The notes below the pieces were generated by a model. The model saw nothing but the letters and a program-made list of their open reading frames with translations, made no database searches and had not been told where the DNA came from. From Auanema rhodensis (Eukaryota > Animalia > Nematoda), in contig OZ059895.1 in NCBI GenBank assembly GCA_964057225.1, positions 1,612,001 through 1,676,000 of the forward strand: a stretch of DNA of 64,000 nt. The letters run 5' to 3'. The stretch's first letter is position 1, and every line of letters starts with the position of its first letter. A program made the translations under genes and the position numbers. Shown in pieces: positions 1 to 64,000 of the stretch.

Positions 1-6
1 GAAGCA

Positions 7-34
7 ATGTTGAGTGTACATGGAAACTCAACAT
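7..34. other. Intra-monomer dyad 1: ATGTTGAGT-N10-ACTCAACAT (first copy given)
   Basis: Perfect 9-bp inverted repeat at 7-15 and 26-34. Confidence 0.9.
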
Positions 35-117
35 ACACTAATGCATCATTTTTCAAACGATCATAACTAATTTTTGTATTAAGCGTTTCTCAATGTAGTA
101 TAGTGCATTCGATGCGG

Positions 118-168
118 ATTTTTAAGCTGCGTCGATCTGTGTTATCAGATTTGCGCTAGCTTAAAAAT
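118..168. other. Intra-monomer dyad 2: ATTTTTAAGCT...AGCTTAAAAAT with inner GCG/CGC and ATCTG/CAGAT pairing
   Basis: Perfect 11-bp arms at 118-128 and 158-168, with an imperfect inner stem closing a 6-nt loop (140-145). Confidence 0.9.
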
Positions 169-185
169 GCACCGAGATATCAACT

Positions 186-207
186 GATATAAGTTAACAC
201 TTATATC
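186..207. other. Intra-monomer dyad 3: GATATAAGT-N4-ACTTATATC
   Basis: Perfect 9-bp arms at 186-194 and 199-207; overlaps ATATCA-AC-TGATAT at 177-190. Confidence 0.9.
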
Positions 208-309
208 CTCGATTTTCACCCTGAAGAAATAATTTTTTCGTTGAATAACATTGTCCATCGGCTTTGCCTTGAAAAAAGGAATCTAAAAACATCTACTTTT
301 TGCTAAATT

Positions 310-344
310 ATTTTGAAATTTTTCGAAAAAATTTTTGTCAAAAT
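310..344. other. Intra-monomer dyad 4: TTTTTCGAAAAA palindrome flanked by ATTTTGA/TCAAAAT in an A/T-tract-rich segment
   Basis: 12-bp perfect palindrome at 319-330; 7-bp outer arms at 310-316 and 338-344. Confidence 0.8.
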
Positions 345-3300
345 GTTTTTGGAAGCAATGTTGAGTGTACATGGAAACTCAACATACACTAATGCATCAT
401 TTTTCAAACGATCATAACTAATTTTTGTATTAAGCGTTTTTCAATGTAGTATAGTGCATTCGATGCGGATTTTTAAGCTGCGTCGATCTGTGTTATCAGA
501 TTTGCGCTAGCTTAAAAATGCACCGAGATATCAACTGATATAAGTTCACACATATATCCTCGATTTTCACCCTGAAGAAATAATTTTTTCGTTGAATAAC
601 ATTGTCCATCGTCTTTGCCTTGAAAAAAGGAATCTAAAAACATCTACTTTTTGCTAAATTATTTTGAAATTTTTCGAAAAAATTTCTGTCAAAATGTTTT
701 TGGAAGCAATGTTGAGTGTACATGGAAACTCAACATACACTAATGCATCATTTTTCAAACGATCATAACTAATTTTTGTATTAAGCGTTTCTCAATGTAG
801 TATAGTGCATTCGATGCGGATTTTTAAGCTGCGTCGATCTGTGTTATCAGATTTGCGCTAACTTAAAAATGCACCGAGATATCAACTGATATAAGTTCAC
901 ACATATATCCTCGATTTTCACCCTGAAGAAATAATTTTTTCGTTGAATAACATTGTCCATCGTCTTTGCCTTGAAAAAAGGAATCTAAAAACATCTACTT
1001 TTTGCTAAATTATTTTGAAATTTTTCGAAAAAATTTCTGTCAAAATGTTTTTGGAAGCAATGTTGAGTGTACATGGAAACTCAACATACACTAATGCATC
1101 ATTTTTCAAACGATCATAACTAATTTTTGTATTAAGCGTTTCTCAATGTAGTATAGTGCATTCGATGCGGATTTTTAAGCTGCGTCGATCTGTGTTATCA
1201 GATTTGCGCTAACTTAAAAATGCACCGAGATATCAACTGATATAAGTTCACACTTATATCCTCGATTTTCACCCTGAAGAATTAATTTTTTCGTTGAATA
1301 ACATTGTCTATCGTCTTTGCCTTGAAAAATGTAATCTAAAAACATCTACTTTTTGCTAAATTATTTTGAAATTTTTCGAAAAAATTTTTGTCAAAATGTT
1401 TTTGGAAGCAATGTTGAGTGTACATGGAAACTCAACATACACTAATGCATCATTTTTCAAACGATCATAACTAATTTTTGTATTAAGCGTTTCTCAATGT
1501 AGTATAGTGCATTCGATGCGGATTTGTAAGCTGCGTCGATCTGTGTTATCAGATTTGCGCTAGCTTAAAAATGCACCGAGATATCAACTGATATAAGTTC
1601 ACACTTATATCCTCGATTTTCACCCTGAAGAAATGATTTTTTCGTTGAATAACATTGTCCATCGTCTTTGCCTTGAAAAAAGGAATCTAAAAACATCTAC
1701 TTTTTGCTAAATTATTTTGAAATTTTTCGAAAAAATTTTTGTCAAAATGTTTTTGGAAGCAATGTTGAGTGTACATGGAAACTCAACATACACTAATGCA
1801 TCATTTTTCAAACGATCATAACTAATTTTTGTATTAAGCGTTTTTCAATGTAGTATAGTGCATTCGATGCGGATTTTTAAGCTGCGTCGATCTGTGTTAT
1901 CAGATTTGCGCTAGCTTAAAAATGCACCGAGATATCAACTGATATAAGTTCACACTTATATCCTCGATTTTCACCCTGAAGAATTAATTTTTTCGTTGAA
2001 TAACATTGTCTATCGTCTTTGCCTTGAAAAATGTAATCTAAAAACATCTACTTTTTGCTAAATTATTTTGAAATTTTTCGAAAAAATTTTTGTCAAAATG
2101 TTTTTGGAAGCAATGTTGAGTGTACATGGAAACTCAACATACACTAATGCATCATTTTTCAAACGATCATAACTAATTTTTGTATCAAGCGTTTCTCGAT
2201 GTAGTATAGTGCATTCGATGCGGATTTGTAAACTGCGTCGATCTGTGTTATCAGATTTGCGCTAACTTAAAAATGCACCGAGATATCAACTGATATAAGT
2301 TCACACTTATATCCTCGATTTTCACCCTGAAGAATCAATTTTTTCGTTGAATAACATTGTCCATCGTCTTCGCCTTGAAAGAAGGAATCTAAAAACATCT
2401 ACTTTTTGCTACATTATTCTGAAATTTTTCGAAAAAATTTTTGTCAAAATGTTTTTGGAAGCAATGTTGAGTGTACATGGAAACTCAACATACACTAATG
2501 CATCATTTTTCAAACGATCATAACTAATTTTTGTATCAAGCGTTTCTCAATGTAGTATAGTGCATTCGATGCGGATTTTTAAGCTGCGTCGATCTGTGTT
2601 ATCAGATTTGCGCTAGCTTAAAAATGCACCGAGATATCAACTGATATAAGTTCACACTTATATCCTCGATTTTCACACTGAAGAATTAATTTTTTCGTTG
2701 AATAACATTGTCTATCGTCTTTGCCTTGAAAAATGGAATCTAAAAACATCTACTTTTTGCTAAATTATTTTGAAATTTTTCGAAAAAATTTTTGTCAAAA
2801 TGTTTTTGGAAGCAATGTTGAGTGTACATGGAAACTCAACATACACTAATGCATCATTTTTCAAACGATCATAACTTATTTTTGTATCGAGCGTTTCTCA
2901 ATGTAGTATAGTGCATTCGATGCGGATTTTTAAGCTGCGTCGATCTGTGTTATCAGATTTGCGCTAGCTTAAAAATGCACCGAGATATCAACTGATATAA
3001 GTTCACACATATATCCTCGATTTTCACCCTGAAGAAATAATTTTTTCGTTGAATAACATTGTCCATCGTCTTTGCCTTAAAAAAAGGAATCTAAAAACAT
3101 CTACTTTTTGCTAAATTATTTTGAAATTTTTCGAAAAAATTTTTGTCAAAATGTTTTTGGAAGCAATGTTGAGTGTACATGGAAACTCAACATACACTAA
3201 TGCATCATTTTTCAAACGATCATAACTAATTTTTGTATTTAGCGTTTCTCAATGTAGTATAGTGCATTCGATGCGGATTTGTAAGCTGCGTCGATCTGTG

Positions 3301-6300
3301 TTATCAGATTTGCGCTAGCTTAAAAATGCACCGAGATATCAACTGATATAAGTTCACACTTATATCCTCGATTTTCACCCTGAAGAATTAATTTTTTCGT
3401 TGAATAACATTGTCTATCGTCTTTGCCTTGAAAAATGTAATCTAAAAACATCTACTTTTTGCTAAATTATTTTGAAATTTTTCGAAAAAATTTTTGTCAA
3501 AATGTTTTTGGAAGCAATGTTGAGTGTACATGGAAACTCAACATACACTAATGCATCATTTTTCAAACGATCATAACTAATTTTTGTATCAAGCGTTTCT
3601 CGATGTAGTATAGTGCATTCGATGCGGATTTGTAAGCTGCGTCGATCTGTGTTATCAGATTTGCGCTAACTTAAAAATGCACCGTGATATCAACTGATAT
3701 AAGTTCACACTTATATCCTCGATTTTCACCCTGAAGAATCAATTTTTTCGTTGAATAACATTGTCCATCGTCTTCGCCTTGAAAGAAGAAATCTAAAAAC
3801 ATCTACTTTTTGCTACATTATTCTGAAATTTTTCGAAAAAATTTTTGTCAAAATGTTTTTGGAAGCAATGTTGAGTGTACATGGAAACTCAACATACACT
3901 AATGCATCATTTTTCAAACGATCATAACTAATTTTTGTATCAAGCGTTTCTCAATGTAGTATAGTGCATTCGATGCGGATTTTTAAGCTGCGTCGATCTG
4001 TGTTATCAGATTTGCGCTAGCTTAAAAATGCACCGAGATATCAACTGATATAAGTTCACACTTATATCCTCGATTTTCACACTGAAGAATTAATTTTTTC
4101 GTTGAATAACATTGTCTATCGTCTTTGCCTTGAAAAAAGGAATCTAAAAACATCTACTTTTTGCTAAATTATTTTGAAATTTTTCGAAAAAATTTTTGTC
4201 AAAATGTTTTTGGAAGCAATGTTGAGTGTACATGGAAACTCAACATACACTAATGCATCATTTTTCAAACGATCATAACTAATTTTTGTATTAAGCGTTT
4301 TTCAATGTAGTATAGTGCATTCGATGCGGATTTTTAAGCTGCGTCGATCTGTGTTATCAGATTTGCGCTAGCTTAAAAATGCACCGAGATATCAACTGAT
4401 ATAAGTTCACACATATATCCTCGATTTTCACCCTGAAGAAATAATTTTTTCGTTGAATAACATTGTCCATTGTCTTTGCCTTGAAAAAAGGAATCTAAAA
4501 ACATCTACTTTTTGCTAAATTATTTTGAAATTTTTCGAAAAAATTTTTGTCAAAATGTTTTTGGAAGCAATGTTGAGTGTACATGGAAACTCAACATACA
4601 TTAATGCATCATTTTTCAAACGATCATAACTAATTTTTGTATTAAGCGTTTCTCAATGTAGTATAGTGCATTCGATGCGGATTTTAAAGCTGCGTCGATC
4701 TGTGTTATCAGATTTGCGCTAGCTTAAAAATGCACCGAGATATCAACTGATATAAGTTCACACTTATATCCTCGATTTTCACCCTGAAGAAATAATTTTT
4801 TCGTTGAATAACATTGTCCATCGTCTTTGCCTTGAAAAAAGGAATCTGAAAACATTTACTTTTTGCTAAATTATTTTGAAATTTTTCGAAAAAATTTTTG
4901 TCAAAATGTTTTTGGAAGCAATGTTGAGTGTACATGGAAACTCAACATACACTAATGCATCATTTTTCAAACGATCATAACTAATTTTTGTATTAAGCGT
5001 TTCTCAATGTAGTATAGTGCATTCGATGCGGATTTTTAAGCTGCGTCGATCTGTGTTATCAGATTTGCGCTAGCTTAAAAATGCACCGAGATATCAACTG
5101 ATATAAGTTAACACTTATATCCTCGATTTTCACCCTGAAGAAATAATTTTTTCGTTGAATAACATTGTCCATCGTCTTTGCCTTGAAAAAAGGAATCTGA
5201 AAACATTTACTTTTTGCTAAATTATTTTGAAATTTTTCGAAAAAATTTTTGTCAAAATGTTTTTGGAAGCAATGTTGAGTGTACATGGAAACTCAACATA
5301 CACTAATGCATCATTTTTCAAACGATCATAACTAATTTTTGTATTAAGCGTTTCTCAATGTAGTATAGTGCATTCGATGCGGATTTTTAAGCTGCGTCGA
5401 TCTGTGTTATCAGATTTGCGCTAGCTTAAAAATGCACCGAGATATCAACTGATATAAGTTAACACTTATATCCTCGATTTTCACCCTGAAGAAATAATTT
5501 TTTCGTTGAATAACATTGTCCATCGTCTTTGCCTTGAAAAAAGGAATCTAAAAACATCTACTTTTTGCTAAATTATTTTGAAATTTTTCGAAAAAATTTT
5601 TGTCAAAATGTTTTTGGAAGCAATGTTGAGTGTACATGGAAACTCAACATACACTAATGCATCATTTTTCAAACGATCATAACTAATTTTTGTATTAAGC
5701 GTTTTTCAATGTAGTATAGTGCATTCGATGCGGATTTTTAAGCTGCGTCGATCTGTGTTATCAGATTTGCGCTAGCTTAAAAATGCACCGGGATATCAAC
5801 TGATATAAGTTCACACATATATCCTCGATTTTCACCCTGAAGAAATAATTTTTTCGTTGAATAACATTGTCCATCGTCTTTGCCTTGAAAAAAGGAATCT
5901 AAAAACATCTACTTTTTGCTAAATTATTTTGAAATTTTTCGAAAAAATTTTTGTCAAAATGTTTTTGGAAGCAATGTTGAGTGTACATGGAAACTCAACA
6001 TACATTAATGCATCATTTTTCAAACGATCATAACTAATTTTTGTATTAAGCGTTTCTCAATGTAGTATAGTGCATTCGATGCGGATTTTAAAGCTGCGTC
6101 GATCTGTGTTATCAGATTTGCGCTAGCTTAAAAATGCACCGAGATATCAACTGATATAAGTTCACACTTATATCCTCGATTTTCACCCTGAAGAAATAAT
6201 TTTTTCGTTGAATAACATTGTCCATCGTCTTTGCCTTGAAAAAAGGAATCTGAAAACATTTACTTTTTGCTAAATTATTTTGAAATTTTTCGAAAAAATT

Positions 6301-9300
6301 TTTGTCAAAATGTTTTTGGAAGCAATGTTGAGTGTACATGGAAACTCAACATACACTAATGCATCATTTTTCAAACGATCATAACTAATTTTTGTATTAA
6401 GCGTTTCTCAATGTAGTATAGTGCATTCGATGCGGATTTTTAAGCTGCGTCGATCTGTGTTATCAGATTTGCGCTAGCTTAAAAATGCACCGAGATATCA
6501 ACTGATATAAGTTAACACTTATATCCTCGATTTTCACCCTGAAGAAATAATTTTTTCGTTGAATAACATTGTCCATCGTCTTTGCCTTGAAAAAAGGAAT
6601 CTAAAAACATCTACTTTTTGCTAAATTATTTTGAAATTTTTCGAAAAAATTTTTGTCAAAATGTTTTTGGAAGCAATGTTGAGTGTACATGGAAACTCAA
6701 CATACACTAATGCATCATTTTTCAAACGATCATAACTAATTTTTGTATTAAGCGTTTCTCAATGTAGTATAGTGCATTCGATGCGGATTTTAAAGCTGCG
6801 TCGATCTGTGTTATCAGATTTGCGCTAGCTTGAAAATGCACCGAGATATCAACTGATATAAGTTCACACTTATATCCTCGATTTTCACCCTGAAGAAATA
6901 ATTTTTTCGTTGAATAACATTGTCCATCGTCTTTGCCTTGAAAAAAGGAATCTGAAAACATCTACTTTTTGCTAAATTATTTTGAAATTTTTCGAAAAAA
7001 TTTTTGTCAAAATGTTTTTGGAAGCAATGTTGAGTGTACATGGAAACTCAACATACACTAATGCATCATTTTTCAAACGATCATAACTAATTTTTGTATC
7101 AAGCGTTTCTCAATGTAGTATAGTGCATTCGATGCGGATTTTTAAGCTGCGTCGATCTGTGTTATCAGATTTGCGCTAGCTTGAAAATGCACCGAGATAT
7201 CAACTGATATAAGTTCACACTTATATCCTCGATTTTCACCCTGAAGAAATAATTTTTTCGTTGAATAACATTGTCCATCGTCTTTGCCTTGAAAAAAGGA
7301 ATCTGAAAACATCTACTTTTTGCTAAATTATTTTGAAATTTTTCGAAAAAATTTTTGTCAAAATGTTTTTGGAAGCAATGTTGAGTGTACATGGAAACTC
7401 AACATACACTAATGCATCATTTTTCAAACGATCATAACTAATTTTTGTATCAAGCGTTTCTCAATGTAGTATAGTGCATTCGATGCGGATTTTTAAGCTG
7501 CGTCGATCTGTGTTATCAGATTTGCGCTAGCTTAAAAATGCACCGAGATATCAACTGATATAAGTTCACACATATATCCTCGATTTTCACCCTGAAGAAA
7601 TAATTTTTTCGTTGAATAACATTGTCCATCGTCTTTGCCTTGAAAAAAGGAATCTAAAAACATCTACTTTTTGCTAAATTATTTTGAAATTTTTCGAAAA
7701 AATTTTTGTCAAAATGTTTTTGGAAGCAATGTTGAGTGTACATGGAAACTCAACATACACTAATGCATCATTTTTCAAACGATCATAACTAATTTTTGTA
7801 TTTAGCGTTTCTCAATGTAGTATAGTGCATTCGATGCGGATTTGTAAGCTGCGTCGATCTGTGTTATCAGATTTGCGCTAGCTTAAAAATGCACCGAGAT
7901 ATCAACTGATATAAGTTCACACTTATATCCTCGATTTTCACCCTGAAGAATTAATTTTTTCGTTGAATAACATTGTCTATCGTCTTTGCCTTGAAAAATG
8001 TAATCTAAAAACATCTACTTTTTGCTAAATTATTTTGAAATTTTTCGAAAAAATTTTTGTCAAAATGTTTTTGGAAGCAATGTTGAGTGTACATGGAAAC
8101 TCAACATACACTAATGCATCATTTTTCAAACGATCATAACTAATTTTTGTATCAAGCGTTTCTCGATGTAGTATAGTGCATTCGATGCGGATTTGTAAGC
8201 TGCGTCGATCTGTGTTATCAGATTTGCGCTAACTTAAAAATGCACCGTGATATCAACTGATATAAGTTCACACTTATATCCTCGATTTTCACCCTGAAGA
8301 ATCAATTTTTTCGTTGAATAACATTGTCCATCGTCTTCGCCTTGAAAGAAGGAATCTAAAAACATCTACTTTTTGCTACATTATTCTGAAATTTTTCGAA
8401 AAAATTTTTGTCAAAATGTTTTTGGAAGCAATGTTGAGTGTACATGGAAACTCAACATACACTAATGCATCATTTTTCAAACGATCATAACTAATTTTTG
8501 TATCAAGCGTTTCTCAATGTAGTATAGTGCATTCGATGCGGATTTTTAAGCTGCGTCGATCTGTGTTATCAGATTTGCGCTAGCTTAAAAATGCACCGAG
8601 ATATCAACTGATATAAGTTCACACTTATATCCTCGATTTTCACCCTGAAGAAATAATTTTTTCGTTGAATAACATTGTCCATCGTCTTTGCCTTGAAAAA
8701 AGGAATCTAAAAACATCTACTTTTTGCTAAATTATTTTGAAATTTTTCGAAAAAATTTTTGTCAAAATGTTTTTGGAAGCAATGTTGAGTGTACATGGAA
8801 ACTCAACATACACTAATGCATCATTTTTCAAACGATCATAACTAATTTTTGTATTAAGCGTTTCTCAATGTAGTGTAGTGCATTCGATGCGGATTTTTAA
8901 GCTGCGTCGATCTGTGTTATCAGATTTGCGCTAGCTTGAAAATGCACCGAGATATCAACTGATATAAGTTCACACTTATATCCTCGATTTTCACCCTGAA
9001 GAAATAATTTTTTCGTTGAATAACATTGTCCATCGTCTTTGCCTTGAAAAAAGGAATCTGAAAACATCTACTTTTTGCTAAATTATTTTGAAATTTTTCG
9101 AAAAAATTTTTGTCAAAATGTTTTTGGAAGCAATGTTGAGTGTACATGGAAACTCAACATACACTAATGCATCATTTTTCAAACGATCATAACTAATTTT
9201 TATATTAAGCGTTTCTCAATGTAGTATAGTGCATTCGATGCGGATTTTTAAGCTGCGTCGATCTGTGTTATCAGATTTGCGCTAGCTTAAAAATGCACCG

Positions 9301-12300
9301 AGATATCAACTGATATAAGTTAACACTTATATCCTCGATTTTCACCCTGAAGAAATAATTTTTTCGTTGAATAACATTGTCCATCGTCTTTGCCTTGAAA
9401 AAAGGAATCTAAAAACATCTACTTTTTGCTAAATTATTTTGAAATTTTTCGAAAAAATTTTTGTCAAAATGTTTTTGGAAGCAATGTTGAGTGTACATGG
9501 AAACTCAACATACACTAATGCATCATTTTTCAAACGATCATAACTAATTTTTGTATTAAGCGTTTTTCAATGTAGTATAGTGCATTCGATGCGGATTTTT
9601 AAGCTGCGTCGATCTGTGTTATCAGATTTGCGCTAGCTTAAAAATGCACCGAGATATCAACTGATATAAGTTCACACATATATCCTCGATTTTCACCCTG
9701 AAGAAATAATTTTTTCGTTGAATAACATTGTCCATCGTCTTTGCCTTGAAAAAAGGAATCTAAAAACATCTACTTTTTGCTAAATTATTTTGAAATTTTT
9801 CGAAAAAATTTTTGTCAAAATGTTTTTGGAAGCAATGTTGAGTGTACATGGAAACTCAACATACACTAATGCATCATTTTTCAAACGATCATAACTAATT
9901 TTTGTATTAAGCGTTTTTCAATGTAGTATAGTGCATTCGATGCGGATTTTTAAGCTGCGTCGATCTGTGTTATCAGATTTGCGCTAGCTTAAAAATGCAC
10001 CGAGATATCAACTGATATAAGTTCACACATATATCCTCGATTTTCACCCTGAAGAAATAATTTTTTCGTTGAATAACATTGTCCATCGTCTTTGCCTTGA
10101 AAAAAGGAATCTAAAAACATCTACTTTTTGCTAAATTATTTTGAAATTTTTCGAAAAAATTTTTGTCAAAATGTTTTTGGAAGCAATGTTGAGTGTACAT
10201 GGAAACTCAACATACATTAATGCATCATTTTTCAAACGATCATAACTAATTTTTGTATTAAGCGTTTCTCAATGTAGTATAGTGCATTCGATGCGGATTT
10301 TAAAGCTGCGTCGATCTGTGTTATCAGATTTGCGCTAGCTTAAAAATGCACCGAGATATCAACTGATATAAGTTCACACTTATATCCTCGATTTTCACCC
10401 TGAAGAAATAATTTTTTCGTTGAATAACATTGTCCATCGTCTTTGCCTTGAAAAAAGGAATCTGAAAACATCTACTTTTTGCTAAATTATTTTGAAATTT
10501 TTCGAAAAAATTTTTGTCAAAATGTTTTTGGAAGCAATGTTGAGTGTACATGGAAACTCAACATACACTAATGCATCATTTTTCAAACGATCATAACTAA
10601 TTTTTGTATTAAGCGTTTCTCAATGTAGTATAGTGCATTCGATGCGGATTTTTAAGCTGCGTCGATCTGTGTTATCAGATTTGCGCTAGCTTAAAAATGC
10701 ACCGAGATATCAACTGATATAAGTTAACACTTATATCCTCGATTTTCACCCTGAAGAAATAATTTTTTCGTTGAATAACATTGTCCATCGTCTTTGCCTT
10801 GAAAAAAGGAATCTAAAAACATCTACTTTTTGCTAAATTATTTTGAAATTTTTCGAAAAAATTTTTGTCAAAATGTTTTTGGAAGCAATGTTGAGTGTAC
10901 ATGGAAACTCAACATACACTAATGCATCATTTTTCAAACGATCATAACTAATTTTTGTATTAAGCGTTTCTCAATGTAGTATAGTGCATTCGATGCGGAT
11001 TTTAAAGCTGCGTCGATCTGTGTTATCAGATTTGCGCTAGCTTAAAAATGCACCGAGATATCAACTGATATAAGTTCACACTTATATCCTCGATTTTCAC
11101 CCTGAAGAAATAATTTTTTCGTTGAATAACATTGTCCATCGTCTTTGCCTTGAAAAAAGGAATCTGAAAACATCTACTTTTTGCTAAATTATTTTGAAAT
11201 TTTTCGAAAAAATTTTTGTCAAAATGTTTTTGGAAGCAATGTTGAGTGTACATGGAAACTCAACATACACTAATGCATCATTTTTCAAACGATCATAACT
11301 AATTTTTGTATTAAGCGTTTCTCAATGTAGTATAGTGCATTCGATGCGGATTTTTAAGCTGCGTCGATCTGTGTTATCAGATTTGCGCTAGCTTAAAAAT
11401 GCACCGAGATATCAACTGATATAAGTTAACACTTATATCCTCGATTTTCACCCTGAAGAAATAATTTTTTCGTTGAATAACATTGTCCATCGTCTTTGCC
11501 TTGAAAAAAGGAATCTAAAAACATCTACGTTTTGCTAAATTATTTTGAAATTTTTCGAAAAAATTTTTGTCAAAATGTTTTTGGAAGCAATGTTGAGTGT
11601 ACATGGAAACTCAACATACACTAATGCATCATTTTTCAAACGATCATAACTAAATTTTGTATTAAGCGTTTTTCAATGTAGTATAGTGCATTCGATGCGG
11701 ATTTTTAAGCTGCGTCGATCTGTGTTATCAGATTTGCGCTAGCTTAAAAATGCACCGAGATATCAACTGATATAAGTTCACACATATATCCTCGATTTTC
11801 ACCCTGAAGAAATAATTTTTTCGTTGAATAACATTGTCCATCGTCTTTGCCTTGAAAAAAGGAATCTAAAAACATCTACTTTTTGCTAAATTATTTTGAA
11901 ATTTTTCGAAAAAATTTTTGTCAAAATGTTTTTGGAAGCAATGTTGAGTGTACATGGAAACTCAACATACACTAATGCATCATTTTTCAAACGATCATAA
12001 CTAATTTTTGTATTAAGCGTTTCTCAATGTAGTATAGTGCATTCGTTGCGGATTTTTAAGCTGCGTCGATCTGTGTTATCAGATTTGCGCTAGCTTAAAA
12101 ATGCACCGAGATATCAACTGATATAAGTTCACACTTATATCCTCGATTTTCACCCTGAAGAAATAATTTTTTCGTTGAATAACATTGTCCATCGTCTTTG
12201 CCTTGAAAAAAGGAATCTAAAAACATCTACTTTTTGCTAAATTATTTTGAAATTTTTCGAAAAAATTTTTGTCAAAATGTTTTTGGAAGCAATGTTGAGT

Positions 12301-12987
12301 GTACATGGAAACTCAACATACACTAATGCATCATTTTTCAAACGATCATAACTAATTTTTGTATTAAGCGTTTCTCAATGTAGTATAGTGCATTCGATGC
12401 GGATTTTTAAGCTGCGTCGATCTGTGTTATCAGATTTGCGCTAGCTTAAAAATGCACAGAGATATCAACTGATATAAGTTAACACTTATATCCTCGATTT
12501 TCACCCTGAAGAAATAATTTTTTCGTTGAATAACATTGTCCATCGTCTTTGCCTTGAAAAAAGGAATCTAAAAACATCTACTTTTTGCTAAATTATTTTG
12601 AAATTTTTCGAAAAAATTTTTGTCAAAATGTTTTTGGAAGCAATGTTGAGTGTACATGGAAACTCAACATACACTAATGCATCATTTTTCAAACGATCAT
12701 AACTAATTTTTGTATTAAGCGTTTCTCAATGTAGTATAGTGCATTCGATGCGGATTTTTAAGCTGCGTCGATCTGTGTTATCAGATTTGCGCTAGCTTAA
12801 AAATGCACAGAGATATCAACTGATATAAGTTAACACTTATATCCTCGATTTTCACCCTGAAGAAATAATTTTTTCGTTGAATAACATTGTCCATCGTCTT
12901 TGCCTTGAAAAAAGGAATCTAAAAACATTTACTTTTTGCTAAATTATTTTGAAATTTTTCGAAAAAATTTTTGTCAAAATGTTTTTG

Positions 12988-15900
12988 GAAGCAATGTTGA
13001 GTGTACATGGAAACTCAACATACACTAATGCATCATTTTTCAAACGATCATAACTAATTTTTGTATTAAGCGTTTCTCAATGTAGTATAGTGCATTCGAT
13101 GCGGATTTTTAAGCTGCGTCGATCTGTGTTATCAGATTTGCGCTAGCTTAAAAATGCACCGAGATATCAACTGATATAAGTTAACACTTATATCCTCGAT
13201 TTTCACCCTGAAGAAATAATTTTTTCGTTGAATAACATTGTTCATCGTCTTTGCCTTGAAAAAAGGAATCTAAAAACATCTACTTTTTGCTAAATTATTT
13301 TGAAATTTTTCGAAAAAATTTTTGTCAAAATGTTTTTGGAAGCAATGTTGAGTGTACATGGAAACTCAACATACACTAATGCATCATTTTTCAAACGATC
13401 ATAACTAATTTTTGTATCAAGCGTTTCTCAATGTAGCATAGTGCATTCGATGCGGATTTTTAAGCTGCGTCGATCTGTCTTATCAGATTTGCGCTAGCTT
13501 AAAAATGCACCGAGATATCAACTGATATAAGTTCACACTCATATCCTCGATTTTCACACTGAAGAATTAATTTTTTCGTTGAATAACATTGTCTATCGTC
13601 TTTGCCTTGAAAAATGGAATCTAAAAACATCTACTTTTTGCTAAATTATTTTGAAATTTTTCGAAAAAATTTTTGTCAAAATGTTTTTGGAAGCAATGTT
13701 GAGTGTACATGGAAACTCAACATACACTAATGCATCATTTTTCAAACGATCATAACTTATTTTTGTATCGAGCGTTTCTCAATGTAGTATAGTGCATTCG
13801 ATGCGGATTTTTAAGCTGCGTCGATCTGTCTTATCAGATTTGCGCTAGCTTAAAAATGCACCGAGATATCAACTGATATAAGTTCACACTTATATCCTCG
13901 ATTTTCACCCTGAAGAAATAATTTTTTCGTTGAATAACATTGTCCATCGTCTTTGCCTTGAAAAAAGGAATCTAAAAACATCTACTTTTTGCTAAATTAT
14001 TTTGAAATTTTTCGAAAAAATTTTTGTCAAAATGTTTTTGGAAGCAATGTTGAGTGTACATGGAAACTCAACATACACTAATGCATCATTTTTCAAACGA
14101 TCATAACTAATTTTTGTATTAAGCGTTTCTCAATGTAGTATAGTGCATTCGATGCGGATTTTTAAGCTGCGTCGATCTGTGTTATCAGATTTGCGCTAGC
14201 TTAAAAATGCACCGAGATATCAACTGATATAAGTTAACACTTATATCCTCGATTTTCACCCTGAAGAAATAATTTTTTCGTTGAATAACATTGTTCATCG
14301 TCTTTGCCTTGAAAAAAGGAATCTAAAAACATCTACTTTTTGCTAAATTATTTTGAAATTTTTCGAAAAAATTTTTGTCAAAATGTTTTTGGAAGCAATG
14401 TTGAGTGTACATGGAAACTCAACATACACTAATGCATCATTTTTCAAACGATCATAACTAATTTTTGTATCAAGCGTTTCTCAATGTAGTATAGTGCATT
14501 CGATGCGGATTTTTAAGCTGCGTCGATCTGTCTTATCAGATTTGCGCTAGCTTAAAAATGCACCGAGATATCAACTGATATAAGTTCACACTCATATCCT
14601 CGATTTTCACACTGAAGAATTAATTTTTTCGTTGAATAACATTGTCTATCGTCTTTGCCTTGAAAAATGGAATCTAAAAACATCTACTTTTTGCTAAATT
14701 ATTTTGAAATTTTTCGAAAAAATTTTTGTCAAAATGTTTTTGGAAGCAATGTTGAGTGTACATGGAAACTCAACATACACTAATGCATCATTTTTCAAAC
14801 GATCATAACTTATTTTTGTATCGAGCGTTTCTCAATGTAGTATAGTGCATTCGATGCGGATTTTTAAGCTGCGTCGATCTGTCTTATCAGATTTGCGCTA
14901 GCTTAAAAATGCACCGAGATATCAACTGATATAAGTTCACACTTATATCCTCGATTTTCACCCTGAAGAAATAATTTTTTCGTTGAATAACATTGTCCAT
15001 CGTCTTTGCCTTGAAAAAAGGAATCTAAAAACATCTACTTTTTGCTAAATTATTTTGAAATTTTTCGAAAAAATTTTTGTCAAAATGTTTTTGGAAGCAA
15101 TGTTGAGTGTACATGGAAACTCAACATACACTAATGCATCATTTTTCAAACGATCATAACTTATTTTTGTATCGAGCGTTTCTCAATGTAGTATAGTGCA
15201 TTCGATGCGGATTTTTAAGCTGCGTCGATCTGTCTTATCAGATTTGCGCTAGCTTAAAAATGCACCGAGATATCAACTGATATAAGTTCACACTTATATC
15301 CTCGATTTTCACCCTGAAGAAATAATTTTTTCGTTGAATAACATTGTCCATCGTCTTTGCCTTGAAAAAAGGAATCTAAAAACATCTACTTTTTGCTAAA
15401 TTATTTTGAAATTTTTCGAAAAAATTTTTGTCAAAATGTTTTTGGAAGCAATGTTGAGTGTACATGGAAACTCAACATACACTAATGCATCATTTTTCAA
15501 ACGATCATAACTAATTTTTGTATCAAGCGTTTCTCAATGTAGTATAGTGCATTCGATGCGGATTTTTAAGCTGCGTCGATCTGTGTTATCAGATTTGCGC
15601 TAGCTTAAAAATGCACCGAGATATCAACTGATATAAGTTAACACTTATATCCTCGATTTTCACCCTGAAGAAATAATTTTTTCGTTGAATAACATTGTTC
15701 ATCGTCTTTGCCTTGAAAAAAGGAATCTAAAAACATCTACTTTTTGCTAAATTATTTTGAAATTTTTCGAAAAAATTTTTGTCAAAATGTTTTTGGAAGC
15801 AATGTTGAGTGTACATGGAAACTCAACATACACTAATGCATCATTTTTCAAACGATCATAACTAATTTTTGTATCAAGCGTTTCTCAATGTAGTATAGTG

Positions 15901-18900
15901 CATTCGATGCGGATTTTTAAGCTGCGTCGATCTGTCTTATCAGATTTGCGCTAGCTTAAAAATGCACCGAGATATCAACTGATATAAGTTCACACTCATA
16001 TCCTCGATTTTCACACTGAAGAATTAATTTTTTCGTTGAATAACATTGTCTATCGTCTTTGCCTTGAAAAATGGAATCTAAAAACATCTACTTTTTGCTA
16101 AATTATTTTGAAATTTTTCGAAAAAATTTTTGTCAAAATGTTTTTGGAAGCAATGTTGAGTGTACATGGAAACTCAACATACACTAATGCATCATTTTTC
16201 AAACGATCATAACTTATTTTTGTATCGAGCGTTTCTCAATGTAGTATAGTGCATTCGATGCGGATTTTTAAGCTGCGTCGATCTGTCTTATCAGATTTGC
16301 GCTAGCTTAAAAATGCACCGAGATATCAACTGATATAAGTTCACACTTATATCCTCGATTTTCACCCTGAAGAAATAATTTTTTCGTTGAATAACATTGT
16401 CCATCGTCTTTGCCTTGAAAAAAGGAATCTAAAAACATCTACTTTTTGCTAAATTATTTTGAAATTTTTCGAAAAAATTTTTGTCAAAATGTTTTTGGAA
16501 GCAATGTTGAGTGTACATGGAAACTCAACATACACTAATGCATCATTTTTCAAACGATCATAACTAATTTTTGTATTAAGCGTTTCTCAATGTAGTATAG
16601 TGCATTCGATGCGGATTTTTAAGCTGCGTCGATCTGTGTTATCAGATTTGCGCTAGCTTAAAAATGCACCGAGATATCAACTGATATAAGTTAACACTTA
16701 TATCCTCGATTTTCACCCTGAAGAAATAATTTTTTCGTTGAATAACATTGTTCATCGTCTTTGCCTTGAAAAAAGGAATCTAAAAACATCTACTTTTTGC
16801 TAAATTATTTTGAAATTTTTCGAAAAAATTTTTGTCAAAATGTTTTTGGAAGCAATGTTGAGTGTACATGGAAACTCAACATACACTAATGCATCATTTT
16901 TCAAACGATCATAACTAATTTTTGTATCAAGCGTTTCTCAATGTAGTATAGTGCATTCGATGCGGATTTTTAAGCTGCGTCGATCTGTCTTATCAGATTT
17001 GCGCTAGCTTAAAAATGCACCGAGATATCAACTGATATAAGTTCACACTCATATCCTCGATTTTCACACTGAAGAATTAATTTTTTCGTTGAATAACATT
17101 GTCTATCGTCTTTGCCTTGAAAAATGGAATCTAAAAACATCTACTTTTTGCTAAATTATTTTGAAATTTTTCGAAAAAATTTTTGTCAAAATGTTTTTGG
17201 AAGCAATGTTGAGTGTACATGGAAACTCAACATACACTAATGCATCATTTTTCAAACGATCATAACTAATTTTTGTATCAAGCGTTTCTCAATGTAGTAT
17301 AGTGCATTCGATGCGGATTTTTAAGCTGCGTCGATCTGTCTTATCAGATTTGCGCTAGCTTAAAAATGCACCGAGATATCAACTGATATAAGTTCACACT
17401 CATATCCTCGATTTTCACACTGAAGAATTAATTTTTTCGTTGAATAACATTGTCTATCGTCTTTGCCTTGAAAAATGGAATCTAAAAACATCTACTTTTT
17501 GCTAAATTATTTTGAAATTTTTCGAAAAAATTTTTGTCAAAATGTTTTTGGAAGCAATGTTGAGTGTACATGGAAACTCAACATACACTAATGCATCATT
17601 TTTCAAACGATCATAACTTATTTTTGTATCGAGCGTTTCTCAATGTAGTATAGTGCATTCGATGCGGATTTTTAAGCTGCGTCGATCTGTCTTATCAGAT
17701 TTGCGCTAGCTTAAAAATGCACCGAGATATCAACTGATATAAGTTCACACTCATATCCTCGATTTTCACACTGAAGAATTAATTTTTTCGTTGAATAACA
17801 TTGTCTATCTCTTTGCCTTGAAAAAAGGAATCTAAAAACATCTACTTTTTGCTAAATTATTTTGAAATTTTTCGAAAAAATTTTTGTCAAAATGTTTTTG
17901 GAAGCAATGTTGAGTGTACATGGAAACTCAACATACACTAATGCATCATTTTTCAAACGATCATAACTAATTTTTGTATCAAGCGTTTCTCAATGTAGTA
18001 TAGTGCATTCGATGCGGATTTTTAAGCTGCGTCGATCTGTCTTATCAGATTTGCGCTAGCTTAAAAATGCACCGAGATATCAACTGATATAAGTTCACAC
18101 TCATATCCTCGATTTTCACACTGAAGAATTAATTTTTTCGTTGAATAACATTGTCTATCGTCTTTGCCTTGAAAAATGGAATCTAAAAACATCTACTTTT
18201 TGCTAAATTATTTTGAAATTTTTCGAAAAAATTTTTGTCAAAATGTTTTTGGAAGCAATGTTGAGTGTACATGGAAACTCAACATACACTAATGCATCAT
18301 TTTTCAAACGATCATAACTTATTTTTGTATCGAGCGTTTCTCAATGTAGTATAGTGCATTCGATGCGGATTTTTAAGCTGCGTCGATCTGTCTTATCAGA
18401 TTTGCGCTAGCTTAAAAATGCACCGAGATATCAACTGATATAAGTTCACACTTATATCCTCGATTTTCACCCTGAAGAAATAATTTTTTCGTTGAATAAC
18501 ATTGTCCATCGTCTTTGCCTTGAAAAAAGGAATCTAAAAACATCTACTTTTTGCTAAATTATTTTGAAATTTTTCGAAAAAATTTTTGTCAAAATGTTTT
18601 TGGAAGCAATGTTGAGTGTACATGGAAACTCAACATACACTAATGCATCATTTTTCAAACGATCATAACTAATTTTTGTATTAAGCGTTTCTCAATGTAG
18701 TATAGTGCATTCGATGCGGATTTTTAAGCTGCGTCGATCTGTCTTATCAGATTTGCGCTAGCTTAAAAATGCACCGAGATATCAACTGATATAAGTTCAC
18801 ACTCATATCCTCGATTTTCACACTGAAGAATTAATTTTTTCGTTGAATAACATTGTCTATCGTCTTTGCCTTGAAAAATGGAATCTAAAAACATCTACTT

Positions 18901-21900
18901 TTTGCTAAATTATTTTGAAATTTTTCGAAAAAATTTTTGTCAAAATGTTTTTGGAAGCAATGTTGAGTGTACATGGAAACTCAACATACACTAATGCATC
19001 ATTTTTCAAACGATCATAACTAATTTTTGTATCAAGCGTTTCTCAATGTAGTATAGTGCATTCGATGCGGATTTTTAAGCTGCGTCGATCTGTCTTATCA
19101 GATTTGCGCTAGCTTAAAAATGCACCGAGATATCAACTGATATAAGTTCACACTCATATCCTCGATTTTCACACTGAAGAATTAATTTTTTCGTTGAATA
19201 ACATTGTCTATCGTCTTTGCCTTGAAAAATGGAATCTAAAAACATCTACTTTTTGCTAAATTATTTTGAAATTTTTCGAAAAAATTTTTGTCAAAATGTT
19301 TTTGGAAGCAATGTTGAGTGTACATGGAAACTCAACATACACTAATGCATCATTTTTCAAACGATCATAACTAATTTTTGTATCAAGCGTTTCTCAATGT
19401 AGTATAGTGCATTCGATGCGGATTTTTAAGCTGCGTCGATCTGTCTTATCAGATTTGCGCTAGCTTAAAAATGCACCGAGATATCAACTGATATAAGTTC
19501 ACACTCATATCCTCGATTTTCACACTGAAGAATTAATTTTTTCGTTGAATAACATTGTCTATCGTCTTTGCCTTGAAAAATGGAATCTAAAAACATCTAC
19601 TTTTTGCTAAATTATTTTGAAATTTTTCGAAAAAATTTTTGTCAAAATGTTTTTGGAAGCAATGTTGAGTGTACATGGAAACTCAACATACACTAATGCA
19701 TCATTTTTCAAACGATCATAACTAATTTTTGTATCAAGCGTTTCTCAATGTAGTATAGTGCATTCGATGCGGATTTTTAAGCTGCGTCGATCTGTCTTAT
19801 CAGATTTGCGCTAGCTTAAAAATGCACCGAGATATCAACTGATATAAGTTCACACTCATATCCTCGATTTTCACACTGAAGAATTAATTTTTTCGTTGAA
19901 TAACATTGTCTATCGTCTTTGCCTTGAAAAATGGAATCTAAAAACTTCTACTTTTTGCTAAATTATTTTGAAATTTTTCGAAAAAATTTTTGTCAAAATG
20001 TTTTTGGAAGCAATGTTGAGTGTACATGGAAACTCAACATACACTAATGCATCATTTTTCAAACGATCATAACTTATTTTTGTATCGAGCGTTTCTCAAT
20101 GTAGTATAGTGCATTCGATGCGGATTTTTAAGCTGCGTCGATCTGTGTTATCAGATTTGCGCTAGCTTAAAAATGCACCGAGATATCAACTGATATAAGT
20201 TCACACTTATATCCTCGATTTTCACCCTGAAGAAATAATTTTTTCGTTGAATAACATTGTCCATCGTCTTTGCCTTGAAAAAAGGAATCTAAAAACATCT
20301 ACTTTTTGCTAAATTATTTTGAAATTTTTCGAAAAAATTTTTGTCAAAATGTTTTTGGAAGCAATGTTGAGTGTACATGGAAACTCAACATACACTAATG
20401 CATCATTTTTCAAACGATCATAACTAATTTTTGTATTAAGCGTTTCTCAATGTAGTATAGTGCATTCGATGCGGATTTTTAAGCTGCGTCGATCTGTGTT
20501 ATCAGATTTGCGCTAGCTTAAAAATGCACCGAGATATCAACTGATATAAGTTAACACTTATATCCTCGATTTTCACCCTGAAGAAATAATTTTTTCGTTG
20601 AATAACATTGTTCATCGTCTTTGCCTTGAAAAAAGGAATCTAAAAACATCTACTTTTTGCTAAATTATTTTGAAATTTTTCGAAAAAATTTTTGTCAAAA
20701 TGTTTTTGGAAGCAATGTTGAGTGTACATGGAAACTCAACATACACTAATGCATCATTTTTCAAACGATCATAACTAATTTTTGTATCAAGCGTTTCTCA
20801 ATGTAGTATAGTGCATTCGATGCGGATTTTTAAGCTGCGTCGATCTGTCTTATCAGATTTGCGCTAGCTTAAAAATGCACCGAGATATCAACTGATATAA
20901 GTTCACACTCATATCCTCGATTTTCACACTGAAGAATTAATTTTTTCGTTGAATAACATTGTCTATCGTCTTTGCCTTGAAAAATGGAATCTAAAAACAT
21001 CTACTTTTTGCTAAATTATTTTGAAATTTTTCGAAAAAATTTTTGTCAAAATGTTTTTGGAAGCAATGTTGAGTGTACATGGAAACTCAACATACACTAA
21101 TGCATCATTTTTCAAACGATCATAACTAATTTTTGTATCAAGCGTTTCTCAATGTAGTATAGTGCATTCGATGCGGATTTTTAAGCTGCGTCGATCTGTC
21201 TTATCAGATTTGCGCTAGCTTAAAAATGCACCGAGATATCAACTGATATAAGTTCACACTCATATCCTCGATTTTCACACTGAAGAATTAATTTTTTCGT
21301 TGAATAACATTGTCTATCGTCTTTGCCTTGAAAAATGGAATCTAAAAACATCTACTTTTTGCTAAATTATTTTGAAATTTTTCGAAAAAATTTTTGTCAA
21401 AATGTTTTTGGAAGCAATGTTGAGTGTACATGGAAACTCAACATACACTAATGCATCATTTTTCAAACGATCATAACTTATTTTTGTATCGAGCGTTTCT
21501 CAATGTAGTATAGTGCATTCGATGCGGATTTTTAAGCTGCGTCGATCTGTCTTATCAGATTTGCGCTAGCTTAAAAATGCACCGAGATATCAACTGATAT
21601 AAGTTCACACTCATATCCTCGATTTTCACACTGAAGAATTAATTTTTTCGTTGAATAACATTGTCTATCTCTTTGCCTTGAAAAATGGAATCTAAAAACA
21701 TCTACTTTTTGCTAAATTATTTTGAAATTTTTCGAAAAAATTTTTGTCAAAATGTTTTTGGAAGCAATGTTGAGTGTACATGGAAACTCAACATACACTA
21801 ATGCATCATTTTTCAAACGATCATAACTTATTTTTGTATCGAGCGTTTCTCAATGTAGTATAGTGCATTCGATGCGGATTTTTAAGCTGCGTCGATCTGT

Positions 21901-22813
21901 CTTATCAGATTTGCGCTAGCTTAAAAATGCACCGAGATATCAACTGATATAAGTTCACACTTATATCCTCGATTTTCACCCTGAAGAAATAATTTTTTCG
22001 TTGAATAACATTGTCCATCGTCTTTGCCTTGAAAAAAGGAATCTAAAAACATCTACTTTTTGCTAAATTATTTTGAAATTTTTCGAAAAAATTTTTGTCA
22101 AAATGTTTTTGGAAGCAATGTTGAGTGTACATGGAAACTCAACATACACTAATGCATCATTTTTCAAACGATCATAACTAATTTTTGTATTAAGCGTTTC
22201 TCAATGTAGTATAGTGCATTCGATGCGGATTTTTAAGCTGCGTCGATCTGTGTTATCAGATTTGCGCTAGCTTAAAAATGCACCGAGATATCAACTGATA
22301 TAAGTTAACACTTATATCCTCGATTTTCACCCTGAAGAAATAATTTTTTCGTTGAATAACATTGTTCATCGTCTTTGCCTTGAAAAAAGGAATCTAAAAA
22401 CATCTACTTTTTGCTAAATTATTTTGAAATTTTTCGAAAAAATTTTTGTCAAAATGTTTTTGGAAGCAATGTTGAGTGTACATGGAAACTCAACATACAC
22501 TAATGCATCATTTTTCAAACGATCATAACTAATTTTTGTATTAAGCGTTTCTCAATGTAGTATAGTGCATTCGATGCGGATTTTTAAGCTGCGTCGATCT
22601 GTGTTATCAGATTTGCGCTAGCTTAAAAATGCACCGAGATATCAACTGATATAAGTTAACACTTATATCCTCGATTTTCACCCTGAAGAAATAATTTTTT
22701 CGTTGAATAACATTGTTCATCGTCTTTGCCTTGAAAAAAGGAATCTAAAAACATCTACTTTTTGCTAAATTATTTTGAAATTTTTCGAAAAAATTTTTGT
22801 CAAAATGTTTTTG
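12988..22813 (+). repeat. Local degenerate 3-mer HOR domain (A-B-C haplotypes with expansions)
   Basis: A = GTTAAC + TTGTTCATC; B = ATCAAG, TGTCTTA, CTCATA, CACACTG, GAATTAA, TCTATC, AAATGG; C = CTTATT + ATCGAG. A-B-C starts at 12988, 14041 and 15445, followed by B-rich runs. Confidence 0.8.
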
Positions 22814-25270
22814 GAAGCAATGTTGAGTGTACATGGAAACTCAACATACACTAATGCATCATTTTTCAAACGATCATAACTTATTTTTGTATCAAGCGTT
22901 TCTCAATGTAGTATAGTGCATTCGATGCGGATTTTTAAGCTGCGTCGATCTGTCTTATCAGATTTGCGCTAGCTTAAAAATGCACCGAGATATCAACTGA
23001 TATAAGTTAACACTCATATCCTCGATTTTCACACTGAAGAATTAATTTTTTCGTTGAATAACATTGTCTATCGTCTTTGCCTTGAAAAATGGAATTTAAA
23101 AACATCTACTTTTTGCTAAATTATTTTGAAATTTTTCGAAAAAATTTTTGTCAAAATGTTTTTGGAAGCAATGTTGAGTGTACATGGAAACTCAACATAC
23201 ACTAATGCATCATTTTTCAAACGATCATAACTTATTTTTGTATCAAGCGTTTCTCAATGTAGTATAGTGCATTCGATGCGGATTTTTAAGCTGCGTCGAT
23301 CTGTCTTATCAGATTTGCGCTAGCTTAAAAATGCACCGAGATATCAACTGATATAAGTTCACACTTATATCCTCGATTTTCACCCTGAAGAAATAATTTT
23401 TTCGTTGAATAACATTGTCCATCGTCTTTGCCTTGAAAAAAGGAATCTAAAAACATCTACTTTTTGCTAAATTATTTTGAAATTTTTCAAAAAAATTTTT
23501 GTCAAAATGTTTTTGGAAGCAATGTTGAGTGTACATGGAAACTCAACATACACTAATGCATCATTTTTCAAACGATCATAACTAATTTTTGTATTAAGCG
23601 TTTCTCAATGTAGTATAGTGCATTCGATGCGGATTTTTAAGCTGCGTCGATCTGTCTTATCAGATTTGCGCTAGCTTAAAAATGCACCGAGATATCAACT
23701 GATATAAGTTAACACTCATATCCTCGATTTTCACACTGAAGAATTAATTTTTTCGTTGAATAACATTGTCTATCGTCTTTGCCTTGAAAAATGGAATCTA
23801 AAAACATCTACTTTTTGCTAAATTATTTTGAAATTTTTCGAAAAAATTTTTGTCAAAATGTTTTTGGAAGCAATGTTGAGTGTACATGGAAACTCAACAT
23901 ACACTAATGCATCATTTTTCAAACGATCATAACTTATTTTTGTATCAAGCGTTTCTCAATGTAGTATAGTGCATTCGATGCGGATTTTTAAGCTGCGTCG
24001 ATCTGTCTTATCAGATTTGCGCTAGCTTAAAAATGCACCGAGATATCAACTGATATAAGTTAACACTTATATCCTCGATTTTCACCCTGAAGAAATAATT
24101 TTTTCGTTGAATAACATTGTCCATCGTCTTTGCCTTGAAAAAAGGAATCTAAAAACATCTACTTTTTGCTAAATTATTTTGAAATTTTTCGAAAAAATTT
24201 TTGTCAAAATGTTTTTGGAAGCAATGTTGAGTGTACATGGAAACTCAACATACACTAATGCATCATTTTTCAAACGATCATAACTAATTTTTGTATTAAG
24301 CGTTTCTCAATGTAGTATAGTGCATTCGATGCGGATTTTTAAGCTGCGTCGATCTGTGTTATCAGATTTGCGCTAGCTTAAAAATGCACCGAGATATCAA
24401 CTGATATAAGTTAACACTTATATCCTCGATTTTCACCCTGAAGAAATAATTTTTTCGTTGAATAACATTGTCCATCGTCTTTGCCTTGAAAAAAGGAATC
24501 TAAAAACATCTACTTTTTGCTAAATTATTTTGAAATTTTTCGAAAAAATTTTTGTCAAAATGTTTTTGGAAGCAATGTTGAGTGTACATGGAAACTCAAC
24601 ATACACTAATGCATCATTTTTCAAACGATCATAACTAATTTTTGTATCAAGCGTTTCTCAATGTAGTATAGTGCATTCGATGCGGATTTTTAAGCTGCGT
24701 CGATCTGTCTTATCAGATTTGCGCTAGCTTAAAAATGCACCGAGATATCAACTGATATAAGTTCACACTCATATCCTCGATTTTCACACTGAAGAATTAA
24801 TTTTTTCGTTGAATAACATTGTCTATCGTCTTTGCCTTGAAAAATGGAATCTAAAAACATCTACTTTTTGCTAAATTATTTTGAAATTTTTCGAAAAAAT
24901 TTTTGTCAAAATGTTTTTGGAAGCAATGTTGAGTGTACATGGAAACTCAACATACACTAATGCATCATTTTTCAAACGATCATAACTAATTTTTGTATTA
25001 AGCGTTTCTCAATGTAGTATAGTGCATTCGATGCGGATTTTTAAGCTGCGTCGATCTGTGTTATCAGATTTGCGCTAGCTTAAAAATGCACCGAGATATC
25101 AACTGATATAAGTTCACACTTATATCCTCGATTTTCACCCTGAAGAAATAATTTTTTCGTTGAATAACATTGTCCATCGTCTTTGCCTTGAAAAAAGGAA
25201 TCTAAAAACATCTACTTTTTGCTAAATTATTTTGAAATTTTTCGAAAAAATTTTTGTCAAAATGTTTTTG

Positions 25271-28200
25271 GAAGCAATGTTGAGTGTACATGGAAACTCA
25301 ACATACACTAATGCATCATTTTTCAAACGATCATAACTAATTTTTGTATTAAGCGTTTCTTAATGTAGTATAGTGCATTCGATGCGGATTTTTAAGCTGC
25401 GTCGATCTGTGTTATCAGATTTGCGCTAGCTTAAAAATGCACCGAGATATCAACTGATATAAGTTCACACTTATATCCTCGATTTTCACACTGAAGAATT
25501 AATTTTTTCGTTGAATAACATTGTCTATCGTCTTTGCCTTGAAAAAAGGAATCTAAAAACATCTACTTTTTGCTAAATTATTTTGAAATTTTTCGAAAAA
25601 ATTTTTGTCAAAATGTTTTTGGAAGCAATGTTGAGTGTACATGGAAACTCAACATACACTAATGCATCATTTTTCAAACGATCATAACTAATTTTTGTAT
25701 TAAGCGTTTCTCAATGTAGTATAGTGCATTCGATGCGGATTTTTAAGCTGCGTCGATCTGTGTTATCAGATTTGCGCTAGCTTAAAAATGCACCGAGATA
25801 TCAACTGATGTAAGTTCACACTTATATCCTCGATTTTCACCCTGAAGAAATAATTTTTTCGTTGAATAACATTGTCTATCGTCTTTGCCTTGAAAAATGG
25901 AATCTAAAAACATCTACTTTTTGCTAAATTATTCTGAAATTTTTCGAAACAATTTTTGTCAAAATGTTTTTGGAAGCAATGTTGAGTGTACATGGAAACT
26001 CAACATACACTAATGCATCATTTTTCAAACGATCATAACTAATTTTTGTATTAAGCGTTTCTCAATGTAGTATAATGCATTCGATGCGGATTTTTAAGCT
26101 GCGTCGATCTGTCTTATCAGATTTGCGCTAGCTTAAAAATGCACCGAGATATCAACTGATATAAGTTAACACTTATATCCTCGATTTTCACCCTGAAGAA
26201 ATAATTTTTTCGTTGAATAACATTGTCTATCGTCTTTGCCTTGAAAAATGGAATCTAAAAACATCTACTTTTTGCTAAATTATTTTGAAATTTTTCGAAA
26301 AAATTTTTGTCAAAATGTTTTTGGAAGCAATGTTGAGTGTACATGGAAACTCAACATACACTAATGCATCATTTTTCAAACGATCATAACTTATTTTTGT
26401 ATCAAGCGTTTCTCAATGTAGTATAGTGCATTCGATGCGGATTTTTAAGCTGCGTCGATCTGTCTTATCAGATTTGCGCTAGCTTAAAAATGCACCGAGA
26501 TATCAACTGATATAAGTTAACACTTATATCCTCGATTTTCACCCTGAAGAATTAATTTTTTCGTTGAATAACATTGTCCATCGTCTTTGCCTTGAAAAAT
26601 GGAATCTAAAAACATCTACTTTATGCTAAATTATTTTGAAATTTTTCGAAAAAATTTTTGTCAAAATGTTTTTGGAAGCAATGTTGAGTGTACATGGAAA
26701 CTCAACATACACTAATGCATCATTTTTCAAACGATCATAACTAATTTTTGTATCAAGCGTTTCTCAATGTAGTATAGTGCATTCGATGCGGATTTTTAAG
26801 CTGCGTCGATCTGTCTTATCAGATTTGCGCTAGCTTAAAAATGCACCGAGATATCAACTGATATAAGTTAACACTCATATCCTCGATTTTCACACTGAAG
26901 AATTAATTTTTTCGTTGAATAACATTGTCTATCGTCTTTGCCTTGAAAAATGGAATCTAAAAACATCTACTTTTTGCTAAATTATTTTGAAATTTTTCGA
27001 AAAAATTTTTGTCAAAATGTTTTTGGAAGCAATGTTGAGTGTACATGGAAACTCAACATACACTAATGCATCATTTTTCAAACGATCATAACTTATTTTT
27101 GTATCAAACGTTTCTCAATGTAGTATAGTGCATTCGATGCGGATTTTTAAGCTGCGTCGATCTGTCTTATCAGATTTGCGCTAGCTTAAAAATGCACCGA
27201 GATATCAACTGATATAAGTTCACACTTATATCCTCGATTTTCACCCTGAAGAAATAATTTTTTCGTTGAATAACATTGTCCATCGTCTTTGCCTTGAAAA
27301 AAGGAATCTAAAAACATCTACTTTTTGCTAAATTATTTTGAAATTTTTCGAAAAAATTTTTGTCAAAATGTTTTTGGAAGCAATGTTGAGTGTACATGGA
27401 AACTCAACATACACTAATGCATCATTTTTCAAACGATCATAACTAATTTTTGTATTAAGCGTTTCTCAATGTAGTATAGTGCATTCGATGCGGATTTTTA
27501 AGCTGCGTCGATCTGTGTTATCAGATTTGCGCTAGCTTGAAAATGCACCGAGATATCAACTGATATAAGTTCACACTTATATCCTCGATTTTCACCCTGA
27601 AGAATTAATTTTTTCGTTGAATAACATTGTCTATCGTCTTTGCCTTGAAAAAAGGAATCTAAAAACATCTACTTTTTGCTAAATTATTTTGAAATTTTTC
27701 GAAAAAATTTTTGTCAAAATGTTTTTGGAAGCAATGTTGAGTGTACATGGAAACTCAACATACACTAATGCATCATTTTTCAAACGATCATAACTAATTT
27801 TTGTATTAAGCGTTTCTCAATGTAGTATAGTGCATTCGATGCGGATTTTTAAGCTGCGTCGATCTGTGTTATCAGATTTGCGCTAGCTTAAAAATGCACC
27901 GAGATATCAACTGATATAAGTTAACACTTATATCCTCGATTTTCACCCTGAAGAAATAATTTTTTCGTTGAATAACATTGTCCATCGTCTTTGCCTTGAA
28001 AAAAGGAATCTAAAAACATCTACTTTTTGCTAAATTATTTTGAAATTTTTCGAAAAAATTTTTGTCAAAATGTTTTTGGAAGCAATGTTGAGTGTACATG
28101 GAAACTCAACATACACTAATGCATCATTTTTCAAACGATCATAACTAATTTTTGTATTAAGCGTTTCTCAATGTAGTATAGTGCATTCGATGCGGATTTT

Positions 28201-31200
28201 TAAGCTGCGTCGATCTGTGTTATCAGATTTGCGCTAGCTTAAAAATGCACCGAGATATCAACTGATATAAGTTAACACTTATATCCTCGATTTTCACCCT
28301 GAAGAAATAATTTTTTCGTTGAATAACATTGTCCATCGTCTTTGCCTTGAAAAAAGGAATCTAAAAACATCTACTTTTTGCTAAATTATTTTGAAATTTT
28401 TCGAAAAAATTTTTGTCAAAATGTTTTTGGAAGCAATGTTGAGTGTACATGGAAACTCAACATACACTAATGCATCATTTTTCAAACGATCATAACTAAT
28501 TTTTGTATCAAGCGTTTCTCAATGTAGTATAGTGCATTCGATGCGGATTTTTAAGCTGCGTCGATCTGTCTTATCAGATTTGCGCTAGCTTAAAAATGCA
28601 CCGAGATATCAACTGATATAAGTTCACACTCATATCCTCGATTTTCACACTGAAGAATTAATTTTTTCGTTGAATAACATTGTCTATCGTCTTTGCCTTG
28701 AAAAATGGAATCTAAAAACATCTACTTTTTGCTAAATTATTTTGAAATTTTTCGAAAAAATTTTTGTCAAAATGTTTTTGGAAGCAATGTTGAGTGTACA
28801 TGGAAACTCAACATACACTAATGCATCATTTTTCAAACGATCATAACTAATTTTTGTATCAAGCGTTTCTCAATGTAGTATAGTGCATTCGATGCGGATT
28901 TTTAAGCTGCGTCGATCTGTCTTATCAGATTTGCGCTAGCTTAAAAATGCACCGAGATATCAACTGATATAAGTTCACACTCATATCCTCGATTTTCACA
29001 CTGAAGAATTAATTTTTTTGTTGAATAACATTGTCTATCGTCTTTGCCTTGAAAAATGGAATCTAAAAACATCTACTTTTTGCTAAATTATTTTGAAATT
29101 TTTCGAAAAAATTTTTGTCAAAATGTTTTTGGAAGCAATGTTGAGTGTACATGGAAACTCAACATACACTAATGCATCATTTTTCAAACGATCATAACTA
29201 ATTTTTGTATTAAGCGTTTCTCAATGTAGTATAGTGCATTCGATGCGGATTTTTAAGCTGCGTCGATCTGTGTTATCAGATTTGCGCTAGCTTAAAAATG
29301 CACCGAGATATCAACTGATATAAGTTCACACTTATATCCTCGATTTTCACCCTGAAGAAATAATTTTTTCGTTGAATAACATTGTCCATCGTCTTTGCCT
29401 TGAAAAAAGGAATCTAAAAACATCTACTTTTTGCTAAATTATTTTGAAATTTTTCGAAAAAATTTTTGTCAAAATGTTTTTGGAAGCAATGTTGAGTGTA
29501 CATGGAAACTCAACATACACTAATGCATCATTTTTCAAACGATCATAACTAATTTTTGTATTAAGCGTTTCTCAATGTAGTATAGTGCATTCGATGCGGA
29601 TTTTTAAGCTGCGTCGATCTGTGTTATCAGATTTGCGCTAGCTTAAAAATGCACCGAGATATCAACTGATATAAGTTCACACTTATATCCTCGATTTTCA
29701 CCCTGAAGAAATAATTTTTTCGTTGAATAACATTGTCCATCGTCTTTGCCTTGAAAAAAGGAATCTGAAAACATCTACTTTTTGCTAAATTATTCTGAAA
29801 TTTTTCGAAAAAATTTTTGTCAAAATGTTTTTGGAAGCAATGTTGAGTGTACATGGAAACTCAACATACACTAATGCATCATTTTTCAAACGATCATAAC
29901 TAATTTTTGTATTAAGCGTTTCTCAATGTAGTATAGTGCATTCGATGCGGATTTTTAAGCTGCGTCGATCTGTGTTATCAGATTTGCGCTAGCTTAAAAA
30001 TGCACCGAGATATCAACTGATATAAGTTCACACTTATATCCTCGATTTTCACCCTGAAGAAATAATTTTTTCGTTGAATAACATTGTCCATCGTCTTTGC
30101 CTTGAAAAAAGGAATCTAAAAACATCTACTTTTTGCTAAATTATTTTGAAATTTTTCGAAACAATTTTTGTCAAAATGTTTTTGGAAGCAATGTTGAGTG
30201 TACATGGAAACTCAACATACACTAATGCATCATTTTTCAAACGATCATAACTTATTTTTGTATCAAGCGTTTCTCAATGTAGTATAGTGCATTCGATGCG
30301 GATTTTTAAGCTGCGTCGATCTGTGTTATCAGATTTGCGCTAGCTTAAAAATGCACCGAGATATCAACTGATATAAGTTCACACTTATATCCTCGATTTT
30401 CACCCTGAAGAAATAATTTTTTCGTTGAATAACATTGTCCATCGTCTTTGCCTTGAAAAAAGGAATCTAAAAACATCTACTTTTTGCTAAATTATTTTGA
30501 AATTTTTCGAAATAATTTTTGTCAAAATGTTTTTGGAAGCAATGTTGAGTGTACATGGAAACTCAACATACACTAATGCATCATTTTTCAAACGATCATA
30601 ACTAATTTTTGTATTAAGCGTTTCTCAATGTAGTATAGTGCATTCGATGCGGATTTTTAAGCTGCGTCGATCTGTGTTATCAGATTTGCGCTAGCTTAAA
30701 AATGCACCGAGATATCAACTGATATAAGTTCACACTTATATCCTCGATTTTCACACTGAAGAATTAATTTTTTCGTTGAATAACATTGTCTATCGTCTTT
30801 GCCTTGAAAAAAGGAATCTAAAAACATCTACTTTTTGCTAAATTATTTTGAAATTTTTCGAAAAAATTTTTGTCAAAATGTTTTTGGAAGCAATGTTGAG
30901 TGTACATGGAAACTCAACATACACTAATGCATCATTTTTCAAACGATCATAACTAATTTTTGTATTAAGCGTTTCTCAATGTAGTATAGTGCATTCGATG
31001 CGGATTTTTAAGCTGCGTCGATCTGTGTTATCAGATTTGCGCTAGCTTAAAAATGCACCGAGATATCAACTGATATAAGTTCACACTTATATCCTCGATT
31101 TTCACCCTGAAGAAATAATTTTTTCGTTGAATAACATTGTCTATCGTCTTTGCCTTGAAAAATGGAATCTAAAAACATCTACTTTTTGCTAAATTATTCT

Positions 31201-34200
31201 GAAATTTTTCGAAACAATTTTTGTCAAAATGTTTTTGGAAGCAATGTTGAGTGTACATGGAAACTCAACATACACTAATGCATCATTTTTCAAACGATCA
31301 TAACTAATTTTTGTATTAAGCGTTTCTCAATGTAGTATAATGCATTCGATGCGGATTTTTAAGCTGCGTCGATCTGTCTTATCAGATTTGCGCTAGCTTA
31401 AAAATGCACCGAGATATCAACTGATATAAGTTAACACTTATATCCTCGATTTTCACCCTGAAGAAATAATTTTTTCGTTGAATAACATTGTCTATCGTCT
31501 TTGCCTTGAAAAATGGAATCTAAAAACATCTACTTTTTGCTAAATTATTTTGAAATTTTTTGAAAAAATTTTTGTCAAAATGTTTTTGGAAGCAATGTTG
31601 AGTGTACATGGAAACTCAACATACACTAATGCATCATTTTTCAAACGATTATAACTAATTTTTGTATTAAGCTTTTCTCAATGTAGTATAGTGCATTCGA
31701 TGCGGATTTTTAAGCTGCGTCGATCTGTGTTATCAGATTTGCGCTAGCTTAAAAATGCACCGAGATATCAACTGATATAAGTTCACACTTATATCCTCGA
31801 TTTTCACCCTGAAGAATTAATTTTTTCGTTGAATAACATTGTCCATCGTCTTTGCCTTGAAAAATGGAATCTAAAAACATTTACTTTTTGCTAAATTATT
31901 TTGAAATTTTTCGAAAAAATTTTTGTCAAAATGTTTTTGGAAGCAATGTTGAGTGTACATGGAAACTCAACATACACTAATGCATCATTTTTCAAACGAT
32001 CATAACTAATTTTTGTATTAAGCTTTTCTCAATGTAGTATAGTGCATTCGATGCGGATTTTTAAGCTGCGTCGATCTGTGTTATCAGATTTGCGCTAGCT
32101 TAAAAATGCACCGAGATATCAACTGATATAAGTTCACACTTATATCCTCGATTTTCACCCTGAAGAATTAATTTTTTCGTTGAATAACATTGTCCATCGT
32201 CTTTGCCTTAAAAAAATGGAATCTAAAAACATCTACTTTTTGCTAAATTATTTTGAAATTTTTCGAAAAAATTTTTGTCAAAATGTTTTTGGAAGCAATG
32301 TTGAGTGTACATGGAAACTCAACATACACTAATGCATCATTTTTCAAACGATCATAACTAATTTTTGTATTAAGCTTTTCTCAATGTAGTATAGTGCATT
32401 CGATGCGGATTTTTAAGCTGCGTCGATCTGTGTTATCAGATTTGCGCTAGCTTAAAAATGCACCGAGATATCAACTGATATAAGTTCACACTTATATCCT
32501 CGATTTTCACCCTGAAGAATTAATTTTTTCGTTGAATAACATTGTCCATCGTCTTTGCCTTGAAAAATGGAATCTAAAAACATCTACTTTTTGCTAAATT
32601 ATTTTGAAATTTTTCGAAAAAATTTTTGTCAAAATGTTTTTGGAAGCAATGTTGAGTGTACATGGAAACTCAACATACACTAATGCATCATTTTTCAAAC
32701 GATTATAACTAATTTTTGTATTAAGCTTTTCTCAATGTAGTATAGTGCATTCGATGCGGATTTTTAAGCTGCGTCGATCTGTGTTATCAGATTTGCGCTA
32801 GCTTAAAAATGCACCGAGATATCAACTGATATAAGTTCACACTTATATCCTCGATTTTCAACCTGAAGAATTAATTTTTTCGTTGAATAACATTGTCCAT
32901 CGTCTTTGCCTTGAAAAATGGAATCTAAAAACATCTACTTTTTGCTAAATTATTTTGAAATTTTTCGAAAAAATTTTTGTCAAAATGTTTTTGGAAGCAA
33001 TGTTGAGTGTACATGGAAACTCAACATACACTAATGCATCATTTTTCAAACGATCATAACTAATTTTTGTATTAAGCTTTTCTCAATGTAGTATAGTGCA
33101 TTCGATGCGGATTTTTAAGCTGCGTCGATCTGTGTTATCAGATTTGCGCTAGCTTAAAAATGCACCGAGATATCAACTGATATAAGTTCACACTTATATC
33201 CTCGATTTTCACCCTGAAGAATTAATTTTTTCGTTGAATAACATTGTCCATCGTCTTTGCCTTGAAAAATGGAATCTAAAAACATCTACTTTTTGCTAAA
33301 TTATTTTGAAATTTTTCGAAAAAATTTTTGTCAAAATGTTTTTGGAAGCAATGTTGAGTGTACATGGAAACTCAACATACACTAATGCATCATTTTTTAA
33401 ACGATCATAACTAATTTTTGTATTGAGCTTTTCTCAGTGTAGTATAGTGCATTCGATGCGGATTTTTAAGCTGCGTCGATCTGTGTTATCAGATTTGCGC
33501 TAGCTTAAAAATGCACCGAGATATCAACTGATATAAGTTTACACTTATATCCTCGATTTTCACCCTGAAGAATTAATTTTTTCGTTGAATAACATCGTCC
33601 ATCGTCTTTGCCTTGAAAAATGAAATCTAAAAACATCTACTTTTTGCTAAATTATTTTGAAATTTTTCGAAAAAATTTTTGTCAAAATGTTTTTGGAAGC
33701 AATGTTGAGTGTACGTGGAAACTCAACATACACTAATGCATCATTTTTCAAACGATCATAACTAATTTTTGTATTAAGCTTTTCTCAATGTAGTATAGTG
33801 CATTCGATGCGGATTTTTAAGCTGCGTCGATCTGTGTTATCAGATTTGCGCTAGCTTAAAAATGCACCGAGATATCAACTGATATAAGTTCACACTTATA
33901 TCCTCGATTTTCACCCTGAAGAATTAATTTTTTCGTTGAATAACATCGTCCATCGTCTTTGCCTTGAAAAATGAAATCTAAAAACATCTACTTTTTGCTA
34001 AATTATTTTGAAATTTTTCGAAAAAATTTTTGTCAAAATGTTTTTGGAAGCAATGTTGAGTGTACATGGAAACTCAACATACACTAATGCATCATTTTTC
34101 AAACGATTATAACTAATTTTTGTATTAAGCTTTTCTCAATGTAGTATAGTGCATTCGATGCGGATTTTTAAGCTGCGTCGATCTGTGTTATCAGATTTGC

Positions 34201-37200
34201 GCTAGCTTAAAAATGCACCGAGATATCAACTGATATAAGTTCACACTTATATCCTCGATTTTCACCCTGAAGAATTAATTTTTTCGTTGAATAACATCGT
34301 CCATCGTCTTTGCCTTGAAAAATGGAATCTAAAAACATCTACTTTTCGCTAAATTATTTTGAAATTTTTCGAAAAAATTTTTGTCAAAATGTTTTTGGAA
34401 GCAATGTTGAGTGTACGTGGAAACTCAACATACACTAATGCATCATTTTTCAAACAATCATAACTAATTTTTGTATTAAGCTTTTCTCAATGTAGTATAG
34501 TGCATTCGATGCGGATTTTTAAGCTGCGTCGATCTGTGTTATCAGATTTGCGCTAGCTTAAAAATGCACCGAGATATCAACTGATATAAGTTCACACTTA
34601 TATCCTCGATTTTCACCCTGAAGAATTAATTTTTTCGTTGAATAACATCGTCCATCGTCTTTGCCTTGAAAAATGAAATCTAAAAACATCTACTTTTTGC
34701 TAAATTATTTTGAAATTTTTCGAAAAAATTTTTGTCAAAATGTTTTTGGAAGCAATGTTGAGTGTACATGGAAACTCAACATACACTAATGCATCATTTT
34801 TCAAACGATTATAACTAATTTTTGTATTAAGCTTTTCTCAATGTAGTATAGTGCATTCGATGCGGATTTTTAAGCTGCGTCGATCTGTGTTATCAGATTT
34901 GCGCTAGCTTAAAAATGCACCGAGATATCAACTGATATAAGTTCACACTTATATCCTCGATTTTCACCCTGAAGAAATAATTTTTTCGTTGAATAACATT
35001 GTCTATCGTCTTTGCCTTGAAAAATGGAATCTAAAAACATCTACTTTTTGCTAAATTATTCTGAAATTTTTCGAAACAATTTTTGTCAAAATGTTTTTGG
35101 AAGCAATGTTGAGTGTACATGGAAACTCAACATACACTAATGCATCATTTTTCAAACGATCATAACTAATTTTTGTATTAAGCGTTTCTCAATGTAGTAT
35201 AATGCATTCGATGCGGATTTTTAAGCTGCGTCGATCTGTCTTATCAGATTTGCGCTAGCTTAAAAATGCACCGAGATATCAACTGATATAAGTTAACACT
35301 TATATCCTCGATTTTCACCCTGAAGAAATAATTTTTTCGTTGAATAACATTGTCTATCGTCTTTGCCTTGAAAAATGGAATCTAAAAACATCTACTTTTT
35401 GCTAAATTATTTTGAAATTTTTCGAAAAAATTTTTGTCAAAATGTTTTTGGAAGCAATGTTGAGTGTACATGGAAACTCAACATACACTAATGCATCATT
35501 TTTCAAACGATCATAACTTATTTTTGTATCAAGCGTTTCTCAATGTAGTATAGTGCATTCGATGCGGATTTTTAAGCTGCGTCGATCTGTCTTATCAGAT
35601 TTGCGCTAGCTTAAAAATGCACCGAGATATCAACTGATATAAGTTCACACTTATATCCTCGATTTTCACACTGAAGAATTAATTTTTTCGTTGAATAACA
35701 TTGTCCATCGTCTTTGCCTTGAAAAAAGGAATCTAAAAACATCTACTTTTTGCTAAATTATTTTGAAATTTTTCGAAAAAATTTTTGTCAAAATGTTTTT
35801 GGAAGCAATGTTGAGTGTACATGGAAACTCAACATACACTAATGCATCATTTTTCAAACGATCATAACTAATTTTTGTATTAAGCGTTTCTCAATGTAGT
35901 ATAGTGCATTCGATGCGGATTTTTAAGCTGCGTCGATCTGTGTTATCAGATTTGCGCTAGCTTAAAAATGCACCGAGATATCAACTGATATAAGTTCACA
36001 CTTATATCCTCGATTTTCACCCTGAAGAAATAATTTTTTCGTTGAATAACATTGTCTATCGTCTTTGCCTTGAAAAATGGAATCTAAAAACATCTACTTT
36101 TTGCTAAATTATTCTGAAATTTTTCGAAACAATTTTTGTCAAAATGTTTTTGGAAGCAATGTTGAGTGTACATGGAAACTCAACATACACTAATGCATCA
36201 TTTTTCAAACGATCATAACTAATTTTTGTATTAAGCGTTTCTCAATGTAGTATAATGCATTCGATGCGGATTTTTAAGCTGCGTCGATCTGTCTTATCAG
36301 ATTTGCGCTAGCTTAAAAATGCACCGAGATATCAACTGATATAAGTTAACACTTATATCCTCGATTTTCACCCTGAAGAAATAATTTTTTCGTTGAATAA
36401 CATTGTCTATCGTCTTTGCCTTGAAAAATGGAATCTAAAAACATCTATTTTTTGCTAAATTATTTTGAAATTTTTCGAAAAAATTTTTGTCAAAATGTTT
36501 TTGGAAGCAATGTTGAGTGTACATGGAAACTCAACATACACTAATGCATCATTTTTCAAACGATCATAACTTATTTTTGTATCAAGCGTTTCTCAATGTA
36601 GTATAGTGCATTCGATGCGGATTTTTAAGCTGCGTCGATCTGTCTTATCAGATTTGCGCTAGCTTAAAAATGCACCGAGATATCAACTGATATAAGTTAA
36701 CACTTATATCCTCGATTTTCACCCTGAAGAATTAATTTTTTCGTTGAATAACATTGTCCATCGTCTTTGCCTTGAAAAATGGAATCTAAAAACATCTACT
36801 TTTTGCTAAATTATTTTGAAATTTTTCGAAAAAATTTTTGTCAAAATGTTTTTGGAAGCAATGTTGAGTGTACATGGAAACTCAACATACACTAATGCAT
36901 CATTTTTCAAACGATCATAACTAATTTTTGTATTCAGCGTTTCTCAATGTAGTATAGTGCATTCGATGCGGATTTTTAAGCTGCGTCGATCTGTGTTATC
37001 AGATTTGCGCTAGCTTAAAAATGCACCGAGATATCAACTGATATAAGTTCACACTTATATCCTCGATTTTCACCCTGAAGAAATAATTTTTTCGTTGAAT
37101 AACATTGTCTATCGTCTTTGCCTTGAAAAATGGAATCTAAAAACATCTACTTTTTGCTAAATTATTCTGAAATTTTTCGAAACAATTTTTGTCAAAATGT

Positions 37201-40200
37201 TTTTGGAAGCAATGTTGAGTGTACATGGAAACTCAACATACACTAATGCATCATTTTTCAAACGATCATAACTAATTTTTGTATTAAGCGTTTCTCAATG
37301 TAGTATAATGCATTCGATGCGGATTTTTAAGCTGCGTCGATCTGTCTTATCAGATTTGCGCTAGCTTAAAAATGCACCGAGATATCAACTGATATAAGTT
37401 AACACTTATATCCTCGATTTTCACCCTGAAGAAATAATTTTTTCGTTGAATAACATTGTCTATCGTCTTTGCCTTGAAAAATGGAATCTAAAAACATCTA
37501 CTTTTTGCTAAATTATTTTGAAATTTTTCGAAAAAATTTTTGTCAAAATGTTTTTGGAAGCAATGTTGAGTGTACATGGAAACTCAACATACACTAATGC
37601 ATCATTTTTCAAACGATCATAACTAATTTTTGTATCAAGCGTTTCTCAATGTAGTATAGTGCATTCGATGCGGATTTTTAAGCTGCGTCGATCTGTCTTA
37701 TCAGATTTGCGCTAGCTTAAAAATGCACCGAGATATCAACTGATATAAGTTCACACTCATATCCTCGATTTTCACACTGAAGAATTAATTTTTTCGTTGA
37801 ATAACATTGTCTATCGTCTTTGCCTTGAAAAATGGAATCTAAAAACATCTACTTTTTGCTAAATTATTTTGAAATTTTTCGAAAAAATTTTTGTCAAAAT
37901 GTTTTTGGAAGCAATGTTGAGTGTACATGGAAACTCAACATACACTAATGCATCATTTTTCAAACGATCATAACTAATTTTTGTATTAAGCGTTTCTCAA
38001 TGTAGTATAGTGCATTCGATGCGGATTTTTAAGCTGCGTCGATCTGTGTTATCAGATTTGCGCTAGCTTAAAAATGCACCGAGATATCAACTGATATAAG
38101 TTCACACTTATATCCTCGATTTTCACCCTGAAGAAATAATTTTTTCGTTGAATAACATTGTCCATCGTCTTTGCCTTGAAAAAAGGAATCTAAAAACATC
38201 TACTTTTTGCTAAATTATTTTGAAATTTTTCGAAAAAATTTTTGTCAAAATGTTTTTGGAAGCAATGTTGAGTGTACATGGAAACTCAACATACACTAAT
38301 GCATCATTTTTCAAACGATCATAACTAATTTTTGTATTAAGCGTTTCTCAATGTAGTATAGTGCATTCGATGCGGATTTTTAAGCTGCGTCGATCTGTGT
38401 TATCAGATTTGCGCTAGCTTAAAAATGCACCGAGATATCAACTGATATAAGTTCACACTTATATCCTCGATTTTCACCCTGAAGAAATAATTTTTTCGTT
38501 GAATAACATTGTCCATCGTCTTTGCCTTGAAAAAAGGAATCTGAAAACATCTACTTTTTGCTAAATTATTCTGAAATTTTTCGAAAAAATTTTTGTCAAA
38601 ATGTTTTTGGAAGCAATGTTGAGTGTACATGGAAACTCAACATACACTAATGCATCATTTTTCAAACGATCATAACTAATTTTTGTATTAAGCGTTTCTC
38701 AATGTAGTATAGTGCATTCGATGCGGATTTTTAAGCTGCGTCGATCTGTGTTATCAGATTTGCGCTAGCTTAAAAATGCACCGAGATATCAACTGATATA
38801 AGTTCACACTTATATCCTCGATTTTCACCCTGAAGAAATAATTTTTTCGTTGAATAACATTGTCCATCGTCTTTGCCTTGAAAAAAGGAATCTAAAAACA
38901 TCTACTTTTTGCTAAATTATTTTGAAATTTTTCGAAACAATTTTTGTCAAAATGTTTTTGGAAGCAATGTTGAGTGTACATGGAAACTCAACATACACTA
39001 ATGCATCATTTTTCAAACGATCATAACTTATTTTTGTATCAAGCGTTTCTCAATGTAGTATAGTGCATTCGATGCGGATTTTTAAGCTGCGTCGATCTGT
39101 GTTATCAGATTTGCGCTAGCTTAAAAATGCACCGAGATATCAACTGATATAAGTTCACACTTATATCCTCGATTTTCACCCTGAAGAAATAATTTTTTCG
39201 TTGAATAACATTGTCCATCGTCTTTGCCTTGAAAAAAGGAATCTAAAAACATCTACTTTTTGCTAAATTATTTTGAAATTTTTCGAAACAATTTTTGTCA
39301 AAATGTTTTTGGAAGCAATGTTGAGTGTACATGGAAACTCAACATACACTAATGCATCATTTTTCAAACGATCATAACTAATTTTTGTATTAAGCGTTTC
39401 TCAATGTAGTATAGTGCATTCGATGCGGATTTTTAAGCTGCGTCGATCTGTGTTATCAGATTTGCGCTAGCTTAAAAATGCACCGAGATATCAACTGATA
39501 TAAGTTCACACTTATATCCTCGATTTTCACACTGAAGAATTAATTTTTTCGTTGAATAACATTGTCTATCGTCTTTGCCTTGAAAAAAGGAATCTAAAAA
39601 CATCTACTTTTTGCTAAATTATTTTGAAATTTTTCGAAAAAATTTTTGTCAAAATGTTTTTGGAAGCAATGTTGAGTGTACATGGAAACTCAACATACAC
39701 TAATGCATCATTTTTCAAACGATCATAACTAATTTTTGTATTAAGCGTTTCTCAATGTAGTATAGTGCATTCGATGCGGATTTTTAAGCTGCGTCGATCT
39801 GTGTTATCAGATTTGCGCTAGCTTAAAAATGCACCGAGATATCAACTGATATAAGTTCACACTTATATCCTCGATTTTCACCCTGAAGAAATAATTTTTT
39901 CGTTGAATAACATTGTCTATCGTCTTTGCCTTGAAAAATGGAATCTAAAAACATCTACTTTTTGCTAAATTATTCTGAAATTTTTCGAAACAATTTTTGT
40001 CAAAATGTTTTTGGAAGCAATGTTGAGTGTACATGGAAACTCAACATACACTAATGCATCATTTTTCAAACGATCATAACTAATTTTTGTATTAAGCGTT
40101 TCTCAATGTAGTATAATGCATTCGATGCGGATTTTTAAGCTGCGTCGATCTGTCTTATCAGATTTGCGCTAGCTTAAAAATGCACCGAGATATCAACTGA

Positions 40201-43200
40201 TATAAGTTAACACTTATATCCTCGATTTTCACCCTGAAGAAATAATTTTTTCGTTGAATAACATTGTCTATCGTCTTTGCCTTGAAAAATGGAATCTAAA
40301 AACATCTACTTTTTGCTAAATTATTTTGAAATTTTTCGAAAAAATTTTTGTCAAAATGTTTTTGGAAGCAATGTTGAGTGTACATGGAAACTCAACATAC
40401 ACTAATGCATCATTTTTCAAACGATCATAACTTATTTTTGTATCAAGCGTTTCTCAATGTAGTATAGTGCATTCGATGCGGATTTTTAAGCTGCGTCGAT
40501 CTGTCTTATCAGATTTGCGCTAGCTTAAAAATGCACCGAGATATCAACTGATATAAGTTCACACTTATATCCTCGATTTTCACACTGAAGAATTAATTTT
40601 TTCGTTGAATAACATTGTCCATCGTCTTTGCCTTGAAAAAAGGAATCTAAAAACATCTACTTTTTGCTAAATTATTTTGAAATTTTTCGAAAAAATTTTT
40701 GTCAAAATGTTTTTGGAAGCAATGTTGAGTGTACATGGAAACTCAACATACACTAATGCATCATTTTTCAAACGATCATAACTAATTTTTGTATTAAGCG
40801 TTTCTCAATGTAGTATAGTGCATTCGATGCGGATTTTTAAGCTGCGTCGATCTGTGTTATCAGATTTGCGCTAGCTTAAAAATGCACCGAGATATCAACT
40901 GATATAAGTTCACACTTATATCCTCGATTTTCACCCTGAAGAAATAATTTTTTCGTTGAATAACATTGTCTATCGTCTTTGCCTTGAAAAATGGAATCTA
41001 AAAACATCTACTTTTTGCTAAATTATTCTGAAATTTTTCGAAACAATTTTTGTCAAAATGTTTTTGGAAGCAATGTTGAGTGTACATGGAAACTCAACAT
41101 ACACTAATGCATCATTTTTCAAACGATCATAACTAATTTTTGTATTAAGCGTTTCTCAATGTAGTATAATGCATTCGATGCGGATTTTTAAGCTGCGTCG
41201 ATCTGTCTTATCAGATTTGCGCTAGCTTAAAAATGCACCGAGATATCAACTGATATAAGTTAACACTTATATCCTCGATTTTCACCCTGAAGAAATAATT
41301 TTTTCGTTGAATAACATTGTCTATCGTCTTTGCCTTGAAAAATGGAATCTAAAAACATCTACTTTTTGCTAAATTATTTTGAAATTTTTCGAAAAAATTT
41401 TTGTCAAAATGTTTTTGGAAGCAATGTTGAGTGTACATGGAAACTCAACATACACTAATGCATCATTTTTCAAACGATCATAACTTATTTTTGTATCAAG
41501 CGTTTCTCAATGTAGTATAGTGCATTCGATGCGGATTTTTAAGCTGCGTCGATCTGTCTTATCAGATTTGCGCTAGCTTAAAAATGCACCGAGATATCAA
41601 CTGATATAAGTTAACACTTATATCCTCGATTTTCACCCTGAAGAATTAATTTTTTCGTTGAATAACATTGTCCATCGTCTTTGCTATGAAAAATGGAATC
41701 TAAAAACATCTACTTTTTGCTAAATTATTTTGAAATTTTTCGAAACAATTTTTGTCAAAATGTTTTTGGAAGCAATGTTGAGTGTACATGGAAACTCAAC
41801 ATACACTAATGCATCATTTTTCAAACGATCATAACTTATTTTTGTATCAAGCGTTTCTCAATGTAGTATAGTGCATTCGATGCGGATTTTTAAGCTGCGT
41901 CGATCTGTGTTATCAGATTTGCGCTAGCTTAAAAATGCACCGAGATATCAACTGATATAAGTTCACACTTATATCCTCGATTTTCACCCTGAAGAAATAA
42001 TTTTTTCGTTGAATAACATTGTCCATCGTCTTTGCCTTGAAAAAAGGAATCTAAAAACATCTACTTTTTGCTAAATTATTTTGAAATTTTTCGAAACAAT
42101 TTTTGTCAAAATGTTTTTGGAAGCAATGTTGAGTGTACATGGAAACTCAACATACACTAATGCATCATTTTTCAAACGATCATAACTAATTTTTGTATTA
42201 AGCGTTTCTCAATGTAGTATAGTGCATTCGATGCGGATTTTTAAGCTGCGTCGATCTGTGTTATCAGATTTGCGCTAGCTTAAAAATGCACCGAGATATC
42301 AACTGATATAAGTTCACACTTATATCCTCGATTTTCACACTGAAGAATTAATTTTTTCGTTGAATAACATTGTCTATCGTCTTTGCCTTGAAAAATGGAA
42401 TCTAAAAACATCTACTTTTTGCTAAATTATTCTGAAATTTTTCGAAACAATTTTTGTCAAAATGTTTTTGGAAGCAATGTTGAGTGTACATGGAAACTCA
42501 ACATACACTAATGCATCATTTTTCAAACGATCATAACTAATTTTTGTATTAAGCGTTTCTCAATGTAGTATAATGCATTCGATGCGGATTTTTAAGCTGC
42601 GTCGATCTGTCTTATCAGATTTGCGCTAGCTTAAAAATGCACCGAGATATCAACTGATATAAGTTAACACTTATATCCTCGATTTTCACCCTGAAGAAAT
42701 AATTTTTTCGTTGAATAACATTGTCTATCGTCTTTGCCTTGAAAAATGGAATCTAAAAACATCTACTTTTTGCTAAATTATTTTGAAATTTTTCGAAAAA
42801 ATTTTTGTCAAAATGTTTTTGGAAGCAATGTTGAGTGTACATGGAAACTCAACATACACTAATGCATCATTTTTCAAACGATCATAACTTATTTTTGTAT
42901 CAAGCGTTTCTCAATGTAGTATAGTGCATTCGATGCGGATTTTTAAGCTGCGTCGATCTGTCTTATCAGATTTGCGCTAGCTTAAAAATGCACCGAGATA
43001 TCAACTGATATAAGTTAACACTTATATCCTCGATTTTCACCCTGAAGAATTAATTTTTTCGTTGAATAACATTGTCCATCGTCTTTGCTATGAAAAATGG
43101 AATCTAAAAACATCTACTTTTTGCTAAATTATTTTGAAATTTTTCGAAACAATTTTTGTCAAAATGTTTTTGGAAGCAATGTTGAGTGTACATGGAAACT

Positions 43201-46200
43201 CAACATACACTAATGCATCATTTTTCAAACGATCATAACTTATTTTTGTATCAAGCGTTTCTCAATGTAGTATAGTGCATTCGATGCGGATTTTTAAGCT
43301 GCGTCGATCTGTGTTATCAGATTTGCGCTAGCTTAAAAATGCACCGAGATATCAACTGATATAAGTTCACACTTATATCCTCGATTTTCACCCTGAAGAA
43401 ATAATTTTTTCGTTGAATAACATTGTCCATCGTCTTTGCCTTGAAAAAAGGAATCTAAAAACATCTACTTTTTGCTAAATTATTTTGAAATTTTTCGAAA
43501 CAATTTTTGTCAAAATGTTTTTGGAAGCAATGTTGAGTGTACATGGAAACTCAACATACACTAATGCATCATTTTTCAAACGATCATAACTAATTTTTGT
43601 ATTAAGCGTTTCTCAATGTAGTATAGTGCATTCGATGCGGATTTTTAAGCTGCGTCGATCTGTGTTATCAGATTTGCGCTAGCTTAAAAATGCACCGAGA
43701 TATCAACTGATATAAGTTCACACTTATATCCTCGATTTTCACACTGAAGAATTAATTTTTTCGTTGAATAACATTGTCTATCGTCTTTGCCTTGAAAAAA
43801 GGAATCTAAAAACATCTACTTTTTGCTAAATTATTTTGAAATTTTTCGAAAAAATTTTTGTCAAAATGTTTTTGGAAGCAATGTTGAGTGTACATGGAAA
43901 CTCAACATACACTAATGCATCATTTTTCAAACGATCATAACTAATTTTTGTATTAAGCGTTTCTCAATGTAGTATAGTGCATTCGATGCGGATTTTTAAG
44001 CTGCGTCGATCTGTGTTATCAGATTTGCGCTAGCTTAAAAATGCACCGAGATATCAACTGATATAAGTTCACACTTATATCCTCGATTTTCACCCTGAAG
44101 AAATAATTTTTTCGTTGAATAACATTGTCTATCGTCTTTGCCTTGAAAAATGGAATCTAAAAACGTCTACTTTTTGCTAAATTATTCTGAAATTTTTCGA
44201 AACAATTTTTGTCAAAATGTTTTTGGAAGCAATGTTGAGTGTACATGGAAACTCAACATACACTAATGCATCATTTTTCAAACGATCATAACTAATTTTT
44301 GTATTAAGCGTTTCTCAATGTAGTATAATGCATTCGATGCGGATTTTTAAGCTGCGTCGATCTGTCTTATCAGATTTGCGCTAGCTTAAAAATGCACCGA
44401 GATATCAACTGATATAAGTTAACACTTATATCCTCGATTTTCACCCTGAAGAAATAATTTTTTCGTTGAATAACATTGTCTATCGTCTTTGCCTTGAAAA
44501 ATGGAATCTAAAAACATCTACTTTTTGCTAAATTATTTTGAAATTTTTCGAAAAAATTTTTGTCAAAATGTTTTTGGAAGCAATGTTGAGTGTACATGGA
44601 AACTCAACATACACTAATGCATCATTTTTCAAACGATCATAACTTATTTTTGTATCAAGCGTTTCTCAATGTAGTATAGTGCATTCGATGCGGATTTTTA
44701 AGCTGCGTCGATCTGTCTTATCAGATTTGCGCTAGCTTAAAAATGCACCGAGATATCAACTGATATAAGTTCACACTTATATCCTCGATTTTCACACTGA
44801 AGAATTAATTTTTTCGTTGAATAACATTGTCCATCGTCTTTGCCTTGAAAAAAGGAATCTAAAAACATCTACTTTTTGCTAAATTATTTTGAAATTTTTC
44901 GAAAAAATTTTTGTCAAAATGTTTTTGGAAGCAATGTTGAGTGTACATGGAAACTCAACATACACTAATGCATCATTTTTCAAACGATCATAACTAATTT
45001 TTGTATTAAGCGTTTCTCAATGTAGTATAGTGCATTCGATGCGGATTTTTAAGCTGCGTCGATCTGTGTTATCAGATTTGCGCTAGCTTAAAAATGCACC
45101 GAGATATCAACTGATATAAGTTCACACTTATATCCTCGATTTTCACCCTGAAGAAATAATTTTTTCGTTGAATAACATTGTCTATCGTCTTTGCCTTGAA
45201 AAATGGAATCTAAAAACATCTACTTTTCGCTAAATTATTCTGAAATTTTTCGAAACAATTTTTGTCAAAATGTTTTTGGAAGCAATGTTGAGTGTACATG
45301 GAAACTCAACATACACTAATGCATCATTTTTCAAACGATCATAACTAATTTTTGTATTAAGCGTTTCTCAATGTAGTATAATGCATTCGATGCGGATTTT
45401 TAAGCTGCGTCGATCTGTCTTATCAGATTTGCGCTAGCTTAAAAATGCACCGAGATATCAACTGATATAAGTTAACACTTATATCCTCGATTTTCACCCT
45501 GAAGAAATAATTTTTTCGTTGAATAACATTGTCTATCGTCTTTGCCTTGAAATTGGAATCTAAAAACATCTACTTTTTGCTAAATTATTTTGAAATTTTT
45601 CGAAAAAATTTTTGTCAAAATGTTTTTGGAAGCAATGTTGAGTGTACATGGAAACTCAACATACACTAATGCATCATTTTTCAAACGATCATAACTTATT
45701 TTTGTATCAAGCGTTTCTCAATGTAGTATAGTGCATTCGATGCGGATTTTTAAGCTGCGTCGATCTGTCTTATCAGATTTGCGCTAGCTTAAAAATGCAC
45801 CGAGATATCAACTGATATAAGTTAACACTTATATCCTCGATTTTCACCCTGAAGAATTAATTTTTTCGTTGAATAACATTGTCCATCGTCTTTGCCTTGA
45901 AAAATGGAATCTAAAAACATCTACTTTTTGCTAAATTATTTTGAAATTTTTCGAAAAAATTTTTGTCAAAATGTTTTTGGAAGCAATGTTGAGTGTACAT
46001 GGAAACTCAACATACACTAATGCATCATTTTTCAAACGATCATAACTAATTTTTGTATTCAGCGTTTCTCAATGTAGTATAGTGCATTCGATGCGGATTT
46101 TTAAGCTGCGTCGATCTGTGTTATCAGATTTGCGCTAGCTTAAAAATGCACCGAGATATCAACTGATATAAGTTCACACTTATATCCTCGATTTTCACCC

Positions 46201-49200
46201 TGAAGAAATAATTTTTTCGTTGAATAACATTGTCTATCGTCTTTGCCTTGAAAAATGGAATCTAAAAACATCTACTTTTTGCTAAATTATTCTGAAATTT
46301 TTCGAAACAATTTTTGTCAAAATGTTTTTGGAAGCAATGTTGAGTGTACATGGAAACTCAACATACACTAATGCATCATTTTTCAAACGATCATAACTAA
46401 TTTTTGTATTAAGCGTTTCTCAATGTAGTATAATGCATTCGATGCGGATTTTTAAGCTGCGTCGATCTGTCTTATCAGATTTGCGCTAGCTTAAAAATGC
46501 ACCGAGATATCAACTGATATAAGTTAACACTTATATCCTCGATTTTCACCCTGAAGAAATAATTTTTTCGTTGAATAACATTGTCTATCGTCTTTGCCTT
46601 GAAAAATGGAATCTAAAAACATCTACTTTTTGCTAAATTATTTTGAAATTTTTCGAAAAAATTTTTGTCAAAATGTTTTTGGAAGCAATGTTGAGTGTAC
46701 ATGGAAACTCAACATACACTAATGCATCATTTTTCAAACGATCATAACTTATTTTTGTATCAAGCGTTTCTCAATGTAGTATAGTGCATTCGATGCGGAT
46801 TTTTAAGCTGCGTCGATCTGTCTTATCAGATTTGCGCTAGCTTAAAAATGCACCGAGATATCAACTGATATAAGTTAACACTTATATCCTCGATTTTCAC
46901 ACTGAAGAATTAATTTTTTCGTTGAATAACATTGTCTATCGTCTTTGCCTTGAAAAAAGGAATCTAAAAACATCTACTTTTTGCTAAATTATTTTGAAAT
47001 TTTTCGAAAAAATTTTTGTCAAAATGTTTTTGGAAGCAATGTTGAGTGTACATGGAAACTCAACATACACTAATGCATCATTTTTCAAACGATCATAACT
47101 AATTTTTGTATCAAGCGTTTCTCAATGTAGTATAGTGCATTCGATGCGGATTTTTAAGCTGCGTCGATCTGTCTTATCAGATTTGCGCTAGCTTAAAAAT
47201 GCACCGAGATATCAACTGATATAAGTTCACACTCATATCCTCGATTTTCACACTGAAGAATTAATTTTTTCGTTGAATAACATTGTCTATCGTCTTTGCC
47301 TTGGAAAATGGAATCTAAAAACATCTACTTTTTGCTAAATTATTTTGAAATTTTTCGAAAAAATTTTTGTCAAAATGTTTTTGGAAGCAATGTTGAGTGT
47401 ACATGGAAACTCAACATACACTAATGCATCATTTTTCAAACGATCATAACTTATTTTTGTATCGAGCGTTTCTCAATGTAGTATAGTGCATTCGATGCGG
47501 ATTTTTAAGCTGCGTCGATCTGTGTTATCAGATTTGCGCTAGCTTAAAAATGCACCGAGATATCAACTGATATAAGTTAACACTTATATCCTCGATTTTC
47601 ACCCTGAAGAAATAATTTTTTCGTTGAATAACATTGTCCATCGTCTTTGCCTTGAAAAAAGGAATCTAAAAACATCTACTTTTTGCTAAATTATTTTGAA
47701 ATTTTTCGAAAAAATTTTTGTCAAAATGTTTTTGGAAGCAATGTTGAGTGTACATGGAAACTCAACATACACTAATGCATCATTTTTCAAACGATCATAA
47801 CTAATTTTTGTATTAAGCGTTTCTCAATGTAGTATAGTGCATTCGATGCGGATTTTTAAGCTGCGTCGATCTGTGTTATCAGATTTGCGCTAGCTTAAAA
47901 ATGCACCGAGATATCAACTGATATAAGTTCACACTTATATCCTCGATTTTCACCCTGAAGAAATAATTTTTTCGTTGAATAACATTGTCCATCGTCTTTG
48001 CCTTGAAAAAAGGAATCTAAAAACATCTACTTTTTGCTAAATTATTTTGAAATTTTTCGAAAAAATTTTTGTCAAAATGTTTTTGGAAGCAATGTTGAGT
48101 GTACATGGAAACTCAACATACACTAATGCATCATTTTTCAAACGATCATAACTAATTTTTGTATTAAGCGTTTCTCAATGTAGTATAGTGCATTCGATGC
48201 GGATTTTTAAGCTGCGTCGATCTGTGTTATCAGATTTGCGCTAGCTTAAAAATGCACCGAGATATCAACTGATATAAGTTCACACTTATATCCTCGATTT
48301 TCACCCTGAAGAAATAATTTTTTCGTTGAATAACATTGTCCATCGTCTTTGCCTTGAAAAAAGGAATCTGAAAACATCTACTTTTTGCTAAATTATTCTG
48401 AAATTTTTCGAAAAAATTTTTGTCAAAATGTTTTTGGAAGCAATGTTGAGTGTACATGGAAACTCAACATACACTAATGCATCATTTTTCAAACGATCAT
48501 AACTAATTTTTGTATTAAGCGTTTCTCAATGTAGTATAGTGCATTCGATGCGGATTTTTAAGCTGCGTCGATCTGTGTTATCAGATTTGCGCTAGCTTAA
48601 AAATGCACCGAGATATCAACTGATATAAGTTCACACTTATATCCTCGATTTTCACCCTGAAGAAATAATTTTTTCGTTGAATAACATTGTCCATCGTCTT
48701 TGCCTTGAAAAAAGGAATCTAAAAACATCTACTTTTTGCTAAATTATTTTGAAATTTTTCGAAACAATTTTTGTCAAAATGTTTTTGGAAGCAATGTTGA
48801 GTGTACATGGAAACTCAACATACACTAATGCATCATTTTTCAAACGATCATAACTTATTTTTGTATCAAGCGTTTCTCAATGTAGTATAGTGCATTCGAT
48901 GCGGATTTTTAAGCTGCGTCGATCTGTGTTATCAGATTTGTGCTAGCTTAAAAATGCACCGAGATATCAACTGATATAAGTTCACACTTATATCCTCGAT
49001 TTTCACCCTGAAGAAATAATTTTTTCGTTGAATAACATTGTCCATCGTCTTTGCCTTGAAAAAAGGAATCTAAAAACATCTACTTTTTGCTAAATTATTT
49101 TGAAATTTTTCGAAACAATTTTTGTCAAAATGTTTTTGGAAGCAATGTTGAGTGTACATGGAAACTCAACATACACTAATGCATCATTTTTCAAACGATC

Positions 49201-52200
49201 ATAACTAATTTTTGTATTAAGCGTTTCTCAATGTAGTATAGTGCATTCGATGCGGATTTTTAAGCTGCGTCGATCTGTGTTATCAGATTTGCGCTAGCTT
49301 AAAAATGCACCGAGATATCAACTGATATAAGTTCACACTTATATCCTCGATTTTCACACTGAAGAATTAATTTTTTCGTTGAATAACATTGTCTATCGTC
49401 TTTGCCTTGAAAAAAGGAATCTAAAAACATCTACTTTTTGCTAAATTATTTTGAAATTTTTCGAAAAAATTTTTGTCAAAATGTTTTTGGAAGCAATGTT
49501 GAGTGTACATGGAAACTCAACATACACTAATGCATCATTTTTCAAACGATCATAACTAATTTTTGTATTAAGCGTTTCTCAATGTAGTATAGTGCATTCG
49601 ATGCGGATTTTTAAGCTGCGTCGATCTGTGTTATCAGATTTGCGCTAGCTTAAAAATGCACCGAGATATCAACTGATATAAGTTCACACTTATATCCTCG
49701 ATTTTCACCCTGAAGAAATAATTTTTTCGTTGAATAACATTGTCCATCGTCTTTGCCTTGAAAAAAGGAATCTGAAAACATCTACTTTTTGCTAAATTAT
49801 TCTGAAATTTTTCGAAAAAATTTTTGTCAAAATGTTTTTGGAAGCAATGTTGAGTGTACATGGAAACTCAACATACACTAATGCATCATTTTTCAAACGA
49901 TCATAACTAATTTTTGTATTAAGCGTTTCTCAATGTAGTATAGTGCATTCGATGCGGATTTTTAAGCTGCGTCGATCTGTGTTATCAGATTTGCGCTAGC
50001 TTAAAAATGCACCGAGATATCAACTGATATAAGTTCACACTTATATCCTCGATTTTCACCCTGAAGAAATAATTTTTTCGTTGAATAACATTGTCCATCG
50101 TCTTTGCCTTGAAAAAAGGAATCTAAAAACATCTACTTTTTGCTAAATTATTTTGAAATTTTTCGAAACAATTTTTGTCAAAATGTTTTTGGAAGCAATG
50201 TTGAGTGTACATGGAAACTCAACATACACTAATGCATCATTTTTCAAACGATCATAACTTATTTTTGTATCAAGCGTTTCTCAATGTAGTATAGTGCATT
50301 CGATGCGGATGTTTAAGCTGCGTCGATCTGTGTTATCAGATTTGCGCTAGCTTAAAAATGCACCGAGATATCAACTGATATAAGTTCACACTTATATCCT
50401 CGATTTTCACCCTGAAGAAATAATTTTTTCGTTGAATAACATTGTCCATCGTCTTTGCCTTGAAAAAAGGAATCTAAAAACATCTACTTTTTGCTAAATT
50501 ATTTTGAAATTTTTCGAAACAATTTTTGTCAAAATGTTTTTGGAAGCAATGTTGAGTGTACATGGAAACTCAACATACACTAATGCATCATTTTTCAAAC
50601 GATCATAACTTATTTTTGTATCAAGCGTTTCTCAATGTAGTATAGTGCATTCGATGCGGATTTTTAAGCTGCGTCGATCTGTGTTATCAGATTTGCGCTA
50701 GCTTAAAAATGCACCGAGATATCAACTGATATAAGTTCACACTTATATCCTCGATTTTCACCCTGAAGAAATAATTTTTTCGTTGAATAACATTGTCCAT
50801 CGTCTTTGCCTTGAAAAAAGGAATCTAAAAACATCTACTTTTTGCTAAATTATTTTGAAATTTTTCGAAACAATTTTTGTCAAAATGTTTTTGGAAGCAA
50901 TGTTGAGTGTACATGGAAACTCAACATACACTAATGCATCATTTTTCAAACGATCATAACTAATTTTTGTATTAAGCGTTTCTCAATGTAGTATAGTGCA
51001 TTCGATGCGGATTTTTAAGCTGCGTCGATCTGTGTTATCAGATTTGCGCTAGCTTAAAAATGCACCGAGATATCAACTGATATAAGTTCACACTTATATC
51101 CTCGATTTTCACACTGAAGAATTAATTTTTTCGTTGAATAACATTGTCTATCGTCTTTGCCTTGAAAAAAGGAATCTAAAAACATCTACTTTTTGCTAAA
51201 TTATTTTGAAATTTTTCGAAAAAATTTTTGTCAAAATGTTTTTGGAAGCAATGTTGAGTGTACATGGAAACTCAACATACACTAATGCATCATTTTTCAA
51301 ACGATCATAACTAATTTTTGTATTAAGCGTTTCTCAATGTAGTATAGTGCATTCGATGCGGATTTTTAAGCTGCGTCGATCTGTGTTATCAGATTTGCGC
51401 TAGCTTAAAAATGCACCGAGATATCAACTGATATAAGTTCACACTTATATCCTCGATTTTCACCCTGAAGAAATAATTTTTTCGTTGAATAACATTGTCT
51501 ATCGTCTTTGCCTTGAAAAATGGAATCTAAAAACATCTACTTTTTGCTAAATTATTCTGAAATTTTTCGAAACAATTTTTGTCAAAATGTTTTTGGAAGC
51601 AATGTTGAGTGTACATGGAAACTCAACATACACTAATGCATCATTTTTCAAACGATCATAACTAATTTTTGTATTAAGCGTTTCTCAATGTAGTATAATG
51701 CATTCGATGCGGATTTTTAAGCTGCGTCGATCTGTCTTATCAGATTTGCGCTAGCTTAAAAATGCACCGAGATATCAACTGATATAAGTTAACACTTATA
51801 TCCTCGATTTTCACCCTGAAGAAATAATTTTTTCGTTGAATAACATTGTCTATCGTCTTTGCCTTGGAAAATGGAATCTAAAAACATCTACTTTTTGCTA
51901 AATTATTTTGAAATTTTTCGAAAAAATTTTTGTCAAAATGTTTTTGGAAGCAATGTTGAGTGTACATGGAAACTCAACATACACTAATGCATCATTTTTC
52001 AAACGATCATAACTTATTTTTGTATCAAGCGTTTCTCAATGTAGTATAGTGCATTCGATGCGGATTTTTAAGCTGCGTCGATCTGTCTTATCAGATTTGC
52101 GCTAGCTTAAAAATGCACCGAGATATCAACTGATATAAGTTAACACTTATATCCTCGATTTTCACCCTGAAGAAATAATTTTTTCGTTGAATAACATTGT

Positions 52201-52648
52201 CTATCGTCTTTGCCTTGAAAAATGGAATCTAAAAACATCTACTTTTTGCTAAATTATTTTGAAATTTTTCGAAAAAATTTTTGTCAAAATGTTTTTGGAA
52301 GCAATGTTGAGTGTACATGGAAACTCAACATACACTAATGCATCATTTTTCAAACGATCATAACTTATTTTTGTATCAAGCGTTTCTCAATGTAGTATAG
52401 TGCATTCGATGCGGATTTTTAAGCTGCGTCGATCTGTCTTATCAGATTTGCGCTAGCTTAAAAATGCACCGAGATATCAACTGATATAAGTTAACACTTA
52501 TATCCTCGATTTTCACCCTGAAGAATTAATTTTTTCGTTGAATAACATTGTCCATCGTCTTTGCCTTGAAAAATGGAATCTAAAAACATCTACTTTTTGC
52601 TAAATTATTTTGAAATTTTTCGAAAAAATTTTTGTCAAAATGTTTTTG
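25271..52648 (+). repeat. Local HOR domain built on a 3-mer core (F-G-H) with 6-8-mer blocks
   Basis: TATAATGC-marked monomers (G), each preceded by a TTATTCTG + CGAAACAA monomer (F), lie near 26.07, 31.34, 35.20, 36.25, 37.30, 40.11, 41.17, 42.57, 44.32, 45.38, 46.43 and 51.69 kb. Many spacings are 1053 bp. Confidence 0.8.
31589..35099 (+). repeat. Island of 10 consecutive monomers of a distinct subfamily (AGCTTTTCTC instead of AGCGTTTCTC)
   Basis: The G>T change at monomer pos 85 is present in each monomer from 31589 to 34749 and was not seen elsewhere. Further local SNPs: CGATTATA, AACATCGTC, GTACGTGG. Confidence 0.9.
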
Positions 52649-53745
52649 GAAGCAATGTTGAGTGTACATGGAAACTCAACATACACTAATGCATCATTTT
52701 TCAAACGATCATAACTAATTTTTGTATCAAGCGTTTCTCAATGTAGTATAGTGCATTCGATGCGGATTTTTAAGCTGCGTCGATCTGTCTTATCAGATTT
52801 GCGCTAGCTTAAAAATGCACCGAGATATCAACTGATATAAGTTCACACTCATATCCTCGATTTTCACACTGAAGAATTAATTTTTTCGTTGAATAACATT
52901 GTCTATCGTCTTTGCCTTGGAAAATGGAATCTAAAAACATCTACTTTTTGCTAAATTATATTGAAATTTTTCGAAAAAATTTTTGTCAAAATGTTTTTGG
53001 AAGCAATGTTGAGTGTACATGGAAACTCAACATACACTAATGCATCATTTTTCAAACGATCATAACTTATTTTTGTATCGAGCGTTTCTCAATGTAGTAT
53101 AGTGCATTCGATGCGGATTTTTAAGCTGCGTCGATCTGTGTTATCAGATTTGCGCTAGCTTAAAAATGCACCGAGATATCAACTGATATAAGTTAACACT
53201 TATATCCTCGATTTTCACCCTGAAGAAATAATTTTTTCGTTGAATAACATTGTCCATCGTCTTTGCCTTGAAAAAAGGAATCTAAAAACATCTACTTTTT
53301 GCTAAATTATTTTGAAATTTTTCGAAAAAATTTTTGTCAAAATGTTTTTGGAAGCAATGTTGAGTGTACATGGAAACTCAACATACACTAATGCATCATT
53401 TTTCAAACGATCATAACTAATTTTTGTATCAAGCGTTTCTCAATGTAGTATAGTGCATTCGATGCGGATTTTTAAGCTGCGTCGATCTGTCTTATCAGAT
53501 TTGCGCTAGCTTAAAAATGCACCGAGATATCAACTGATATAAGTTCACACTCATATCCTCGATTTTCACACTGAAGAAATAATTTTTTCGTTGAATAACA
53601 TTGTCTATCGTCTTTGCCTTGAAAAATGGAATCTAAAAACATCTACTTTTTGCTAAATTATTTTGAAATTTTTCGAAAAAATTTTTGTCAAAATGTTTTT
53701 GGAAGCAATGTTGAGTGTACATGGAAACTCAACATACACTAATGC

Positions 53746-54462
53746 GACAATGTTATTCAACGAAAAAATTATTTCTTCAGGGTGAAAATCGAGGATATAA
53801 GTGTGAACTTATATCAGTTGATATCTCGGTGCATTTTTAAGCTAGCGCAAATCTGATAACACAGATCGACGCAGCTTAAAAATCCGCATCGAATGCACTA
53901 TACTACATTGAGAAACGCTTAATACAAAAATTAGTTATGATCGTTTGAAAAATGATGCATTAGTGTATGTTGAGTTTCCATGTACACTCAACATTGCTTC
54001 CAAAAACATTTTGACAAAAATTTTTTCGAAAAATTTCAGAATAATTTAGCAAAAAGTAGATGTTTTTAGATTCCTTTTTTCAAGGCAAAGACGATGGACA
54101 ATGTTATTCAACGAAAAAATTATTTCTTCAGGGTGAAAATCGAGGATATAAGTGTTAACTTATATCAGTTGATATCTCGGTGCATTTTTAAGCTAGCGCA
54201 AATCTGATAACACAGATCGACGCAGCTTAAAAATCCGCATCGAATGCACTATACTACATTGAGAAACGCTTAATACAAAAATTAGTTATGATCGTTTGAA
54301 AAATGATGCATTAGTGTATGTTGAGTTTCCATGTACACTCAACATTGCTTCCAAAAACATTTTGACAAAAATTTTTTCGAAAAATTTCAAAATAATTTAG
54401 CAAAAAGTAGATGTTTTTAGATTCCTTTTTTCAAGGCAAAGACGATGGACAATGTTATTCAA
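53746..54462 (-). repeat. Inverted satellite segment 1 (717 bp = 2 monomers + 15 bp)
   Basis: After ...ACACTAATGC (monomer pos 44) the sequence reads GACAATGTTATTCAACGAAAAAATT..., the reverse complement of the monomer from pos 255 downward. It returns to + orientation at ...TTATTCAA|AGCTGCGTCG (monomer pos 124/125). Confidence 0.97.
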
Positions 54463-55040
54463 AGCTGCGTCGATCTGTGTTATCAGATATGCGCTAGCTT
54501 AAAAATGCACCGAGATATCAACTGATATAAGTTCACACTTATATCCTCGATTTTCACCCTGAAGAATTAATTTTTTCGTTGAATAACATTGTCCATCGTC
54601 TTTGCTTTGAAAAAAGGAATCTAAAAACATCTACTTTTTGCTAAATTATTTTGAAATGTTTCGAAAAAATTTTTGTCAAAATGTTTTTGGAAGTAATGTT
54701 GAGTGTACATGGAAACTCAACATACACTAATGAATCATTTTTCAAACGATCATAACTAATTTTTGTATTAAGCGTTTCTCAATGTAGTATAGTGCATTCG
54801 ATGCGGATTTTTAAGCTGCGTCGATCTGTGTTATCAGATTTGCGCTAGCTTAAAAATGCACCGAGATATCAACTGATATAAGTTCACACTTATATCCTCG
54901 ATTTTCACCCTGAAGAATCATTTTTTTCGTTGAATAACATTGTCCATTGTCTTTGCCTTGAAAAATGAAATCTAAAAACATCTACTTTTTGCTAAATTAT
55001 TTTGAAATTTTTCGAAAAAATTTTTGTCAAAATGTTTTTG

Positions 55041-58000
55041 GAAGCAATGTTGAGTGTACATGGAAACTCAACATACACTAATGAATCATTTTTCAAACGA
55101 TCATAACTAATTTTTGTATTAAGCGTTTCTCAATGTAGTATAGTGCATTCGATCCGGATTTTTAAGCTGCGTCGATCTGTGTTATCAGATTTGCGCTAAC
55201 TTAAAAATGCACCGAGATATCAACTGATATAAGTTCACACTTATATCCTCGATTTTCACCCTGAAGAATTGATTTTTTCGTTGAATAACATTGTCCATCG
55301 TCTTTGCTTTGAAAAATGGAATCTAAAAACATCTACTTTTTGCTAAATTATTTTGAAATTTTTCGAAAAAATTTTTGTCAAAATGTTTTTGGAAGCAATG
55401 TTGAGTGTACATGGAAACTCAACATACACTAATGCATCATTTTTCAAACGATCATAACTAATTTTTGTATTAAGCGTTTCTCAATGTAGTATAGTGCACT
55501 CGATGCGGATTTTTAAGCTGCGTCGATCTGTGTTATCAGATATGCGCTAGCTTAAAAATGCACCGAGATATCAACTGATATAAGTTCACACTTATATCCT
55601 CGATTTTCACCCTGAAGAAATAATTTTTTCGTTGAATAACATTGTCCATCGTCTTTGCCTTGAAAAAAGGAATCTAAAAACATCTACTTTTTGCTAAATT
55701 ATTTTGAAATTTTTCGAAAAAATTTTTATCAAAATGTTTTTGGAAGCAATGTTGAGTGTACATGGAAACTCAACATACACTAATGCATCATTTTTCAAAC
55801 GATCATAACTAATTTTTGTATTAAGCGTTTCTCAATGTAGTATAGTGCATTCGATGCGGATTTTTAAGCTGCGTCGATCTGTGTTATCAGATTTGCGCTA
55901 GCTTAAAAATGCACCGAGATATCAACTGATATAAGTTCACACTTATATCCTCGATTTTCACCCTGAAGAAATAATTTTTTCGTTGAATAACAATGTCCAT
56001 CGTCTTTGCCTTGAAAAAAGGAATCTGAAAACATCTACTTTTTGCTAAATTATTTTGAAATTTTTCGAAAAAATTTTTGTCAAAATGTTTTTGGAAGCAA
56101 TGTTGAGTGTACATGGAAACTCAACATACACTAATGCATCATTTTTCAAACGATCATAACTAATTTTGGTATTAAGCGTTTCTCAATGTAGTATAGTGCA
56201 TTCGATGCGGATTTTTAAGCTGCGTCGATCTGTGTTATCAGATTTGCGCTAGCTTAAAAATGCACCGAGATATCAACTGATATAAGTTAACACTTATATC
56301 CTCGATTTTCACCCTGAAGAAATAATTTTTTCGTTGAATAACATTGTCCATCGTCTTTGTCTTGAAAAAAGGAATCTAAAAACATCTACTTTTTGCTAAA
56401 TTATTTTGAAATTTTTCGAAAAAATTTTTGTCAAAATGTTTTTGGAAGCAATGTTGAGTGTACATGGAAACTCAACATACACTAATGCATCATTTTTCAA
56501 ACGATCATAACTAATTTTTGTATTAAGCGTTTTTCAATGTATAATAGTGCATTCGATGCGGATTTTTAAGCTGCGTCGATCTGTGTTATCAGATTTGCGC
56601 TAGCTTAAAAATGCACCGAGATATCAACTGATATAAGTTCACACATATATCCTCGATTTTCACCCTGAAGAAATAATTTTTTCGTTGAATAACATTGTCC
56701 ATCGTCTTTGCCTTGAAAAAAGGAATCTAAAAACATCTACTTTTTGCTAAATTATTTTGAAATTTTTCGAAAAAATTTTTGTCAAAATGTTTTTGGAAGC
56801 AATGTTGAGTGTACATGGAAACTCAACATACACTAATGAATCATTTTTCAAACGATCATAACTAATTTTTGTATTAAGCGTTTCTCAATGTAGTATAGTG
56901 CATTCGATCCGGATTTTTAAGCTGCGTCGATCTGTGTTATCAGATTTGCGCTAACTTAAAAATGCACCGAGATATCAACTGATATAAGTTCACACTTATA
57001 TCCTCGATTTTCACCCTGAAGAATTGATTTTTTCGTTGAATAACATTGTCCATCGTCTTTGCTTTGAAAAATGGAATCTAAAAACATCTACTTTTTGCTA
57101 AATTATTTTGAAATTTTTCGAAAAAATTTTTGTCAAAATGTTTTTGGAAGCAATGTTGAGTGTACATGGAAACTCAACATACACTAATGCATCATTTTTC
57201 AAACGATCATAACTAATTTTTGTATTAAGCGTTTCTCAATGTAGTATAGTGCACTCGATGCGGATTTTTAAGCTGCGTCGATCTGTGTTATCAGATATGC
57301 GCTAGCTTAAAAATGCACCGAGATATCAACTGATATAAGTTCACACTTATATCCTCGATTTTCACCCTGAAGAAATAATTTTTTCGTTGAATAACATTGT
57401 CCATCGTCTTTGCCTTGAAAAAAGGAATCTAAAAACATCTACTTTTTGCTAAATTATTTTGAAATTTTTCGAAAAAATTTTTATCAAAATGTTTTTGGAA
57501 GCAATGTTGAGTGTACATGGAAACTCAACATACACTAATGCATCATTTTTCAAACGATCATAACTAATTTTTGTATTAAGCGTTTCTCAATGTAGTATAG
57601 TGCATTCGATGCGGATTTTTAAGCTGCGTCGATCTGTGTTATCAGATTTGCGCTAGCTTAAAAATGCACCGAGATATCAACTGATATAAGTTCACACTTA
57701 TATCCTCGATTTTCACCCTGAAGAAATAATTTTTTCGTTGAATAACAATGTCCATCGTCTTTGCCTTGAAAAAAGGAATCTGAAAACATCTACTTTTTGC
57801 TAAATTATTTTGAAATTTTTCGAAAAAATTTTTGTCAAAATGTTTTTGGAAGCAATGTTGAGTGTACATGGAAACTCAACATACACTAATGCATCATTTT
57901 TCAAACGATCATAACTAATTTTGGTATTAAGCGTTTCTCAATGTAGTATAGTGCATTCGATGCGGATTTTTAAGCTGCGTCGATCTGTGTTATCAGATTT

Positions 58001-58550
58001 GCGCTAGCTTAAAAATGCACCGAGATATCAACTGATATAAGTTAACACTTATATCCTCGATTTTCACCCTGAAGAAATAATTTTTTCGTTGAATAACATT
58101 GTCCATCGTCTTTGTCTTGAAAAAAGGAATCTAAAAACATCTACTTTTCGCTAAATTATTTTGAAATTTTTCGAAAAAATTTTTGTCAAAATGTTTTTGG
58201 AAGCAATGTTGAGTGTACATGGAAACTCAACATACACTAATGCATCATTTTTCAAACGATCATAACTAATTTTTGTATTAAGCGTTTTTCAATGTATAAT
58301 AGTGCATTCGATGCGGATTTTTAAGCTGCGTCGATCTGTGTTATCAGATTTGCGCTAGCTTAAAAATGCACCGAGATATCAACTGATATAAGTTCACACA
58401 TATATCCTCGATTTTCACCCTGAAGAAATAATTTTTTCGTTGAATAACATTGTCCATCGTCTTTGCCTTAAAAAAAGGAATCTAAAAACATCTACTTTTT
58501 GCTAAATTATTTTGAAATTTTTCGAAAAAATTTTTGTCAAAATGTTTTTG
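55041..58550 (+). repeat. Tandem duplication of a 5-monomer (1755 bp) block
   Basis: Markers GATCCGG / GTGCACTCG / AACAATGTC / TTTGGTATT / TGTATAATAG appear in the same order at 55041-56795 and 56796-58550. ORFs at 55887 and 57642 are 1755 bp apart. Confidence 0.92.
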
Positions 58551-58945
58551 GAAGCAATGTTGAGTGTACATGGAAACTCAACATACACTAATGCATCATT
58601 TTTCAAACGATCATAACTAATTTTTGTATCAAGCGTTTCTCAATGTAGTATAGTGCATTCGATGCGGATTTTTAAGCTGCGTCGATCTGTCTTATCAGAT
58701 TTGCGCTAGCTTAAAAATGCACCGAGATATCAACTGATATAAGTTCACACTCATATCCTCGATTTTCACACTGAAGAAATAATTTTTTCGTTGAATAACA
58801 TTGTCTATCGTCTTTGCCTTGAAAAATGGAATCTAAAAACATCTACTTTTTGCTAAATTATTTTGAAATTTTTCGAAAAAATTTTTGTCAAAATGTTTTT
58901 GGAAGCAATGTTGAGTGTACATGGAAACTCAACATACACTAATGC

Positions 58946-59662
58946 GACAATGTTATTCAACGAAAAAATTATTTCTTCAGGGTGAAAATCGAGGATATAA
59001 GTGTGAACTTATATCAGTTGATATCTCGGTGCATTTTTAAGCTAGCGCAAATCTGATAACACAGATCGACGCAGCTTAAAAATCCGCATCGAATGCACTA
59101 TACTACATTGAGAAACGCTTAATACAAAAATTAGTTATGATCGTTTGAAAAATGATGCATTAGTGTATGTTGAGTTTCCATGTACACTCAACATTGCTTC
59201 CAAAAACATTTTGACAAAAATTTTTTCGAAAAATTTCAGAATAATTTAGCAAAAAGTAGATGTTTTTAGATTCCTTTTTTCAAGGCAAAGACGATGGACA
59301 ATGTTATTCAACGAAAAAATTATTTCTTCAGGGTGAAAATCGAGGATATAAGTGTTAACTTATATCAGTTGATATCTCGGTGCATTTTTAAGCTAGCGCA
59401 AATCTGATAACACAGATCGACGCAGCTTAAAAATCCGCATCGAATGCACTATACTACATTGAGAAACGCTTAATACAAAAATTAGTTATGATCGTTTGAA
59501 AAATGATGCATTAGTGTATGTTGAGTTTCCATGTACACTCAACATTGCTTCCAAAAACATTTTGACAAAAATTTTTTCGAAAAATTTCAAAATAATTTAG
59601 CAAAAAGTAGATGTTTTTAGATTCCTTTTTTCAAGGCAAAGACGATGGACAATGTTATTCAA
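58946..59662 (-). repeat. Inverted satellite segment 2 (717 bp), copy of segment 1
   Basis: Same junctions and internal SNPs as segment 1, 5200 bp downstream. Confidence 0.97.
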
Positions 59663-62600
59663 AGCTGCGTCGATCTGTGTTATCAGATATGCGCTAGCTT
59701 AAAAATGCACCGAGATATCAACTGATATAAGTTCACACTTATATCCTCGATTTTCACCCTGAAGAATTAATTTTTTCGTTGAATAACATTGTCCATCGTC
59801 TTTGCTTTGAAAAAAGGAATCTAAAAACATCTACTTTTTGCTAAATTATTTTGAAATGTTTCGAAAAAATTTTTGTCAAAATGTTTTTGGAAGTAATGTT
59901 GAGTGTACATGGAAACTCAACATACACTAATGAATCATTTTTCAAACGATCATAACTAATTTTTGTATTAAGCGTTTCTCAATGTAGTATAGTGCATTCG
60001 ATGCGGATTTTTAAGCTGCGTCGATCTGTGTTATCAGATTTGCGCTAGCTTAAAAATGCACCGAGATATCAACTGATATAAGTTCACACTTATATCCTCG
60101 ATTTTCACCCTGAAGAATCATTTTTTTCGTTGAATAACATTGTCCATTGTCTTTGCCTTGAAAAATGAAATCTAAAAACATCTACTTTTTGCTAAATTAT
60201 TTTGAAATTTTTCGAAAAAATTTTTGTCAAAATGTTTTTGGAAGCAATGTTGAGTGTACATGGAAACTCAACATACACTAATGAATCATTTTTCAAACGA
60301 TCATAACTAATTTTTGTATTAAGCGTTTCTCAATGTAGTATAGTGCATTCGATCCGGATTTTTAAGCTGCGTCGATCTGTGTTATCAGATTTGCGCTAAC
60401 TTAAAAATGCACCGAGATATCAACTGATATAAGTTCACACTTATATCCTCGATTTTCACCCTGAAGAATTGATTTTTTCGTTGAATAACATTGTCCATCG
60501 TCTTTGCTTTGAAAAATGGAATCTAAAAACATCTACTTTTTGCTAAATTATTTTGAAATTTTTCGAAAAAATTTTTGTCAAAATGTTTTTGGAAGCAATG
60601 TTGAGTGTACATGGAAACTCAACATACACTAATGCATCATTTTTCAAACGATCATAACTAATTTTTGTATTAAGCGTTTCTCAATGTAGTATAGTGCACT
60701 CGATGCGGATTTTTAAGCTGCGTCGATCTGTGTTATCAGATATGCGCTAGCTTAAAAATGCACCGAGATATCAACTGATATAAGTTCACACTTATATCCT
60801 CGATTTTCACCCTGAAGAAATAATTTTTTCGTTGAATAACATTGTCCATCGTCTTTGCCTTGAAAAAAGGAATCTAAAAACATCTACTTTTTGCTAAATT
60901 ATTTTGAAATTTTTCGAAAAAATTTTTATCAAAATGTTTTTGGAAGCAATGTTGAGTGTACATGGAAACTCAACATACACTAATGCATCATTTTTCAAAC
61001 GATCATAACTAATTTTTGTATTAAGCGTTTCTCAATGTAGTATAGTGCATTCGATGCGGATTTTTAAGCTGCGTCGATCTGTGTTATCAGATTTGCGCTA
61101 GCTTAAAAATGCACCGAGATATCAACTGATATAAGTTCACACTTATATCCTCGATTTTCACCCTGAAGAAATAATTTTTTCGTTGAATAACAATGTCCAT
61201 CGTCTTTGCCTTGAAAAAAGGAATCTGAAAACATCTACTTTTTGCTAAATTATTTTGAAATTTTTCGAAAAAATTTTTGTCAAAATGTTTTTGGAAGCAA
61301 TGTTGAGTGTACATGGAAACTCAACATACACTAATGCATCATTTTTCAAACGATCATAACTAATTTTGGTATTAAGCGTTTCTCAATGTAGTATAGTGCA
61401 TTCGATGCGGATTTTTAAGCTGCGTCGATCTGTGTTATCAGATTTGCGCTAGCTTAAAAATGCACCGAGATATCAACTGATATAAGTTAACACTTATATC
61501 CTCGATTTTCACCCTGAAGAAATAATTTTTTCGTTGAATAACATTGTCCATCGTCTTTGTCTTGAAAAAAGGAATCTAAAAACATCTACTTTTTGCTAAA
61601 TTATTTTGAAATTTTTCGAAAAAATTTTTGTCAAAATGTTTTTGGAAGCAATGTTGAGTGTACATGGAAACTCAACATACACTAATGCATCATTTTTCAA
61701 ACGATCATAACTAATTTTTGTATTAAGCGTTTTTCAATGTATAATAGTGCATTCGATGCGGATTTTTAAGCTGCGTCGATCTGTGTTATCAGATTTGCGC
61801 TAGCTTAAAAATGCACCGAGATATCAACTGATATAAGTTCACACATATATCCTCGATTTTCACCCTGAAGAAATAATTTTTTCGTTGAATAACATTGTCC
61901 ATCGTCTTTGCCTTGAAAAAAGGAATCTAAAAACATCTACTTTTTGCTAAATTATTTTGAAATTTTTCGAAAAAATTTTTGTCAAAATGTTTTTGGAAGC
62001 AATGTTGAGTGTACATGGAAACTCAACATACACTAATGCATCATTTTTCAAACGATCATAACTTATTTTTGTATCAAGCGTTTCTCAATGTAGTATAGTG
62101 CATTCGATGCGGATTTTTAAGCTGCGTCGATCTGTCTTATCAGATTTGCGCTAGCTTAAAAATGCACCGAGATATCAACTGATATAAGTTAACACTTATA
62201 TCCTCGATTTTCACCCTGAAGAATTAATTTTTTCGTTGAATAACATTGTCCATCGTCTTTGCCTTGAAAAATGGAATCTAAAAACATCTACTTTTTGCTA
62301 AATTATTTTGAAATTTTTCGAAAAAATTTTTGTCAAAATGTTTTTGGAAGCAATGTTGAGTGTACATGGAAACTCAACATACACTAATGCATCATTTTTC
62401 AAACGATCATAACTAATTTTTGTATCAAGCGTTTCTCAATGTAGTATAGTGCATTCGATGCGGATTTTTAAGCTGCGTCGATCTGTCTTATCAGATTTGC
62501 GCTAGCTTAAAAATGCACCGAGATATCAACTGATATAAGTTCACACTCATATCCTCGATTTTCACACTGAAGAAATAATTTTTTCGTTGAATAACATTGT

Positions 62601-63092
62601 CCATCGTCTTTGCCTTGAAAAAAGGAATCTAAAAACATCTACTTTTTGCTAAATTATTTTGAAATTTTTCGAAAAAATTTTTGTCAAAATGTTTTTGGAA
62701 GCAATGTTGAGTGTACATGGAAACTCAACATACACTAATGCATCATTTTTCAAACGATCATAACTAATTTTTGTATCAAGCGTTTCTCAATGTAGTATAG
62801 TGCATTCGATGCGGATTTTTAAGCTGCGTCGATCTGTCTTATCAGATTTGCGCTAGCTTAAAAATGCACCGAGATATCAACTGATATAAGTTCACACTCA
62901 TATCCTCGATTTTCACACTGAAGAAATAATTTTTTCGTTGAATAACATTGTCTATCGTCTTTGCCTTGAAAAATGGAATCTAAAAACATCTACTTTTTGC
63001 TAAATTATTTTGAAATTTTTCGAAAAAATTTTTGTCAAAATGTTTTTGGAAGCAATGTTGAGTGTACATGGAAACTCAACATACACTAATGC

Positions 63093-63458
63093 GACAATGT
63101 TATTCAACGAAAAAATTATTTCTTCAGGGTGAAAATCGAGGATATAAGTGTGAACTTATATCAGTTGATATCTCGGTGCATTTTTAAGCTAGCGCAAATC
63201 TGATAACACAGATCGACGCAGCTTAAAAATCCGCATCGAATGCACTATACTACATTGAGAAACGCTTAATACAAAAATTAGTTATGATCGTTTGAAAAAT
63301 GATGCATTAGTGTATGTTGAGTTTCCATGTACACTCAACATTGCTTCCAAAAACATTTTGACAAAAATTTTTTCGAAAAATTTCAGAATAATTTAGCAAA
63401 AAGTAGATGTTTTTAGATTCCTTTTTTCAAGGCAAAGACGATGGACAATGTTATTCAA
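63093..63458 (-). repeat. Inverted satellite segment 3 (366 bp = 1 monomer + 15 bp)
   Basis: Same left and right junctions as segments 1 and 2 but exactly 351 bp shorter; starts 4147 bp after segment 2. Confidence 0.97.
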
Positions 63459-64000
63459 AGCTGCGTCGATCTGTGTTATCAGATATGCGCTAGCTTAAAA
63501 ATGCACCGAGATATCAACTGATATAAGTTCACACTTATATCCTCGATTTTCACCCTGAAGAATTAATTTTTTCGTTGAATAACATTGTCCATCGTCTTTG
63601 CTTTGAAAAAAGGAATCTAAAAACATCTACTTTTTGCTAAATTATTTTGAAATGTTTCGAAAAAATTTTTGTCAAAATGTTTTTGGAAGTAATGTTGAGT
63701 GTACATGGAAACTCAACATACACTAATGAATCATTTTTCAAACGATCATAACTAATTTTTGTATTAAGCGTTTCTCAATGTAGTATAGTGCATTCGATGC
63801 GGATTTTTAAGCTGCGTCGATCTGTGTTATCAGATTTGCGCTAGCTTAAAAATGCACCGAGATATCAACTGATATAAGTTCACACTTATATCCTCGATTT
63901 TCACCCTGAAGAATCATTTTTTTCGTTGAATAACATTGTCCATTGTCTTTGCCTTGAAAAATGAAATCTAAAAACATCTACTTTTTGCTAAATTATTTTG

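Follow-up and report, generated by a model that had tools for sequence, protein, structure and literature searches.

The satellite array

The window, a stretch of 64,000 nucleotides of the Auanema rhodense germline assembly (C3:1612001-1676000), lies within tandemly repeated DNA with a 351-bp unit. Positions are those of the window unless a chromosome is named. The first feature is the array itself:

1..53745, plus strand: 351-bp satellite array of ~153 monomers (Tandem Repeats Finder: period 351, 153.1 copies, 98% matches)

A monomer BLAST map of uninterrupted contig (C3:1582001-1716000) gives at least 134 kb of plus-strand array, which contains no N and is broken only by three minus-strand segments. 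Across these 134 kb, monomers differ from each other by 2.04% on average, and 15% of neighbouring pairs differ at two sites or fewer.

The A. rhodense germline assembly was produced from PacBio HiFi and Hi-C data and comprises 180.9 Mb with seven chromosome scaffolds; the autosomes carry multi-megabase blocks of tandem repeats at both ends, and these are eliminated from somatic cells (bioRxiv 10.64898/2026.08.27.747507). Genome-wide counts given here refer to 180,911,798 bases in 112 contigs. The canonical 32-mer of the 351-bp monomer has 120,818 occurrences in the whole assembly; from this count the family has ~121,000 copies, or ~42 Mb (23% of the assembly). It is present towards both ends of C1 and C7, and also on C3, C4 and C6. 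The published 28-nt FISH probe for the satellite AT-1 has 138,553 matches in the assembly (at most one mismatch), with 176-bp spacing, which identifies the genome as that of A. rhodense. These ~139,000 probe sites correspond to ~24 Mb of AT-1; together, the two satellites would make up more than one third of the germline assembly. The 351-bp unit is not a dimer of the 176-bp satellite, as it has no internal direct repeat and the AT-1 probe is absent from the window. It probably represents the second autosome-terminal repeat of the A. rhodense paper, AT-2; the text of that paper states neither a unit length for AT-2 nor where elimination begins. A literature search for a '351 bp' satellite returned nothing relevant. 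The region of the window is most likely germline-restricted DNA, part of a chromosome-end satellite block of the kind discarded from body cells. Nematodes of this group have diffuse (holocentric) centromeres; for both of these reasons CENH3, which had been suggested as a check, is a weak fit to the locus.

Inverted inserts and their junctions

Tandem Repeats Finder places breaks in the 351-bp array at 53746, 54462, 58946, 59662 and 63093. Insert positions were taken from these breaks and from the monomer BLAST map, units were compared directly between sequences, and breakpoints were walked base by base. The inserts and their junctions are as follows:

53746..54462, minus strand: inverted insert, copy 1 (717 bp = 2 x 351 + 15; monomer BLAST map)
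58946..59662, minus strand: inverted insert, copy 2 (717 bp, same sequence as copy 1)
63093..63458, minus strand: inverted insert, copy 3 (366 bp = 351 + 15; one inverted monomer fewer)
53730..53761, plus strand: left junction, forward position 44 of the monomer joined blunt to reverse-complement position 255
58930-58961 and 63077-63108: further copies of the left junction (identical 32-mer)
54448..54479, plus strand: right junction, where reverse-complement position 241 meets forward position 124 and one A is shared
59648-59679 and 63444-63475: further copies of the right junction (identical 32-mer)

The general formula of the insert is n x 351 + 15 bp of 351-bp satellite. Copy 1 starts in reverse at monomer position 255, reads to 1, passes through one complete monomer (351 to 1) and finishes with positions 351 to 241; the 15-mer GACAATGTTATTCAA is common to both insert ends. 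The copy 3 insert ends in 111 bp that are identical to the opening 111 bp of the middle monomer in copy 1. At the insertion site ~79 bp of the target (monomer positions 45-123) are gone; the net gain per insertion is thus 287 bp or 638 bp. The ancestral insert may have been either 366 or 717 bp long.

An earlier note on this DNA had placed inverted segments with base-identical junctions at 53746, 58946 and 63093, and the repeat finder, the BLAST map and the junction 32-mers all bear this out. It had also described them as the same segment three times, which is accurate for copies 1 and 2; copy 3 is the shorter form. The junction k-mer count that it had proposed gives exactly three occurrences of each 32-mer in the 180.9-Mb assembly, on C3 only and all within the window. 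Further junction copies with up to two mismatches are absent from the whole assembly. Both junctions are identical in all three copies and are found nowhere else; the rearrangement therefore has a single origin.

The overlap at the joins is 0 bp on the left and 1 bp on the right. An in-place inversion is ruled out, since the breakpoints are not reciprocal (44/255 and 241/124) and ~79 bp have been replaced by 366 or 717 bp. These features identify the cassette as an inverted insertion or the product of a double template switch. It is not a transposable element: the insert is pure 351-bp satellite, and the interval 52000-64000 contains no ORF of 80 or more amino acids and no match to an Rfam family. 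With its flanks the cassette forms inverted repeats with arms of up to 717 bp and spacers of 116-140 bp. A fold-back or inverted duplication of adjacent sequence would give an exact reverse complement of the flank; the insert is 98% complementary to its present flanks, which does not support such an origin. The best forward matches of the insert lie 5-24 kb upstream in the same array, with one or two mismatches.

The monomer contains short dyad symmetries, for example 7-20/21-34 and 118-128/158-168 (in the monomer at window positions 1-351). Three of the four cassette breakpoints are within about 15 bp of such a symmetry; there are six symmetries in 351 bp, so this may be chance.

Structure of the units

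Distinct monomer sequences were labelled by type number (T), with INV and INV' standing for the inverted inserts. The units and the main features within them can then be written as follows:

Unit 1: [T120 T135 T130] T136-INV-T141 T142 (T143-T147)(T143 T144 T145 T148 T149)
Unit 2: T136-INV-T141 T142 (T143-T147) T120 T150
Unit 3: T136-INV'-T141 T142 T143 T144 ...
53271..56838, plus strand: exact 3568-bp duplicate carrying the cassette, equal to 58471-62038; the longest exact repeat in 134 kb
55041..58550, plus strand: five-monomer duplication within unit 1 (blocks 55041-56795 and 56796-58550; two sites differ)
62347..62697, plus strand: hybrid monomer T150 (positions 1-220 as in monomer 52649-52999, positions 229-351 as in monomer 53000-53350)

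By monomer type, all three copies have a common upstream monomer and the same four downstream monomers. At base level, copy 3 is identical to copies 1 and 2 over 526 bp upstream, over its insert, and over 1530 bp downstream; this shared core contains no substitutions among the three copies. Successive inserts are separated by 5200 and 4147 bp, neither of them divisible by 351, and each insert shifts the 351-bp register of the array; the arithmetic 228 + n x 351 + 44 + 716 fits both distances, with n = 12 and n = 9. The common upstream monomer, the downstream series, the periods with their register shifts and the unequal monomer numbers had all been read from the letters beforehand, and each stands. 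The conclusion drawn from them then, that one rearrangement was propagated by duplication of the block that carries it, is also supported.

T148 differs from T146, and T149 from T147, at one site each. Unit 1 is three monomers longer than unit 2 because of the five-monomer duplication and the loss of one monomer. The tail of unit 2 consists of the same monomers that precede unit 1, and within it T150 is made up of T135 at positions 1-220 and T130 at positions 229-351, a clean two-parent composition. This hybrid marks an in-register unequal crossover by which one monomer was lost upstream of copy 3. The forward monomers between cassettes are all contiguous and in register, and differ in number between units. 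Homology to one block explains every base between cassettes; given this homology of the monomer strings and the clean hybrid, everything between cassettes derives from one block, with joins in register.

Some features of a higher-order repeat (HOR) are present. Each unit has 10-13 distinct monomer types plus the cassette, and identity is greater between units than within them (0 differences in 3568 bp between units 1 and 2, versus 2.04% between monomers). A long, homogeneous series of units is not found: the units number three and vary in length, and each junction has three occurrences in the assembly.

Origin and spread of the cassette

A single insertion, followed by spread through ordinary in-register unequal exchange, is the likely explanation of the triplication. 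The structure was read from the assembly sequence alone, and we infer the repair pathway and the order of events from it. The initial event would have been a break, or stalled copying, in the plus-strand 351-bp array, repaired by insertion of a backwards piece of satellite. This piece would have comprised one or two monomers plus 15 bp, with the loss of ~79 bp (positions 45-123). A fragment of satellite may have been captured by end joining, or replication may have switched template twice; overlaps of 0 and 1 bp fit either route.

Two tandem duplications of the scar-bearing block would then have followed, through in-register unequal exchange among monomers that had misaligned. This may have been exchange between sister chromatids or homologues, or replication slippage; it is the process by which the array as a whole is reshuffled. 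In the simplest history, a first duplication, of the block from T120 to T147 (~11-12 monomer lengths, ~4.1-4.5 kb), would have produced unit 3 and the ancestor of units 1 and 2. A second and very recent duplication, of the stretch from T136 to T147, would have separated units 1 and 2. The five-monomer duplication inside unit 1 would have followed, together with changes of one monomer each, both upstream of copy 3 and within its inverted part. The nematode mutation rate is ~2.5e-9 per site per generation; at this rate, with 0 differences in 3568 bp, the most recent duplication probably dates from within the last ~2e5 generations. While the shared core stayed free of substitutions, its neighbourhood went through at least two duplications, gained five monomers once and changed twice by a single monomer. 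In-register exchange therefore alters copy number at this locus faster than point mutation alters the sequence.

Duplication across the surrounding array

Duplication is common throughout the array. There are 530 exact direct repeats of at least 400 bp in the 134 kb, with lags of 3 to 58 monomers, and 52% of the 134 kb lies within exact repeats of at least 1 kb. Repeats that are free of the inversion reach 3245 bp (2 mismatches), 2890 bp (1), 2541 bp (1) and 2318 bp (0). Two of the inversion-free duplications, in window-equivalent positions, are:

63730-66619 = 66538-69427, plus strand: duplication with a lag of eight monomers and 1 mismatch in 2890 bp (its start, 63730..64000, is in the window)
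89427-97143: eight-monomer block in three tandem copies (lag ~2805 bp, exact stretches of 1.8-2.3 kb)

The three-copy block at 89427-97143 is an inversion-free counterpart of the cassette triplication. Two monomers with 1-bp indels (17551-17900 and 21411-21760) are in one duplicated block with a lag of 3860 bp, so that the indel was copied along with its block; two further monomers of this kind (all four are 350 or 352 bp long) are found at 31940-32291 and 45279-45628.

Another explanation, which we consider unlikely, is that the cassette promotes its own amplification. The inverted repeat that it forms with its flanks would stall replication or break, leading to repeated local unequal exchange and an incipient HOR. 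In such a case the inverted patch would be a local fragile site, whose hairpin-prone repeats provoke germline breaks or fork stalling and whose misaligned repair duplicates the block again, a role that is improbable here. If it were true, an inversion scar would be seeding a new mixed-orientation repeat unit in DNA that is later discarded from body cells. At 3568 bp, the exact duplication that carries the cassette is longer than any other in the 134 kb (2318 bp for the next exact one), and a small cassette-specific effect is therefore conceivable, although this length falls within the range of the other repeats. In addition, both junctions have long inverted arms beside them, and the 2.9-kb duplication begins just to the right of copy 3. 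However, there are three copies only, genome-wide. Coverage by exact repeats of at least 1 kb is 0.71-0.80 in bins around the cassette versus 0.66-0.85 in several inversion-free bins, the bins next to its surroundings are just as rich in such repeats, and inversion-free blocks reach three copies too. The amplification of the cassette is not special relative to the rest of the array. Among many ordinary local duplications, this one can be recognised by its inversion; nothing shows that the inversion drives them.

These results alter three statements of the earlier note. It had seen a new HOR being amplified; what exists is three units at one locus, among ~121,000 monomers. It had ranked the structure as the most unusual in the window, a position which the many exact repeats, the inversion-free blocks of up to 3245 bp and the second three-copy block do not favour. 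Continuation to the right, which it had considered possible, is not found: the next 40 kb rightward are uninterrupted plus-strand array, and the assembly holds no further copy of the junctions.

Insertion and unequal exchange must also be weighed against the possibility that the assembler falsely expanded one real cassette into three tandem copies. The satellite here is 98% self-similar, no difference separates copies 1 and 2 over 3568 bp, and germline-restricted repeat blocks have only ~29-fold HiFi coverage (bioRxiv 10.64898/2026.08.27.747507). Against this, length sets the units apart (5200 versus 4147 bp), as do insert size (717 versus 366 bp) and several flanking monomers, among them the hybrid; the 134 kb contain neither N nor a scaffold gap. 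The whole triplet spans ~12 kb, a length that typical HiFi reads cover. Most reads are reported to map uniquely in these repeats (bioRxiv 10.64898/2026.08.27.747507). The argument that internal differences speak against an artefact, made from the letters earlier, is strengthened by the continuity of the contig; an artefact is distinctly unlikely, though it keeps a small share of the probability.

Gene conversion could have copied the cassette into related blocks that already existed, with no tandem duplication of a block. Conversion, too, would be expected to leave sharply bounded identical tracts and, downstream of the copies, mosaic patterns. It is nevertheless very improbable: the full distance between cassettes consists of the duplicated block itself, and each conversion event would have to carry a net insertion of 287 or 638 bp along with at least 2 kb of flanking sequence. 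Three independent inversions at a breakage hotspot are hardly credible and in practice refuted by the base-level identity of the three copies, which covers the two junctions and no less than 2.4 kb of flanks. In favour of a hotspot, an unrelated 351-bp array on C7 stops at monomer position 43, a single base away from the left breakpoint, but this C7 junction is found only two times.

Comparison with other repeats

In the classical model, HORs in satellite DNA are formed by unequal crossing-over. The structure described here resembles such repeats in its multi-monomer unit, in units that are 100% alike versus ~98% between monomers, in in-register exchange, and in the hybrid monomer. It differs in that there are three units only, of unequal lengths, and in that the array has not been homogenised.

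Inverted insertions and duplications are known to arise via microhomology-mediated template switching (FoSTeS/MMBIR-type repair) or by end-joining capture. The cassette has much in common with these: two novel joins with 0-1 bp of overlap, inverted sequence of a type found nearby, and a small target deletion. It differs in that its reversed sequence does not exactly match the flanks it now has, so that a fold-back onto adjacent DNA is not supported.

Satellites of Tribolium freemani and T. madens have conserved inversion sites, or 'cassettes', in which monomers switch strand at abrupt joins; these join types have thousands of copies on several chromosomes and form kilobase-scale mirror-image arrays (PMC12581902, PMC13081366). 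The A. rhodense cassette is similar in that the strand switches at abrupt joins of truncated monomers without foreign DNA, and in that one join type has spread together with its flanks, with a variable number of monomers from one join to the next. It differs in having three copies at one locus and a reversed part of only 0.4-0.7 kb. It does not represent a genome-wide conserved inversion site of the Tribolium type, as the junction is found only on C3, at three sites in the window. Strand switches in repeats are not mentioned in the A. rhodense paper (bioRxiv 10.64898/2026.08.27.747507).

The cassette is a marker of ordinary repeat turnover; it is neither a new spreading structure nor a new mechanism. 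It provides a unique, base-resolved barcode in a satellite that makes up roughly a quarter of the germline assembly, and could mark satellite turnover between strains or lines. Its bearing on programmed DNA elimination is by location only.

Other loci of the 351-bp family

Strand switches are absent from 27 other 351-bp loci of ~3 kb each, a small sample in which many loci overlap. On C7, a minus-strand 351-bp array ends at monomer position 43 (C7:17012488-17012519 and C7:16979647-16979678), one base off the position of the cassette's left breakpoint, and is followed by non-tandem, AT-rich DNA for 1.15 kb or more. The idea of a hotspot for breakage, or of a site-specific element, at monomer position 43/44 was rejected, given that the C7 junction is found only twice and its flank is without a convincing ORF. 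The two occurrences of this edge are 32.8 kb apart, which suggests a large duplication on C7. On C1, canonical 32-mers only 60 bp apart (C1:2813542 and C1:2813602) point to an irregular or rearranged monomer.
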